Assembly (NCBI GenBank): GCA_046292385.1
Contig: JBKBRF010000003.1
Coordinates: forward strand, 32,001 to 96,000
DNA: 64,000 bases
Reading direction: 5' to 3'
DNA from: Armatimonadota bacterium
Lineage (GTDB): Bacteria; Armatimonadota; SYMT01
In this document: positions 1-64,000 of the stretch, piece after piece
Position numbering within the stretch: position 1 is the first letter of the stretch
How the letters are laid out: every line of letters starts with the position of its first letter
Translations under genes and position numbers: made by a program
Notes under the pieces: generated by a model
What the model was told of the DNA's origin: nothing
Databases searched by the model: none
The model's input: the letters and a program-made list of their open reading frames with translations, nothing else

Positions 1-242
1 GGAACCATTCCGGGGCCTGGCCCCGGCGGGTCCCGGCACGAGACTTCGTGCTCAAGGGAGTACTCCTGGGGGGCCCCGCGCGCGGCGGAGGCGCCCCGGT
101 CGAAACGGTGTGGAAGCAGGTCACGCGCGCGGCCCTCCCGCCGCCCCAGCGGCAGCGGCGAGCGGTCGCGCCCGTACGAGCCGCACCCTCCAGAGTCCAC
201 CGACGCCCGCCCCGCGGGGCGGCGGTGTCCGGAAGCGGTTAG
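1..242 (+). CDS. possible 3' end of a hypothetical protein running in from upstream of the window
   Basis: Frame is open from position 3 to TAG at 240-242; no recognisable motif. Confidence 0.3.
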   Translation, partial: NHSGAWPRRVPARDFVLKGVLLGGPARGGGAPVETVWKQVTRAALPPPQRQRRAVAPVRAAPSRVHRRPPRGAAVSGSG

Positions 243-442
243 CTCGCTGGCGACAGCCGGGCCGTCTTCGGCCCGTTCTTCCACACCCTGACCCTCATCA
301 ACTACTCCCAATCCTGTCCGGTAGCTTCTCCGGGGGCAGGCTCCCCCGGCACCTCTCTGTAGAGCGCCCAGGCGCCGGTGCTAAAGCGGCGCGGGGTGTA
401 ACCCCCGCACTTTCTCCGGCCTCCAAAGAGGAGGAGACCACC

Positions 443-2167
443 GTGAGACCGCTGCTGCTCGGATTCTTTCTTTGCCTGATCGCGGCGGTCGCTGCCGCGC
501 CGGCCCCGGCCGGTCCGTTCGGGGGCGATGCGCGGCTGGAGACGCCGTTGCGGGTCCAGGCAGAGGGGATCGCCGTGGCGGACCTCCTCGCGCGGATCTC
601 CGCGGAGACCGGCGTGCGTCTCTCCGCCGAGACGGAAGCGGGCGACGACCGGCTGGTCGCCTTCGGGCCGGCGCGACCGCTGCGGGAGGTGCTGGCGGAT
701 ATCGCCACGCTCTTCGGGCACCGGTGGCGGCGTCGGGAGCTGCGGAGCGGCACGCGGGCCTACGTGCTGGAGAAGCCGGCCGCCGTCCGCAAGCGGGAAG
801 AGGAGCTTGCCTTCGGGCCGCTCCGCCGGATGCAGGGGCAGATGGAGGCCCAGGTACGCGCCCTCCGGGAGTCGCCGCGGCGCTTGGCGCTTCGCCCGGA
901 AACCGACCCGATCCGCCGGCACCTCTCGGAGCCGAAGGCGCGCCTCGCCACCGAGCTCTATGCGCTCCTCCCGCCGGAGCAGCGCGCGGCGCTCTTCGAC
1001 CGCGGCCGCTATCACCTCTTCTTCGGACTGCTTCCGCCGGCGTACCAGGCTACAGTCAAATCGGTCCAGCAGGAGGCCTACCGGCAGGCGGACGCCGGCG
1101 TAGAGTCGATTCGCAGCATCCGCGCCGCCGTGCGGAGACCGCCGGAGACGCCCAGCCTCGACTTCACGTTCCAGTACGGCAGCAGCGGAGGGCGCCGGAT
1201 GTACGACCGCGGCTCCCTGCGGCTCTATCCCGGCGGTATCCAGTTCGCCGAGCTCCGCACGCAGCTCGAGATGCCGGCGCTCCGCGGCAATCCTTACCCC
1301 GGACGACCGCTCGCGACCGATGCGAAGCTGCCGGAGCTGCCCCCGGCGCCGCCCGGCGCACAGCCGGACTGGCGGGAACGGCTGCGGTCGCTTTCGGAGC
1401 AGTCCGGCCGTACGGTGCTGGCGGACTATTACCGTCTGCGGTTTCGGGAGGTGCAGGCGGGCGAGCAGGTGGAGGGGAGTGGTTCCGCGGAAGCGCTCGA
1501 CCAGCTCTGCCTGGCGGACGGCTCGCTGTGGTGGACGGAAGGCGAGACCCTCTTCTTCCGCAAGCGAGATTGGTACCTGCGGCGGCTCTACGAGGTGCCG
1601 GACCGGTGGCTCGTCCCGTGGGTGCGCCGGGTTCAGGAGCAGGGCGGTCGCCCACGGTTCGGCGATCTCCACCGCCTGGCAGAGCTGACGTTCCGGCAGC
1701 AGCAGGGCTTCTCCGCCCTCGGGACCCGGCTGGTCGCGCTCCCCGGCGCGATGGGCTCTTCCCACGAGAACCTGGCCGGAGTCCCGGAGCTGCTGAGCCT
1801 GCTGCGGTCCGGTCCGGCGGCGGGTGCGGAGCGGCCGCTCCTCCTCTACGACGACCTGTCGGACGAGGCCTGGCCAGCGGCAGACGAGGCGATGACCCTC
1901 CGGTTCCCCCAGATGACGCCGGTTCAGCAGCGCCACGTCCCCTTCTTTCTCGCGCTGCAGGAGCGGGAAGTGGAGGCGCTCCCGCTAGAAACCTTCCAGG
2001 TACGCATCCGTCTGATGCGCCTCGCCCCCGGCAAGCGGGAGCTCCCCATGCTCCGCGCCGATATCGAGTGGATGATGAAGGGCCACCAGGGCGATTTCGA
2101 GCTCTACCTCCCCCTCGCCGTCCCGGACGACCGCCGCGCGGCGACCAGCGTGCAGCGGGTCGAGTAG
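443..2167 (+). CDS. secreted hypothetical protein with N-terminal secretin/TonB-N-like segment
   Basis: GTG at 443 after GAGGAG RBS, in ORF 110..2167; signal peptide RPLLLGFFLCLIAAVAAA; DARLETPLRV...VADLLARISAETGVRL segment. Confidence 0.7.
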   Translation: MRPLLLGFFLCLIAAVAAAPAPAGPFGGDARLETPLRVQAEGIAVADLLARISAETGVRLSAETEAGDDRLVAFGPARPLREVLADIATLFGHRWRRRELRSGTRAYVLEKPAAVRKREEELAFGPLRRMQGQMEAQVRALRESPRRLALRPETDPIRRHLSEPKARLATELYALLPPEQRAALFDRGRYHLFFGLLPPAYQATVKSVQQEAYRQADAGVESIRSIRAAVRRPPETPSLDFTFQYGSSGGRRMYDRGSLRLYPGGIQFAELRTQLEMPALRGNPYPGRPLATDAKLPELPPAPPGAQPDWRERLRSLSEQSGRTVLADYYRLRFREVQAGEQVEGSGSAEALDQLCLADGSLWWTEGETLFFRKRDWYLRRLYEVPDRWLVPWVRRVQEQGGRPRFGDLHRLAELTFRQQQGFSALGTRLVALPGAMGSSHENLAGVPELLSLLRSGPAAGAERPLLLYDDLSDEAWPAADEAMTLRFPQMTPVQQRHVPFFLALQEREVEALPLETFQVRIRLMRLAPGKRELPMLRADIEWMMKGHQGDFELYLPLAVPDDRRAATSVQRVE

Positions 2168-2199
2168 AGCCTGTGCCGTAATCCTGACGTACCGCCATA

Positions 2200-3054
2200 A
2201 TGGACGGCGGGCCGGAAGGGAAGGGCTCGCTCGCATGGGAGACGAGCCTCCCGGCGCCAGGGAGGTTTGCGGTGCGGATTTTTGTGGCAGGGCTGCTCGC
2301 GCTGGGGGTGGTCGGGACGGCGGCCGGGGTCACGAGCGCCAACGGGGTGACGGCCGAGGCCCGGCGGGAGAGCCGGCGCGACGACGCGATCTTCCAGACC
2401 TCCACGATCGGGGCGCTCACGGCCGCGGTGCTGGACGGCCACATGACGGTCGCCAAGCTCCAGAAGCACGGAAACTTCGGCGTGGGGACGTTCCACGCGC
2501 TGGACGGGGAGATGGTGGTGGTAGACGGCAGCGCCTACCAGGTGCGGGTAGACGGCAGCGTCCGCCGCGTGCCGGGCTCGACCACCACCCCATTCGCCAT
2601 GGTGAAGTGGTTCCGGCCCGAGCGGAGCGTGAGGATCCAGGGAACGGAGAGCCTGGACGCGCTGGGGCAGCTTCTCGACGGCCTGATCGCCTCCCCGAAC
2701 GTCTCCACGGCGATCCGGATCGAAGGGCGCTTCAACCGCATCCTCACCCGCAGCGTGCCGGCGCAGTCGAAGCCGTATGCCGGCCTCGCCGAAGCGGTGC
2801 GGCAGCAGCGGACCTTCGAGCTCCTCGGCGTAGAAGGGGTGATGGTCGGCTTCCGCACGCCGGAGTACCTGGCGCCGCTCAACAACGGCGGCTACCACTT
2901 CCACTTCCTCACAGCCGACCGCAAGGCCGGCGGCCACGTGCTGGCCGTCGACATCTCCCAGGCCCGGGCGCAGCTCGACAACTCCCTCGGCTTCCGTCTC
3001 GCCCTGCCCGGGTCGCAAGAGTTCGCGGAGGCGGTGCTCCCCGGTCAGAACTGA
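2200..3054 (+). CDS. budA: alpha-acetolactate decarboxylase with N-terminal signal/TM segment (true start may be further downstream)
   Basis: IFQTSTIGAL, GNFGVGTFHALDGEM, GYHFHF and GGHVL zinc-binding motifs. Confidence 0.9.
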   Translation: MDGGPEGKGSLAWETSLPAPGRFAVRIFVAGLLALGVVGTAAGVTSANGVTAEARRESRRDDAIFQTSTIGALTAAVLDGHMTVAKLQKHGNFGVGTFHALDGEMVVVDGSAYQVRVDGSVRRVPGSTTTPFAMVKWFRPERSVRIQGTESLDALGQLLDGLIASPNVSTAIRIEGRFNRILTRSVPAQSKPYAGLAEAVRQQRTFELLGVEGVMVGFRTPEYLAPLNNGGYHFHFLTADRKAGGHVLAVDISQARAQLDNSLGFRLALPGSQEFAEAVLPGQN

Positions 3055-3078
3055 GTGGGAGCAAGGGGGAGCTAGAGG

Positions 3079-3164
3079 GATGAATCCGAACCCTCCGTGA
3101 ACGGGGAGTCTTGCTCCTGCTCCTGCTCCTGCTCGCTGGCGACCTCCGGGGCTCCGGCATGTCC
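3079..3164 (+). repeat. dispersed intergenic repeat family A, copy 1
   Basis: GATGAATCCGAACCCTCCGTG...(CTCCTG)n CTCGCTGGCGACC...CATGTCC; homologues at 11551, 45162 and 47841 (minus). Confidence 0.85.
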
Positions 3165-3187
3165 TGGTGAGGTCCGAACGGTTCCGC

Positions 3188-3280
3188 CGCCCCTCCAGGG
3201 CGGGTGATTGGGACGGCGGAGGTCCGGGGGCTGCGCTGCGCTGACCCCCGGCTATCCTCTCCCGCCCCTCCGGGGCGCCA
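3188..3280 (+). repeat. REP-like repeat family B, copy 1
   Basis: CGCCCCTCC(A/G)GGGC...CCGGGGG(C/T)TGCGCTGCGCTGACCCCCGGCTATCCTCTC..CGCCCCTCCGGGGCGCCA, near-identical at 11694-11788. Confidence 0.85.
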
Positions 3281-3392
3281 GCCCCGCCGCGCCCTGTCTC
3301 TCCGTCCCTCTGTCTCTCCGTCTCAGCGGGGGCTCGCCCACTCCAACCCCGTTAACCGGTCGGAGATCGTCGAATGGCTGGCGCGCTGACGG

Positions 3393-3773
3393 TCAGGAGT
3401 CGGAGGGGGCGGCTCCGCAAAGGAGGTCGGCGAACAGCTCTGCCTGGCGCTCGTCTTCGTCGCGTAAGAAGTCGGGATAGCCGTAGACTACCCCGTGGCG
3501 CTCGTTGTCGTAGATGAGGGCGTGATACAGCTCGTGCGCCAGCACTCGGGCGTCTACGCCCAGCCGCAGCAGGATCAACGGCCAGGGCCAGGGCGCATAG
3601 TAGCCGGGTCGCTGGAGGCGCGGGTGGACGAACACAGTGGTGCCGCGGGCGTGACAGACCTCCAGCAGCTCTCCGTAGGTGGCGCGCGGAGAGAGACCGT
3701 ACTCCGCCCGGATCCGCTCCGCCAGGTAAAAGGCCGGCTCCAGCGGGCCGCGATGATGCGTCAGGGTGTTCAT
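3393..3773 (-). CDS. ImmA/IrrE family zinc metallopeptidase (minimal, 126 aa)
   Basis: VLAHELYHAL (HExxH) plus EDERQAELFADLL (ExxAxxFA) motif; GGGAG RBS. Confidence 0.85.
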   Translation of the reverse strand: MNTLTHHRGPLEPAFYLAERIRAEYGLSPRATYGELLEVCHARGTTVFVHPRLQRPGYYAPWPWPLILLRLGVDARVLAHELYHALIYDNERHGVVYGYPDFLRDEDERQAELFADLLCGAAPSDS

Positions 3774-3821
3774 ACTCCCATCACTCCGACCGGCACGTTC
3801 CCCGGTATACCGCCCGGATTA

Positions 3822-3840
3822 GAACATATGTTTGATTATA
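3822..3840 (-). promoter_or_regulatory. -10 box TATAAT followed by a LexA-type SOS box upstream of the peptidase
   Basis: Minus strand reads TATAAT-C-AAACATATGTTC; this matches the GAAC-N4-GTTC consensus of Firmicutes/Actinobacteria/Chloroflexi with one mismatch. Confidence 0.7.
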
Positions 3841-3885
3841 CTGGCACCTCGCCAGCCGGGGGAGTGCGACGGGTGTCAATGCGGG

Positions 3886-4314
3886 TCAGCCGAGCCCGCG
3901 CTCACGCCGCTTGGCGGCGATGAGCGCCCGCATCGCCTCTTTGAGCGCCCGCAGGTCCTCTTCTCCCAGGTCCTGCGTGCCCTGGAACCCGCGGACGTCG
4001 ACCTGCTCCAGGTCCGGCTCGTAGCTCAGCGCCTCCCGGCGGCGCTCTACCGCCCGCAGCAGGCTCTCCGCCGCCCCGGCGGGGTCCTCCGGCTCGATCC
4101 GGGGGTAGCCCCACGCCTCGCGCCAGTCGTTCACGTCGAGCCCCAGCCCCCGGGCAAACCGCTCCACCGTCTCCACGCCGACGTCACGCCCGTGCCAGAG
4201 CCGCGCCATCGCCTCCCGGCTGAGGTCGAGGCGCAGGTGGGCGGCGTGCTGGGTGAGGCCGCGGGCCTCCAGCTCGGCGCGGACCCGATCGGCGCGTTCT
4301 TGTTGCGGTGCCAT
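3886..4314 (-). CDS. XRE/Cro-C1 family HTH transcriptional repressor
   Basis: ATG 4314 within ORF 3886..5004; RGLTQHAAHLRLDLSREAMARLWHGRDVGVETVERFARGLG HTH; directly upstream of the ImmA-like gene. Confidence 0.75.
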   Translation of the reverse strand: MAPQQERADRVRAELEARGLTQHAAHLRLDLSREAMARLWHGRDVGVETVERFARGLGLDVNDWREAWGYPRIEPEDPAGAAESLLRAVERRREALSYEPDLEQVDVRGFQGTQDLGEEDLRALKEAMRALIAAKRRERGLG

Positions 4315-4370
4315 CAACAACAGTGTAGCCGACGGCTGCCGCGCCGCGTCTCCCGCGGAAGAGAAAAGTT

Positions 4371-4413
4371 GTTGCTGTCTCGGCAGCAACGTGTTACTAT
4401 AGAACAGTAGTTT
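4371..4413 (+). promoter_or_regulatory. sigma70-type promoter with palindromic operator and second LexA-type box
   Basis: TTGCTG(4372)-N17-TACTAT(4395) with TGn extension; GTTGCTG-N6-CAGCAAC palindrome at 4371-4390; GAACAGTAGTTT at 4402-4413. Confidence 0.65.
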
Positions 4414-4459
4414 GCTAGTTCTCCAGCCGGGGCGGCGCTCCGGGGAGAGGAGGTTGGAC

Positions 4460-4504
4460 ATGAAGCAAGCGGAATGGAGCACGAGTAGCTGGAGGTGGAG
4501 ATGA
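4460..4504 (+). CDS. putative 14-aa upstream ORF MKQAEWSTSSWRWR
   Basis: Strong AGGAGG RBS; its stop overlaps the next ATG (ATGA). Confidence 0.35.
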   Translation: MKQAEWSTSSWRWR

Positions 4505-4881
4505 TGTCCGGCCGGACCCCGCTGCCCGAGGGGCACGAAGAGCTGCGGATGGAGCGCCGGTACGGCGCGCGGATCTACAGGGATTACCTGGGCCATCACC
4601 GGCGGACGGAGCCGATCGGCTTCCTCCGCTCGCGCTCGGATGGGCGCCATCACCCGTTCGACAAGCGGGAGCTGCTGCCGGCGGGGCTCTGGGACCTGCA
4701 CGAGGCGGTGCAGGCCGCCGCGCTCGCGGCGGGTCTTCCGTACGCGCAGGTGCTGGCGGCGGCGCGACGGCTGCTGCCTGGCTTCCTGCAATCTTCCTGC
4801 GGCCAGTCGCGCCCGGACCTTCCCACGGAGCCCGTCGATGCACGCGGAATCCAGCCGGAGCCGGGCCGTCTCCCCCGGTAG
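4501..4881 (+). CDS. hypothetical protein
   Basis: GGAGGTGG RBS, GC3-rich codons, first long ORF of the divergent operon. Confidence 0.6.
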   Translation: MMSGRTPLPEGHEELRMERRYGARIYRDYLGHHRRTEPIGFLRSRSDGRHHPFDKRELLPAGLWDLHEAVQAAALAAGLPYAQVLAAARRLLPGFLQSSCGQSRPDLPTEPVDARGIQPEPGRLPR

Positions 4882-5251
4882 CTCGGACCTTTCCCCGGAG
4901 GAGGCGCCCGCCCTCCCGGCGTCACCGGACGAGCGCGACGGCGGCTCCTTCCCCACGGGTCCCGCGTGGGAGATCACGGAGGAGCAGGCATGGCGCTGGT
5001 TCATCCACCGGTTCCGGGACCTCTGCCGGAACCCGGCGTTCCTGGCCCGGGCGTCGCTGGACGAGCACGAGCTGCTGCTGCTGGTCTATGACCTGGGCTG
5101 TTACGAGCAGCAGTGCCTGCGCTGGCTGCGGGCGCCGGAGGTCTACCCGCGGCCCCCGTCGCTCTCGGAGTACCTCTCACCCGGGCGAGAGGAGTGGGGC
5201 GTGGTGGCGCGGCTCGTCCGGGAGCTGCGGGAGGCGGAAGACGCGGAGTGA
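4838..5251 (+). CDS. hypothetical protein
   Basis: ATG 4838 after GGAG in ORF 4640..5251; globular-looking C-terminal part (WEITEEQAWRWFIHRFRDL...). Confidence 0.65.
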   Translation: MHAESSRSRAVSPGSSDLSPEEAPALPASPDERDGGSFPTGPAWEITEEQAWRWFIHRFRDLCRNPAFLARASLDEHELLLLVYDLGCYEQQCLRWLRAPEVYPRPPSLSEYLSPGREEWGVVARLVRELREAEDAE

Positions 5252-5305
5252 GATCCGACGGGCCGGGGCGCGTCCGCGTCCCGGCCCTGGACACAGGAGG
5301 TGCCG

Positions 5306-5863
5306 ATGAGAGAGCGACGCCGGATCCTGGTGCCGAGGAGCGACTGGGAGCGGCTGGTGCGCTGCGCGGGGGAGGAGCGGGATGAGCCGCGGCTGGCGTT
5401 CCGCGACCGGGCGGTGGTGGCGACCTTCCTCTTCTCCGGCCTGCGCTGCGGGGAGCTGACCGGGCTGGACCTGGACGACGTGGAGTGGACCGAGACTCCC
5501 GCCGGGCTGCGCTGCCGGCTGCGCCTGCGGAAGCCCGGCTCCGGCCCCCGGCGCCGGGCCGCGCTGGCGGCGCTCGGGGCGGAGCTGCTGGAGGAGTACC
5601 TCGACCTGCGCCCGGAGTGGGAGTGCCCCGCGCTCTTCCTCTCCCGCAAAGGCGGACGGCTCGATCGCAGCGCCGTCTGGCGGGTGGTCCACCGCGCCGG
5701 AGCCCGCGCCGGCTACCCGGAGCTGCGGCCGGGCGACCTGCGCCGCGCCTTTGCCGCGGAGGCGGTACGCCAGGCCGCGCGCAAGGGGAACAGCCTGGAA
5801 GACGTGGCGCGCCAGCTCGGACACGAGCTGCCGGAGAGCACCCGGCGGTGCGTCCGCCGCTGA
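5306..5863 (+). CDS. tyrosine recombinase catalytic-domain homologue with degenerate active site
   Basis: RDRAVV, SGLRCGEL, LFLSRKGGRL, PGDLRRAFA, LGHELPESTRRC; AGGAGG RBS; no N-terminal core-binding domain. Confidence 0.85.
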   Translation: MRERRRILVPRSDWERLVRCAGEERDEPRLAFRDRAVVATFLFSGLRCGELTGLDLDDVEWTETPAGLRCRLRLRKPGSGPRRRAALAALGAELLEEYLDLRPEWECPALFLSRKGGRLDRSAVWRVVHRAGARAGYPELRPGDLRRAFAAEAVRQAARKGNSLEDVARQLGHELPESTRRCVRR

Positions 5864-5921
5864 CCGGATCCCCCGCGCTCCGGAGAGGTTGAAACCGGCT
5901 ATACTGGGGGCGGATTGTTCG

Positions 5922-6013
5922 CAAGTTGTCAGGTTCCAGGTTGCAGGTTGGGAACCCCTCGACCGTCGGCGGCTTCTAACTTGCTAACCTGCCAACCTGC
6001 AGCTTGCCAACCT
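5922..6013. repeat. inverted arrays of 7-8 bp CAGGTTG / CAACCTG units
   Basis: Same unit recurs at 11876-11910 and 46601-46697. Confidence 0.7.
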
Positions 6014-6026
6014 CGAGCGAGGCTCT

Positions 6027-7145
6027 ATGCACGGTGATTTCGACTTTCCCACGCGCGTGGTCTTCGGTCCCGGGCGGGTGCGCGAGCTGCCGGAGCTGGT
6101 GCGGGAGCTGGGGCGCCAGCCGCTGGTGGTGACCGACCGCGGGGTGATGGGACACCGGGCGGCGCAGCCGGTGCTCGACGCCCTCTCCGCGGGGGACGTT
6201 GACTTTCGGGTCTTCCACGACGTCCAGTCGACCGCCGACGCGGCGACGATCGAAACCGGGGTCCGCCGCTTCATGGAAGGGTGCGACGTACTGGTAGCGG
6301 TCGGCGGCGGCAGCGCGCTGGACGCCGCGAAGGCGATCCGGCTCGGGACCACGCATCCCGGCCCGCTGGAGAGCTACGATTGCTTCTGCGAGCTCCCCGC
6401 GCCGATCCGACCGGAGCTGCCGCCCCTCGTGGCGATCCCCACCACCGCCGGCACCGGCAGCGAGGTGAGCGGCGAGGCGGTGGTAAGCGTGAGCGGCCGC
6501 CGGCACACGCTCTCCAGCCCGCACCTCCAGCCGACCCTGGCCCTGTGCGATCCGGAGCTGACGGTCGACCTCTCCGGCCCGCTCACCGCGGAGGGCGGCG
6601 CCTACGCGCTCACCCACTGCGTGGAGGGGTATCTCGCCCCCGTGTTCCACCCGCTCTGCGACGCGATCGCGCTCGACGGCGCGGCGCGCGCCAGGCGGTG
6701 GCTGCCGGAGGCGGTGCGCAGTCCGCTGAACGTGGAGGCCCGCTCGGAGCTGATGCTCGCGGCGCTCATGGGCGGCATCGCTTCCCGCAAGGAACGCGGC
6801 CTGACCTACGCCTTCTCTGCCGCGCTCGCGGCCGTGGCGGGCACGCACCCCGGCGCCGCCTACGCGGTGATGCTGCCGCACGTCCTGCGCTCCCTGGCCC
6901 CCGCCGTGCCCGAGCGGCTCTCCGTCCTCGCCGCGGCCCTCGGCGCCGGCGCGGGATCACTGGCCGACACCCTGGCCGAGCACTTCGCTAGCCTCAGGCT
7001 GCCCGTCCGCCTGCGCGAGGAGAACGTAACCCACGCCCTCCTCGGCCCGCTGGCAGAGCAAGCGCTGGTGGAAGCGTCCCGCCACCGCCTTCCCCGCGCC
7101 GTCTCCCGCGAGGAGATCGCCGCGCTGCTGGAGTCCGCGTTCTGA
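6027..7145 (+). CDS. iron-containing alcohol dehydrogenase family protein (metal ligands degenerate)
   Basis: FPTRVVFGPG, VGGGSALDAAK, IPTTAGTGSE, ALTHCVE motifs. Confidence 0.85.
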   Translation: MHGDFDFPTRVVFGPGRVRELPELVRELGRQPLVVTDRGVMGHRAAQPVLDALSAGDVDFRVFHDVQSTADAATIETGVRRFMEGCDVLVAVGGGSALDAAKAIRLGTTHPGPLESYDCFCELPAPIRPELPPLVAIPTTAGTGSEVSGEAVVSVSGRRHTLSSPHLQPTLALCDPELTVDLSGPLTAEGGAYALTHCVEGYLAPVFHPLCDAIALDGAARARRWLPEAVRSPLNVEARSELMLAALMGGIASRKERGLTYAFSAALAAVAGTHPGAAYAVMLPHVLRSLAPAVPERLSVLAAALGAGAGSLADTLAEHFASLRLPVRLREENVTHALLGPLAEQALVEASRHRLPRAVSREEIAALLESAF

Positions 7146-7177
7146 AGGGCAGGTGCGCAGGTGCGCAGGTGCAGCGA

Positions 7178-7519
7178 GTGCAAGAATAGATGCAGGCGCG
7201 CTTCGGAGGAGGCCCACGCGGACGACAGTTTCGGAAAGCGACGAGGAAGGCTGCTTCTCACGGGGCCTCAGCCCCGGCCCCTCTCCTGAGAGGAGAGGGG
7301 CCGGGGGTGTGATGCCGCTGCTCCCCCTTCCACTTCAGGAAACGCTTCTCTTCCGAACGGGGGCGGGCTGGGGGTGAGGAGGCGCCGGAGTGCTAACCCG
7401 CCGTGCTAGATCTCGACGGCTTTTCCAAAAGCAGTAAGAGCCCAAGTTCGGCCTTCATCCCTCATCCTTCATCCCTCATCCCTCAGAAGCCCCCATCCCC
7501 CTATCTCCTTTTCTTACAC
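7178..7519 (-). mobile_element. MITE-like composite repeat (family C)
   Basis: Imperfect terminal IRs GTGCAAGAATAG / CTTTTCTTACAC; internal homology to 21421-21630 and 45110-45500. Confidence 0.55.
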
Positions 7520-7528
7520 TTCCAGTAG

Positions 7529-8671
7529 ATGTCCACCGGCGTTACGTTCGGGAAATACCGGATCCTCGGCGAGCTGGGGCGGGGCGCGATGGGCGTGGTG
7601 TACGAGGCGTTCGACCCCGAGCGGGAGACCGAGGTCGCCCTCAAGGTGATCGGGGACCAGCGTGGCCGCAGCCCCGCGTCTCGGGAGCGGCAGGTGGAGC
7701 GGTTCTGCCGGGAGGCCCGGGCGCTGGCGCGGCTGCGGCACCCGTATATCGTCCGGTTCTACGACCAGGGCGAGCTGAACGGCCGCCACTACTTCTCGAT
7801 GGAGCGGGTGCGGGGCACCACGCTGCGGGAGCGGCTGCAGTTCCAGGGCGCGCTCTCCCTGCCGGAGCTGACCCGGCTGCTCGGAGAGCTGGCGGACGCG
7901 CTCGACCACCTGCACGCGCGGGAAGTGGTCCACCGGGATATCAAGCCGGAGAACATCATGCTCCTGCCGGATGGCACCAGCAAGCTGATGGACTTCGGGA
8001 TCGCCCGCATCCTGACCGAGGAGGACACCGCCGCCACCACCGGTTTCCAGGGGTCGCCCGCCTACATGTCGCCGGAGCAGGCGGCCGGGAGGCCGGTCGA
8101 CGGCCGCAGCGACATCTTCTCCCTCTCCGTGGTGCTGTACGAGGCGGCGACCGGCCGCCGGGCGTTCCAGGGAGAGAGCATTCCGGAGATCGTCCGGAAG
8201 GTGACCGAGGAGTATCCGCCGCCGCCGGTGGGGCTGCCGCGCTACTTCGAGCTGGCGCTCCTGCGGGCGATGGCGAAGGATCCCACCCAGCGGTACGCGC
8301 GGGCGAGCGAGATGGCGGAGGACGTGCGGGCGCAGCGGCTGCCGGCAATCTTCAACGCGCGGCCCGCGCCGAAGACTGCCCCGGCCCGGCCGCCGTACCT
8401 GGGCGCGATCCCGGACTTCCTGCTGGAGGTGTCGGAGGTCATCCCGCCGCTCCCCACGGTCCCCGCGGCGCTGCGGCGCGGCAGCACGCCTCCGATCGGA
8501 GACCAGGCGGCATTCCGCACCGATACGGTGCGGGTCCCCTGCCGCTATCATCCGTCGTACGCGGGGGTCGATATCTGCGGCACCTGCGGCGCACCGGTCT
8601 GCCACACCTGCCTGGTAGAGGTGGTGGGGCGGGGGGTGCACTGCCGGGTCTGCTCCTACGGGAAAGAGTGA
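7529..8671 (+). CDS. Hanks-type Ser/Thr protein kinase with C-terminal B-box-like zinc finger
   Basis: LGRGAMG, VALK, HRDIKPEN, DFG, YMSPE; C-terminal CRYHP...CGTCGAPVCHTC...CRVC. Confidence 0.92.
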   Translation: MSTGVTFGKYRILGELGRGAMGVVYEAFDPERETEVALKVIGDQRGRSPASRERQVERFCREARALARLRHPYIVRFYDQGELNGRHYFSMERVRGTTLRERLQFQGALSLPELTRLLGELADALDHLHAREVVHRDIKPENIMLLPDGTSKLMDFGIARILTEEDTAATTGFQGSPAYMSPEQAAGRPVDGRSDIFSLSVVLYEAATGRRAFQGESIPEIVRKVTEEYPPPPVGLPRYFELALLRAMAKDPTQRYARASEMAEDVRAQRLPAIFNARPAPKTAPARPPYLGAIPDFLLEVSEVIPPLPTVPAALRRGSTPPIGDQAAFRTDTVRVPCRYHPSYAGVDICGTCGAPVCHTCLVEVVGRGVHCRVCSYGKE

Positions 8672-8694
8672 CCGCGGCGCGGGAGGAGAGACTG

Positions 8695-11484
8695 ATGCGA
8701 GTGTGGAGTGTGCTGGCCGTGCTGCTCATCGCGGGGTGCGCGAGCGCCGCCTGGGCGGGGAAGCCGCGGATCGGTTGGGAGGGCAGCCCCTCCGCCCCGC
8801 GCCTCCGGCTGGGTGAGGCGACGCTGCTCGAGACGCTGGCGCAGCCGTCCTACTCCGCCTCGCTCTGGAAGCTCGACGGCGGCGCGCTGGCGTGGGACCA
8901 CCGGGGGAGCGTCGATACCTTCGCCATCCGCCAGACCGGGGAGCGCGCCCGCGACGTGGTGTACGCGGGCGACGTCCGGATCGTCGAGGGCGACGTGGCC
9001 GGCCTGGTGCTCCGCGCCAGCGCGGAGGGGCCGGAGTGCTTCGCCGTGCTGCTCGGGGCGCAGAGCAAGACGCTGCGGATCGTCTACCTGCCGTGGCCGG
9101 GGCGGGACCTCCAGGTGACGCCGTTTCCGGTAGAGCCGGGCCGCGCCTACCGCCTGGAGGTAACCTGCCGGGATACCGGGGACGGCGTCCGGCTGGCGGT
9201 GAGCGTCGACGGTATCCCGGTGACGGAGCACCTGGAGACGCGGTATCGCCCCGGGGGCAGCCACCTCGGCGTGATGTGCAACAACAGCCGCGCGCGCTTC
9301 GATCGGCTGACGGCGCGTGAGGGCGGTCCGGCCGGACGCCGGCTCTTCCAGGACGAATTTGAGGCCGGCGGGCTCCAGGCGTACGCCTCGGTAGGGGAGC
9401 CGTTCCAGGTGAGCCGCGCCGGCAGCGTGCTGACGCTGAGCGCGCGGCTTCCGGCCGAGGGCGCGGGCTTCGGTGCCATCGCGCAGCTCCGTCACGGCTT
9501 CGAGGCGCCGGAGCAGCTCTGGGTGCCCCACGTCACGCCGGAGCCGGGCTTCGTGATCGCCGACCACTCGCTGCGGTCGCCGGCCCTCGTCTTTGCGGAC
9601 CGGCGCGCGGCGCTGGTCGTGGTCCCGGACGTCGACGACCTCCGCCGCCTGCAGGAAGCGGGGCTGCGGACCTGGCTCGATTACGACCATCCCACCCGCA
9701 CCATCACCGCGGCGGTAGGACAGTACCGGGTCGGCGGCTTCCATGTCGGCTACCAGCCGACCACCCTCGCCTACCGCGGGCAGGAGCCGAGGCTGCGCCT
9801 GCACGTACTCACCAGCACGAAGGCGGAGGACCTGGCGAACCCGTACCGGCTCGCCTCCGCCTTTCTGTGGGAGCGGTGGGGCCGGCCGGGCTACCTGCGC
9901 GGCGGCAGCCAGCGGGCGCCCATCTCCACCTACAATCGCTATATCACCCGGTGGGCGTTCGAGCGGGAGCCGCGCGGCTGGGGCGATACGGTGTGGCAGC
10001 AGCTCGACCTGAACGGCCGGAAGGCAGGCGGGCCGGCGTTCATCGTCGACGTGGCGCAGCATCCGTCGGTGCCGCTCGACCAGCGGAAGTGGCGGGAGCA
10101 GCGCTCCATCTGGAACCAGGCCTGGTTCTCCACCCAGCGCTCCGCGAACGGGCTGCTGCGGTACGCGCGGCGGGTCGGCTCGAAGGAGCTGGAGGCGCGG
10201 GCGCGCGAGATGACCGCCGTCGCGCTCGCCGCGCCGCAGAAGGACGGCCTCTTCCCGGCGGTGCTCACCGCGGGCGGGGGCGGCTACTCGCTCTACAAGG
10301 ACACCCCCGGCTGGGAGAAGGCGCGCTGGACCAACTCCGACCGCCGCCCCGCCGAGGCGAGCGCGGAGGCGGTCCACCTGCTCGACGCCGCCTTTACCGC
10401 CCGGCTGCTGCTGGAGTGGAGCGACCTGGTGGAGGGCGCGGAGCGGCGGGAAGCCCGCGGCTACGTGGAGCGCTTCGCGGACCGCGCGGTGAAGCTGCAG
10501 CGCCCGAGCGGCGCCTTCCCCGGCTGGATCGAGCCGGACGGACGCGAGGCGGCAACGCTGCGCGAGGGGCCGGAGAGCGCGATGGTGGTGACGCTGCTGC
10601 TGGAGCTGCTGCAGCGGACCCCGGGGCGGGCCGACTACCGCGAGGCGGCGCTGCGCGGCCTGCGCTACCTCGCCGCCGGCCCGGTGCGGGAGGCGCGCTG
10701 GGAAGACTTCGAGACCTACTTCTCCTGCAGCCGGTGGTGGAGCGACCGCGTGGGGCAGAAGATCCCGCGGACCGGCGTCTACAAGAGCAATACCTTCTCC
10801 CCGTTCTGGTGCGCCGAGGCGTTCCTGGCCGGCCACCGCGCGCTCCGCGACCCGCAGTGGCTGGCGCTGGGGCAGCGCTGCCTGGACGAGCTCTCGCTCT
10901 ACCAGCAGGTGTGGGACCCGCCCACCCTGCCGGCGCCGTGCCACGGGGGCTTCGGCGTGATGAACGCGGACGGCGAGTGGAACGACGCCCGCCAGAGCCT
11001 CTTCGCGCCGCTCTACCTGGAGTACCACCGGGAGACCGGCCGCGCCGAGTACTTCGAGCGCGGCGCCTCCGCCCTGCGCGCCTCCTTCGCCATGCTCTTC
11101 TGCCCGGAGAACAGCCAGGTCTACGAGGCGTACCGCAAGACCTTTCCGTTCTTCGGCCCGGAGAGCTACGGCTTCATGATGGAGAACATCGCCCACGGCG
11201 GCCCCGGCGGCAATCCGATCGGCCCGTTCACTATCTACACCTGGGGCAATGGCGCCGCGCTGGCGAGCGCCGCGGCAATCTACGACCGTTACGGCGACGT
11301 CCTCCTCGACCCGAAGCGGAAACAGGCCTTCGGCATCGACGGCTGCCGCGCGGAAGTCCGCGGCGGCCAGGTGGAGATCACCGATCCCTATGGCCGAAAC
11401 GAGGTGACGGTCGCGTTCGCCGGCGGGGAGCGGAAGACGGTCCGCCTGGAGGCGGGGCGGGCGCGAATCCCGCTCTCCCGTTAG
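8695..11484 (+). CDS. large secreted protein, probable lectin-like N-domain plus glycosidase-like helical barrel
   Basis: ATG 8695 after GGAGGAG; signal peptide; beta-rich N-terminus, Trp-rich helical C-terminus. Confidence 0.7.
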   Translation: MRVWSVLAVLLIAGCASAAWAGKPRIGWEGSPSAPRLRLGEATLLETLAQPSYSASLWKLDGGALAWDHRGSVDTFAIRQTGERARDVVYAGDVRIVEGDVAGLVLRASAEGPECFAVLLGAQSKTLRIVYLPWPGRDLQVTPFPVEPGRAYRLEVTCRDTGDGVRLAVSVDGIPVTEHLETRYRPGGSHLGVMCNNSRARFDRLTAREGGPAGRRLFQDEFEAGGLQAYASVGEPFQVSRAGSVLTLSARLPAEGAGFGAIAQLRHGFEAPEQLWVPHVTPEPGFVIADHSLRSPALVFADRRAALVVVPDVDDLRRLQEAGLRTWLDYDHPTRTITAAVGQYRVGGFHVGYQPTTLAYRGQEPRLRLHVLTSTKAEDLANPYRLASAFLWERWGRPGYLRGGSQRAPISTYNRYITRWAFEREPRGWGDTVWQQLDLNGRKAGGPAFIVDVAQHPSVPLDQRKWREQRSIWNQAWFSTQRSANGLLRYARRVGSKELEARAREMTAVALAAPQKDGLFPAVLTAGGGGYSLYKDTPGWEKARWTNSDRRPAEASAEAVHLLDAAFTARLLLEWSDLVEGAERREARGYVERFADRAVKLQRPSGAFPGWIEPDGREAATLREGPESAMVVTLLLELLQRTPGRADYREAALRGLRYLAAGPVREARWEDFETYFSCSRWWSDRVGQKIPRTGVYKSNTFSPFWCAEAFLAGHRALRDPQWLALGQRCLDELSLYQQVWDPPTLPAPCHGGFGVMNADGEWNDARQSLFAPLYLEYHRETGRAEYFERGASALRASFAMLFCPENSQVYEAYRKTFPFFGPESYGFMMENIAHGGPGGNPIGPFTIYTWGNGAALASAAAIYDRYGDVLLDPKRKQAFGIDGCRAEVRGGQVEITDPYGRNEVTVAFAGGERKTVRLEAGRARIPLSR

Positions 11485-11528
11485 GCTGCGAGGTAGTTGT
11501 TGGCAGCTGCGTCTCGCCGGGCGTTCAG

Positions 11529-11910
11529 GGATGAGCGATGAGCGATGAGCGATGAATCCGAACCCTCCGTGCACGGGAGGTCCTGCTCCTACTCTTGCTC
11601 GCTGGCGACCCGCGATACACCGACACGTCCTCGTAAAGATGGGCCATGAAGTCGTGATCGCCGGTCCGGACGCCGGGGTCCGAGTCGTCCTCCCGCCCCT
11701 CCGGGGCGGACTCACGCTGGCGGGCTGGAATCCGGGGGTTGCGCTGCGCTGACCCCCGGCTATCCTCTCGCGCCCCTCCGGGGCGCCATCCCCGCCGCGC
11801 TTAGATCGCCGGCAGTCGACTGCCGGCGGAACCAACCCGCGGAGCTCGCTCCGCACCGCGTAAGCAGGGGTCCGGAACCTGCAACCTGCTAACCTGACAA
11901 CCTGCCAACC
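11529..11910 (+). repeat. repeat cluster: (GATGAGC)n, family A copy 2 (11551-11630), family B copy 2 (11694-11788), 22-bp palindrome (11807-11828), AACCTG array
   Basis: Direct comparison with 3079-3280; CGCCGGCAGTCGACTGCCGGCG is a perfect palindrome. Confidence 0.8.
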
Positions 11911-12296
11911 TAATAAGGCTCCCCCTGCCGGGTGAGGCCGCCAACCAGGGCGGCGAGGAACAGGGCGGCGTTGTGGATGAGCAGGATCAGCCAGGCGGCG
12001 CCCGCCAGCACGGCGGCGACCACACCGAGACCCGGGGCCTGGCTCCAGGCGGCCGCGGCGGCGCCGAGGGCGAGGATGAAGAGGGAGAGCAGCGCCGCGG
12101 GCAGCACCGCCGCGGCGAGGGCGCGCCGCACCGTGCCCGCGCGGCGCCCGCCGATGTAGCCTCCCACGATCGGCCCGATGAACGGCCCGACGACCGGGAT
12201 CCAGCCGAGCACGAGCGAGAGCAGCAGCGAGAGCCCGAACATCCAGCACATCGCGCCCAGGATGCTCGACTTCCCGTAGAGCAGATCGTCGCCCAT
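11910..12296 (-). CDS. small integral membrane protein
   Basis: 3-4 hydrophobic helices; WIPVVGPFIGPIVGGYIGG glycine motif; GGAGG RBS. Confidence 0.8.
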   Translation of the reverse strand: MGDDLLYGKSSILGAMCWMFGLSLLLSLVLGWIPVVGPFIGPIVGGYIGGRRAGTVRRALAAAVLPAALLSLFILALGAAAAAWSQAPGLGVVAAVLAGAAWLILLIHNAALFLAALVGGLTRQGEPY

Positions 12297-12419
12297 CGGC
12301 CCGCCTCCCCCGCAGTCCGGCGCCGCCCCGGGGAATGGGAAACGCCGCCGTCCCGCAAAGTTAAGAACGAGAGCGGTCCCGGGGAGTTACGTTACCGGCC
12401 GAGGCCCGGCGAGGCGACC

Positions 12420-13766
12420 ATGCGCGAGAGAAAGCTGCTGCTCCTGGCGATGAGCGGCGTGCGGGTGAAGAACGAGGCGCTGCGGGCGCTCGGCCTGACC
12501 CTCCCCGGTTTCGTGGAGCGGAGCCGCGTCATCGCCTCGCTTCCCAGTCTCTCGCTCCTCGTCCTCGCCGCGCACACCCCGCCGCACTGGCAGGTGGAGT
12601 ACCGGGAGATCGACCAGCTGGACGACCGCGCAGCGGAGACGATCGCGGCGGGCGGCTACGACCTGGTCGCCGTCACCTCGCTCACGGCGCGCATCCTGGA
12701 GACGTACGCGCTCGCCGACCGGCTGCGGGCGGCCGGCATTCCCGTGGTGCTGGGCGGCCTCCACGTCTCCGCGCTGCCGGCGGAAGCGGCGGCCCACGCC
12801 GACGCGGTGGTCCGCGGCGAAGGGGAGGCGGTCTGGGAGGAGCTGCTGCGCGACTTCGAAGCCGGCCGGCTCCGGCCGCTCTACAGCTCGCTGGAGACGC
12901 CCGGCCGGCCGTTCTCTCTCGACTGCGCCCGGGTGCCGCGCTACGACCTGCTCGACATCCGCCGCTACAACCGGCTCACGCTGCAGACCACGCGCGGCTG
13001 CCCGCTCCACTGCAGCTTCTGCGCGGCCTCCCGCACCATCAGCGCCTACAAGCGGAAGCCGATCCCGCAGGTGCGCCGGGAGTTGGAGGCGATCCTGGCG
13101 GTCTGGCCACGCCCGTTTATCGAGCTCGCCGATGACAACACCTTCGTCGACAAGCGGTGGTCGCGCGAGCTGGTGAAGCTCTTCCGGGAGTACCGGCTCC
13201 GCTGGTTCACGGAGACCGACCTCTCCGTGGCGGACGATCCGGAGCTGCTGGAGCTGCTCGCCGGGTCGGGCTGCGCCCAGGTGCTGATCGGGCTGGAGTC
13301 GGCACAGCGCGAGTCGCTCGACCGGCTCGACAGCCGCAACTGGAAAGAGCGGCGCTGGGAGAGCTATGGCGAGAAGATCCGGCGGATCCAGAGCGCCGGC
13401 ATCTCCGTGAACGGCTGCTTCATCCTCGGCCTCGACGGCGATGGGCCGGAGGTGTTCGACCGTACGCGGGACTGGGTGCTCGCGAGCGACCTGGCGGAAG
13501 TGCAGATCACCCTCCTGACGCCGTTCCCCGGCACCGCCCTCTACGAGCGCTACCGCCGCGAGGGTCGGCTGCTGAAAGAGGTGTTCTGGGACGAGTGCAC
13601 GCTCTTCGACGTCACCTACCGTCCGGCCCGGATGAGTCCGCAGGAGCTGGAGCAAGGTTTTCACGGGCTGATGCGGGAACTTTACAGTGAAGAGAACGCC
13701 GCGATCCGCAGGCGGCGCTTCCAGCAGTGTGTGCGCCAGGCGGGGCAGGAGAGGACCGGGAGATGA
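12420..13766 (+). CDS. B12-binding-domain radical SAM protein
   Basis: VVLGGLHVS, GEGE, TTRGCPLHCSFC (CxxxCxxC), ADDN, TPFPGT. Confidence 0.92.
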   Translation: MRERKLLLLAMSGVRVKNEALRALGLTLPGFVERSRVIASLPSLSLLVLAAHTPPHWQVEYREIDQLDDRAAETIAAGGYDLVAVTSLTARILETYALADRLRAAGIPVVLGGLHVSALPAEAAAHADAVVRGEGEAVWEELLRDFEAGRLRPLYSSLETPGRPFSLDCARVPRYDLLDIRRYNRLTLQTTRGCPLHCSFCAASRTISAYKRKPIPQVRRELEAILAVWPRPFIELADDNTFVDKRWSRELVKLFREYRLRWFTETDLSVADDPELLELLAGSGCAQVLIGLESAQRESLDRLDSRNWKERRWESYGEKIRRIQSAGISVNGCFILGLDGDGPEVFDRTRDWVLASDLAEVQITLLTPFPGTALYERYRREGRLLKEVFWDECTLFDVTYRPARMSPQELEQGFHGLMRELYSEENAAIRRRRFQQCVRQAGQERTGR

Positions 13767-14518
13767 TGATCGAGGAGCGGCCAAAGGCCCCCGGGGTGCT
13801 CCGGACCGCCCTGCGGGTCCTCACCTTCACCGCCAGCCGGGAAGAGCTGGTCGCGCTCGACCGCCGCCACCTCGCGTTCGGCCTGATCTGCACCTGGATC
13901 GTCGGAATCGGCCGCTGGTGGGACGATCCGAACGCCAGCCTGCTCCTGCACACCGGCCTCGGATCGGTCGCCTACGTCTTCGTCCTCTCCGCGCTCCTCT
14001 TCCTCATCATCCGGCCGCTCCGGCCGCGGGACTGGTCGTACTTCAACGTCCTGACCTACGTCTCCCTCACCGCGCCGCCCGCCCTCCTCTATGCCATTCC
14101 GGTGGAGCGCTGGTACGGACTCAGTAACGCCGCGCTGCTGAACTTCTGGTTCCTGGGGGTCGTGGCACTCTGGCGAGTGCTGCTCTTCCTGCGCTACCTG
14201 TTCCGCCTGGGGCAGCTTACCGGAGGGCAGGCGATTCCCGGGCTCCTGCTGCCGATCATGCTGATCATCACGGCGCTCACAACGCTCAACCTGGAGCGCG
14301 CCGTGTTTTCGATCATGGCGGGTCTGCGCGGGCCGGAGCCGACGGCGCACGACGCGGCGTACTTCGTGATGCTGCTCCTCTCGCTCCTCTCGGTCTACGG
14401 TTTCATCCCGGTCGCGCTCTTCTACGTCGCGATGGTGTTCGATGCCCGCAAGAAAGCGCGAGAAGGCGCGCCGCCGGAGAGTGAGCCGAATCCGGGCGGA
14501 GCGTTGGAAGAGGAGTGA
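13763..14518 (+). CDS. multi-pass membrane hypothetical protein
   Basis: ATGA overlap with the radical SAM stop; about 6 TM segments; GIGRWWDDP motif. Confidence 0.8.
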   Translation: MMIEERPKAPGVLRTALRVLTFTASREELVALDRRHLAFGLICTWIVGIGRWWDDPNASLLLHTGLGSVAYVFVLSALLFLIIRPLRPRDWSYFNVLTYVSLTAPPALLYAIPVERWYGLSNAALLNFWFLGVVALWRVLLFLRYLFRLGQLTGGQAIPGLLLPIMLIITALTTLNLERAVFSIMAGLRGPEPTAHDAAYFVMLLLSLLSVYGFIPVALFYVAMVFDARKKAREGAPPESEPNPGGALEEE

Positions 14519-14599
14519 CAGCACTCGCAGCCCCATCGCAGTCAGTGGCCAGTCGGGGTCACTGACCGTCAGCGCCGCCTCACCTTCGGTCGGTGGGAG

Positions 14600-14893
14600 T
14601 CAATCGCGGAGATTCCGAAACGGAGTGCCGCAGCGGCCGCATTGCTTCGGGTTCGGACTGCCGCCGAGAGGGCCCCGACAGCGGGGGCAGCGCCAGACCA
14701 GCGCCGGAACGAAGGAGATCAGCAAGGCCAGCACTCCGGCGGCTCGCCCGAGTGTCGAGCTCGGGACCATCTCCCCGGGCTGCATCTCGAAGATGTAGAG
14801 GCCGAGGAGTGCCAGGGCCGCCGCGGACGCGGTGACGTAGAGCAGGCGCCTCTTCCGGAGCTCGGCCCGGAATTCAGGCTGAGGATCGTGCAT
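14600..14893 (-). CDS. small membrane protein with C-terminal zinc ribbon
   Basis: Two TM helices then WRCPRC...CGRCG; GGAGGAG RBS. Confidence 0.75.
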   Translation of the reverse strand: MHDPQPEFRAELRKRRLLYVTASAAALALLGLYIFEMQPGEMVPSSTLGRAAGVLALLISFVPALVWRCPRCRGPLGGSPNPKQCGRCGTPFRNLRD

Positions 14894-15068
14894 GGGCGTG
14901 GCTCCTCCACGTCAGCGGGGAGGGGGTCTCACCGGTCGGGGTGCGCGAGCGGCGCCGCGCCGATCACGGTGGAGGAGGGCGAGGCGCGCCTGCGTCGGGC
15001 GGCGGCTCCCCGCGGAGAGGCGGCGTCACCCGCGGAAAGGCTTCCGGGGTGACGCCGAAGTACCGGGA

Positions 15069-15872
15069 CTACTTGAGCGGGTTGCCCGGCTTGTCGTCGC
15101 CCTTCTCCAGTCCGAGCGCCCAGCGCATCCCGCCGTTGAGGTGCTTCAGGAAGATCTCGTTCTCGTAGACGTCCTCGCGGTGGCCGAGGGAGGTGTAGAA
15201 CATGCGACCCTCGCCCACGCGGTTCGTCCAGGCCACCGGGAAGTCGCCCGCCTCGTCCTTCTGCGGGTGCTTGTGCATGGTGAGCAGCATGTGCACGCGG
15301 CTGCGCTCCCAGTTCTTGAACTCGTAGATCTCGTCGTAGATCTCGAACGACTGCGGCACCGCCTTCGTGGCCGGGTGCTTCGGATCCTGGTTGTGGATCG
15401 TCACCTTCACCTGGGGCCCGTGGGTCAGGAACTCGCCGCGGACCAGGTTCAGGTAGTCCGCGTCGCCGTGGTAGGTGTCGCTGGCGCTGTGGATGCCGGT
15501 GAAGCCGCCGCCGTTGCGGATCCAGCTATAGAACCCGGCCTTGGCCTCCGGGGAGAGGCCGAGGTCGCCGGTGGTGCTGGCGAAGACGACCATGTCGATC
15601 TTCTTCAGGTTGTCGGCGCTGAGCGCGTCCGCCACCTGCTCCTTGGTGTCGGCCACGCCCACCACTTCCCAGGCGCCACTCTGTTCGCCGAGCTTCTTCA
15701 CGGTGGCCGCGGCGACCGGGCGTGAGCTGTGGGCAAAGCCGGCGGCGTAGGTCACCACCAACACCTTCTTGGGCGCGGCGCCTTCCGCCCGCTCCGCGGC
15801 GACGAGAAGCGTTCCGGCACCCGCCAGCACCATCCCGGCCAGCGCGGAAGCGGCGAGCTTTCTGCGGTTCAT
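15069..15872 (-). CDS. secreted ThuA-domain (trehalose utilisation / class I GATase-like) protein
   Basis: GFAHSS, GGGFTGIHSASDT, DEIYEF, GRMFYTSLGH; start MNRRK after AAAGGA. Confidence 0.88.
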   Translation of the reverse strand: MNRRKLAASALAGMVLAGAGTLLVAAERAEGAAPKKVLVVTYAAGFAHSSRPVAAATVKKLGEQSGAWEVVGVADTKEQVADALSADNLKKIDMVVFASTTGDLGLSPEAKAGFYSWIRNGGGFTGIHSASDTYHGDADYLNLVRGEFLTHGPQVKVTIHNQDPKHPATKAVPQSFEIYDEIYEFKNWERSRVHMLLTMHKHPQKDEAGDFPVAWTNRVGEGRMFYTSLGHREDVYENEIFLKHLNGGMRWALGLEKGDDKPGNPLK

Positions 15873-16082
15873 CGATCGAATTCCTTTCACCAGCCGGGTG
15901 CGAGAGCCCCGGCGAACGAGCAAGATATCTGCCACGGCAGCCGCGCCGCGGAGCGTCACCCGGAGTCCGCGTTCCGCGGGCTCGGCGGCTCTTCCTGCCG
16001 GGCAATCCCTGTTTCATTCTAGCGAAAGGGTCATTCGCCGCCCGAGCGTCCGAGCCGGGCGCCGCGCCCTGCGGCACTCCGA

Positions 16083-16817
16083 TCAGCCTTGCAGCACGAC
16101 CAGCAGCTCGTCGCCGGCGGGGTTGAAGATCAGGAGATCGCGCCCGTCCTTCTCTGCCACCAGCTTGACCGGCGCCCTGACGTGGATGTTGAGGCTGGCG
16201 AACGGGTTGATCTCGGAAGCCTTGCGGGGCAGCAGCCACAGCTCGCCGTCGGGGCTGTAGCTCCACGCGCCGGTCACCTTACCGATCGGAATCCCGGCGT
16301 AGCTGCCGGTCAACTGGAAGCTGCGGTTCGCCTCCAGGCTGACGCGGGCGCCCGCCTGGCCATCCTCAAAAGTGTAGCGTCCGGATAGGTTGCGCACGCC
16401 GGCGTTGTCTACGGCCACGCGGCTGACGGAGAGATCGAGCGCCGACCTCCCGAGCGCAGGGGACCGTACCTTCCCGGAGAGTGTGGCGCCGCCGTTCTTG
16501 CTCCGAAGCTCCGCCGTTCCGATCCTCTGCTCCCGCTTTTCGTGTGCCAGCAGTAGAACGAGGCTTACCAGGGTTCCGCGGACCTTCCCCTCCATCCGCA
16601 CCGGCGGCTCGTCTCCAACTGCGGAGGTGACCAGGCCGTATGCCTTCTTTCCATCCAGGGCGATCCAGACGTTGAAATCGCCCAGGTCGGGCACGGTCAC
16701 GACCGTTTCGTAAAAGGTGGCCGGCCCGGCAGCGGCCTCGGCAGAGCGTGAGAGGAGGCCGACCCCGCTGAGGGCGAGGCCGGAGACCAGCAGCGAACGA
16801 CGACTCAGGTGACGCAC
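16083..16817 (-). CDS. Tat-exported hypothetical beta-rich protein
   Basis: GTG 16817 after AAGGAG; LSRRSLL twin-arginine signal ending AEA. Confidence 0.7.
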   Translation of the reverse strand: MRHLSRRSLLVSGLALSGVGLLSRSAEAAAGPATFYETVVTVPDLGDFNVWIALDGKKAYGLVTSAVGDEPPVRMEGKVRGTLVSLVLLLAHEKREQRIGTAELRSKNGGATLSGKVRSPALGRSALDLSVSRVAVDNAGVRNLSGRYTFEDGQAGARVSLEANRSFQLTGSYAGIPIGKVTGAWSYSPDGELWLLPRKASEINPFASLNIHVRAPVKLVAEKDGRDLLIFNPAGDELLVVLQG

Positions 16818-16987
16818 GACAGGACTCCTTCCGAAAGGAACCGCTTGATTGACATCTGGGCCCCAATGAGGGGCAGCGGCTCTATATTCGCGAGGGAGCC
16901 CTCGGCTGCCTGCTTCTCCGTTAAAAATGGGGCCGCGTGCCGGATGTGGGGAGGCATCCGGGCACGAGAGCCGGCGGGGCAGCGGCG

Positions 16988-18589
16988 CTAGCGCGCGTCG
17001 GCGACGTTGATGACGGCGCTGACCGGAGTGGGGAGGTTGATCTTGGAGCGCTTGCGAGCGTCGTCCAGCCAGCGACTGACGCGGTAGCGGGTCACGATCT
17101 GCTCCAGCTTCTCCCGCTCTTCCTTGGTAGCTTTGGAGACCGGCAGCAGCGCTTCCATCTTGATGATGACGTTGGAGTTGTCCGCCAGCAGCACCGGCGA
17201 CCTGGTGATCTCGCCGGGCTTTAGCTTCTGCTCCTGGATGCCGCGGTAGACGTCGAGCATCTCCACGCGGATGAACGGCGTCATGCGTCCGCCCGAGGCC
17301 CGGCCCTGCGGATCGAGCGAGCGCTCCGTCGCCATCTTCTCGAAGTCGGCGCCTTTCTCCAGCTCCTGGATCCACTCCTGGGCCACGGTATGGTTCGGGC
17401 AGAGGATCATGCGGATGTCGTAGCGCTGCAGGTCGTCGTCGGTGATCGGCTGCTCCGCAATGGCGACCCGCTCCAGGAGCTCGCTGAAGCCGAGCTGCTC
17501 CTGAAGCTGCCGCTCCGTCAGGTTGCCGCGGGTCAGGAACGCCTGGAACGCCTCCGGGTTCTTGAAGCGGGCCTTCAGCTCCTTGAGCTTCTCCGCCGAC
17601 TCTGCGTCGGTGACGGCGGCTTTCACCTTCTTCGCCGCCTGCAGCAGGATGGCGCGGTTGACCATCTGCTCCAGCGTCTCCTCCCCGTGCGACGCCAGGA
17701 GCCGGGAGACCAGGAGGGTGCGGGGCACCTGCTTGCCGTTCACGATCGCGACGACCGGCGCGCTCAGCGGCTTCTTCTGGACCTCCGCCTTCTCCCGCGC
17801 GGCGGCGATCCAGCGGTCGATCCGGTAGGCGGTCATCGCCGCGCGCATCCGCTCCTGCTCCAGGGCCGACGCGGAGGTGATCGGCAGCAGCTCCTCCAGC
17901 TTGACGATCGCCCAGCGGTTCTCGCCCAGGTTGACCGGCTTCTTGGTGAACTGGCCCGGCTTGAGCTGCTGCTCCTTGATCGCCGCGGAGATGTCGAGCA
18001 TCTCGATCGCCAGGAACGCCCGCATGCGGCCGCCGGCGGCGCGCAGCGACTTCTCCTCGGAGCGCTCGCTGGCGATCTTGATGAAGTTGCCGCCGTCTTG
18101 CAGCTCCTTGATCCACTTCTCCGCAGTGGGCTGATCGTTCGCCACGATGACGCGGACGTCATAGCGGATCAGCTCGTCCGGAAGGATCGGCTGCTCCGCA
18201 AGCGCCACTTCCTGCAGCAGCACGGTGCTCTCGATCTCGCTGCGAAGCTGGTCTTCGGTGAGCCGGCTCCGGGTGAGGAACGCCTTGTAGTTCTCCTCGG
18301 TCTGGAACCGCTCCCGGACCTCGGAGAGCTTCCCCTCGATCTCGTCCGGCGTGACGGTGATCTTGCGCCGCTCGGCGGCCTGGACTACCAGCTCGCGGTT
18401 GATCAGCTTGTCGAGGGCCTCGTCGCCCCGCTGGTCCAGGAGCCGCTCCACCAGGCGGGCGCGGGTGATCTCCTCGCCGTTGACGACGGCGAGCACCAGC
18501 TTGTCGACCGCCGAGGCTTGCTGCGCGAAGGCAGCCGCGCCGAGCGAAGCGGCGAAGGTGAAGCTGAGGAATAGATGACGTACGCGCAT
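16988..18589 (-). CDS. PrsA/SurA-like foldase, internally duplicated (2x SurA_N + parvulin)
   Basis: Two repeats of AxVNG..I...LEQMVNRAILLQAA...GADFEKMATERSLD; signal peptide. Confidence 0.85.
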   Translation of the reverse strand: MRVRHLFLSFTFAASLGAAAFAQQASAVDKLVLAVVNGEEITRARLVERLLDQRGDEALDKLINRELVVQAAERRKITVTPDEIEGKLSEVRERFQTEENYKAFLTRSRLTEDQLRSEIESTVLLQEVALAEQPILPDELIRYDVRVIVANDQPTAEKWIKELQDGGNFIKIASERSEEKSLRAAGGRMRAFLAIEMLDISAAIKEQQLKPGQFTKKPVNLGENRWAIVKLEELLPITSASALEQERMRAAMTAYRIDRWIAAAREKAEVQKKPLSAPVVAIVNGKQVPRTLLVSRLLASHGEETLEQMVNRAILLQAAKKVKAAVTDAESAEKLKELKARFKNPEAFQAFLTRGNLTERQLQEQLGFSELLERVAIAEQPITDDDLQRYDIRMILCPNHTVAQEWIQELEKGADFEKMATERSLDPQGRASGGRMTPFIRVEMLDVYRGIQEQKLKPGEITRSPVLLADNSNVIIKMEALLPVSKATKEEREKLEQIVTRYRVSRWLDDARKRSKINLPTPVSAVINVADAR

Positions 18590-18775
18590 AACGAGTCCCA
18601 GTATACCGTTCCGGAGCGGGGGCTTGAAAAGGGTGCTAACGGTTGTTTCGTTGAGGTTTGTCGCGGCCTCTCGCCGATCCGGTGGGGCGAGACGCAAAGC
18701 GAGAGAGCCGCGGGGCCCGGCTCTCTCGCTTCTGCGATGGAAGAACGCTGGTGGAGCGGCGTCGGGGAAGCAGGC

Positions 18776-20401
18776 TTACCCGGCGGCTTCGGAGATCAGC
18801 GTTTTCAGCGGTACCGCTTGCTCAACGGAATAGTCGGCACGCAGCGCCTCCAACAGCTTCCCGATCCGGGGTGCGTAGATCCGGCGCAGCGCGTTCTCCC
18901 GTTCCCGGCCGGTCAGGGTGGGGGCGGGATGGCGCTTCTCCAGCCGCAGCACATACCAGAACCCTTCCACCTGCAGCGGTTCCGGGAGAATGGCTCCTTC
19001 CGGCGTGTCGCCAACCGCCTTGAAGACCGTCGGGTTGTCGATGCTCAGGAAGGCGCGCGGCTGGAGCAGCCCGTCGCCGCCCCGGTCGAGCGAGACGAGC
19101 CGGACTGCATCCTCGAAGCGGGCGCCCATGCCGAGCCGCTGCAGGAGCTGCTCCGCCTCCGCGCGCGTCTTCACTCGCACGGCGCGGACCGTCAGCCGCT
19201 CCAGCTCTTCCGGCGCCAACGGCTCGCGCGCGGCGAGGACCCGCTCCGCCAGGTAAAGGTAGCGGAGGCGCTCCTTGAACGCTTCCTCGGTGATCCCCTC
19301 GCCCTTCAGCGCCTCGTCGAAGAGGATGCGGCTGGCGCCTTTCGCTTCCCCGACCCGGGCATTCAGCTCGGCTTCACTCACGCCGACCCGCAGACGCTGG
19401 GCTTCTTGCTCCACCAGGCTGCGCTCGGCCAGCCGGTCGAGCGACCGGGCACCGTAGTGAGTCAGCAGGTACGACAGGAGCTGGCCCCGGGAGAAGGTGC
19501 GCGCCTCTCCGCCCGTCTTGGCGGTGGGGGTGACCACCGCCACCGGCGTGCTGTTCGGCAAGCGGGGATCGCTCACCAGGCTGGCGACGACGGTGGGGTA
19601 CTCGATCTTGAAGCGGCGCCGGGTGCTGGGCAGCAGCGCCGCGGTGCGGAACGCCTTGACCTTGCGCTGCGCCAGCTCCCGCTCCTTGGTGGAGAGCGTA
19701 TTCGGGGCGAGCTGCTTTTCCAGCTTCACCACCAGCCAGAACTCGCCGGACTGGATCGGCTGCGGGGTCACCTGCCCCACTCGCAGCTTCTCCGCCATCT
19801 TGAAGAAGGCGGGGTTCTCCACGCGGAGGAACGGGTCCGGCTGGACCATGCCGGCGCGCTCCTTGTCTTCGGACCACTGCAGCACCAGCGTCTGGAAGTT
19901 GGCGCCGTTCCGCGCCTGCTTGATGACGTTGCGCGCTACGTTCTCGTTCTGCAGCCGCGCGTAGCGGACCGAAAGCCGGACGAGGTCCTGCTCTTTGACC
20001 GGCCACTTGGCGTCGAGCACCTTCTCCGCCAGCAGGTAGAAGCGGGCGCGCTCCTTCCAGGTCTCCTCCGTGATCCCCTCCGCCTTCAGGGCGGCCTGGA
20101 ACTGGACGTTCGCCTGGGTGCGCGCGGCGGTCAGCGCCTCGTCCGCTTCCTCCGGGCTCACCTCCACCTTCAGCCGCTCCGCCTCCGATTCGATGACGGC
20201 GTGGTCGATCAACTGCTCCACTCCCGGCTTCCCGAAGTACTGGAGCAGGTAGCGGTCCAGATCGGCGCGGGTGACCTTCCTCTCTCCCACGCGCAGCACC
20301 GCGCTGTCCGGCGACTGTGCCCAGCCCCCGGCACCGGCCGCGGCGGTCAGCGCCAGCGCCAGTCCCCAAACCGCCGACCGCGCCCGGATCTGCATGCTCA
20401 T
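18776..20401 (-). CDS. second PrsA/SurA-like foldase, internally duplicated
   Basis: VEQLIDHAVIESEAERLKV / LDRLAERSLVEQEAQRLRV repeats; GANFQTLVLQWSED. Confidence 0.82.
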   Translation of the reverse strand: MSMQIRARSAVWGLALALTAAAGAGGWAQSPDSAVLRVGERKVTRADLDRYLLQYFGKPGVEQLIDHAVIESEAERLKVEVSPEEADEALTAARTQANVQFQAALKAEGITEETWKERARFYLLAEKVLDAKWPVKEQDLVRLSVRYARLQNENVARNVIKQARNGANFQTLVLQWSEDKERAGMVQPDPFLRVENPAFFKMAEKLRVGQVTPQPIQSGEFWLVVKLEKQLAPNTLSTKERELAQRKVKAFRTAALLPSTRRRFKIEYPTVVASLVSDPRLPNSTPVAVVTPTAKTGGEARTFSRGQLLSYLLTHYGARSLDRLAERSLVEQEAQRLRVGVSEAELNARVGEAKGASRILFDEALKGEGITEEAFKERLRYLYLAERVLAAREPLAPEELERLTVRAVRVKTRAEAEQLLQRLGMGARFEDAVRLVSLDRGGDGLLQPRAFLSIDNPTVFKAVGDTPEGAILPEPLQVEGFWYVLRLEKRHPAPTLTGRERENALRRIYAPRIGKLLEALRADYSVEQAVPLKTLISEAAG

Positions 20402-20490
20402 CTCGCTCTCCCCTCGATAACGGCCTCCCTCGACAGCCGGAGCGGAGCAGGGCTCACGGAGCTGCGGAGAACGGCTCTACATTATGACGT

Positions 20491-21411
20491 TCAAGAAGAG
20501 AGGAGCGCCTCCAGCTCTGCGCGGGTTGGCAGGGAGTCCTGGGCGCCCAGGCGGGTGACGGAAAGCGCGGAGGCCGCTACGGCACGGCGGACCGCCTCCC
20601 GGAACTCGAGCCCCTCCGAGACGCCGACCGCCAGCGCGCCGGAGAACGCGTCGCCCGCGGCGGTGGTGTCGACCGCCTCCACGCGCCGTCCCGGCACGTG
20701 ATACTGCCCGTCCGGCGTCACCACGAAGACCCCTTCTTTGCCCAGGGTCACGATGACGCAGCCGACGCCGCGCCGCAGCAGCTCTTCCGCGGTGACGGCG
20801 ATCCCGCCTAGCCCCGCCTCTCCGCCGCCGAGCAGCATCTCCGCTTCGGTCTCGTTCGGAGTGAGGAGGTCGACGCCCGCCAGCAGCGAGTCCGGCACCT
20901 GGCAGTAGGGCGCGGGGTTCAGCAGCACCCGCTTTCCGTGCTTCTTCGCCAGCTCGACCGCGCGGGAGACCGCCTCCAACGGCACTTCGAGCTGCAGGAG
21001 CAGCGTGTCGCAGGCGGCGATCGCCGCCTCCGCCCGCTCCACGTCGGCGGCGGAGAGCCGCTCGTTCGCCCCCGGCGCGACGGCGATCGCGTTCTCGCCG
21101 TTCTGATCGACCAGGATCAGCGCGACCCCGTGCTCCGCGTCCGGATCGCGGACGATGTGCTCCGTCCGGATCCCTTCCGCCCGGAAACGCTCCACCGCCT
21201 GGTCGCCGAAGGGTCCCGCGCCCGCCCGGGCGATAAAGGTGACCTCCGCCCCCAGCCGCGCCGCGGCGACCGCCTGGTTGGCGCCCTTACCGCCGGAGAT
21301 CATGGCGAACTTTCCGCCGAGCACCGTCTCTCCCGGACGGGGGATCCGCGGCGCCTTTACCACCATGTCGAGGTTCGTCGAGCCGACGACGACGATCTTT
21401 GCTCCGGCCAT
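20491..21411 (-). CDS. rbsK: ribokinase
   Basis: VVGSTNLD, GGKGANQAVAAARLG, PNETE, DTTAAGDAF PfkB motifs. Confidence 0.93.
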   Translation of the reverse strand: MAGAKIVVVGSTNLDMVVKAPRIPRPGETVLGGKFAMISGGKGANQAVAAARLGAEVTFIARAGAGPFGDQAVERFRAEGIRTEHIVRDPDAEHGVALILVDQNGENAIAVAPGANERLSAADVERAEAAIAACDTLLLQLEVPLEAVSRAVELAKKHGKRVLLNPAPYCQVPDSLLAGVDLLTPNETEAEMLLGGGEAGLGGIAVTAEELLRRGVGCVIVTLGKEGVFVVTPDGQYHVPGRRVEAVDTTAAGDAFSGALAVGVSEGLEFREAVRRAVAASALSVTRLGAQDSLPTRAELEALLSS

Positions 21412-21420
21412 GGAATAGCG

Positions 21421-21630
21421 ACTCCTGCTTGCTCTGAGAATAGCCGTCAAGATGTAGCCGGCGGGTAAGCACTCCAGCGCGGCCTAACCCCCCGGCCTAA
21501 CCCCCCGGCCCTCCCCCGTTCGGGGGACAAGCCTTCGCTGCGAGGGAAGGGGAGTAGCAGCTCACACCCATAGCTTCCCTCTCCTCTCAGGAGAGGGACC
21601 GAGGGTGAGGCCCCGTGAGAAGGAGCCGCC
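21421..21630 (+). repeat. family C repeat core (about 200 bp)
   Basis: Aligns with the reverse complement of about 7250-7440 and, with internal deletion, with 45313-45418. Confidence 0.75.
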
Positions 21631-21797
21631 GACACACTTTTCCTGGCCGCGGATGACCTGAATGGTCATCGACAACTCTTACTCCTGCTCGCCGGCGCCC
21701 CTTCGGGGCAGAAGAGCCGCGGACCCGTCCGACGGCGACCCGTCATCGCCGACCAGAACCAGCTCTCTCCGTCCCTCGGACTCTCCGTCGCTCTGAC

Positions 21798-22523
21798 TCA
21801 AGAGGTGCGGGTTGGGAGCAGCTCTACGCGCCACTCGCCGGCTTCGCGGCGCATCGGGATCTCCAGGTAACCGATCAGGTCTTTCGACCGCTTCTTCGGG
21901 TCCTTGATCCCGTAGTTGAACGGAATGCGGCGCGGGATGACGTACAGCTTCAGCGTATCCCCTTCGATCTGCCCGCGCGGACGGATCTGCAAATCTTTGA
22001 CGAAGAGGATGCGCTCGAACTGCGCTTTCCCCGCGGCGGGGTTGAGCCACCGCCGCTCCAGGAGCGCCTGCCGCGCCGAGTCCGGAACCTGGCTGGAGAG
22101 CAGTGAGACGGCCCGCTCGCGCCGGTCGAGCTGCAGGGCGTTGATGAAGCGCGCTAGCTTGATCTCCGCCTCCCGGTACTCCGGCACGGGGGAGGTGGTG
22201 GTGATGACCGGCGCCGTGAGCTCCGCCGGCTTCTTCACCGGCGCGGCGCTGGTCTTCGAGCTGTCCGGCTTCGCCGGCCCGGCCTCGGCCGCGGCGCTCT
22301 TCAGCGTAGCGTCTCCGCTTGCCTCCGCCGCGGTGTCGCCCTTCTCCGGCGCGTTCGTGCCGCCCGGAGCGGTCCCGGAGGGCGTGGTCTCGGCCGTCCG
22401 CACGGGCGGGACGACCGAAGGCGGGCCGGTGGGACCCGGTGAAGACGAGCGATAGTAGAACGCGGCGCCGGCGCCGAGGGTGAGGACCAGCGCGAGAACC
22501 GTGAAGCCTGCCGAGCGATTCAT
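21798..22523 (-). CDS. membrane-anchored hypothetical protein with Pro/Ala/Thr linker
   Basis: MNRSAGFTVLALVLTLGAGAAF anchor; low-complexity linker; globular C-domain. Confidence 0.7.
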   Translation of the reverse strand: MNRSAGFTVLALVLTLGAGAAFYYRSSSPGPTGPPSVVPPVRTAETTPSGTAPGGTNAPEKGDTAAEASGDATLKSAAAEAGPAKPDSSKTSAAPVKKPAELTAPVITTTSPVPEYREAEIKLARFINALQLDRRERAVSLLSSQVPDSARQALLERRWLNPAAGKAQFERILFVKDLQIRPRGQIEGDTLKLYVIPRRIPFNYGIKDPKKRSKDLIGYLEIPMRREAGEWRVELLPTRTS

Positions 22524-22701
22524 AAGCACCTCGCCTAAATCTTCGGCGACTCGGGGGGAGCCGCCTCCTGTCGCGCCACGTATCTCCTGCTGAGGCGGGG
22601 CCGAACCCTTCTTGCGAAGATTCATCGAACTCCTGCCAGCGGTAGGGCACTTAACAACCGGGTGCCCGCGATGGACCCTGCGGAGGTGTGGTAGAGAGAC
22701 G

Positions 22702-23241
22702 ATGGAAGACGCCCGCCTGGTAGCCCGCTTTCAGCGGGGCGATGAAGACGCGTTCGACGAGCTGGTCGAACGGCACCGACGCCGGGTCTACAGCCTGGTG
22801 TGCCGGCTGGCGCGTCCGGCCGACGCGGACGACCTGGCCCAGGAAGTCTTCATCGCCGCCTACAAGGCGCTGCCGAGCTTCCGGGGCGACTCGGCCTTCA
22901 GCACCTGGATCTACCGGATCGCGGTGCACGTCTGCTCCCATTACGTCCGCAAGCGCCGGCTCGACACGACCGACCTGGACGAGCAGCACGCGGACCAGGA
23001 GCGGGGCCACGATCCGGAGCGCTCGGCGATGTCGACCGAGCTGCAAGAGCGGGTACGGGACGCGATCGAGCGGCTCCCCTACAAGCTGCGGCTCGTGGTG
23101 GTGCTGCGAGACCTGCACGGTCTCAGCTACGACGAGATCGCCCAGGTAGTGGGCTGTCCCATCGGCACGGTGCGGAGCCGGCTGCATTACGCCTCGCAGC
23201 GGCTGGCGGAGACGCTCCGTCCGTACGTGGAAGTGTCCTGA
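22702..23241 (+). CDS. ECF RNA polymerase sigma factor
   Basis: DADDLAQEVFI, FSTWIYRIA (region 2), LSYDEIAQVVGCPIGTVRSRL (region 4). Confidence 0.95.
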   Translation: MEDARLVARFQRGDEDAFDELVERHRRRVYSLVCRLARPADADDLAQEVFIAAYKALPSFRGDSAFSTWIYRIAVHVCSHYVRKRRLDTTDLDEQHADQERGHDPERSAMSTELQERVRDAIERLPYKLRLVVVLRDLHGLSYDEIAQVVGCPIGTVRSRLHYASQRLAETLRPYVEVS

Positions 23242-23263
23242 AAGGGCGATCGGAACTACTGCT

Positions 23264-25021
23264 ATGACTCGATGCACTTACGTGGAGCCGCGGCTCCGGG
23301 CGCTGGCGGACGGCGAGCTGGCCGTAGAAGAGCAGCGAAAGGTGGTCTCCCACCTGCACCGCTGCGACTCCTGCCGGCAGGACTACGCCCGCATCCAGGC
23401 GGTCTCTGCCCTGCTGCAGGAGCAGCCGGTGGAGGAGACGCCGGCGCACTTCACCGCGGATCTGCAGGTGCGCCTGGCGCGGCACCGCCGCGAGCGGGTC
23501 GAGGCGGGGCTGCGGCGCCCGCGGCTCCGGGTTCCGGAAGAGTGGCTGCCCTGGAACTGGGCGCCGCGCTGGCGGACCGCCTCCGTGGCGATGACCGCCA
23601 CCGTTACCGCGGCGCTCTGCGTCTTTGCGTGGACCGGCAGCATCCGGGCGGAAGAGGTGGCGCGGCGCGCGCAGCAGTCGTGGACGCAGATCCACAACTA
23701 CGGCTGCGTCTTCGTGAGCCGCGGCGTCTACCGGGGTCAGGAGCGGGTCTTCGAGCAGCGGCAGTTCTACCGCAAGCCGGGCGAGTTCCGGCTGGAGACG
23801 GACCAGGACTATCCGCTCACCACCTTCGTGCGGCGGGGCGAGATGATCCACTACCTCCCCGGCGGCCGCTGGGAAGGGAAAGGCCCGCTGGTGATCGTGC
23901 GGCCGCTCGAGTCGCCGGAGCAGGGGCTGCCGTTCCCGTTCGGCGTCACCTGGCACAACGGCGGCAACGTGAGCCTGGACCAATTGATCCGGCAGCTCGG
24001 CGCGAACGACGACGTGGAGCTCCGCGGTACGGAGCAGGTCGGCGGCTTCCCCTGCTACCGGCTGCAGTTCCACGCGGTGCCCGCTGGCGGGGTGGAGGCG
24101 GACCGATACGACCTCTGGATCGACCAGGAAACGTTCCTGCCGCGGCGGGTCGACTGGTACCGAGACGAGCAGAACCACATCTCCACCGAAGCGCGCGACC
24201 TGCAGGTGAACTACGAGGTGCTGCCGACCGAGACGTTCGACTTCCGCATTCCGGAAGGCGCTTGCGTGGTGCGCGGCGACGTCGATCCCCACGTGCTGGC
24301 GCTGCCGCTGCGCCGGAGCGCCCCCGCCTCGCTGGGTAACGACCCGCTGGCGGTGGCGGAGTACGAAGGCTGGGCCCGCGCCCGGAACGTCCAGTTCCCG
24401 GTCGCTGCGCCGACCTGGCTGCCGGACGGCTTCCGGATGGTCCGCACCCGCGCCAAGCGCGGCGGGTGGGTCGACATGCACTGGCTCCGCCCGGGTAAAG
24501 ACGGCGCCATGGAAGCGGTGAAGCTGGTGCAGCAGGACGGCGAGACGCCCGCCATCGACACGGTGCGGGACGGTGCGCGGGTGGAGCTCGGCGACGCGGA
24601 GCGGCCGGTCATCGGCGCCATGACGCACCGGACGAAGCCGTACCGGCACACCTATCTCTCCTGGCGGCAGGGCGGCACCCGGTTCACGCTCTTCGCGGCG
24701 GAGCTGGAGACGCCGGAGGTGCTGCGGATCGCCCGCTCCCTGCGGCCGGCGCAGCCGCCGGTGCCGACCGTCACGATCGTGCGCGGCAATCCGGACGAGC
24801 TCCTGGAACGCGGCGAGCCAAGTGTCCTGCCCTCCGGCATGGAGACGGAGCTGGCCCCCTCCGTGGAGGCGGCGCTCCCGGGCGAGCCCCAGCTCGACGT
24901 AAACGCGCTGCAGCAGCCGCCGATGATGCCGGAGATCCCGGTGGACGACGGCGTCGCCTTCGCTCCGGCTCCACCGGCTGAGGCAAATCGCAAGCCGACC
25001 CCCGAGCCGGCGGCGCGCTAG
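23264..25021 (+). CDS. anti-sigma factor: zf-HC2 + TM + LolA/RseB-like extracytoplasmic domains
   Basis: HLHRCDSC (HxxxCxxC), TM helix, LWIDQETFLPRR / FDFRIPEGA LolA-fold motifs, PTWLPDGF. Confidence 0.85.
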   Translation: MTRCTYVEPRLRALADGELAVEEQRKVVSHLHRCDSCRQDYARIQAVSALLQEQPVEETPAHFTADLQVRLARHRRERVEAGLRRPRLRVPEEWLPWNWAPRWRTASVAMTATVTAALCVFAWTGSIRAEEVARRAQQSWTQIHNYGCVFVSRGVYRGQERVFEQRQFYRKPGEFRLETDQDYPLTTFVRRGEMIHYLPGGRWEGKGPLVIVRPLESPEQGLPFPFGVTWHNGGNVSLDQLIRQLGANDDVELRGTEQVGGFPCYRLQFHAVPAGGVEADRYDLWIDQETFLPRRVDWYRDEQNHISTEARDLQVNYEVLPTETFDFRIPEGACVVRGDVDPHVLALPLRRSAPASLGNDPLAVAEYEGWARARNVQFPVAAPTWLPDGFRMVRTRAKRGGWVDMHWLRPGKDGAMEAVKLVQQDGETPAIDTVRDGARVELGDAERPVIGAMTHRTKPYRHTYLSWRQGGTRFTLFAAELETPEVLRIARSLRPAQPPVPTVTIVRGNPDELLERGEPSVLPSGMETELAPSVEAALPGEPQLDVNALQQPPMMPEIPVDDGVAFAPAPPAEANRKPTPEPAAR

Positions 25022-25040
25022 CCTGCCAGACCTGCTGGGG

Positions 25041-25089
25041 ATAGGGCCTCGCGTGGGAACACCGTTCCCGTGCGAGGCCCTATTTGTTT
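25041..25089 (+). terminator. intrinsic terminator
   Basis: ATAGGGCCTCGC..GGGAAC ACC GTTCCC..GCGAGGCCCTAT followed by a T-rich tail. Confidence 0.8.
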
Positions 25090-25301
25090 CGGTTGGCAAC
25101 CGGAATCACCAGCTTGAGTCCGGAGAGCCCGCCGTACCGGGTGGTGGTCCAGCGGCCGGACCAGTTGGCGTCGAAGAACGTCGCCGGGATGTTGTGGCGG
25201 AACCAGGCGTAGTCGGCCAGGCCCGCCGCCGCCCAGAGCAGCAGCCCGGTCGGGAAGAGCCACAGGAGCCGGGGAGCCCACCCACGCAGCCGTCGGAGCA
25301 T
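25080..25301 (-). CDS. short membrane/secreted hypothetical protein, possibly 3'-truncated
   Basis: Strong GGAGGT RBS; N-terminal hydrophobic helix; stop lies inside the convergent terminator. Confidence 0.5.
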   Translation of the reverse strand: MLRRLRGWAPRLLWLFPTGLLLWAAAGLADYAWFRHNIPATFFDANWSGRWTTTRYGGLSGLKLVIPVANRNK

Positions 25302-25622
25302 CGGACCACCTCCCCCCGCCGCGGCGGCGGAGCCTTTCTCCCAGGAATGCGCCGGAGATGGGACCGGGTGGAAGGGAGAGGAAACCCATTGGCCTCACTT
25401 GGGGTTGTGTTGGGGGAGGACCCCTGTGTGGGAAAAGGAACCTGGGAGGATTGGGCGCTCCCGATCCGCCCGGCAAGCGATAAAAATTGCGGCGCCCGCT
25501 CCGGACGACGAGAGGCAGTCTTGCCGGATCAGCCCAGGTAGGATCTCGCGCCGAGCGCGCTCTTAAATCGAGCGGAAACGAGCGCGCTCGTTTCGTAATC
25601 GAGCGCGCTCGATTACGTCGAA

Positions 25623-26633
25623 TCACTCTCCGGATTTCGGGAGGAACTCCGTGGTGAAGGCGCTGGCGGGGGTGACCTGGCCGGCTTTGAGCTGGCCGAT
25701 CTCCTGGAGCTGCTGCGCGAGGGTCTCCCACCGCTCGCGCGACATGTGGCCGATCCCCTCCTGCTTCGCGGTCTCGTCGCGGACGAGCGGCTCCATGTCG
25801 CGGGCGCCGAGCTCCAGCAGGTCGAGCTCCATCTCCGGGTTCAGCTCGTGGATGCGGCGGTTCGTCTCCTCGGGGGCTTCCAGGTACTTCTCCCAGCCGC
25901 GGACGGAGGCCTCGACCATCTTCCGCACCGTCTCCGGATCGCTCTGGATCCGCTCCTCGTGGGTCACCAGGAGGCTGGTGTACGGGTTGAAGCCGACCTC
26001 CGCCACGCTGAGCGGGTAGGGGTCGCCGCCCTTCTTCCGCGCCACGTGCGGCTCGCTGAAGATGTAGCCCTGCTGGGCGTAGTCCGGATCGACCAGGAAC
26101 TGCGCCACGTTCCCCGTGTAGGGGACGATTTGCACCCCCTCGAACGGGTAGCGCTTCCGGAGATACTGGGCGAAGGCGCCGGTGTCGGACATCGCCAGCT
26201 TCACGTTCTTGAGCTGCTCGAAGCTGCGGATGCCCGACTTCTCGTGCACCATAATGATCCGCGGGCTCACCTGCAGCGCCGCCATCACCGCCACCACCGG
26301 CGCGTCCTCCGCGCGGCCGAAGAGGACGTTGTCCGCGTTCGCCACGCAGAAGTCGACCCGCCTGGCCGCCGTCTGCTGGATCATCGGTACGTTCGGCCCG
26401 CCGGGGCGGATCTCCACGTCCAGGCCCGCCTCCCGGTAGAACCCGTGCACCAGCGCGGCGAAGAAGCCGCCGTGCTCCGCCTCCGGGAACCAGTTGAGGA
26501 GCAGGCTGACCTTCTTCAGGCCGTCCCCGCCGCCTTCACCTGGGCTGGAGCTGCCGGTGCAGCCGGCCAGGCCGGCGAGGGGCGCGAGCGCGAGGGCGAG
26601 GCCGGTGTGGAGGAGCGAGCGGCGGGATGCCAT
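25623..26633 (-). CDS. NMT1/THI5-SsuA family ABC substrate-binding lipoprotein (Tat)
   Basis: SRRSLL...LAGC lipobox; LNWFPEAEHGGFFAA..GFYREAGLDVEIRPGGP. Confidence 0.9.
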   Translation of the reverse strand: MASRRSLLHTGLALALAPLAGLAGCTGSSSPGEGGGDGLKKVSLLLNWFPEAEHGGFFAALVHGFYREAGLDVEIRPGGPNVPMIQQTAARRVDFCVANADNVLFGRAEDAPVVAVMAALQVSPRIIMVHEKSGIRSFEQLKNVKLAMSDTGAFAQYLRKRYPFEGVQIVPYTGNVAQFLVDPDYAQQGYIFSEPHVARKKGGDPYPLSVAEVGFNPYTSLLVTHEERIQSDPETVRKMVEASVRGWEKYLEAPEETNRRIHELNPEMELDLLELGARDMEPLVRDETAKQEGIGHMSRERWETLAQQLQEIGQLKAGQVTPASAFTTEFLPKSGE

Positions 26634-26761
26634 GACAGGTCCTTCGGGGGAGCGGAGGTCGAGGGCCGGAGCGACGTTCGCCCCAACCGAGCAGGCTCCC
26701 TCACGATAGGCTATCGCACCGGGACTTTCACCCGGTCACCCCGAACCCGGCTCCCCGCCGG

Positions 26762-26962
26762 CTAGCGGACCGCCATGAGCGAGTAGTCGTGCTCGGACTT
26801 CTCCAGGTACTCTAGGATCTGGCCCAGCTCGGCCGGGTCGTCGAGCTGGTGGGCCCAGCTCGGCACGCGGGTCCACTTCAGCTCGCCGTTCTCGTCTTTG
26901 CCCTGGTAGAACTCGCCGCTATCCAGCTTGATGACGTACCGGTCGTTATTGTCAGCGCTCAT
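26762..26962 (-). CDS. small hypothetical protein
   Basis: 66 aa, GGAG RBS, coding-like codon bias. Confidence 0.65.
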   Translation of the reverse strand: MSADNNDRYVIKLDSGEFYQGKDENGELKWTRVPSWAHQLDDPAELGQILEYLEKSEHDYSLMAVR

Positions 26963-27182
26963 CCGGTTGCTCCGGGTCCGTTCCGGGCCGTTTCAGCCCC
27001 TTCTCCAGTCGAGACAGCAGATCGTCGAGGTCCCGCTGCACGTCCGGCGGCACCTCCCGGCGGGCCGGGGCCGGGCGCCGCGGCGGCGCGCTGCTGCCCA
27101 GCTCTCGCCGCAGGAGCTCGCCGAACTCGTCCGGCGTCACCTCCGGCCCCTCGGGATTCTCTGGTTCTGCCACGAGAACCAT
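26952..27182 (-). CDS. small hypothetical protein
   Basis: PDEFGELLRREL...DLDDLLSRLEKGL; overlaps the downstream start. Confidence 0.45.
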   Translation of the reverse strand: MVLVAEPENPEGPEVTPDEFGELLRRELGSSAPPRRPAPARREVPPDVQRDLDDLLSRLEKGLKRPGTDPEQPDER

Positions 27183-27288
27183 TCTACCGAACGTCGCCAC
27201 GCTCCGCCGTCCGGCTGCGTGCCCCCGGAGTGCCGTCGGGAGATATAAGCCGGGAAGTGTTGGGCGAAGATCGAGGGGGAGGGATGAG

Positions 27289-27492
27289 ATGCCGTACGTG
27301 AACGTGAAGATCACCCGGGACGGGGTGACGGCGGAGCAGAAGGCGCAGATCGTGGCGGAGATCACGCAGACGCTGCAGCGGGTGCTCGGGAAGCGACCGG
27401 AGCATACCCACGTCGTGATCGACGAGGTGGACCCGGAGAACTGGGGCTACGCGGGGATGCTCACGACGGAGTACCGCAAGCAGCAGGGCTGA
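27289..27492 (+). CDS. 4-oxalocrotonate tautomerase family protein
   Basis: N-terminal MPYVNVKI (catalytic Pro1), EQKAQIV, VVIDEV..ENWG. Confidence 0.92.
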   Translation: MPYVNVKITRDGVTAEQKAQIVAEITQTLQRVLGKRPEHTHVVIDEVDPENWGYAGMLTTEYRKQQG

Positions 27493-27561
27493 TCGCGTCC
27501 CCGCGGGACGTAGGACTCTCTCCCGGGCCGGGAGAAGTGGCGACCGGAGGAAGCGGTCGCC

Positions 27562-29559
27562 ATGCAGGAGAGACCCGGTTCGGAGCAGGGCTACGCGGTG
27601 GGGCTGCGGAGCTGGATCGACGCGACGGCGCGGCGGCTGCGCGCGGGGCAGAATCCGCCCGCCACCCGCGCGGAGGCGCTCCGCCTCGCCTCTCGGGTGC
27701 GGGAGCAGATGCGCCGCGCGGAGGGGGAGTGGCCGCGGGAGAAGGCGCCGCTGCGGCCGGAGCTCCTCGGCACGCTGGAGCGGAACGGCTATCGCATCGA
27801 GAAGCTGATCTTCCAGACGCGTCCCGGCTGCTGCGCGACCGCGCACGCCTACGTGCCGGCGGGGCGCGGCCCCTTCCCCGCCGTGCTCTGCGTCCACGGC
27901 CACTGGCAGGGCGCGCGGCGCGACCCCACGCCGCAGGCCCGGTGCATTGGGCTGGCGAAACTCGGCTTTTTCGTGCTCACGCTCGACGCCTGGGGCGCCG
28001 GGGAGCGCGGCACCGAGCCCGGCGTGAACGAGTACCACGGCGGCCTCCTCGGCGCCAGCCTCTGGCCGGTCAGCACGCCGCTCCACGGGCTGCAGCTCTA
28101 CGACAACGTTCGCGCGCTCGACTACCTGGAGTCGCGTCCGGAGGTCGACCGGCGCCGGATTGGCTGCACCGGCGCCAGCGGCGGCGGGAACCAGACGACC
28201 TACCTGAGCGCGTTCGACCCGCGAGTCCGCTGCGCCGTGCCGGTCTGCAGCGTCGGCACCTTTGAGAGCTACCTGCGTGCCGCCTGCTGCGTGGACGAAG
28301 TGCTCCGCGGCGGCCTCACCTTCGCGGAAGAGGGCGACCTGCTGGGGATGGTGGCCCCCCGCGCGCTGATGGTGATCACCGCCAGCAAAGACGTCTACCA
28401 CTTCGGCCCGGAGGCGGCCCGTACGGCGCTGGACCGCGCGCGGCCCGCGTTTGCGGCGCACGAGGCGTCCGACCGGGTGCGGCACGTGGTAGTCGACTCC
28501 GGTCACGACTACAACCAGCCGATGCGGGAAGCGATGTACGGCTGGATGAAGCGGTGGCTGGCGGACGAGGGAGACGGCTCCCCGGTGCCGGAGCCGCCGG
28601 TGCAGCCGGAAGATCCGGAGACGCTCCGCTGCTTCCCGCCCTCCGCCCGTCCGGAGCGGGTGATGACGACGGTCCGCTTCGTCCGCCAGCGCGCGGAGGC
28701 GCTCGCCGCCGCGGTGCCGCAGCCGAAGCGCGCCGCCGACTGGCCCCGCGAGCGCGACCGCCGCTTGACGCGCCTGCGGGAGATCCTGGCGCTGCCGGGG
28801 CCGAAGGAGTCCGAGTGGAGCCGCGATGGCCGCGCCCTGCTCGCGGAGCCGGGTCTCCCGATCCCCGTGGAGCGCCGGGCGGGGCGGGCGGGGACGGTGC
28901 TGCTGCTGCACCCGGGCGGGCGCGCCAGGGCGGTGGTGAGCGAGCTGGCGAAAGCGGTGGCGGGCGGCGGCGCGGCGCTGGCGGTGCCGGAGCTGCGCGG
29001 CTGCGGCGAGTTGACGCTCCCCGGCCAGGCGCTGGGAGAGGCGATCCCGGACCACAACCTGGTGGAGTGGTCGCTCTGGATCGGCCGCCCGCTGCTCGGG
29101 CAGTGGGTCCACGATACGCTCCAGCTCGCGCGGCGGCTGCGGGGAGAGAGCCCGCAGGGGCGGCTGGCGCTGGTCGGCTGGGGAGAAGCGGGGCTGGCGG
29201 CGCTCCTGGCGGCGGCGCTCGACCCGGAGATCGCCGGGGTGGCAGCGATCGAGGCGCCGGCTACGTACGTCACCGACCGGCCGCCCCATGCAGTGCGGAT
29301 GGTCGCCTTCCAGCCGGACCTGCTGCAGGTCGGCGACATCCCCCACCTGGCGGCGCTCGCCGCGCCGCGGCCGGTGCTGCTGGCGAACCCGATGCGGCTC
29401 TACGGCGCCCCCGTGATGCCGGCAGAGCTGGAGAGTCTCTTCGCCTGGCCGCGGGAGCTGTGGGGAAAGCTCGGAGCGGCGGACCGCTTCACCGCGAAGA
29501 CCGGGCTCGGAAGCGAGGCTCTCGCGCGACAGGTCGCCGGCTGGCTCAGGGTAGAATGA
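27562..29559 (+). CDS. two-domain alpha/beta hydrolase (acetylxylan esterase / dienelactone hydrolase-like)
   Basis: PAVLCVHGH, GASGGG nucleophile elbow, GHDYN; second degenerate hydrolase domain. Confidence 0.85.
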   Translation: MQERPGSEQGYAVGLRSWIDATARRLRAGQNPPATRAEALRLASRVREQMRRAEGEWPREKAPLRPELLGTLERNGYRIEKLIFQTRPGCCATAHAYVPAGRGPFPAVLCVHGHWQGARRDPTPQARCIGLAKLGFFVLTLDAWGAGERGTEPGVNEYHGGLLGASLWPVSTPLHGLQLYDNVRALDYLESRPEVDRRRIGCTGASGGGNQTTYLSAFDPRVRCAVPVCSVGTFESYLRAACCVDEVLRGGLTFAEEGDLLGMVAPRALMVITASKDVYHFGPEAARTALDRARPAFAAHEASDRVRHVVVDSGHDYNQPMREAMYGWMKRWLADEGDGSPVPEPPVQPEDPETLRCFPPSARPERVMTTVRFVRQRAEALAAAVPQPKRAADWPRERDRRLTRLREILALPGPKESEWSRDGRALLAEPGLPIPVERRAGRAGTVLLLHPGGRARAVVSELAKAVAGGGAALAVPELRGCGELTLPGQALGEAIPDHNLVEWSLWIGRPLLGQWVHDTLQLARRLRGESPQGRLALVGWGEAGLAALLAAALDPEIAGVAAIEAPATYVTDRPPHAVRMVAFQPDLLQVGDIPHLAALAAPRPVLLANPMRLYGAPVMPAELESLFAWPRELWGKLGAADRFTAKTGLGSEALARQVAGWLRVE

Positions 29560-29722
29560 GAGACTGCCCAGAGAGATCTGATTGGCTGCATCCGGCTGCG
29601 AGACGACCATGCGTCGTCCGGAGGGGCGGGGCGACCATGCTTCGAGGTCGCCCCGCCCCTCCCTCCTAGCCTGCTCGCCTCTCGCTCGGCTTCGCCCTAA
29701 CCAGATCTCTCCGGACAGCCTC
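29560..29722. mobile_element. MITE-like element with 26-bp imperfect terminal inverted repeats
   Basis: GAGACTGCCCAGAGAGATCTGATTGG ... CTAACCAGATCTCTCCGGACAGCCTC; internal hairpin at about 29621-29661. Confidence 0.55.
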
Positions 29723-29765
29723 CAAGCGACACCTCTTCCCATCGCACCTGTCGGGCCGCCCACGC

Positions 29766-30509
29766 ATGCTGACGATCGAGAACCTGTTCAAGTCGTACGG
29801 CGGGGGCGTGCCGGCGGTGCGGGACGTCAGCTTCCGGGTGGAAGGCGGCGAGATCCTGGGGCTGCTCGGCCCGAACGGGGCGGGGAAGACGACCACCCTG
29901 CGGTGCGTCGCCACGATCCTGCGGCCGGACCACGGCCGGATCACGATCGCCGGGCACGACCTGGCGGCGGAGCCGGAGGCGGCGAAGCGGGAGCTGGCGT
30001 TCATCCCGGAGCTGCCGCACCCGTACGAGATGCTGACGGTGCTGGAGCACCTTCGCTTCGTCGCCGCGGCGTTCGACGCAGAGGAGTGCCTGGAAGACGC
30101 CGAGCCGCTGCTGCGGCGCCTCGATCTCTGGGAGAAGCGGTTCGACCTCGCCGCCTCCCTCTCCAAGGGGATGCGCCAGAAGCTCGCCTGCGCGTGCGCC
30201 TTCATTCACCGCCCGAAGGTCTACCTCTTCGACGAGCCGCTGATCGGCATCGACCCGAAGGGCGCGCGGGAGCTGAAGAACCTGCTGCTGGAGCGGCGGG
30301 CCGCTGGCGACGCGGTCCTCGTCTCCACGCACCAGCTCGACACGGCGGAGCGGCTCTGCGACCGCGTGGTGATCATGCACCGGGGGCAGGTGCTGGCGGA
30401 GGGCACCCTGGCGGAGCTGCACGCGCGCGCCTCTCTGGGGGCCGGGGCGACGCTGGAAGACGTCTTCCTCCACCTCACCGAAGAGAGCGGCGAGGCGGAG
30501 CAGCCCTGA
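29766..30509 (+). CDS. ABC transporter ATP-binding protein
   Basis: GPNGAGKTT, LSKGMRQK, FDEP, STH. Confidence 0.95.
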   Translation: MLTIENLFKSYGGGVPAVRDVSFRVEGGEILGLLGPNGAGKTTTLRCVATILRPDHGRITIAGHDLAAEPEAAKRELAFIPELPHPYEMLTVLEHLRFVAAAFDAEECLEDAEPLLRRLDLWEKRFDLAASLSKGMRQKLACACAFIHRPKVYLFDEPLIGIDPKGARELKNLLLERRAAGDAVLVSTHQLDTAERLCDRVVIMHRGQVLAEGTLAELHARASLGAGATLEDVFLHLTEESGEAEQP

Positions 30510-32134
30510 TGCGCCCGCTCGCGCTGCTGGCGCTCTGGCAGTTGAAGAACGCGCTGCGCGCGGCGCTCACCGATCCGCGCCGCCTGATCCCGCTGCTGCT
30601 GATCACCTTCGGCATCCTCTCGCAGATCGGCGGGATGTTCCTCGTCACGCTGGTCCGTCCCCCGCGCAACGCCGCGGCGGAGGCGTGGGTGGCGCAGAAC
30701 ATGGACGCGATCTCCGCCGGCCTCTTCTTCATCCTCGTCTTCGCGGCGATCGGGGTGCTGGAAGACGGCCTGAGCGGCGGCTTTCTGGCGTTCTCCCTGG
30801 CAGACATCGACTATCTCTTCCCCGCCCCGATCCCGCCGAAGCTGGTGCTCGCCTACCGGCTGGCGGCGAAGACCGGCGCCGCGTTCTTCCAGGCGGCGTT
30901 CAGTCTCTTCGTGCTGATCTGGCTCACCACCAGCGGCCTCGGGTCGTACGGAGCCGGGTTCGCGGCGATCTTCCTCTCCATCGCGGCGCTCTTCCTCTGC
31001 TTCGCGGGCTACATCAACGTCGCGCTCTTGATGAAGCTGGTGCTCGGCTTCGGCCGTCGGAACACGATCCGCCGGTGGGTCTTCGTGGGGCTGGTCGTCA
31101 TGGCCGCGCTGCTGATCCTGCACTACCGGGAGCACGGGTGGGGCGGTCTGGCGGCGCTCGGGCGGAGCCCGGTCTGGCTGGTGCTCTTCTTCCCGTGCCG
31201 GCTGGCGACGGACGTGCTGCTCGCGCCGCTGCAGGGGCAGCTCGCGGCCGGGTCGGCCGCCTGGCTGGCGCTCTTCTACCTCGTGTCGCTCGGGCTCGTC
31301 TTCAGCCGGAGCGAGCCGTTTTACGAGGCCTCGCTGGAGGGAAGCCAGACCGCCGCCCGCATGCTGCAGGCGGCGCGGGAAGGGAACTGGTCGAGCTTCT
31401 TCGCGCTCGGCACCCGGCGCGGACCGCGGGGCGGCTCCAGCCGCCGCCCCTACGCCTTCCCCCGTTTCGGCCGCGGAGCCGGGGCGCTGCTCTGGGCGCA
31501 CCTGGCGGCGGCGGCGAAGCGCCCGTGGGTCAACTTCATCCTGCCGCTGGCGGGCGGGATCGTCCTGGCGCTAATCGCTCACCGGCTGACGCCGCAGTAC
31601 GCGGGGCTGGTGGTCGGCGCCGGCTCCGCCTACCTCACGCTGGTGACCGCCGCGGGCGGGGTGATCGGCTTCCGCCAGGGTCTGGCGCGCTACGAGCTGG
31701 TGCGGCCGCTCCCGTTCCACGCCCGGCAGGTGGTGCTGGCGGAGGTGGTGCCGCGGACGCTGATCAGCAGCCTCTTCGGCTGGGGCGCGGGGCTCGGGAT
31801 CCTGCTGGTCCGCGCCAGCGACGCGGCGCAGGCGGCGCCGTTCCTCTTCCTCTGCCTGCCGATGCTGCTCCTCTGGCTCAGCCTGGTACAGCTCCTCTGC
31901 GCCCTCTGGTACCCGGACCCGGGCGACCGCCTGCAGCAGGCGCTCTCCGGCCTGATCGGCATCACCCTCACCGGCGCCTGCGTGCTGTTCCTGGTGCCCT
32001 GGGCCGCCTTCCCGCTCGTCTTCGGCGCGCCGGTCTGGCTGGCGATCGGGATCTTTACGGTCCCCGCCGCCGCCGGCGCGGCGCTGCTGGTGCACCTGGT
32101 CGCCGGCGTCTACACGCGCTTCCAGCTCCGCTGA
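30509..32134 (+). CDS. ABC exporter permease
   Basis: TGATG coupling to the ATPase; about 12 TM helices; ADIDYLFPAP motif. Confidence 0.85.
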   Translation: MRPLALLALWQLKNALRAALTDPRRLIPLLLITFGILSQIGGMFLVTLVRPPRNAAAEAWVAQNMDAISAGLFFILVFAAIGVLEDGLSGGFLAFSLADIDYLFPAPIPPKLVLAYRLAAKTGAAFFQAAFSLFVLIWLTTSGLGSYGAGFAAIFLSIAALFLCFAGYINVALLMKLVLGFGRRNTIRRWVFVGLVVMAALLILHYREHGWGGLAALGRSPVWLVLFFPCRLATDVLLAPLQGQLAAGSAAWLALFYLVSLGLVFSRSEPFYEASLEGSQTAARMLQAAREGNWSSFFALGTRRGPRGGSSRRPYAFPRFGRGAGALLWAHLAAAAKRPWVNFILPLAGGIVLALIAHRLTPQYAGLVVGAGSAYLTLVTAAGGVIGFRQGLARYELVRPLPFHARQVVLAEVVPRTLISSLFGWGAGLGILLVRASDAAQAAPFLFLCLPMLLLWLSLVQLLCALWYPDPGDRLQQALSGLIGITLTGACVLFLVPWAAFPLVFGAPVWLAIGIFTVPAAAGAALLVHLVAGVYTRFQLR

Positions 32135-32242
32135 GACTCGTCCGGCCGGGGTCGCAACTCTGGGATCGTTTTCGGGGTCGAACTGTAAGGCGGGACGCTC
32201 GATGTCGTCCGGTGAGCACGCCCGCAGGGAGACGCCTCGACG

Positions 32243-32755
32243 ATGCGGTGGGCCGGATGGAAAGTCGCAGCGGGTCTGGCGGTCTGCCTCGCGGTGCTGG
32301 CAGCCGGCGGGTGCGATCCCGCCCCGACGCCCGGAGATCCCGAGCTCGGGCCTGACTTCACGGTCGGAGGCGGAGACTACCGGAACGCCGAGCGCTCCGG
32401 CGGGCTGAAGCTCTACCTGCATCCCGCCATCACCCGCTCGGGCTACCTCAACCTGACCGTGGTGGTGCGGAACGAGGGGCCGATGCCCGAGCGCGTGCTG
32501 CCGATCGACCCGGACTGGTACCAGCCGGAGCTCCTGCTCCGGAACGGCGCGGTCGTTCCGGCCTATACCCTTCGCCTGGGCTGCCGCGCGGCGATTCCCG
32601 AAAAGGAGATGCCGCTGATCTGGCCCAACAACTCGCTCCGGGCGAGCTACCGGATCGACCCCTCCGGCGAAGGCTACGCCCTCGACGACGTAATCAAGTG
32701 CCGGATACGCGGCGGTCAACGCCAGTCGTCGTGGGCTGCGGTCGCTCGGCTCTGA
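32243..32755 (+). CDS. hypothetical lipoprotein
   Basis: Signal peptide ending LAAGGC. Confidence 0.7.
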   Translation: MRWAGWKVAAGLAVCLAVLAAGGCDPAPTPGDPELGPDFTVGGGDYRNAERSGGLKLYLHPAITRSGYLNLTVVVRNEGPMPERVLPIDPDWYQPELLLRNGAVVPAYTLRLGCRAAIPEKEMPLIWPNNSLRASYRIDPSGEGYALDDVIKCRIRGGQRQSSWAAVARL

Positions 32756-32996
32756 TCAGCGCCGAGGGTTGGCGCGCGCACGTTGATCGGAGCAGGCCTG
32801 ACGGAGGAGAGTGCGGCCCGGAGACGAGGCCGCGCGAGCGCGTCACTCCGGTAGCTCCGACACGTGCGACCTCCACACGGTCTGCTCCACCGTTCCGGTG
32901 TCGAGCACCTCGAGACGCGGACGGCGCACCTCGGTGATTGCGGAGTGACGTGCTTGCACGGCCCTTCTCTCGCGGTGAAGTTGCTCTCGCCAGGCA

Positions 32997-33032
32997 CTTT
33001 GTGGCCGCACGGATGCGTGTGCGGCCACAAAG
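32997..33032 (-). terminator. stem-loop / probable terminator after the esterase gene
   Basis: CTTTGTGGCCGCAC-loop-GTGCGGCCACAAAG. Confidence 0.7.
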
Positions 33033-33038
33033 CTCTCA

Positions 33039-35087
<2,049 letters not shown>

Positions 35088-36164
35088 TTACCGGGGTTGG
35101 CCGGGCGGCATGCAGGTGGCGCCCTCCAGGAGCACCTCCGGGACCGCTCTGGAGGGCAGCGTCTGGTTGGGGTTCTCGATCTTCTCCAGAAGCATCGACA
35201 CGGCTCCCTCGCCCACCTGCTGCATCATGTTGCTGACCGTATGAATCGGGAGGAAGCAGCGCTCGTCGACGTGGCTGTGGAAGTGGATGAGCGAGAGCTC
35301 CTCCGGAATCCGGAGCCCGAGGAGCAGCGAGGCCCGCACCACGGCCATCGATTCGGTGAGCTCGTACGCCACCACGGCCGTGGGGCGATCGCGGGTGTTC
35401 AGCAGCCGCACGGCGGCCTCCACGCGCTGATCCGCGTGCGTCCCGCCCGGGGAGCGCCAGTCGATGGGGAGGCGATGCACCCAGGGAGCTCTGCCCGCCG
35501 ACCGCATTGCCCGCTCGTAGCCGGCGCGACGGTCCCGCTCGCTGTAGTGGGGGATGCTCCGCTCTTCGGTCTCGACGTAGGCGATGCGCTCGTGGCCCAG
35601 GCGGAGCAAAGCTTCGGCGGCCAGCTCGCCTCCCCGCAGGTCGTCCGGGTAGATGCAGTCGACGTCCTGCTTCGAGTTGAGAAAGATCGCCGGAATGCGG
35701 AGCCGGCGGATGTGCGCGAGAAACGGCGGCGGCCGATCTCCGTGCCGGTTGATGAACACGCCGTCCACCGAGAGCGCGCGCATCGTGTGCGCCAGGTACG
35801 ACTCGCCGCTGTCGTCCACGTTGGCAACCTGCGTCAGCACGAGCTGGAGGTCCTGCGCCGCCATCGCCGTGGTCAGCCCATTGAGCAGCTCCGCAGGGAG
35901 GTAGCGTCCGAGCTGCGACTGGACCAGCGCCACGCTTCCGAAGCGGCCCGCCCGGATCGCCCGCGCGGAGGCGTTGGCGCGGTAGCCAAGCTCCTGGGCG
36001 GCTTGCAGTACCCGCTGCCGGGTTTCCGGCCGGATGCGCTGTTCCGCTGCCCGCCCGTTCAGGACGTGCGTGACGGTCGAGCGCGACAGCCCGGTGTGGG
36101 CGGCGATCGTCGCGATCGTCGGAGGGCCGGTGTGCGATTCGGCGCCCTTCGTGGCTGGTGCCAT
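35088..36164 (-). CDS. LacI family transcriptional regulator
   Basis: TIATIAAHTGLSRSTVTHVLNG...AQELGYRAN; GLRIPEELSL. Confidence 0.92.
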   Translation of the reverse strand: MAPATKGAESHTGPPTIATIAAHTGLSRSTVTHVLNGRAAEQRIRPETRQRVLQAAQELGYRANASARAIRAGRFGSVALVQSQLGRYLPAELLNGLTTAMAAQDLQLVLTQVANVDDSGESYLAHTMRALSVDGVFINRHGDRPPPFLAHIRRLRIPAIFLNSKQDVDCIYPDDLRGGELAAEALLRLGHERIAYVETEERSIPHYSERDRRAGYERAMRSAGRAPWVHRLPIDWRSPGGTHADQRVEAAVRLLNTRDRPTAVVAYELTESMAVVRASLLLGLRIPEELSLIHFHSHVDERCFLPIHTVSNMMQQVGEGAVSMLLEKIENPNQTLPSRAVPEVLLEGATCMPPGQPR

Positions 36165-36471
36165 CGGACTAGCTGGCGAGACGCTGGTTGCTATTTCGTG
36201 ATAGCATCAGGATAACACCTTGCAGGCGCCGCGTCACAGAGCGCTTCAACGCAGTCGGGCCGGCATGTCCCTGCGTATCCGGACGCGCGCAGAACGTCTC
36301 CGGCGGGGAGAGTCTAGTGGTGTGTCCAGGTACTTCTGATCTGTTGGAGTGGGAGCAAGGGAGAGTGGGGGAGTGGGAGAGCCGCTCCCGTAAGCAGCTT
36401 CTCAAGCTCGCCCTCTCGCCCACTCCCCCTTGCCAAAGCCACCTATCAATCCCGGTCTGACGGAGTACTAG

Positions 36472-38841
36472 ATGCGGATCTCGAGGAGAGCGACCCTGAT
36501 CGCGGCCGGCGCCGCGACGCTTGCCGACTGGCCCGCCGCGGAAGCCCAGGTCCGACGCGAGCCGGACGAGACGCTGTGGTACCGGCGTCCGGCGCGGCGG
36601 TGGCTGGAAGCGCTGCCGGTGGGGAACGGCCGGATCGCCGCGATGGTGTTCGGCGGGGTGCAGCAGGAGCGGCTGCAGCTGAACGAGGGGACCCTCTGGG
36701 CGGGCGGGCCGCACGACTACACGCACCCGGACGCCGCGGAGGCGCTCCCGGAGATCCGGCGGCTGGTCTTCGCGGGCGAGTGGCGGAAGGCCCAGGAGCT
36801 GGTCGCGGAGCGGTTCATGAGCGTGCCGCTGCGGCAGATGCCGTACCAAACCGTGGGATCCCTGGTCCTGGACCTAGCGGGGCTGCCGGGCGAGGCTGAA
36901 GCGCGGGGCTACCGGCGGCAGCTGGACCTCGACTCGGCGGTCACGTCGTGCGACTTCGAGGCGGGCGGCGTCCGCTACCGGCGGGAGGTCTTCGCCAGCG
37001 CGCCGGACCAGGTGCTCGTGATGCGGCTGACGGCGGACAAGCCCGGCAGCATCTCGTTCAACGCGCGCTATGAAACCCCGCAGCGGTCGGTCCAGAAGCG
37101 CTGCGACGGGAGCCGCCTGATCCTGAGCGGAATCGGCGGCGGCTCGCAGGGGATTGCGGGCGCGGTGCGCTTCCACGCCGTCGCGCAGTTTCTCCCCGAG
37201 GGCGGGACGGTCGACGCGTCCGATCCGGAGACCCTCCGCGTTTCCGGCGCAAATGCCGTGACCGTGCTCATCTCGATCGCCACGAGCTATCGCAGCTATG
37301 AGGACGTGAGCGCGGACGCCGCGGCCCGGGCGGAGGAGGCTCTGAAGGCGGCCTCGCGCAAGCCGTATTCCCGCCTGCGACGCGCCCACGTTGACGACTA
37401 CCGGAAGCTCTACCGCCGCGTCTCCCTGCAGTTCTCTTCGGGGAGCCCGGACGCCGACGCGGAAGCCGCCGGCAAGCCGACCGACGAGCGCGTGGCCGCC
37501 TACCGGAACGGTAAGGACCCGCGTCTCGCCGCGCTCCACTTTCAGTTCGGGCGCTACCTGCTCATCTCGTGCTCCCGGCCGGGCGGGCAGCCGGCCACCC
37601 TGCAGGGGCTCTGGAACGACAGCCTGACCCCGCCCTGGGACAGCAAATACACCATCAACATCAACACCGAGATGAACTACTGGCCCGCCGCGCCGGGCAA
37701 CCTGGCGGAGTGCTACGCGCCGCTCTTCGAGATGGTCCGCGAGCTCTCGGTCTCCGGCCAGCGCACCGCCCGGGAGCACTACGGCGCCCGCGGCTGGGTA
37801 TGCCACCACAATACGGACGGCTGGCGCGGCTGCGCGCCGATCGACGGCCCGTTCTGGGGCATGTGGCAAACGGGCGGGGCCTGGCTGGCGCTGGGCGGCT
37901 GGGACCACTACGAGTTCACGCGGGACCGGGCGGAGCTGGCGCGCAACTACCCCGCGATGAAGGGCGCCGCGGAGTTCTTCCTCGACTCGCTGGTGGAGGA
38001 GCCGAAGCGCGGGTGGCTGGTCACCTGCCCCTCCAACTCTCCGGAGAACGCGCACCACCCGGGAGTCAGTATTTGCGCCGGTCCGACGATGGATATGCAG
38101 ATCCTCCGCGACCTGTTCGGGGCGGTCGCCCGGGCGTCGGAGGTGCTGGGAGTCGATCGGGAGCTGCGCGAGCGGGTGACGGCCGCCCGCGAGCGGCTCG
38201 CGCCGATGCAGATCGGGAAGCAGGGACAGCTCCAGGAGTGGCTGGAGGATTGGGACGCCGCCGCGCCGGAGCGGGAGCACCGGCACGTCTCGCATCTTTA
38301 CGGCCTCCATCCGAGCAGCCAGATCACGCGGCGGGCTACGCCGGAGCTCTTCGCCGCGGCGCGCAAGTCGCTGGAGATGCGGGGCGACGTGGGGACCGGC
38401 TGGAGCCTGGCGTGGAAGATCAACCTCTGGGCCCGGCTGGAGGACGGCGAGCGGGCCCACAAGCTGCATGCCGACCTCCTCACGCCGGAGCGCACGGCGC
38501 CGAACCTGTTCGACCTCCACCCGCCGTTCCAGATCGACGGCAACTTCGGCGCCACCTCTGGGGTCGCCGAAATGCTGCTGCAGAGCCATGCGGGGGAGCT
38601 CCATCTCCTCCCCGCCCTCCCCTCTGCCTGGCCCAGCGGCTCCATCCAGGGGCTCTGCGCCCGCGGCGGGTTCGTGGTCGACCTGGCGTGGCGCGGCGGA
38701 GAGCTGGAGCAGGCGCTGATCCTGTCGCGAGCGGGGGAGCGCTGCGAAGTACGGTTGGGAGAGCAGACCGCGCGGTTCGAGACGAAGCGCGGAAAGCGGT
38801 ATCGACTCGGTCCTGACCTCCTCGTCAAGCCGGCCTCGTGA
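36472..38841 (+). CDS. GH95 alpha-L-fucosidase/alpha-L-galactosidase (Tat signal)
   Basis: ALPVGNG, FGRYLLIS, KYTININTEMNYW, HRHVSHL, PPFQIDGNFG. Confidence 0.95.
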   Translation: MRISRRATLIAAGAATLADWPAAEAQVRREPDETLWYRRPARRWLEALPVGNGRIAAMVFGGVQQERLQLNEGTLWAGGPHDYTHPDAAEALPEIRRLVFAGEWRKAQELVAERFMSVPLRQMPYQTVGSLVLDLAGLPGEAEARGYRRQLDLDSAVTSCDFEAGGVRYRREVFASAPDQVLVMRLTADKPGSISFNARYETPQRSVQKRCDGSRLILSGIGGGSQGIAGAVRFHAVAQFLPEGGTVDASDPETLRVSGANAVTVLISIATSYRSYEDVSADAAARAEEALKAASRKPYSRLRRAHVDDYRKLYRRVSLQFSSGSPDADAEAAGKPTDERVAAYRNGKDPRLAALHFQFGRYLLISCSRPGGQPATLQGLWNDSLTPPWDSKYTININTEMNYWPAAPGNLAECYAPLFEMVRELSVSGQRTAREHYGARGWVCHHNTDGWRGCAPIDGPFWGMWQTGGAWLALGGWDHYEFTRDRAELARNYPAMKGAAEFFLDSLVEEPKRGWLVTCPSNSPENAHHPGVSICAGPTMDMQILRDLFGAVARASEVLGVDRELRERVTAARERLAPMQIGKQGQLQEWLEDWDAAAPEREHRHVSHLYGLHPSSQITRRATPELFAAARKSLEMRGDVGTGWSLAWKINLWARLEDGERAHKLHADLLTPERTAPNLFDLHPPFQIDGNFGATSGVAEMLLQSHAGELHLLPALPSAWPSGSIQGLCARGGFVVDLAWRGGELEQALILSRAGERCEVRLGEQTARFETKRGKRYRLGPDLLVKPAS

Positions 38842-38896
38842 GCGGCGGGTCCGCCGCACCCTCTTTTCTTCTTCCTGGCCCCACGGAGTGCTCAAC

Positions 38897-40852
38897 ATGA
38901 AACGATTGGCTCCGATCCCGCTTCTCTTCACCGTGCTGGCACTCGCGACCCCGTCGGTGGTCGCGCAGTCTCCCACGCTCACCATCGACGCGGCGCGGCC
39001 CGTCGCGAAGGCGAGCCCGATCCACTACGGGCTCATGACGGAGGAGCTGAACCACGCCTACGACGGCGGGCTCTACGCGGAGCTGGTGCGGAACCGCGCC
39101 TTCATGGACGATGCGAGGCGGCCGGTTCACTGGTCGCCCGTGCAGGGAAGCGGCTCCGCCGCCGCGATCGCGCTCGATCCGGAGCAGCCGCTCAACGCGA
39201 CGCTGCCGATCAGCCTCCGGCTTCAGGTGACCTCCGCCTCGCCCGCCGCGCCCGCGGGAGTGGCGAACGGCGGCTTCTGGGGCATCCCCGTCCAGCCGGA
39301 CACGCGCTACCGCGCCTCGTTCTACGGCAAAGCGGCGCCCGGCTTTTCCGGCCCCGTCACCGTCGCGATCGAGAGTGCGGACGGCGGCACCGTCCACGCG
39401 AAGGCGACGGTGCCCCGCCTTGCCGGCGACTGGAAGGAGTACCGCGTCACCCTGAAGACCGGAGCGGTGAAGCCGACCTCCCAGGCGCGCCTGGCGCTGA
39501 AGGTGGAGCGGCCGGGGACGGTGTGGCTCAGCCTCGTCTCTCTCTTCCCGCCGACGTGGAAGAACCGTCCCAACGGGCTGCGCCGGGACCTGATGCAGAT
39601 GCTCGTCGACCTGAAGCCGGCCTTCCTCCGCTTCCCGGGCGGGAATTACCTGGAGGGGCAGACGGTCGCCACCCGCTTCGACTGGAAGAAGACCCTCGGG
39701 CCCCTGACCGAGCGCCCCGGGCACCAGGGGCCGTGGGGCTATCGCTCGTCGGACGGGCTGGGCCTGCTCGAGTTCCTGCTCTGGGCGAAAGACATGGGCG
39801 CGGAGCCGGTGCTCGGCGTCTACGCCGGTTACTCCCTCGGGGGCGAGTACGTGAAGCCGGGCCGAGACCTGGCCCCGTTCGTGCAGGACGCGCTCGACGA
39901 GATCGAGTACGTCGCCGGTCCGGTCACCTCCACGTGGGGCGCGCGGCGGGCGAAGGACGGCCATCCGGAGCCGTTCCCGCTCCGCTACGTGGAGATCGGC
40001 AACGAGGACTGGTTCGACAAGTCGGGCAGCTACGACGCCCGCTTCGCGCAGTTCTACGACGCGATCAAGGAGCGGTACCCCCACCTGAAGGTCGTCTCCA
40101 CCGTCGGCAACGAGCAGCCGGCCGAGAAGCGCGTCCACAGCCGGCGTCCGGACGTGCTGGACGAGCACTACTACCGGAACACCGCCCAGTTCCTCCGGAT
40201 GTCTCCCAACCACTACGAGCGGTACGACCGGAAAGGGCCGGAGATCTTCGTCGGCGAGTGGGGCGCGCACGAGGAGATCGTGCCGTGGGACCCGCGCTCG
40301 CAGGGGCTCCCACCCACGCCGAGCATGAAGGCGGCCCTCGGCGATGCGGCGTTCATGACCGCGATGGAGCGGAACTCCGACCTGGTGACGATGCAGGCCT
40401 ACGCGCCGCTGCTGGTCAACGTGAACCCCGGCGCGCGGCAGTGGCGTCCGAACCTGATCGGTTACGACGCGCTCCGCTCCTACGGCTCACCCAGCTACTA
40501 CGCGCTGCGGATGTTCAGCCGCAACTACGGCGACTCGATCCTGCGGACCACCCTCACCGGCGCGCCGCTGCTCACTTCGGTCACGAAGGAAGGCAAGGGC
40601 GGGGCGATCTTCGTCAAGCACGTCAACCCGGAGCCGCGGCCGCAGACCCTTTCGATCGAGCTCCAGGGAGTCCGCTCCGTCAAGCCGACGGCGACGGCGA
40701 CGGTGCTCGCCGCCGCGCCGGATGAGAACAACTCGATCGACCAGCCGACCAAAGTGGTCCCGGTCACCCGGACGGTAAACGGGGTCGCGCCGACCTTCAC
40801 CCACACCTTCCCGCCGCACTCGGTCACGGTGCTGCGGCTCGAAGCGCGGTAA
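38897..40852 (+). CDS. GH51 alpha-L-arabinofuranosidase
   Basis: EELNHAYDGGLYAEL, FLRFPGG, EIGNE, DEHYY, FVGEW, YAPLL. Confidence 0.93.
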   Translation: MKRLAPIPLLFTVLALATPSVVAQSPTLTIDAARPVAKASPIHYGLMTEELNHAYDGGLYAELVRNRAFMDDARRPVHWSPVQGSGSAAAIALDPEQPLNATLPISLRLQVTSASPAAPAGVANGGFWGIPVQPDTRYRASFYGKAAPGFSGPVTVAIESADGGTVHAKATVPRLAGDWKEYRVTLKTGAVKPTSQARLALKVERPGTVWLSLVSLFPPTWKNRPNGLRRDLMQMLVDLKPAFLRFPGGNYLEGQTVATRFDWKKTLGPLTERPGHQGPWGYRSSDGLGLLEFLLWAKDMGAEPVLGVYAGYSLGGEYVKPGRDLAPFVQDALDEIEYVAGPVTSTWGARRAKDGHPEPFPLRYVEIGNEDWFDKSGSYDARFAQFYDAIKERYPHLKVVSTVGNEQPAEKRVHSRRPDVLDEHYYRNTAQFLRMSPNHYERYDRKGPEIFVGEWGAHEEIVPWDPRSQGLPPTPSMKAALGDAAFMTAMERNSDLVTMQAYAPLLVNVNPGARQWRPNLIGYDALRSYGSPSYYALRMFSRNYGDSILRTTLTGAPLLTSVTKEGKGGAIFVKHVNPEPRPQTLSIELQGVRSVKPTATATVLAAAPDENNSIDQPTKVVPVTRTVNGVAPTFTHTFPPHSVTVLRLEAR

Positions 40853-40870
40853 GCGCGGGTGAATGCCGTG

Positions 40871-42901
40871 ATGAACCGGTCACTCCTGACCGCCCTGGGC
40901 GCGGCGCTGCTGCTCGTTTCCGCGCTGGCGGCAACGGGCACGGCGCCGCGCCCGTCCTCGCGTACCTGGACCGCCGACAACGGCGACGGGACCTTCACCA
41001 ACCCGCTCTTCTACGACGAGTTCTCCGATCCGGACCTGATCCGCGTCGGCAGCGACTACTACATGACCGGCACGACGATGCACGCCATGCCGGGCCTGCC
41101 GCTGCTGCACTCCCGGGACCTGGTGAACTGGCGGCTGCTCAGCTACGCGGCCGACCGCCTCGACTTCGGTCCGGAGTACCGGCTGGAGAACGGAAAGGAG
41201 ATCTACGGGCAGGGCGTCTGGGCGCCGGCGCTCCGCCACCACCGGGGCACGTTCTACATCTTCGACAACATCCGCGGGCAGCCGACCCAGATCTTCTCAG
41301 CCAGGGACCCGCGGGGGCCCTGGAAGCGGACCCCGATGAAGCGGGGGTTCCACGACCTGTCGGTGCTCTTCGACGACGACGGCAAGGTCTACGTCATCTG
41401 GGGCTACCGGGAGATCCGGCTCGCCCGCTTGAACGACGAGCTGACCGACGTCATTCCCGGCACCGAGCGGATCATCATTCCGCGGGACGCTGGGATGGGT
41501 GAGGGCTCGCACTTCTACAAGATCGACGGCAAGTACTACATCACCAGCGCCTGGTATCTCGGCACGATGCGGATGCCCTGCGCCCGCGCGGACCGCCCGG
41601 AGGGTCCGTACGAGGTAGTGCCGGCGATCAGCGGAGGAGAAGACTACGGGATTGCGAAGGGCGCGCTGCACCAGGGCGGCATCGTCAGCACCCCCGGCGG
41701 CGAGTGGTGGGGCTTCTCGATGATGGACTTCAACTCCCTCGGGCGGCTTACCGGGCTCTCGCCGGTCACCTGGAAGGACGGCTGGCCCTACTTCGGGCTT
41801 CCGGGAAACCTCGGCCGCAGCCCGCGCACCTGGGTCAAGCCGAACACCAGGCATTCCTCCGGGCCGCGAGCGCCGTTCCAGCGCAGTGACGATTTCTCCG
41901 GCCGGCGTCTCCAGCCGGTCTGGCAGTGGAACCACGCGCCCGAGGATGCAAAGTGGTCGCTCACCGAGCGGTCCGGGTACCTCCGGCTGCACTCGCTCCC
42001 GGCGCCGGAATTCTGGTGGGCGCGCAACACGCTCACCCAGCGCGCGGTCGGACCGCAGTCGGTCGCCACGGCGGAGTTGGACCCGAGCGGCATGAAGCCG
42101 GGCGACGTGGCCGGGCTGGGGCTGCTCAACTCCCCGTACGCCTGGATCGGGGTGAGCCGGGGCGCGGCGGAGCTCACGCTGGAGCAGTTCGACAAGGGCA
42201 GCGGCAAGACCACGCGGGTCCCGCTGAAGTCCGGCCGGGTCTGGCTGCGAGCGGACTGCGACTTCTTCACGGAGAAGGCTCGGTTCAGCTACAGCACGGA
42301 CGGCCAGCGCTTCCAGGAAGTGGGCGACCCGTTCACCATGGTCTTCCAGCTCAAGACGTTCCAGGGCGTCCGCTACTCGCTGTTCCACTACAACACGAGC
42401 GGCGCCCCGGGCGGCCACGCCGACTTCGACCGGCTGACGGTCCACGAGCCGCGCCCGCGGGGTCTAACCCGACCGATCCCCCGGGGCAAGACGATCACGC
42501 TGGGCGCCGTGGGGGCGGGTCCGGTGCTGGCGGTGCAGGGCGGAGCGCTCGTCACCCTCCGCGCGGCGGACCCGGCGGCTGCCGGGCCGGCCGCCCGCTT
42601 TCGGGTGATCGACCGGGGACTGGGCCGGGTGGCGCTGCGATCCGGCGATCGCGTCATCTCCGTAGGGGGCGGTGGCGCGCCGGGCGAGGTGACCCTCCGC
42701 TCCGGACCGCCGGGTCTCTCCGAGACGTTCCAGTGGATCGAGACGCCGCAGGGGGAGCTGACTCTGCTGAGCCTGGCCACGCACCGCTACCTCCGGCTGC
42801 ATCCCACGGACGGCGCGATCTCCGCCGACCACGCCGGGCCGCAGCGCGGCCGCACGGACGGAGTCCGGCTTCAGTGGAAGGGAGTGGCGCGGGAGCGTTA
42901 A
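40871..42901 (+). CDS. GH43 beta-xylosidase/arabinofuranosidase with C-terminal beta-sandwich and extra module
   Basis: NPLFYDEFSDPD, WAP, LFDDDGKVY, EGSH, HQGG, WQWNH. Confidence 0.92.
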   Translation: MNRSLLTALGAALLLVSALAATGTAPRPSSRTWTADNGDGTFTNPLFYDEFSDPDLIRVGSDYYMTGTTMHAMPGLPLLHSRDLVNWRLLSYAADRLDFGPEYRLENGKEIYGQGVWAPALRHHRGTFYIFDNIRGQPTQIFSARDPRGPWKRTPMKRGFHDLSVLFDDDGKVYVIWGYREIRLARLNDELTDVIPGTERIIIPRDAGMGEGSHFYKIDGKYYITSAWYLGTMRMPCARADRPEGPYEVVPAISGGEDYGIAKGALHQGGIVSTPGGEWWGFSMMDFNSLGRLTGLSPVTWKDGWPYFGLPGNLGRSPRTWVKPNTRHSSGPRAPFQRSDDFSGRRLQPVWQWNHAPEDAKWSLTERSGYLRLHSLPAPEFWWARNTLTQRAVGPQSVATAELDPSGMKPGDVAGLGLLNSPYAWIGVSRGAAELTLEQFDKGSGKTTRVPLKSGRVWLRADCDFFTEKARFSYSTDGQRFQEVGDPFTMVFQLKTFQGVRYSLFHYNTSGAPGGHADFDRLTVHEPRPRGLTRPIPRGKTITLGAVGAGPVLAVQGGALVTLRAADPAAAGPAARFRVIDRGLGRVALRSGDRVISVGGGGAPGEVTLRSGPPGLSETFQWIETPQGELTLLSLATHRYLRLHPTDGAISADHAGPQRGRTDGVRLQWKGVARER

Positions 42902-42922
42902 ACTTTACCCCCTTGACACGGG

Positions 42923-42931
42923 TGCTATACT
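42923..42931 (+). promoter_or_regulatory. extended -10 promoter
   Basis: TGC-TATACT about 80 nt upstream of ATG 43012. Confidence 0.5.
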
Positions 42932-43011
42932 CTTTTGGCTCTGAGAAGCCGGGCATTCAGCCGTCCCGCATCGGCTGACATTCTGACGATTTCAAGTTAC
43001 AGGAAGTACCG

Positions 43012-43215
43012 ATGACGCAGCGGCAGAGACTGGCTTTCATTATTCTTCAGCTCAATCACGGCTACACCTCGTGGCGCGAGGCGCTCCGCCTGGCCCGCGC
43101 CCACGCTCGGGGCTGTGAGCGCGCCGAGTCCCGCGAGGCGGCGGAGGCGGTGCGCGCCTCCCTCCGCGCCGCGGACGCGGCCCTCGAGACGATGCAGGTC
43201 GCCGCGGCGGCCTAA
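43012..43215 (+). CDS. small helical hypothetical protein ending VAAAA
   Basis: AGGA RBS, own promoter candidate and terminator. Confidence 0.65.
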   Translation: MTQRQRLAFIILQLNHGYTSWREALRLARAHARGCERAESREAAEAVRASLRAADAALETMQVAAAA

Positions 43216-43238
43216 CCCGGCTCGAATCCGAAAACAGC

Positions 43239-43269
43239 AAAGGCCGGCTCCTCCGGGGCCGGCCTTTCT
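43239..43269 (+). terminator. intrinsic terminator
   Basis: AAAGGCCGGCTCC-T-CCGGGGCCGGCCTTT-CT. Confidence 0.8.
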
Positions 43270-43470
43270 GCGTCTGGAGTACTGCCCCAAAGAGCCGACT
43301 TTCCGTTGGTCTCCGAGCCTCCCTGTGAGCGCTCCAACCGAGGGAGCGGGTGCGATGCAGATTTCGGGCAGCCCCAAACCGCGAGGACGGCGAGGGAGGA
43401 GCATCTCCCGATCTGGTGCACCCGACCGCCTGATGACGAGGGTCCGACGTCCACGCGGGCCGAAGGCCTT

Positions 43471-43607
43471 GGAGTGCGGGAGCTTGCTCCCGCTTTCGCC
43501 GCCGGCTGCGAGACCGAGCCGCCGATACCTGTGACAGCTTGCTGTCGCCCGAGAGCATACTACCGGAACGGCCGGCTCCCCAAAGCGGCAGTGAGCTGCC
43601 GCACTCC
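43471..43607. repeat. inverted REP-like doublet
   Basis: GGAGTGCGGGAGCTTGCTCCCGCTTT (43471-43496) and AAAGCGGCAGTGAGCTGCCGCACTCC (43582-43607). Confidence 0.7.
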
Positions 43608-43929
43608 ATACACTGGCCCGCGAGCTGGTCCCGCCTCACCCTGCGACATAATCCCGGTCCGCAGTCTCCGCCAAGGCATAGCCGGAGGGCTCCACTTGTG
43701 AGGCCCCCAGGCGCGGGGGTGAACCCGGGGAGTGATCACGGTCCCGAAGCGAGTGTCTCTCACCCGATCCCATCTCCTTTTCCGGCTCTGCGCCGGCATA
43801 CGCCCTCATGCTCGGTCGCGGAGTTACCAGCAGCAGCTACTCTGCTGCTCCTCTCCTTTCAAGCGAGGGTTTCTTATCCGGGCGCTTGGGTAAGACGGGC
43901 CGGACACGGGAGGCGAAGGATCACGAGTT

Positions 43930-45114
43930 ATGGCGATCTCCGAGCAGTCACCTCCACGGCCGGCGGAAGCCCGGTTGAAGATCGAGCGAGTGGAAAGCGC
44001 GGACGGGCTCCGCGCGCTCTTTCCGGAATGGCAGGAACTACTGCGGCGCTGCCCGGACCGCTCCCTCTGCCAGACGCCGGTCTGGCTCGGAACGTGGTGG
44101 CAGGTCTTCGGCGGCGGTCGAGAGCTCTGCGTGCTGACCGCGCGCGACCCGCAGGGGGAGCTCCGCGGCATTGCCCCGCTCCTGTTACGCACCGTCCGGC
44201 ACCGTGGTCTGGTGCCGCTGCGGCGCCTGGAGCTCCTGGGGACCGGGGAGCCGGAGGCGGACGAAGTTGCTTCCAACTACGTCGACTTCCTCACCGACTC
44301 GGAGTGGGAGCCGTGGGTTACCGCCGCCTTCGCGCAGGCCCTGGCGGGAGAGCTGGCGGACGCCTGGGATGAGCTCTACCTGACCGCTTTGCCTGCGGAA
44401 AGCCTGCGCGCGCGGGAGCTGCCGGCGCTGCTGGGGAAGCGCGGCTGCCGCGCGGAGGCGCTTGCCCGGACCCCCGGCGTTTACGTCTCCCTGGAAGACG
44501 GCTGGGAAGCCGCGCAGGCGCGGATGCACGCCGGCCACCGGAAGTCGCTCCGCCGCCGGCGGCGCCGGCTGGAAGAGGCGGGGGAGGTCCGCTTCGACTG
44601 GGCCACGGGCCCCCAGGAGCTTCGCGAACGCTGGCCGATCCTGCGCAGCCTGCACGAGCGCGGCTGGGCGGCCCGGGGCGGGACCGGCTGCTTCCACAGC
44701 GCTCCGTTCCGGGAGTTTCACCGCCAGGTGACCGAGTACCTGCTCCCGCGCGGCGGGGTGCGGCTCGCGGTCCTCTCTCTCAACGGAGAGCCGCTGGCGG
44801 CGGACTTCTACTACCTCTACCACGGCCGCGTCTACGCCTACCAGGCCGGCCTGGACCCGGAACGCGGCCGGCAGCTCAGCGCCGGGACGATCGGCATCGC
44901 CTGCGGCATGGAAGCGGCCGCGGCGGAAGGTCTGGAAGAATACGACTTCCTCCGCGGCGTCAGCGAGTACAAGACGGTCTGGTCGGACGCCCGCCGCGAG
45001 CAGCTCACCCTCCGCATCGCCCGCCCCGGCCTCCGCGAGACCCTCCGTGGTACGATCGAGGCCGGCGTGAGCGCAGTCCGCCCGCTGCGCTCGCGACTGA
45101 GGCGACCGGTGTAA
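43930..45114 (+). CDS. GNAT family acetyltransferase (CelD/BcsL-like)
   Basis: WLGTWW, GIAPL, SNYVDFL, YQAGLDP, EYDFLRG..EYK. Confidence 0.88.
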   Translation: MAISEQSPPRPAEARLKIERVESADGLRALFPEWQELLRRCPDRSLCQTPVWLGTWWQVFGGGRELCVLTARDPQGELRGIAPLLLRTVRHRGLVPLRRLELLGTGEPEADEVASNYVDFLTDSEWEPWVTAAFAQALAGELADAWDELYLTALPAESLRARELPALLGKRGCRAEALARTPGVYVSLEDGWEAAQARMHAGHRKSLRRRRRRLEEAGEVRFDWATGPQELRERWPILRSLHERGWAARGGTGCFHSAPFREFHRQVTEYLLPRGGVRLAVLSLNGEPLAADFYYLYHGRVYAYQAGLDPERGRQLSAGTIGIACGMEAAAAEGLEEYDFLRGVSEYKTVWSDARREQLTLRIARPGLRETLRGTIEAGVSAVRPLRSRLRRPV

Positions 45115-45500
45115 GAAAAGGAGATAGGGGGCTTCTGTGGGATGAAGGATGAGGGATGAGGGATGAAGCCGAACCCTCGGTGCACGGCAGATCCTGCTCC
45201 TGCTCTGGCTCGCTGGCGACCCTGGGGGTCCGGCACGTCCCCGTGAGCTCGCTCCAGGCGCAGTCAAAGCGATGAAGGCGGAACGATGAGGGCGGAGCCT
45301 CCCGGCTCGGGCACTCCTACCGCTCTGAGAATAGCCGCCGAGGAGTAGCGGCATCACACCCTCGGTCCCTACTCAGGAGAGGGACCGAGGGTGAGGCCGC
45401 GTGAGCAGGAGCCGCCGCCGCACTTGCACCTGCCGGGTAGTGGAAAGCTTCAGCCTCCGTTGACTCGTCGCAGCCAACGGGAGGCTGAATCTTTCTTACA
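45110..45500 (+). mobile_element. MITE-like composite repeat (family C) containing family A copy 3 (45162-45240)
   Basis: TGTAAGAAA ... TTTCTTACA ends; first about 65 bp nearly identical to the reverse complement of 7446-7519. Confidence 0.6.
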
Positions 45501-45516
45501 AGCTGCGGAGCCCGGG

Positions 45517-46440
45517 CTAGAATCCGCCTACCTTTCCGCCGGTCACCATGATCACCTCGCCGGAGATGTAGGAGCTGTCCCGCGCCGCCAGGAAGACGTA
45601 GGCGGGTGCCAGCTCCGCCGGCTGGCCGGCGCGCTTCATCGGGGTGTTGGCGCCGAAACTCTCCACGTGGTCTTTGGAGAACGAGCCGGGGATCAGCGGC
45701 GTCCAGATCGGACCGGGCGCCACGGCGTTGACGCGGATTCCTTTCTCGATCAGCTCTTCACTCAGCGAGCGGGTGAAGTTGGCGATGGCCGCTTTCGTGG
45801 CGGCGTAGTCCTTCAGGCCCGGCGACGGCTGGTAGGCCTGGATCGAGGAGGTGTTGATGATGGCGGAGCCGGGCTGCAGGTGCGGCACCGCCGCCTTCGA
45901 CATGTAGAAGAAGCCGAAGAGGTTGGTGCGGAAGGTCCGCTCGAGCTGCTCCGCCGTCAGCTCTTCCAGGCTCTCCACCACGTGCTGCTCCGCGGCGTTG
46001 TTCACCAGGATGTCGAGCTTTCCCAGCTCGCGGACACACCGCTCCACCGCTTCCCGGCAGAAGCGCTCGTCGCCGATGTCCCCCGCCATCGCAAGGCACC
46101 GGCGCCCGTAGCGCTCCACGCAGCGGACCGTCTCCTGTGCGTCCCGGTCCTCGCAGCGGTAGACGATGGCGACGTCTGCTCCTTCCTTCGCGTAGCAGAC
46201 CGCCACCGCCCGGCCGATGCCGCTGTCGCCGCCGGTGATCAGCGCGACTTTCCCCTCCAGCTTGCCCGCCGCGCGGTACTCCGGATCGTCGAAGATCGGG
46301 CGCGGCTCCATCTCCGCCTCGCTCCCCGGCAGCGACTGCTCCTGCGGCGGAAAGTGCTGCGGCTGCTGAAGCGCCGGCTGGCGCATCAGCTCCATCTCAT
46401 GCTCTTCGTCCTGGACTACCTGAGCCTGTTCTTCCGGCAT
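45517..46440 (-). CDS. SDR oxidoreductase (YdaD/YhdF/YghA general-stress type)
   Basis: TGGDSGIGRA, NNAAEQ, YAATK, VAPGPIWTPL. Confidence 0.92.
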   Translation of the reverse strand: MPEEQAQVVQDEEHEMELMRQPALQQPQHFPPQEQSLPGSEAEMEPRPIFDDPEYRAAGKLEGKVALITGGDSGIGRAVAVCYAKEGADVAIVYRCEDRDAQETVRCVERYGRRCLAMAGDIGDERFCREAVERCVRELGKLDILVNNAAEQHVVESLEELTAEQLERTFRTNLFGFFYMSKAAVPHLQPGSAIINTSSIQAYQPSPGLKDYAATKAAIANFTRSLSEELIEKGIRVNAVAPGPIWTPLIPGSFSKDHVESFGANTPMKRAGQPAELAPAYVFLAARDSSYISGEVIMVTGGKVGGF

Positions 46441-46743
46441 GGAACTCCTCGCTCGCCCGGCCGCGTCGCCGGCCCGCAGCGCCGCCGAATCCGGACGGGC
46501 AGGGGCACGGATGCCGGGAACGGCGGAGGAATACCCGTCCCCAGAAGCGCTCAAACCGTCGTTGCCAGGGATCAGAGGCCAGGGGTCAGGGGTCGGGTTG
46601 ACAGGTTGGCAAGTTGCAGGTTGTCAGGTTGCCTACACGACAGGTGGGGTTCCAAACCTGGAACCTGGAACCTGGAACCTGATCCCGGGCAACCTGCAAA
46701 CCGCGCCGGCAGGGTATGCATGGAACAGAAGGGAGATCCGCTT

Positions 46744-47703
46744 GTGAAGGCACAGTTTCCGGCGGAGACCGCGCAGGACGGCTCGTTCGTGCGCCAGGAG
46801 TACCAGTTCCGCGATCGCATCACCGCCGACGGCTCCTCCGGCTTCCCCGCGGAGCCGGGACGCTACCACCTCTACGTCTCGCTCGCCTGCCCGTGGGCCC
46901 ACCGGGCGATCATCGTCCGCCGCTTGCTGGGACTGGAAGAGGTGATCACGATGTCGGTGGTCGACCCGATCCGAAACGGGCACGGCTGGGCGTTCACGGA
47001 AGGACCGGGGCACGGTCCCGACCCGGTGAACGGCTTCCAGTTTCTCTCGGAGGCCTACCACCGGACCGATCCGGACTACCGGGGCCGCTACACGGTGCCG
47101 TGCCTCTGGGACCGGGAGACGGGGCGGCTCGTCACCAACAACTTCCCGGACATCACGATCGACATGGAGACGCAGTTCACCGCGTTCCACCGGCCGGGCG
47201 CGCCGGAGCTCTACCCGGAGGCGCTGCGGGAGGAGATCGACGCCGTGAACGCGCCGATCTACCGGGACGTGAACAACGGCGTCTACCAGGCCGGCTTCGC
47301 CACCACCCAGCGGGCCTATGAGCGGGCGGTGGAGGCGCTGTTCGCGCGGCTCGACTGGCTGGAGGAGCGGCTCTCCGCGCAGCGGTACCTGGTCGACGGC
47401 CGGCTCACCGAGGCCGACATCCGGCTCTTCACCACGCTGGTCCGCTTCGACAGCGTCTACTACGGGCACTTCAAGTGCAACCTGCGCCGGCTGGTCGACT
47501 ATCCCCACCTCTGGGGCTACACGCGCGATCTCTACCAGCGGCCGGAGTTTAGGGAGACGGTCGATTTCGACCACATCAAGCGCCACTACTACATGACGCA
47601 CGAGCAGATCAACCCCACCCGCATCGTGCCGAAAGGACCGCTCATCGATTGGGACGAGCCGCACCGTCGTGCAGAGCTCTCCGGAGACAGAGAGACGGAG
47701 TGA
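46744..47703 (+). CDS. yqjG: glutathionyl-hydroquinone reductase (GST omega/Xi-like)
   Basis: RYHLYVSLACPWAHR, NNGVY.AGFA, RFDSVYYGHFKCN, HIKRHYY; GTG 46744 after AAGGGAG (alternative ATG 46720). Confidence 0.92.
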   Translation: MKAQFPAETAQDGSFVRQEYQFRDRITADGSSGFPAEPGRYHLYVSLACPWAHRAIIVRRLLGLEEVITMSVVDPIRNGHGWAFTEGPGHGPDPVNGFQFLSEAYHRTDPDYRGRYTVPCLWDRETGRLVTNNFPDITIDMETQFTAFHRPGAPELYPEALREEIDAVNAPIYRDVNNGVYQAGFATTQRAYERAVEALFARLDWLEERLSAQRYLVDGRLTEADIRLFTTLVRFDSVYYGHFKCNLRRLVDYPHLWGYTRDLYQRPEFRETVDFDHIKRHYYMTHEQINPTRIVPKGPLIDWDEPHRRAELSGDRETE

Positions 47704-48000
47704 CAGAGAGACGGAGTGACAGAGAGACGGAGTGACAGAGGGACGGGGAGAGGGAGACGGAGAGAGGGAGACGGAGAGACAGAGGGATGGAGAGAGCCGG
47801 GCACGGAGACCCGGACTCTCCAAACCGCCCCTGCTCGCCAGGACATGTCGGGGTACCGCAGGTCGCCAGCGAGCAGGAGCAGGACCTCCCGCACACGGAA
47901 GGTTCGGACTTTAGCCTTTAGCCTTTTGCCTTTAGCCTTTTGCCTTTAGCCTTTTGCCTTTAGCCTTTTGCCTTTAGCCTTTAAAGGCCTTTTGCCTTTA
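47683..48000. repeat. repeat cluster: 16-mer GAGTGACAGAGAGACG array, family A copy 4 (47841-47910, minus), (TTAGCCT/TTTGCCT)n array
   Basis: Tandem units read directly; the reverse complement matches family A. Confidence 0.85.
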
Positions 48001-48001
48001 C

Positions 48002-49033
48002 TTAAACCGGCGCCGGGTTGCGCTCCACGAAGTTGCGCTGGTGCCAGTAGGGATACGCCGGCCGGGTGTCGCTCGCGGCGTCGAGGCGGGCGACCTGCTC
48101 CGGCGTGAGGCTCCAGCCGACCGCCGCCAGGTTCTGGCGAAGCTGCTCTTCGTTGCGGGCGCCGATGATGACGGTGGAGACGGTCGGCCGCTGCAGCAGC
48201 CAGTTGATGGCGATCTGCGGAACGGTCTTCCCGGTTTCCGCGGCGATCTCGTTGATCGCGTCGACGATGGTGAAGAGTCGCTCCTCCGGCACCGGCGGGG
48301 CGGCATTCCGTTGCCGCTCGTTCTGCAGGCGTCCCGTCTCCGGCACCGGCTGGCCCCGGCGGATCCTGCCGGTGAGGCGTCCCCAGCCGAGCGGGCTCCA
48401 GACCACGGCGCCGACTCCCTGGTCCAGCCCCAGCGGCATCAACTCCCACTCGTAGTCGCGGCCGACCAGGGAGTAATAGGCCTGGTGCGCCACGTAGCGC
48501 GCGAGCCCGTAGCGGTCCGAGACGGCGAGCGACTTCATCAGGTGCCAGCCGGAGAAGTTGGAGCAGCCGATGTAACGGACCTTGCCGCTCCGCACCAGCT
48601 CATCCAGGGTTGAGAGCGTCTCCTCCACCGGCGTCTGCGCGTCGAAGCCGTGGAGCTGGTAGAGATCGAGGTAGTCGGTCCCCAGGCGGCGCAGGCTGCC
48701 TTCCACCGCCTGGAGGAGGTGGTAGCGAGACGAGCCGACGTCGTTCGGGCCCTCCCCGCTGCGGAAGGTCCCCTTGGTAGAGATCAGCACCTGGTCGCGG
48801 CGGCCGCGGATCGCCTTTCCCAGCACCTCTTCCGCCAGGCCGTTCGAATAGACGTCGGCCGAGTCGAACATCGTCACGCCTGCTTCCAGGCAGAGGTCAA
48901 CGAGCCGCGTCGCCTCTTCCACTCCGGTCGAGCCCCACGCCTGGAAGAACTCGTTTCCGCCGCCGAAGGTCCCCGTGCCGAGACAGAGCGCCGGCACCTT
49001 CAGTCCGGATTGGCCCAGCCTGCGAAACTCCAT
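48002..49033 (-). CDS. aldo/keto reductase
   Basis: LGTGTFG, FDSADVYS, ISTK, SLRRLGTDYLDLYQLH, WSPLGWG. Confidence 0.94.
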   Translation of the reverse strand: MEFRRLGQSGLKVPALCLGTGTFGGGNEFFQAWGSTGVEEATRLVDLCLEAGVTMFDSADVYSNGLAEEVLGKAIRGRRDQVLISTKGTFRSGEGPNDVGSSRYHLLQAVEGSLRRLGTDYLDLYQLHGFDAQTPVEETLSTLDELVRSGKVRYIGCSNFSGWHLMKSLAVSDRYGLARYVAHQAYYSLVGRDYEWELMPLGLDQGVGAVVWSPLGWGRLTGRIRRGQPVPETGRLQNERQRNAAPPVPEERLFTIVDAINEIAAETGKTVPQIAINWLLQRPTVSTVIIGARNEEQLRQNLAAVGWSLTPEQVARLDAASDTRPAYPYWHQRNFVERNPAPV

Positions 49034-49477
49034 TCCCTGCTCCTCATGCGGTCATCCGCGCGGCCTGCCGCCGCCCGCATCAGCGTATCGTCTTCCCTCC
49101 CCGGGCGTGCACTCGTCTTGGGTCGGTTCCAGCCCCGCGTCTACATGAATATTTAATTCTCCTGGTGCCTGATGAGGCACGATTCTTGCACGGTTGTCTA
49201 AAGGACAGAGTAGGGCCATCGGGAGTCCACGCGCTCTCATCCCACGGATGGAGTCTGCGAAGCGAACAAATCAACCGACCGGTCGGCAGGGCACTGCGCC
49301 GCGAGAGAAGAACGGAAAAGCGAAAGTGCAAACCATGGGCGTGCGGAATCAATAAGGAGTTCGTCCACTGTGATAAACCACTGCAACCTTTGGCGCCTGC
49401 ATGAGGACGCCATGACGCGGGATAGCCATGGCTTCGTATGGACGGAAGAGCACACGTTATCGGAGGCAGACGGGCGC

Positions 49478-50065
49478 ATGGACCACGCATCGACGCTCGA
49501 GTTCGCCGGCCGGGCAAACCGCCTGCGGCACGCGGCGCTGCACGTCGGCGTCCGCGCCGGTGCCCTCCGGAAGCAGGCTCGGGAGCTGTGCCGCGAGACC
49601 GCTCAGCGCCGGCGCAGCTCGGAGGCGGAACGGGAGCCCGCTCCCGAGATCACGGCCCCGGACCGTTGGGAGGAGACCGTCTCCCCGGAGTCTCACTCCG
49701 ATCTGCGTCCGGTAGTGATGTTCTGCTGCTCGGGGCTGACCCGGCTGCGGCTGCAGCGGTGTCTCACCGGTTTCGGCTACCGGCCGGTGAGCGTCTCGCC
49801 GGATCCTGCGCAGCTCCTCCGCCTGGCGCCGACTCTGGCGCCGGACGTGCTGCTGATCGACCTTTCCGCCCTCGGCGACCAGGCGCCGGCCCAGCTCCGC
49901 AGCCTGCGAGAGGCCTGGCCCGCTGCCGTGGTGCTCGCCATCGTTAACTCCACGGCGCAGGCGCGCATCGCCCGGGAGGCCGGGGTGAGCGCGGTCTTGG
50001 AGAAGCCGTTCACCGACGACCAGCTCCACGCGCTCCTGGGCCAATTCATCAACTCCGCACCCTGA
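49478..50065 (+). CDS. atypical response-regulator receiver domain protein
   Basis: PDVLLIDL, AREAGVSAVLEKPF; start uncertain (ORF from 49370; GGAGG precedes ATG 49478). Confidence 0.7.
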   Translation: MDHASTLEFAGRANRLRHAALHVGVRAGALRKQARELCRETAQRRRSSEAEREPAPEITAPDRWEETVSPESHSDLRPVVMFCCSGLTRLRLQRCLTGFGYRPVSVSPDPAQLLRLAPTLAPDVLLIDLSALGDQAPAQLRSLREAWPAAVVLAIVNSTAQARIAREAGVSAVLEKPFTDDQLHALLGQFINSAP

Positions 50066-50335
50066 CCCCCGCAGAGGAGCCGCCTGCTGAGACGCACCTG
50101 GCGACCGGGCCGATGCTCGCTCGTCGGGCGCGGAAACATCCCCTGTGCCGCCGCGTGTGAGCCGTGGCAGGGGCGGGAAGGCTGATGGTACTCCGCGCTG
50201 CCCCGCCGCCCACCCCGGACGGCGCTGCGTCGGAAGTGCGCGTCTCACCAGGCGCCGGGACTGCCAAGCGGCCTTCTGCGGAGGGGCAGAGGTCCGTCCC
50301 CCAGCCGCCGGCTTTGTTCACCAGGAGCGGAGCCC

Positions 50336-53300
50336 ATGTGGATCTCATCTTTGGCTGCGGAGGCGGTGCGCCGCGGCGCCTCGCGTCTGCTCTGCGGCGG
50401 CCTGCTGATCGCCGCCCCGCTGGCCGCCGCGGGCTCCGCGGCGCAGACTTCCGGTGCTGCCGGCGCCCCGGCGCCGCGGCCGTCGCTCGAGACGCCGCCG
50501 GTAGCGTTTGAGCGGAACCGCGGCCAGACCGATCCGGAGGCACGCTTCGTCGCGCGGGGGAGCGGCCACACGCTTTACCTGACCCCGCGCGAGGCGGTGC
50601 TGCAGCTTCGCGCCGGGCCGCCGCGGCGAGAGGCCCCCAGCGCGGCTCCGCGGCCGTTCAGCAAGGTGGAGACGGCGACGCTCCGCTTCTCCCTGGCGGG
50701 TGGGGCCCGGAGCCCCCGTCTGACGGGAGTGGAGCCTCTTCCCGGGACAGTGCGATACGTCCGCCGGGGAGAGGCGGCGCCGATTACCGCGGAGACCTTC
50801 GCGGGGGTGCAGTACGAGGAGGTCTATCCGGGGATCGACCTCCACTACTACGCCGCGGCGCGGCAGGTAGAGTACGACTTCGTGGTCGCTCCGGGCGCCG
50901 ATCCCCGGCGGATCCAGTGGAGGATCGAGGGAGCGCGGTCAGCCTCTCTCGAGCGGGGCGACCTGCTCCTGCGGACCGCCGCGGGCACCCTGCGCCACAC
51001 CCGGCCCGTCGCCTACCAGGAGATCGCAGGCGCCCCGAGGCCGATCCGCTGCGACTACACCCTTACTTCCTCTCGGCCGGGAGAGACACGGGTCTCGTTC
51101 CGCGTGGGGGAGTACGACCGCTCCCGTCCCCTCGTGATCGACCCGGTCGTCATCTTCGCCACCCCGTTCGGCGGCACCGGTCAGGATACGGTCAACGGCG
51201 TGGCGGTGGACCGGACCGGCGCGAGCTACTTGACCGGGCAGACCGCGTCGCTCGACTTCCCGACGCGGAACCCGATCCAGGCGGAGAAGAGCGGCGTGTT
51301 CGGCCTCTTTGACGCCTTCGTGACGAAGATCAATCCGACCGGCACCAGCTTGGTCTACTCCACCTACTTCGGCGGCACGTCGGACGACAGCGGACAGAAG
51401 ATCGAGGTCGATGCCGCGGGGGCCGCCTACGTGGTCGGCACCACCACGTCGAACGACTTTCCGGTGACGCCGCGGGTGGCCGACCGCAGCTACAACGGGC
51501 TGGAGGACGTCTTCGTGCTGAAGCTCGACCCGACGGGAACGGACGTGGAGTACTCCACCTACCTGGGCGGCTCCCGCAGCGACGTCGGGCTCGGGATCGC
51601 CGTCGATGCAAACGGGTTGGCTCACGTGGTCGGCTCCACCGAATCGCTCAACTTCCCGATCGGTGGGCGCTCCTTCGACCGCTCTCAGAACGGCCTGTCG
51701 GACGCGTTCCTGGTCCGGTTGAGCGCCGATGGGCGGACGGTGGATCTCGGCACCTTCCTGGGCGGCGACGGGTTCGACGTCGCCCGGGGGGTTGCGCTCG
51801 ACGCCGACGGCGCGATCTACCTGGCCGGCGGCACCGACTCGTTGAACTTCCCCACCACCTCCGGCGCGTTCGACCGCACCCGCGGTGGGATCCGGGATGC
51901 GTTCGCGGCGAAGCTGTCCCGCGGCGGCGGCTCGCTGGTGTACAGCACCTTCGTCGGCGGGTCGGCGAACGACGAGGCGTATGACGTGGCGGTGACCCCG
52001 GCCGGGGTGGCATGCCTGACGGGGGAGACCCGCTCGCTCGATTTCCCCACCACCTCGGGCGGCTTCGACCGGACCGGCAACTTCCCCACGCGGGATGCGT
52101 TCGTGGCCTGCCTCGCCCGCAATGGGGCCAGCCTGACTTACGGCACCTACCTCGGCGGCGTGGGCGACGACGTGGGGACGGGCATCGACCTCGACCCCGC
52201 GGGCCGGCTCTACGTGGCCGGGTTCACCGCGTCGGTCGACTTCCCGCTGAGAGAGCCGGTCGACGTGGAGAACGGCGGTCTCTACGATGCCTTCGCCGCG
52301 AGCTTCGCTCCCGGCGCCACGGGAACCGCCTCACTCCTCTATTCCACCTACTTCGGCGGCAGCGCCGACGACGCTGCGTTCGACGTGGCGGTCGACGAGA
52401 ACGGCAGCGCCTACCTCGCCGGCGAGACCTTTTCCTTCGACTTCCCGCGCGTCGAGCCGCTGCAGTCCGCTCTGCGGGGGGTTCGCGACGGGTTCCTGGT
52501 CAAGTTGGCGATCCTGCCGGGTCTCTCCGCGCCGAGAGACCTGACGGCGACGGCGGTTTCGGCTACGGAGGTCGAGCTCAACTGGGTCGACCAGAGCGCC
52601 GGGGAGAGCGGCTTCGAGATCGAGCGGCGCACGGAGACGACCGGCTTCACCCGGATTGCCACCACGGCCGCCAACGTGGAGCGCTTCCGGGACACCGGGC
52701 TGACGCCGGGTGTCCGCTACACCTACCGGGTGCGGGCGGTGGGACTGCGCGCCACCTCCGCCTACTCGAACGAGGCGTCCGTCGAGACCGCGTCCGGACC
52801 GCCCTCCGCGCCGGATCAGCTCCAGGCGGAGGCGGTGTCCAGCACCTCGATTTCGCTCACCTGGCGGGACACCAGCGCCAACGAGAGCGGCTTCCGGATC
52901 GAGCGGAAGACCGGGAACGGGAGCTTCACCCAGGTGGCGACGGTCGACGCGAACGTCACTTCCTACCTCGACACCGGGCTGTCGCCTGGCACGCGGTACA
53001 CGTACCGGGTGCGCGCGGTGAACGCGGCCGGAAGCTCGGCCTTCTCCAACGAGGCCTCCGCCACCACGTCGTCCGCGCCTCCGCCCGCCCCGGACCGGCT
53101 CGCCGCGAGGGCGCTCAGCAGCCGGAGGGTCGAGCTGACCTGGCGGGACCGCAGCACCAACGAGGAGAGCTTCGAGGTGGAGCGCCGGCTGGAGAACGGC
53201 ACGTTCCAGCGGGTCGCCGTGCTGCCCCCGAACACCACGCGCTACGAGGACCAGGGGCTGGAGCCGGAGACGGTCTACTTCTACCGGGTGCGCGCGGTGA

Positions 53301-54517
53301 ACGCGGGTGGGCCCTCGGCCTACACGGATGAGGTCCGCGTGGAGACCCTGTCGCCTCCGCCGCCGCCGGCGGCGCCGGAGGGGCTTGCCGCCGCGCCCCA
53401 GGGCTTCTTCCAGATCAACCTGCAGTGGCTGGACCGCAGCACCAACGAAGAGCAGTTCGAGATCGAGCGGCGCACGGCCGGCGGAGCGTTCGCGCGAGTG
53501 GCCACGGTGCCGGCGAACACCACGACCTTCGCCGACACGATGCTCCAGCCGGGCACCCTCTACTTCTACCGGGTGCGGGCGGTCAATGAGGGCGGAGAGT
53601 CGGCCTACTCCAACGTGGCGCAGGCTTCCACTGCCCCGCTGCCCCCGCCGCCCGCCGCGCCGGCCGGGCTGGATTGCGAGGTGCCTTCCACCTCGCAGGT
53701 CCGCCTCACCTGGCAGGACCGCAGCAACAACGAGGAGCGCTTCGTGATCCAGCGCCGGACCGGCACCGGAGCGTTCCAGCAGGTGGGGCAGGTCGCCGCC
53801 AACACCACCAGCTTCACCGACAGCGGGCTGGAGCCGAACACCCGGTACTTCTACCGGGTGGCGGCGGAGAACGCGGGCGGCACCTCCGCCTTCTCGGAGG
53901 TATGCGAGGCGCTGACGCTGCCTGCGGCCGCGACCAACCTGACCGGCGCCGCGCAGGGTCCGGACCGGATCGCGCTGATCTGGGTCGACAACAACCCCGG
54001 CAACGTGGCCTACCGGGTGGAGCGGTCGGAGGACGGCGGTGCCACCTTCCGCGTGGTCGGGGAGACCGCGCCGGGAGCGGTGACGTTCGAAGACACCGGG
54101 CTCCAGGAGGGGACCACCTACCGCTACCGGGTGCAGGCGGTGAACGCCTCCGGCACCTCCGGCTACTCCAACATCGTCTCGATCGCCACCCTGCCGCCGG
54201 CCGGCGGGAGCCTGCGGGTGGCCACACGGGTCAACTTCGGTCGCGTGCGGGTGGGGCGGAGCAAGACGGTTCGGCTGCTGGTGCGCAACGTCAGCCGCAG
54301 CGAGAGCCTTTCGATCTCGACGGAGCTGGAGGAGGGACCGTTCTCCGTGCTGGACGGCGGCACCGCGACGATCCCCCCGAACGGGCGCCACCGGATCACG
54401 CTCGTCTTCCGGCCGCAGACCCGCGGTCGCCAGCAGCGGACCCTCCTGCTCCGGAGCTCCGATCCGTCGCGCGCGGAGACCGCCGTCCGGCTTCGCGGGA
54501 ACGGCGTAAGACGCTGA
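50336..54517 (+). CDS. large surface protein: 7 SBBP propeller repeats + 6 fibronectin III repeats + C-terminal Ig-like (ASH-type) domain
   Basis: FERNRGQ, VYPGIDL, YSTY(F/L)GG..D repeats, WxDxSxNExxFxIER...YxYRVRA repeats. Confidence 0.92.
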   Translation: MWISSLAAEAVRRGASRLLCGGLLIAAPLAAAGSAAQTSGAAGAPAPRPSLETPPVAFERNRGQTDPEARFVARGSGHTLYLTPREAVLQLRAGPPRREAPSAAPRPFSKVETATLRFSLAGGARSPRLTGVEPLPGTVRYVRRGEAAPITAETFAGVQYEEVYPGIDLHYYAAARQVEYDFVVAPGADPRRIQWRIEGARSASLERGDLLLRTAAGTLRHTRPVAYQEIAGAPRPIRCDYTLTSSRPGETRVSFRVGEYDRSRPLVIDPVVIFATPFGGTGQDTVNGVAVDRTGASYLTGQTASLDFPTRNPIQAEKSGVFGLFDAFVTKINPTGTSLVYSTYFGGTSDDSGQKIEVDAAGAAYVVGTTTSNDFPVTPRVADRSYNGLEDVFVLKLDPTGTDVEYSTYLGGSRSDVGLGIAVDANGLAHVVGSTESLNFPIGGRSFDRSQNGLSDAFLVRLSADGRTVDLGTFLGGDGFDVARGVALDADGAIYLAGGTDSLNFPTTSGAFDRTRGGIRDAFAAKLSRGGGSLVYSTFVGGSANDEAYDVAVTPAGVACLTGETRSLDFPTTSGGFDRTGNFPTRDAFVACLARNGASLTYGTYLGGVGDDVGTGIDLDPAGRLYVAGFTASVDFPLREPVDVENGGLYDAFAASFAPGATGTASLLYSTYFGGSADDAAFDVAVDENGSAYLAGETFSFDFPRVEPLQSALRGVRDGFLVKLAILPGLSAPRDLTATAVSATEVELNWVDQSAGESGFEIERRTETTGFTRIATTAANVERFRDTGLTPGVRYTYRVRAVGLRATSAYSNEASVETASGPPSAPDQLQAEAVSSTSISLTWRDTSANESGFRIERKTGNGSFTQVATVDANVTSYLDTGLSPGTRYTYRVRAVNAAGSSAFSNEASATTSSAPPPAPDRLAARALSSRRVELTWRDRSTNEESFEVERRLENGTFQRVAVLPPNTTRYEDQGLEPETVYFYRVRAVNAGGPSAYTDEVRVETLSPPPPPAAPEGLAAAPQGFFQINLQWLDRSTNEEQFEIERRTAGGAFARVATVPANTTTFADTMLQPGTLYFYRVRAVNEGGESAYSNVAQASTAPLPPPPAAPAGLDCEVPSTSQVRLTWQDRSNNEERFVIQRRTGTGAFQQVGQVAANTTSFTDSGLEPNTRYFYRVAAENAGGTSAFSEVCEALTLPAAATNLTGAAQGPDRIALIWVDNNPGNVAYRVERSEDGGATFRVVGETAPGAVTFEDTGLQEGTTYRYRVQAVNASGTSGYSNIVSIATLPPAGGSLRVATRVNFGRVRVGRSKTVRLLVRNVSRSESLSISTELEEGPFSVLDGGTATIPPNGRHRITLVFRPQTRGRQQRTLLLRSSDPSRAETAVRLRGNGVRR

Positions 54518-54989
54518 GTTCTGGAATTCTTTTGGAGACGCGTTATGAAGAAAATAGGGTGTCAAGGGGTCCGTGTCCGGTAAGTCTGGGCCTGTGCCGC
54601 GACCCGGTGAGTGGTCCGGAGCTCTCGCAGCCCGGAGGACCCCTCCCTCCCATGCGAGACCGTACTCCATGCGGAGCAACCGTACGGGGGCGGCGATCTC
54701 GGTACCCCGCCCGGGGCTGCCGCGGCACACTGCCGGCGGGCAGGTACGACTTCCGGAAGCCGAAAGAGCGGCGGCTAGGAGGAAGCGTGCTTGCCCGCCG
54801 GATGCGCGCGTACCACGGGTCCGGTGCCCCCGCTTTCGTCCGCAGACTTTCCGCACCGCTTGCAAGCTTAGACCGGGTATGCTTAGCATGGAAGCCTACT
54901 AGTGGCCTCTCTCCAGCCGAGCTCTGCACGATGGTAGTACGGGTCCCGGCGCCCGTGCCTGCCGGCGAAAGGCACAGGCCAGGGACCAG

Positions 54990-56672
54990 ATGAGATTTCA
55001 GCCCGAGGAGCTACTGGAGAGCATCAGCGAGGCTTTCTACGCGCTGGACTCCGAGGGGCGATTCACCTACGTCAACGGCCAGGCCGCGGAGCTGTGGCAG
55101 TGCTCCCCCGCCGACCTCCTGGGGAAGAGCATTCATGACGTGTTTCCGTCGCTCCGGGATTCCGAGGTGTATCAGGCCTACCAGGAAGCGCTGCAGGGTG
55201 GCGAGCCGGTCTCCCGGGAGTGCCCGTCCCCCACGCGGAAGGGCTGGATTGCGCTGACCGTCCGGCCGCACGCGGAAGGGCTGATGGTCTTCTTCCGGGA
55301 CATCGCCGGGCCTCGCCAGATGGCCGCGGACCTGCAGGAGCACGTGGAGCGGCTGAAGCAGCTGAACTCGCTCTGCCGGGAAGGCGTGATCGTCCACAAC
55401 GACCACCAGGTCCTCGACGTGAACGAGAGCTTCCTGCGGATGCTCGGCTTCAGCTACGAGGAGGCGCTGGGGCTCCGGGACCTTGGCTTCGTAGCGCCCG
55501 AGTGCCGGCAGGAGGTGGCGGAGCGGGTGCGGACCGACTTCGAGGGAGCCTACGAGACGATCGCCGTGCGCAAGGATGGCAGCCGTATCCCGGTGGAGGT
55601 GCACAGCCGGCGCTGCGTCTTCCACGGCGAGCCGGCGCGGGTAACGACCCTCTGGAATCTCTCCACCGTCCGCCAGGCGGAACAGGAGCGGCTGCGGCTG
55701 ATGGCACAGCTCGAGGCGGTGCTGGAGCAGCTTCCCGCGGGAGTGATCATCACCGATCCGGTGGGCGGCATCCTGCGGGCCAACGAATTCGCCCTCCGCC
55801 TCTTCGGGGCCGAGTTCCGGTATTCCCGCTCCGTGGAAGAGTACGAGGAGTGGCACCCCCACCGGGCGGACGGCACCCCCTATCGCCCGGAGGAAGTGCC
55901 GATCGCCCGCGCGCTCCGGACCGGTGAGATCGTCGCCGGCGAGGAGATGCGGATCCCACTCGCCGACGGCTCCTGGCGGCACCTGAGCATCAACGCCGCC
56001 CCGATCCGGGATGCCAGGGGGGAGATCGTGGCGGGCGTGATCACCATCGACGACCTTTCCGAGCGCAAGCACGCGGAGCAGTTGGAGCTGGCGATCCGGG
56101 AAGCGCACCACCGGATCAAGAACAACCTGCAGGCGATTACCGACCTGCTCTCCCTGGAGCTCTTCTCCGCCCGCACGCGGGAAGTCGCCGACCCGCTGCG
56201 AGAGAGCATGGAGCGCGTGCAGGCGATTGCAGTGGTCCACGACCTCCTCTCCCGGGAGAACGTGGAGATGGTGAACGTCCCGCAGCTCGCGGAGAAGCTG
56301 ATCCGGTCGCTCGTGCCGACCAATCTGCCCGGCGGGCCGGTGGAGGTGCTCATCGAGATTCCGCCGCTGGAGCTCCCCTCCCGCCAGGCGACGGCGCTGG
56401 CGCTGATCCTGAACGAGCTCCTGAGCAACGCCTTCAAGTACGCGCTCTCCGGCGGGCGGCGAGAGCTCGTCGTCCGGCTCACCGTCACGCGCGAGGAGAT
56501 CTGCCTGATGGTCCGCGACTACGGCCCGGGCCTGCCGCCCGGCTTCGACCTGGAGCGCCACGCCGACGTGGGGCTCCAGATGGTCCAGGGGTTGACGGAG
56601 AGCAACCTGGGCGGGACCCTGGCTCTCCAGAGTCGCGACGGGCTCATCGCAGAAGTCCGCTTTCCCCGCTGA
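54990..56672 (+). CDS. cytoplasmic 3xPAS sensor histidine kinase, HisKA_2 family
   Basis: EAHHRIKNNLQ, LILNELLSNAFKY, DYGPGLP; three PAS domains; no TM. Confidence 0.93.
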   Translation: MRFQPEELLESISEAFYALDSEGRFTYVNGQAAELWQCSPADLLGKSIHDVFPSLRDSEVYQAYQEALQGGEPVSRECPSPTRKGWIALTVRPHAEGLMVFFRDIAGPRQMAADLQEHVERLKQLNSLCREGVIVHNDHQVLDVNESFLRMLGFSYEEALGLRDLGFVAPECRQEVAERVRTDFEGAYETIAVRKDGSRIPVEVHSRRCVFHGEPARVTTLWNLSTVRQAEQERLRLMAQLEAVLEQLPAGVIITDPVGGILRANEFALRLFGAEFRYSRSVEEYEEWHPHRADGTPYRPEEVPIARALRTGEIVAGEEMRIPLADGSWRHLSINAAPIRDARGEIVAGVITIDDLSERKHAEQLELAIREAHHRIKNNLQAITDLLSLELFSARTREVADPLRESMERVQAIAVVHDLLSRENVEMVNVPQLAEKLIRSLVPTNLPGGPVEVLIEIPPLELPSRQATALALILNELLSNAFKYALSGGRRELVVRLTVTREEICLMVRDYGPGLPPGFDLERHADVGLQMVQGLTESNLGGTLALQSRDGLIAEVRFPR

Positions 56673-56781
56673 AGGGCTAGGGTGGGCGCCTTGAAGACCG
56701 CCTCCGGCCGGCCGGACGCAGAAAACGCACGGAGCGATGCCCCGTGCGCCTCACGCGTCTCCCGTTTCCTCTGGGGGGTGG

Positions 56782-56976
56782 TCAGTCGGTAAACTCCCCA
56801 CCTTCCCGCGCCCGCTGGCGGATCAGCGCCCGCAGCAAGATCCCCAGCTCATACTCGCTCAGCCCCAGCGCGTGCCCTGCGGCCTCGGTCCGGGTCTGCC
56901 CCCTCAGGACCTCTTCCAGCAGCGGCTCCAGGTGTCCTGGCACTCGCAGGTCCGCCCGTCCTTCTTCCCCCGTCAT
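56782..56976 (-). CDS. small hypothetical protein (possible HTH)
   Basis: MTGEEG... after AGGTG; RTEAAGHALGLSEYELG. Confidence 0.5.
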   Translation of the reverse strand: MTGEEGRADLRVPGHLEPLLEEVLRGQTRTEAAGHALGLSEYELGILLRALIRQRAREGGEFTD

Positions 56977-57406
56977 CCCGTCACCTACCGTTTCTGAAGG
57001 GTGGTAGAGGCAAGCCAGCGCCCACCGCGCTTCCTTCAGACACCGCGGGCGCGGGTCGCTGCCCGCGCCACCTTGCTTTGTTTCTTCTCGCCGCTGCGAA
57101 AGCAGCATACGGCGAATTGTGCCCGCTACCCGGCCGGCCCAAACGCGTCAGGATTCCCGCCGAGGCCGCGGGAAGCCGGCGGCCTGCGAACGGATGGGAG
57201 CAACATTCCGCCTAGCGGCGTGCGTCCTCAGAATTCCCGGCTTTCACCATCTCGCGCGGGTAGTTCCACGGTTTTCTGCACAACACCGTCGCTCCGAGGA
57301 AGGGAGGACGCACCGCGCCTCGAATGTAAATCGTACTATTCTAATGGGCTCTCTTGTTTAGACGTACACATAACTCGCAGCCGCTGGGTATCGAAGTAAC
57401 TGTCCC

Positions 57407-59215
57407 ATGCGTCGCCACGATGCGATCTCTGCCTCCGGCACTTCCGCGGGACTCTCTCTCCTCGTCCTGCGGGTCACGCGCTCGCTCCGAGCGCTCTGCT
57501 CCCACGCGTCAGTCGCCCTAGCGGCGCTGACGGCCGCGTCTGCAGGCTGCACGCCGGCCACCCCACCCTCGGCCCTCCAGCCGGTCCGTCTCGTCGAGCC
57601 CGTGCCACCCGCGTCGATCCGGTTCGAACGGATCACCGCCGCCGCGGGTCTACAGTTCCGGCACGAAGACGGCGGCACGGGGCAGAAGTACTTCGTGGAG
57701 GTGATGGGACCGGGCTGCGCGCTGTTCGATTACGATGGTGACGGCTGGCTGGATGCGTATCTGGTGAACGGCGGGGTTCTCCCCGGATTCAAAGGCGGCC
57801 GCCCGAAGAACCGCCTCTACCGGAACAACCAGGACGGCACCTTTTCCGAGGTGACCGCCAGGGCAGGAGTGGAGGGGACCGGATACGGCATCGGCTGCTG
57901 CGCCGGTGATTACGACAACGACGGACACACCGATCTCTACGTCACCCAGTTCGGCGCGGCGAACGTGCTCTACCGGAACAACGGGGACGGGACCTTTACG
58001 GACGTGACGCGGCCGGCCGGCGTCACGGCGGGCGGGTTCAGCAGCGGTGCGGCGTTCGGAGACTACGACGCGGACGGCGACCTCGATCTGTACGTGGCGC
58101 GGTACGTGGAGTACGACCCTCTGACCAGCCCTCGCTGTTCCGGCCGTCTCGACGGCCAGCCGCAGCCGATTTACTGTATGCCGACTGCCTACGAAGGCGC
58201 CTCCGGCATTCTCTACCGCAACGAGGGAGACGGCCGTTTTCACGACGTGACGAAAGCGGCCGGGATGGCCGTCAGCCCCGGCCGCAGCCTCGGCTGCCGC
58301 TGGGTCGACCTGGACGCGGACGGCGCGCTCGATCTCTACGTTGCCAACGACATGTCGGAGAACTTCCTCTTCCGGAACCTCGGCGGCGGGAAGTTCCGGG
58401 AGACCGCCTTCGAGGCCGGCGCCGCCGTCAGCAGCTCCGGGCGGTCCCAGGCCGGGATGGGGGTCGCGGCCGGCGACTGCGACGGAGACGGCCGCTTCGA
58501 CCTCTTCGTCACCAACTTTACCGGGGAGTACACGGCCCTGTACCACAACGACGGCGCCGGCTTCTTCCAGGAGACTTCCGCCACGGCCGGACTGATCGAG
58601 CCGACCCGCTCCGGCACCGGCTTCGGAGTGGCGCTAGAGGATCTGGATCTCGACGGCTGGCCGGATCTCTTCATCGTCAACGGGCACGTGACGGAAGACG
58701 TGGAGCGGTTCTACACCGGCGTTAGCCTGGCCCAGCCCAACGTGGTGCTCCGGAACCGGCAAGGAGCCGGGTTCGAGCCGGTGGCAGATCCCGGTCCGGA
58801 AGTCCTGACCCCACGCGTGCACCGAGGGCTGGCAGTGGGGGACATCGACAACGACGGCCGGATCGACGCGCTCGTCAGCAACTGGCGCGGCGAGCCGGAT
58901 CTCTTTCGGAACACCGGCGAGCTTCCGCACCACTACCTCACCCTGAAGCTGCGCGGAACCCGCTCCAACCGCGATGCGATTGGAGCACGGGTCACGGTCA
59001 CCGCGGGAGGGCGAGAGCAGGTGCGGGAGGTGGCGAGCGGGGGCAGCTACTGCTCTCAGGGTGACTTCCGCCTGACGTTCGGTCTCGGTTTGCACGAAAC
59101 GGCGGACCGGGTGGTGGTCCGCTGGCCGAATGGCCGCACGGAGGCACGCACCCGTCTGCAGGGCGATCGGATCGTTACCTGGACGGAGGGCGAGGCCGAG
59201 GAGGTACGCCAGTGA
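57407..59215 (+). CDS. CRTAC1 / FG-GAP + ASPIC-UnbV protein
   Basis: Repeated DYDNDG..DLYV, LYRNNGDGTF; SNRDAIGARV, GGSYCSQ, VRWPNG. Confidence 0.93.
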   Translation: MRRHDAISASGTSAGLSLLVLRVTRSLRALCSHASVALAALTAASAGCTPATPPSALQPVRLVEPVPPASIRFERITAAAGLQFRHEDGGTGQKYFVEVMGPGCALFDYDGDGWLDAYLVNGGVLPGFKGGRPKNRLYRNNQDGTFSEVTARAGVEGTGYGIGCCAGDYDNDGHTDLYVTQFGAANVLYRNNGDGTFTDVTRPAGVTAGGFSSGAAFGDYDADGDLDLYVARYVEYDPLTSPRCSGRLDGQPQPIYCMPTAYEGASGILYRNEGDGRFHDVTKAAGMAVSPGRSLGCRWVDLDADGALDLYVANDMSENFLFRNLGGGKFRETAFEAGAAVSSSGRSQAGMGVAAGDCDGDGRFDLFVTNFTGEYTALYHNDGAGFFQETSATAGLIEPTRSGTGFGVALEDLDLDGWPDLFIVNGHVTEDVERFYTGVSLAQPNVVLRNRQGAGFEPVADPGPEVLTPRVHRGLAVGDIDNDGRIDALVSNWRGEPDLFRNTGELPHHYLTLKLRGTRSNRDAIGARVTVTAGGREQVREVASGGSYCSQGDFRLTFGLGLHETADRVVVRWPNGRTEARTRLQGDRIVTWTEGEAEEVRQ

Positions 59216-59880
59216 TGCTGCGGAGAGTACGACCGGAAATGTGGCTCCTGGGAATTCTGGTAGTGATCGGGAGCGTCTTGGGCGGCGACATCCTGCTGCG
59301 GACGATGCCGCGCGCCCCCGCGAGCCCGGCGGGTCTGGTCGAGGCGACGGGCGCCGCGGCACGGTCGGGTCAGGCCGGCGTCCCGGAGATCACCAGGCCA
59401 GTGGGCAAGGGACTTCCGATCGGCTCGCTTGCCCCCGATTTTGAGCTGCCGGACCTGCAGGGTAAGGCGCATCATCTTTCGGAATTCCGGGGCAAGCCGG
59501 TGTTGATGGCATTCTACTGCGGCTGCGCCCGCTGCAATATGCTCGCGCAGATCCTGAGCACGGTGCTGGAAGAGATTCCGGGTGAGAAGCCGCACAACTT
59601 GGTCGTGACCTCCATCGATCCGGCCGCGCTGCCGCGCTGGTCGGAGAACGCCGGATTCGATGGCACGTTCCTGCTGGAGAAGCGGAACGGTTCGGTGGCG
59701 ACCCAATACGACGGCGAGGCGTGCCCGCGGGTCTACGTGCTCGACAAAGAGCTGCGGGTCCGGCATGTCACCCCCTCACCCGAGCTCGAGGCGGGCGCAC
59801 AGATGATCCTGAACCCGCTGGCGAAGGCGCTCGGCTCCAAATGGAGGGTCAAAGGCCAGGCTCCCGGCGCGCCGGTGTGA
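59212..59880 (+). CDS. membrane-anchored redoxin (AhpC/TSA-like) domain protein
   Basis: GSLAPDFELPDLQGK..LSEFRGKPV, FYCGCARC. Confidence 0.85.
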   Translation: MMLRRVRPEMWLLGILVVIGSVLGGDILLRTMPRAPASPAGLVEATGAAARSGQAGVPEITRPVGKGLPIGSLAPDFELPDLQGKAHHLSEFRGKPVLMAFYCGCARCNMLAQILSTVLEEIPGEKPHNLVVTSIDPAALPRWSENAGFDGTFLLEKRNGSVATQYDGEACPRVYVLDKELRVRHVTPSPELEAGAQMILNPLAKALGSKWRVKGQAPGAPV

Positions 59881-60000
59881 CCGGGGGTGCCGCTTGAAGT
59901 GCGGGCAGGGACGCGGACCCGGCGGGTGGACCCGGGGCAAGCGGCTGATGCGCTCGCCCCGGCTTCGGCAGAGGGTCTCTCGGCAGCAGCACGTGGGCCG

Positions 60001-60546
60001 CTAATAGAGCGAGAGGTCTTGCGGGCGCTCGTCGTCCAGAACCTCGGGGAGGGCCGTGATGCGCGGGCCGCCGTCCCGCCGCTCCACGCGGAACACCCCC
60101 CACTTGTCATTGGCAAACTGCACCACCGCACTGTAGAAGACCTGGTCGCCGCGGCGGCGCATCTCCAGGTCGATCTGCTTTGGATCTCCCGGGGGGACCA
60201 GGTCTTCCGGAGCGGCCGAACGCTGGCCGTTGAGCGTTTGATAGCGGATCGTCTCCACGTGACCGTTAGACGTCTTTTCCAGGGTGAACTGGTTTCGCGC
60301 GAGGGTCGTTTCGAGAGAGGCATTCTCTTTGGCATGGGCGCTTCGGATGAATTCCCGCACGACCTGTTTAGGGCTCTCCTGATCCCAGCCATGCAAGGCG
60401 ACGTAACCTGTAATCTCTTCGTTCCAGTAGGCAAACGCGCCTACTCCCACGGCGAGCACTACCGCCAGCAGCACGGCCGCGGGGGATACACCACGGGCCC
60501 GTGTCGGAGCGACAGCGACTTCAGTCTCATTCGGAGGGTTCTGCAT
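60001..60546 (-). CDS. single-TM hypothetical protein
   Basis: ATG 60546 after AAAGGAG; TM AAVLLAVVLAVGVGAFAYW. Confidence 0.75.
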   Translation of the reverse strand: MQNPPNETEVAVAPTRARGVSPAAVLLAVVLAVGVGAFAYWNEEITGYVALHGWDQESPKQVVREFIRSAHAKENASLETTLARNQFTLEKTSNGHVETIRYQTLNGQRSAAPEDLVPPGDPKQIDLEMRRRGDQVFYSAVVQFANDKWGVFRVERRDGGPRITALPEVLDDERPQDLSLY

Positions 60547-60889
60547 CGGATCACTCCTTTTCGCAACTCGAGTTTTCAGACCCACTCGGCAGGAAACCGC
60601 GTTCACGCCGGTGGAACGACTGCTTGAGTGAGCTGGATTTCCACACGCCGAACGGTCGCTTGGTTAAGAATAACAATCCACGGATTCGACTGCCGCGGAC
60701 GCGGCCTTATCGAGTTGAGATTGCTCCTGAAAACAGAGTGCCAGTGATCTGGAACTTTCCAGGACTCCGGTTATTCAAGCGTTACTTCAGTGGGAAACGA
60801 TCTCCTTCTAAAGTCTTTCTGAAGCCCTTTTCCGGCTGGGATGATTCACGCCGCGAAGGCCTATCGCTCCACCCGTTTAGGAGAAGGTT

Positions 60890-62164
60890 GTGATTGCACG
60901 TGACACCACCGTACGCGAAGGGAAGCGTGCTGCACGACGCCTGGGACTGGTAGTGCTGATCGGAGCCGCCCTGATTGGTGGGGCAATCGTGCTGCGCAGC
61001 CAGGCTCCACGTACGGTTGTCCCTCCAGCGCTGGCGTCGGTGGCCGTGACAGCACCCGCCTCGCCGAACGACGAGCTGGCGCTGCTGGAGTACCGCGCGA
61101 TGGTGGCGCCGAAGAATGCCGGCGTGGCGCTCGCGCTCGGTCAGGAGTACGCGGAGCTGAACCGCCTGCCGGAGGCGCTCGCGCAGTTCCAGCGCGCTTC
61201 GCGGGTCGCCCCGGGCTTGCTCCCCGCCCGCGTGGGACAGGGGCAGGTCTGGCTGCGGCTTCAGCGCCCGGGCCGTGCCGTCGAGCACTTCGAGTGGGCC
61301 GTGCGGCGCCTCCCCGAGCATGCCGAGCTCCGTCTGGAGCTGGGGGCCGCCTATCTTTCCCTGCGGGACGCGAACAGCGGACTGCGCCACCTGCGAGAGG
61401 CGGTAAAGCTCACCCCCGAGAGTCCGGAGGCCTACCGGGCGCTGGCGAGCGGATACCTGGCAATCTTTAGCTACGAGCGGGCTACGGAAGCGGCGCAGCG
61501 AGCGGTGGAGCTGGAGCCGGAGGTGGTGGAGAACTGGTCGGTGCTCGGGAGCGTGCACCTGAACAACGACCGGTTCCCCGAGGCGGAGCAAGCGCTGCGG
61601 CGGGCGCTGCAGCTCAAACCGGAAGACCCGACCGCCAACGTGCTCCTGGCGCGTACTCTGGCCGGGGCCGACCCCACCCCCGCCTCCGATCGCGAAATCC
61701 AGGCCCTGCTGGCGCGGGCGCTCACGACCGATCCGTTCCACGCCGAGGCGCTGCAGCTCCTCGGGCGCCACTACCTCGAGCAGGATCAGCTCGATCTCGC
61801 GGCGGCGACCCTGCGACGCGCGCGCGAGCGCTATCCGGAGGTCCCGCAGGTCACACTGCTGCTCGGACAGGCACTCGTGCGCCGTGGGGATGCCGAGGAA
61901 GGCCGGCGGCTGATCGCGGCCGCACAGGCGCAGATCGACCAGACCGTCGACTTCCGCGGGCTCGAGTTCCAGGCGGCGCGCAACCCGAATCCGAACGTAC
62001 AGATGCGGCTCGCCCGCATGTACATGCAGCAGCGCTACTACGACAGCGCCGTCCACCTGCTGCGCAAGGCGCTCCGCCAGACGCCCGACGATCCGGCCCT
62101 CAAGCAGACGTACCAGGAAGCCCTGGCCGGAGCTACTCAAGGCGAATCGGGGGTGAAGCCATGA
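60890..62164 (+). CDS. TPR-repeat membrane-anchored protein
   Basis: Multiple LG..Y...A...A..L.P repeats; AGGAG RBS. Confidence 0.88.
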   Translation: MIARDTTVREGKRAARRLGLVVLIGAALIGGAIVLRSQAPRTVVPPALASVAVTAPASPNDELALLEYRAMVAPKNAGVALALGQEYAELNRLPEALAQFQRASRVAPGLLPARVGQGQVWLRLQRPGRAVEHFEWAVRRLPEHAELRLELGAAYLSLRDANSGLRHLREAVKLTPESPEAYRALASGYLAIFSYERATEAAQRAVELEPEVVENWSVLGSVHLNNDRFPEAEQALRRALQLKPEDPTANVLLARTLAGADPTPASDREIQALLARALTTDPFHAEALQLLGRHYLEQDQLDLAAATLRRARERYPEVPQVTLLLGQALVRRGDAEEGRRLIAAAQAQIDQTVDFRGLEFQAARNPNPNVQMRLARMYMQQRYYDSAVHLLRKALRQTPDDPALKQTYQEALAGATQGESGVKP

Positions 62165-63891
62165 TCTATCGGCCGCTCGTGCCGGCACTCCTCGTGCTTT
62201 CCGGACTGCTGTTCACCCAGCCTGGCTGCCGACCGGCGTCGACGGCTCAGGCCAAGCCCGCTGCGGACGACCGCGCTCCCGCCTTTCAGGACGTCACGGC
62301 GCAGGCGGGGATTGCGTTCCGGCACGATAACGGCGGCTTCGGAAAGAAGCTCTTCCCGGAGATCATGGGCTCCGGCGGAGCGTTCCTGGACGCGGATCAG
62401 GACGGCTGGCTGGATCTCTACCTGGTGAACTCTGAGACCCTGCCCGGCGCCTCGTCTCCCCGGCGACCCGTCAGCCGGTTCTACCGGAACCGCAGAGATG
62501 GAACCTTCGAGGACCAGACGGAGCGAAGCGGCCTGGGGCGCGTGGGATACGGGATGGGCGCCGCAGTCGGCGATGTCAACAACGACGGATACCCCGATCT
62601 CTACGTGACCGCCCTCGGTCCGGACCGGCTCTTCCTCAACCGCGGCGACGGCACCTTCGAAGAAATCTCGAAGAAAGCCGGACTCGGCGATCCGAGATTC
62701 GGCTCCAGTGCCACATTCCTGGACTACGACCGGGACGGAGACCAGGATCTCTACGTCTGCAACTACGTGCAGCTTCCGGACCCGATCGAGAAGATCGCCT
62801 GCCGCAATCCGGCCGGCGGGCTGCAGTACTGCGACGTCCACCTCTACGGAGGAGACCGGGACCGGCTGTACCGGAACAATGGGGACCTGACCTTTACCGA
62901 CGTGAGCGGACCCTCCGGCATCACGCGGCGCTCCTACCGCGGCCTTGCGGTACTGACCAGCGATTATGACCGGGACGGATGGGTCGACATCTTCGTCGCG
63001 AACGATGAGAATCCGTTGCTTCTCTGGCGGAACAACGGGGATGGGACGTTCACCGATGTGGCCGGCGAGAGCGGTGTAGCGTACGACGGCACAGGCCGAG
63101 TGGTTGCGGGAATGGGACTTGACATGGCCGACCTGAATCGGGACGGCCATCCGGAGCTGTACGAGACCGGATTCCAGGGTGAGCCAAATATCCTGTTTCA
63201 GATGGAGAGCGACGGTTGGTTTGTCGACCGCACCCAGAAGTGGGGTCTCGGCTCGGCCACCATGAGTCGGCTCGGCTTCGGCCTGGGGTTTCTCGATTTC
63301 GATCAAGACGGCTGGCGGGACCTGGTGATTGCCAACGGTCACGTCATCGATGACGTGCAGCAGTTTCAGCCGAGCGTGAGTTACGCGCAGACGGCCCAGC
63401 TCTTCCGGAATACGGGGGCTGGATTTCAGGATGTCTCTCCCCGTCTCGGCGACTATGCTGCACAGCAGCGCGTCGGGCGAGGGGCTATTCTGGGCGACTA
63501 CGATAACGACGGAGATGTCGACGTACTCTTTACCAACAACAACCAGGCACCCGCGCTCCTGCGAAACCTGATCAGCGAAGAACAGGGGCCCAATCACTGG
63601 ATCTCGATCCGCTGCGAAGGTACCACTTCTGCGCGAGATGCATACGGATCGGTAGTGGAGTTAGCAGCCGGAGGCGTGAGCCAAAAGCTGGAGGTTCGTG
63701 CTTCCGCAGGTTATCTGGGGAGCAACGATCCCCGTGTGAATTTCGGGCTTGGAAGGTCCGATCGTGTAGATCGAATTCTTGTCACCTGGCCGGATGGAAA
63801 ATCAGAGGAGTTCGGCGGTACTAGCGCAAACCAGCATGTAATGCTGCGGCAGGGCTCCGGCCGGATCGTGCCGGACCGGAGAGACCGGTAA
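62161..63891 (+). CDS. CRTAC1 / FG-GAP + ASPIC-UnbV lipoprotein
   Basis: FG-GAP repeats; C-terminal GYLGSND..VNFGLG...WPDG. Confidence 0.93.
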   Translation: MIYRPLVPALLVLSGLLFTQPGCRPASTAQAKPAADDRAPAFQDVTAQAGIAFRHDNGGFGKKLFPEIMGSGGAFLDADQDGWLDLYLVNSETLPGASSPRRPVSRFYRNRRDGTFEDQTERSGLGRVGYGMGAAVGDVNNDGYPDLYVTALGPDRLFLNRGDGTFEEISKKAGLGDPRFGSSATFLDYDRDGDQDLYVCNYVQLPDPIEKIACRNPAGGLQYCDVHLYGGDRDRLYRNNGDLTFTDVSGPSGITRRSYRGLAVLTSDYDRDGWVDIFVANDENPLLLWRNNGDGTFTDVAGESGVAYDGTGRVVAGMGLDMADLNRDGHPELYETGFQGEPNILFQMESDGWFVDRTQKWGLGSATMSRLGFGLGFLDFDQDGWRDLVIANGHVIDDVQQFQPSVSYAQTAQLFRNTGAGFQDVSPRLGDYAAQQRVGRGAILGDYDNDGDVDVLFTNNNQAPALLRNLISEEQGPNHWISIRCEGTTSARDAYGSVVELAAGGVSQKLEVRASAGYLGSNDPRVNFGLGRSDRVDRILVTWPDGKSEEFGGTSANQHVMLRQGSGRIVPDRRDR

Positions 63892-63918
63892 TCCTACGAG
63901 TTACAGAGGAGTCTTCAG

Positions 63919-64000
63919 ATGAGCGTGCTTCCTCAGCGACTGTGGATGGTGATCGGGGCCGGAGTTCTCGTCTGCCTCATTGCGGGATGCGCCGGCTCCG
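63919..64000 (+). CDS. 5' end of a lipoprotein (runs off window)
   Basis: AGAGGAG RBS; MSVLPQRLWMVIGAGVLVCLIAGC lipobox. Confidence 0.65.
   Translation, partial: MSVLPQRLWMVIGAGVLVCLIAGCAGS

Follow-up and report, generated by a model that had tools for sequence, protein, structure and literature searches.

At positions 3393-5863 of the window, the whole 64-kb stretch of DNA that was analysed, lies a 2.5-kb island of two divergent gene groups. The minus strand carries a peptidase gene (3393-3773, 126 aa, with an HELYH motif) and the XRE repressor gene xre (3886-4314, 142 aa, an N-terminal HTH followed by a C-terminal tail of about 75 aa), and the plus strand carries a uORF and then the trio orfA (4501-4881, 126 aa), orfB (4838-5251, 137 aa) and rec (5306-5863, 185 aa), the last a catalytic-domain-only tyrosine recombinase in which catalytic residues have been replaced. 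Every element of the gene layout in the original prediction was recovered at its coordinates. All five ORFs are intact and their reading frames are backed by GC3 frame plots, with coding-type GC3 of 0.80-0.93; the start of orfB was fixed by the frame plot together with a 137-aa database entry. The uORF (4460-4504, plus strand), read from the sequence, has 14 codons, a strong RBS and a TGA that overlaps the orfA ATG (ATGA); it is absent from the leader of a related trio on contig C38 of genome G004 and is an unproven candidate only. A G+C-rich hairpin of 12 bp without a T-run (5260-5287, plus strand; -39.4 kcal/mol, z = -3.2) separates orfB from rec.

Neither the island nor the 19 ORFs that flank it showed what marks an intact prophage or ICE: a functional integrase, att repeats, or genes for replication, structural components or transfer. 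This agrees with the earlier statement that capsid, replication, conjugation and intact integrase genes are missing. None of these 19 neighbours (about 18 kb upstream and about 15 kb downstream) is a phage, plasmid or integrase gene. No tRNA was found in window positions 1-20000, and direct repeats flanking the island amounted to chance-level GC-rich matches with no att-like repeat among them, again as had been said.

The peptidase belongs to an uncatalogued family of ImmA/IrrE/CapP-type cores of about 115 aa; at E<=1e-3 it comprises 68 further cluster representatives, most of them 105-130 aa long. Its HExxH (HELYH) occupies residues 80-84, and Glu108 is the predicted third metal ligand; across 48 family members E81 is invariant, and H80, H84, E108 and F114 are kept in at least 90%. 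The ImmA/IrrE signature, an HExxH plus a downstream Glu in an E-x2-A-x2-F-A-like helix, is satisfied, and the motif aligns with HELGH...E..A..FA of CapP. In a Foldseek search with the AF2 model (pLDDT 90.2), the top 11 matches were all IrrE/PprI, an M. tuberculosis XRE-COG2856 regulator or CapP (probability 1.00; E 1.1e-3 to 2.3e-2, none <=0.001; TMq 0.50-0.63), the best being the IrrE/PprI entries 8sln, 8slm and 3dti. The family profile has a single PDB sequence-profile match, to CapP 7t5t (E=0.011). The peptidase misses the Pfam Peptidase_M78 (COG2856) cut-off (12.9 bits vs 22) and has no match in NCBIfam or PHROG; 14 of 48 relatives match Pfam M78 at E<=0.1, the best at 7.9e-4. The proposed pairing of a peptidase with an XRE protein appears sound, given an ImmA/IrrE/CapP fold and a metal-binding motif beside an XRE repressor gene, and the peptidase is a probable anti-repressor that cleaves its neighbour. 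By comparison, the Deinococcus metalloprotease IrrE is described as cleaving the XRE repressor DdrO after DNA damage (PMC6868357, PMC7907104). The best structural match links the island peptidase to this system; however, IrrE chains have 240-248 residues with extra domains that the island protein does not have, and the Deinococcus system is described as SOS-independent, whereas the island has LexA-type boxes.

The HTH of xre scores below the Pfam cut-offs (HTH_31, E=2.4e-4, 21.8 bits vs 27; HTH_3, 15.9 vs 23), and its paralogue in a prophage on contig C12 of the same genome scores 27.3 for HTH. The protein matches phrog_8, a transcriptional regulator (E=3.7e-4), and is 55% identical to the C12 prophage repressor over 94 aa by tblastn and 45% over its full length. 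Its own divergent promoter region contains two palindromic candidate operators, which the XRE repressor probably binds: O1 (4371-4390), a 20-bp palindrome with 7-bp arms that covers the -35 of the rightward promoter, and O2 (4302-4321), a GTTG-N12-CAAC sequence that overlaps the xre start codon. GTTG-N12-CAAC has three matches in the window against 0.38 expected, and two of them, O1 and O2, are in the xre-orfA intergenic region; a pair of 20-bp GTTGTC-N8-GACAAC palindromes occupies the equivalent place in the C12 prophage. O1 was also flagged on the minus strand as a hairpin with a T-run behind it, and it could in addition form a hairpin in the leader RNA of xre. COG2856/Xre pairs have been proposed as toxin-antitoxin systems (PMC10538038), and the best PDB sequence match of xre is the Xre antidote of such a system (E=0.041), so the peptidase and xre might instead form a toxin-antitoxin-like pair unrelated to the operon. 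We find this hardly credible, because operator-like palindromes and a LexA box on the divergent promoter tie the pair to the operon, and xre is homologous to a prophage repressor.

The rightward promoter P_R (4372-4400, plus strand), read from the sequence, consists of a -35 TTGCTG (4372-4377), a 17-nt spacer and a -10 TACTAT (4395-4400). The leftward promoter P_xre (4396-4425, minus strand), for which one promoter-like site was found against 0.1 expected, has a -35 TGGAGA (4425-4420), an 18-nt spacer and a -10 TATAGT (4401-4396). Common to both is LexA-like box 2 (AGAACAGTAGTTTG, 4401-4414), which begins 1 nt past the P_R -10, fills the P_xre spacer and departs from the box in front of lexA (GGAACAGTTGTTTG) at 2 of 14 positions. 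LexA-like box 1 (AGAACATATGTTTG, 3821-3834) lies between the xre stop and the peptidase start and is of the same motif class as the two boxes that abut the -10 of the genome's own lexA. With at most one mismatch, AGAACANNWGTTTG has two matches in the window, at 3821-3834 and 4401-4414, where 0.05 would be expected, and none of 100 shuffles reached two. Each box sits on a promoter region of the switch, and both overlap -10 elements. Beside box 1, a -10-like TATAAT read from the sequence (3840-3835, minus strand) points towards the peptidase and overlaps a TATACT (3837-3842, plus strand) that reads antisense to xre; no good -35 was found for either hexamer (3835-3842). The plus-strand order of box, 2 nt and TATACT is the one seen at the lexA and Rad52 promoters. 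LexA/SOS-like boxes on both promoter regions agree with the predicted LexA gating; the canonical SOS layout at box 1 points away from the peptidase.

The LexA box of this organism was inferred from the promoters of its lexA, Y-polymerase, radA and Rad52 genes, with the identities of the boxed genes taken from Pfam. The stricter pattern AGAACANNWGTTTG has 11 sites in the whole 7.04-Mb genome, including two in the island and four at lexA, a radical-SAM gene, Rad52 and the Y-polymerase. Sites of the broader GAAC-N4-GTTY class number 96 genome-wide, and 45 were kept after filtering to a local GC below 0.60; the kept sites include ones directly upstream of lexA and the Y-family polymerase (two boxes each), radA, cas3, the radical-SAM gene, the Rad52-like gene and the HExxH gene of C12. 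The recA upstream region has no clear LexA-type box. Host LexA probably binds boxes 1 and 2. As boxes like those of lexA and other SOS-type genes occupy both promoter regions, the divergent operon can fairly be read as gated twice, by LexA and by the XRE repressor.

This arrangement resembles ImmR/ImmA of ICEBs1 in Bacillus subtilis and the corresponding pairs of temperate phages, in which the gene for a small HExxH anti-repressor protease comes after an XRE/CI-like repressor gene, on one strand, and the controlled genes diverge from the pair. ImmA has 169 aa, unlike the island protease, which is a zincin core of about 115 aa only, below the Pfam M78 cut-off. The LexA-type boxes of the island would moreover imply a transcriptional form of SOS gating, and three genes are controlled rather than a whole element. 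ImmR/ImmA switches are established for prophages, and their link to DNA damage is described (PMC6872733); for the island we infer such a link. Also established are LexA-controlled prophage antirepressors, such as Tum of coliphage 186, and direct LexA binding is reported at CTXphi and GIL01 (PMC12637031). In these phages a host LexA site in the switch couples induction to SOS, as the predicted sites may do here. Unlike Tum, however, the presumed LexA-controlled antirepressor of the island is an ImmA-type protease, and the island has a second box on the lytic-side promoter itself, so that both strategies appear to be combined. PBSX of Bacillus is a defective prophage that also has an xre repressor, but it still makes particles, whereas the island has no structural genes. 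XkdA we take to be an ImmA/IrrE-family protein, and our literature search found no paper linking the XkdA name with ImmA/IrrE. A published table assigns xkdA to the lexA/SOS regulon, with 17.8-fold induction in B. pumilus (PMC3896406).

The genes on the other side of the switch form a conserved trio. The order orfA-orfB-rec recurs in the C12 prophage, in two contigs of the relative G004 (C38 and C451) and in the soil metagenome contig L070. The C12 element has a tRNA-Leu att region, an integrase, an HExxH protein, an XRE protein and an Xis-type HTH, as well as RecT, DUF5131, ParB, Prok-E2_D, the trio, PhageMetallopep and a large terminase; its paralogues of orfB (45%) and rec (35%) lie side by side. 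Homologues of orfB adjoin rec in all four of these contigs, and positional homologues of the fast-evolving orfA, 25-33% identical, lie upstream of orfB in four other loci, so the description of both ORFs as orphans has to be given up. OrfB has a conserved helical domain of about 100 aa with the motifs WEIT, LLLL-LDL and EYL-REeWG (fold model pLDDT 57.5), and its family occurs in 2 of 401 genomes of the phylum. OrfA has no match in Pfam, NCBIfam, PHROG or PADLOC. In at least two genera the trio stands by itself beside host genes, and each of the two stand-alone copies has a LexA-boxed promoter. No homologue of the peptidase was found in the C12 prophage or in six genomes of the same family; therefore, the switch is not simply a C12 copy. 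The five-gene arrangement, which the original prediction had proposed to look for in related genomes, was found nowhere else that we searched.

These findings bear directly on the proposal that the island encodes an undescribed anti-phage or DNA-damage effector operon guarded by a regulator pair of the CapH/CapP type. The divergent XRE and M78 pair beside the operon has the layout of CapH/CapP in CBASS, and CapP is among both the structural and the profile matches, although CapP itself has 278-291 residues. Against this, none of the five island proteins has a PADLOC match at E<=0.01, and no CBASS or other catalogued defence gene lies downstream in the island. Family searches, including Pfam, NCBIfam and PHROG, gave no enzymatic or toxin-like signature for orfA or orfB. 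The operon is a phage recombinase trio that is also found within an intact prophage complete with integrase, tRNA-Leu att region and terminase, the very outcome that the original prediction had named as refuting it. We consider an effector operon of this kind highly unlikely, and the locus is best read as something other than a new effector system.

Rec scores 57.2 bits for Pfam Phage_integrase PF00589 (cut-off 27.1) and matches XerA_Arch at E=3.2e-18, and its best family and PDB matches are the Xer-like 'simple' tyrosine recombinases XerA and XerC/D, whose fold-defining Arg and LGH it keeps. Unlike those enzymes it has no N-terminal core-binding (SAM-like) domain in its polypeptide; PF00589 is the only domain in rec and its five closest database relatives, whereas generic XerC/D matches additionally bear PF02899 or PF13495. 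Of the catalytic set Arg-Lys-His-Arg-His/Trp-Tyr, rec retains Arg I, Arg II and the LGH His; Arg takes the place of the hairpin Lys, Gly that of the HxxR His (as read from alignments to XerA, XerC and XerD), Arg that of the next His and Cys that of the nucleophile Tyr. The closest relative, P0073, is 61% identical and has the canonical His, Arg, His and Tyr, so the losses of both His and of Tyr are confined to the island rec, while the Lys is already missing across the rec subclade. The label of a non-canonical recombinase is not supported. Judged by its residues, rec is an inactivated copy, which would leave the cassette unable to cut and rejoin DNA.

An inactive recombinase could be served in trans, for example by the canonical, active-looking rec of C12 in the same cell, in which case the island might be a minimal integrative element that is still mobile. 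The trio does lie at the island edge next to host genes, as in G004:C38 and L070. However, the island has neither flanking repeats nor replication or transfer genes, and no supported excision joint was seen in four metagenome runs; where joints did span the island, one side was just 21-24 nt long and they fell in intergenic repeats. Four studies (one hot spring, two soil, one root) have runs with near-identical pieces of the island, and no well-supported contig without the island was found in the metagenome runs. The related genomes are too distant to show an empty site, with a flanking ADH of about 50% protein identity. We give continued mobility very little chance.

We suggest, with moderate confidence, that a temperate phage of the kind still intact on C12 has left a stranded fragment here, made up of an immunity switch and a recombinase cassette; the alternative of a prophage remnant, mentioned in the original prediction, fits best. 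Sequence and computation show which genes are present, how the peptidase folds, the motifs, the homology to prophage modules and the loss of active-site residues, and the phage origin is supported by the homology of xre, orfB and rec to C12 prophage modules and by the recurring trio order. Binding by LexA and by XRE, the cleavage step and the sequence of events belong to the modelled part of the scheme. In the uninduced state, XRE on O1 and O2 would keep P_R shut and autoregulate xre, with LexA at box 1, over the -10 hexamers beside the peptidase gene, and at box 2, over P_R and P_xre. DNA damage would then have two effects. Self-cleavage of LexA would free P_R directly, and the loss of LexA would also raise expression of the peptidase or, alternatively, fire an antisense promoter against xre. 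The peptidase would subsequently remove XRE, and P_R would express its cargo, the phage trio orfA-orfB-rec. Speaking against this switch are the lack of a peptidase homologue in C12 and in the six family genomes, the missing -35 elements and the orientation of the SOS layout at box 1, the sub-threshold HTH of xre and the lack of a clear box upstream of recA.

The word remnant may nevertheless understate the case. The ORFs are intact, the island is present in four studies and, where orfB is compared with a diverged contig from run X2, synonymous changes account for 8 of the 11 codons that differ, which together suggest that at least part of the island has been kept by selection. It could be a domesticated module that helps the host or governs a resident prophage of the C12 type; the repressor could make the host immune to related phages, other repressors could be trans targets of the SOS-induced peptidase, and the Tyr-less rec with orfA and orfB could be a non-cutting DNA-binding factor. 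Precedent exists in the Listeria monocytogenes monocin, a phage remnant whose CI-like/MpaR repressor/metalloprotease pair is reported to control a related co-resident prophage, with MpaR activation described as partly SOS-independent, unlike the SOS gating proposed here (PMC6872733). Purifying selection on orfB is in keeping with domestication, as is the second stand-alone trio in G004:C38, which adjoins a transporter gene and has a canonical LexA-boxed promoter, with a -10 followed by a LexA-type box. On the other hand, loss of His, His and Tyr in the island rec alone looks like relaxed selection rather than a conserved new function, the five-gene arrangement turned up nowhere else in our searches, no protein matches a defence family, and the near-identity comparison lists six gene SNPs, too few for dN/dS. 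We regard domestication as unlikely, though as an idea to be taken seriously. More doubtful again is a version in which orfA-orfB-rec is a self-contained, LexA-controlled cassette that outlives its phage, with rec as a non-cutting DNA-binding protein and the whole as an SOS-timed manipulator of a co-resident prophage. Were it true, rec would act after damage together with orfA, orfB and the mini-protease switch; it might, for instance, sit on the recombination sites of related C12-type phages, or the repressors of such phages might be cleaved in trans.

Current ideas are not overturned by a locus that is mainly a clear prophage remnant keeping its switch. If the wiring holds, it would document a rare three-gene phage recombinase cassette along with a naturally inactivated copy of it, and would provide a first sequence-level view of the LexA box and SOS regulon in an uncultured lineage of Armatimonadota, including an unexpected box before cas3. 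It would also present a minimal ImmA/IrrE/CapP protease of about 115 aa, with no sensor domain and seemingly switched on by LexA-controlled transcription, and this island would join two known ways in which DNA damage induces prophages.

Five genes and a uORF lie across positions 3393-5863 of the window with no convincing flanking repeat and no nearby tRNA, and the original prediction had described these elements accurately. The G+C content of the window is about 70%, and coding frames were judged by third-position GC. On this basis, the minus strand carries genes for a 126-aa HELYH protein (the peptidase, 3393-3773) and a 142-aa XRE-type protein (xre, 3886-4314), and the plus strand carries orfA (4501-4881), orfB (4838-5251) and rec (5306-5863), the last encoding a 185-aa tyrosine-recombinase catalytic domain. 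The switch from the orfA to the orfB frame falls near 4850, and an identical 137-aa orfB product is present in a public protein collection. The 14-codon uORF (4460-4504, plus strand) overlaps the orfA start in an ATGA. In Pfam, rec matched Phage_integrase (57.2 bits against a cut-off of 27.1), the matches of xre to HTH_31 (21.8 bits, cut-off 27) and of the peptidase to Peptidase_M78 (12.9 bits, cut-off 22) were sub-threshold, and orfA and orfB had no match. NCBIfam, PHROGs and PADLOC contributed nothing beyond Xer-like or integrase matches to rec and one regulator PHROG match to xre. The island is flanked by an acetolactate decarboxylase gene and an iron alcohol dehydrogenase (ADH) gene, both assigned by Pfam, and another 19 ORFs, covering some 18 kb on the upstream side and 15 kb on the downstream side, are all ordinary cellular genes. 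A tRNA search of window 1-20000 found none, no convincing direct repeat was found flanking the island, and an Rfam scan of 2900-6200 gave nothing above chance. An empty site could not be demonstrated by synteny, as the relatives are distant and have no gene in common with this region but ADH, apart from a kinase gene in one of them.

The origin of the island is indicated by a second contig of the same genome. On C12, tblastn identified a repressor 55% identical to xre and, some 16 kb from it, adjacent homologues of orfB (45%) and rec (35%). The prophage on this contig, which lies beside tRNA-Leu(caa) at 62-92 kb (G000:C12:62162-92000, loci L005 and L006), is apparently intact, with genes for a 402-aa integrase, a 275-aa HExxH protein, XRE and HTH_17 proteins, RecT, DUF5131, ParB, Prok-E2_D, the orfA-orfB-rec trio, PhageMetallopep and a large terminase. 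A prokaryotic E2/ThiF-like pair and a pentapeptide-repeat protein are encoded there too, and two low-GC3 genes for secreted proteins lie between its trio and its packaging genes. A 685-aa protein encoded upstream of the island was considered as a homologue of a C12 prophage protein, but one comparison gave only E=0.011 and the idea was rejected. The order orfA-like, orfB, rec recurs three more times: twice in G004, a genome of the same family, where one copy (C38) adjoins a transporter gene and the other (C451) has a context resembling the C12 prophage, and once on L070, a 2.3-kb metagenome contig. The original prediction had treated a homologous locus inside a larger prophage with an intact integrase as the result that would speak against it, and C12 holds exactly such a locus. 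The two ORFs described as orphans thus have relatives at all four of these loci, and orfA-orfB-rec is a phage trio; we found no support for the undescribed effector module that had been proposed.

The trio is sparsely distributed. The orfB profile matched two of 401 genomes of the phylum, and the orfA homologues, only 25-33% identical, were recognised chiefly by position. For orfB, a word-based protein search returned the query alone and tblastn against GenBank phages gave no match; neither rec nor the orfB profile matched in viral-contig scans, and the xre profile had no match in a species-genome scan. The fold model of the orfB product was of low confidence (pLDDT 57.5), and the ESM Atlas gave no usable match and a PDB profile search no match. 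The complex prediction for the orfB and rec products scored 0.01, which is no answer and counts neither way. In the 5249-5305 interval, the TGA stop of orfB is in the rec frame and a 12-bp hairpin follows 8 nt later. Readthrough of this stop into rec is unlikely, because the orfB and rec frames differ in all three related loci where both could be read (C12, G004:C38 and L070). Upstream of the G004:C38 trio are a -10, a LexA-type box CGAACAATTGTTTT and a hairpin with perfect 20-bp arms; the inverted repeat (locus L063, about 11240-11330, reverse strand, 20-nt arms) separates the LexA-boxed promoter from the start codon. Ahead of the C12 trio are TATAAT, a box-like sequence whose spacing is altered, and a terminator-like hairpin, and such hairpins occur in both the C12 and the G004:C451 trio leaders. 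The leader hairpins hint at a second, RNA-level control of the trio cassette.

When rec was aligned to the XerA, XerC-like and XerD structures, a Gly was found at the position of the HxxR His. A profile search placed rec in a small subfamily of catalytic-domain-only proteins of 185-249 aa, with PF00589 alone, separated by a large score gap from generic XerC/D. In an eight-sequence alignment, P0073, which at 61% identity is the closest relative, shows PHTLRH, LGH and Tyr where rec shows PGDLRR, LGH and Cys. The hairpin Lys is absent from three short-tailed members (rec, P0073 and G004:C38) and present in the other five. Because P0073 retains PHTLRH, LGH and Tyr, the loss of three catalytic residues, the nucleophile among them, is assigned to the lineage of rec alone, and the protein is predicted to be non-catalytic. 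Such losses are what relaxed selection on catalysis predicts. What had been called a non-canonical recombinase therefore looks like an inactivated copy, its nearest relative being canonical at the very residues that rec has lost.

Pieces of the island were found in contigs from four metagenome studies (hot spring, two soil and root), at 0-6 differences per 150-450 nt; the first of these runs shows none and may be the source sample. No RNA dataset appeared among the runs listed as carrying this stretch. All island ORFs are intact. The near-identical variants listed in the island genes, too few for a selection test, comprise three synonymous differences (one in orfB, two in rec) and five non-synonymous differences in four codons (peptidase L66F, orfB A136E, orfB codon 137 twice and rec D26E). 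In a more diverged short contig from run X2, eight of the 11 changed orfB codons are synonymous and 11 of 14 differences fall at third positions, a pattern that argues that orfB encodes a constrained protein. No joint removing the island was supported in the metagenome contigs. Joints at 3144-5937 and 3144-5977 were rejected as excision products, being confined to one run, anchored by 21-24 nt on one side and placed in intergenic repeats. The spacer after rec (5915-6015) contains short tandem CAGGTTG-like units facing their complements (CCAACCTG-like), a hairpin-forming intergenic repeat to which we attribute the spurious joints. Between the decarboxylase and peptidase genes lies another non-coding repeat, of about 250 bp (3075-3324). 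It recurs, whole or in part, at least 12 more times in this genome (C2, C19, C20, C30, C49 and C85) and more weakly in the relative G005, and the metagenome contigs show a 20- to 30-fold rise in depth across it.

The peptidase is also rare. A word-based protein search for close relatives returned the query alone, and an exhaustive search with HMMER added 68 cluster representatives at E<=1e-3, most of them 105-130 aa long; 33 proteins, including the query, reached E<=1e-10. Among 48 aligned family members, E81 is invariant, H80, H84, E108 and F114 are kept in at least 90%, and 14 have a weak Pfam M78 match. The AlphaFold model is confident (pLDDT 90.2), and its best 11 Foldseek matches in the PDB are all Deinococcus PprI/IrrE, an M. 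tuberculosis XRE-COG2856 regulator or CapP (probability 1.00, E ~1e-3 to 2e-2, TMq 0.50-0.63). CapP is also the sole PDB sequence match of the family profile, with the HExxH and the E..A..FA helix aligned. The ten nearest relatives are singletons from metagenome contigs, one of them labelled by its source 'Zn-dependent peptidase ImmA (M78 family)'. The profile matched 78 of the 401 phylum genomes, and the matches outside the query genome were weak and mostly within longer ImmA-like ORFs. None of six same-family genomes matched, nor did a viral-contig scan, tblastn against GenBank phages or a species-genome scan with a three-sequence profile. The conserved motif, confident fold, IrrE/CapP matches and scarcity of relatives together mark the protein as a genuine, uncommon member of the ImmA/IrrE superfamily that consists of the core alone.

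The genome has a single lexA gene, confirmed by LexA_DNA_bind and Peptidase_S24, whose -10 (TATACT) and start codon directly follow two GAAC-N4-GTTY-type sites. A genome scan found 96 sites of this class, and the 45 with local GC below 0.60 were retained. Retained sites lie just upstream of genes for a Y-family polymerase (two boxes), radA, cas3, a radical-SAM protein and a Rad52-like protein, and another just upstream of the C12 prophage's HExxH gene; the region upstream of recA showed no clear LexA-type box. From these positions at SOS-type genes, and from the resemblance of the motif to the Gram-positive LexA box, we infer that LexA binds this motif. The stricter pattern AGAACANNWGTTTG, with at most one mismatch, occurs 11 times in 7.04 Mb. 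Seven of these sites were examined: two are in the island (against 0.05 expected in the window), four are at lexA, the radical-SAM gene, Rad52 and the Y-polymerase, and the seventh precedes a 668-aa ORF on C11 by 55 nt. The layout at the inferred regulon sites is consistent, with a -35, the box within the spacer and then a -10 (G000:C8:119478, radical-SAM protein; C40:38908, Rad52/22-family protein; C50:3614 and 3663, Y-family polymerase; C19:95408, radA). A palindromic box CGAACGAAAGTTCG at G000:C28:73163 (locus L019), 32 nt upstream of cas3 (HD and helicase domains), suggests that this CRISPR nuclease is under SOS control in this uncultured organism. An identical 20-nt sequence with a LexA-like box, AGAACGACTGTTTT, lies about 90-160 nt from five contig ends (G000:C1:88, C64:164, C66:88, C16:130842 and C38:66156) and probably represents a multi-copy mobile element that bears an SOS-type site and causes the assembly to break.

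Both island boxes are placed on predicted promoters. Read from the sequence, the rightward promoter has a -35 TTGCTG (4372-4377) and, 17 nt downstream, a -10 TACTAT (4395-4400), with box 2 (4401-4414) starting one base after it. The leftward xre promoter (-35 4425-4420, -10 TATAGT 4401-4396), the sole match of a consensus scan of the region, has its spacer filled by box 2. As box 2 overlaps both divergent promoters, a single LexA dimer there would block the cargo and xre promoters together. Two GTTG-N12-CAAC palindromes, the likely XRE operators, cover the rightward -35 (4371-4390) and the xre start (4302-4321); the window has three such sites against 0.38 expected, and two similar 20-bp palindromes occur in the xre-divergent region of the C12 prophage. 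Box 1 (3821-3834) abuts two overlapping -10-like hexamers, neither with a good -35: TATAAT reads towards the peptidase gene, and TATACT, antisense to xre, is laid out as in the lexA and Rad52 promoters. Whichever way it reads, a promoter here would weaken repression once LexA was cleaved. The C12 prophage has a comparable box 27 nt upstream of its HExxH gene.

Repressor/protease pairs of the ImmR/ImmA type are a known parallel for the xre/peptidase switch. XkdA is presumably ImmA-like; a search found no literature link between XkdA and ImmA. The gene xkdA of PBSX appears among the members of the LexA/SOS regulon (PMC3896406). Among prophages, LexA-controlled antirepressors are exemplified by Tum of phage 186, and direct LexA binding is known for CTXphi and GIL01 (PMC12637031); a repressor/metalloprotease pair of a Listeria phage remnant governs a co-resident prophage (PMC6872733). 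In a literature search on ImmA, LexA and prophages, no paper among the matches listed was seen to describe an ImmA-type gene preceded by a LexA box. With boxes on predicted promoters and an XRE/ImmA-type pair, the SOS cascade originally proposed stands as a reasonable model of the switch; the undescribed effector proposed as its output is not supported. On sequence evidence, the island best fits a stranded prophage fragment, in which a plausible SOS-gated repressor/protease switch would drive a recombinase cassette that is now, as predicted, non-catalytic.
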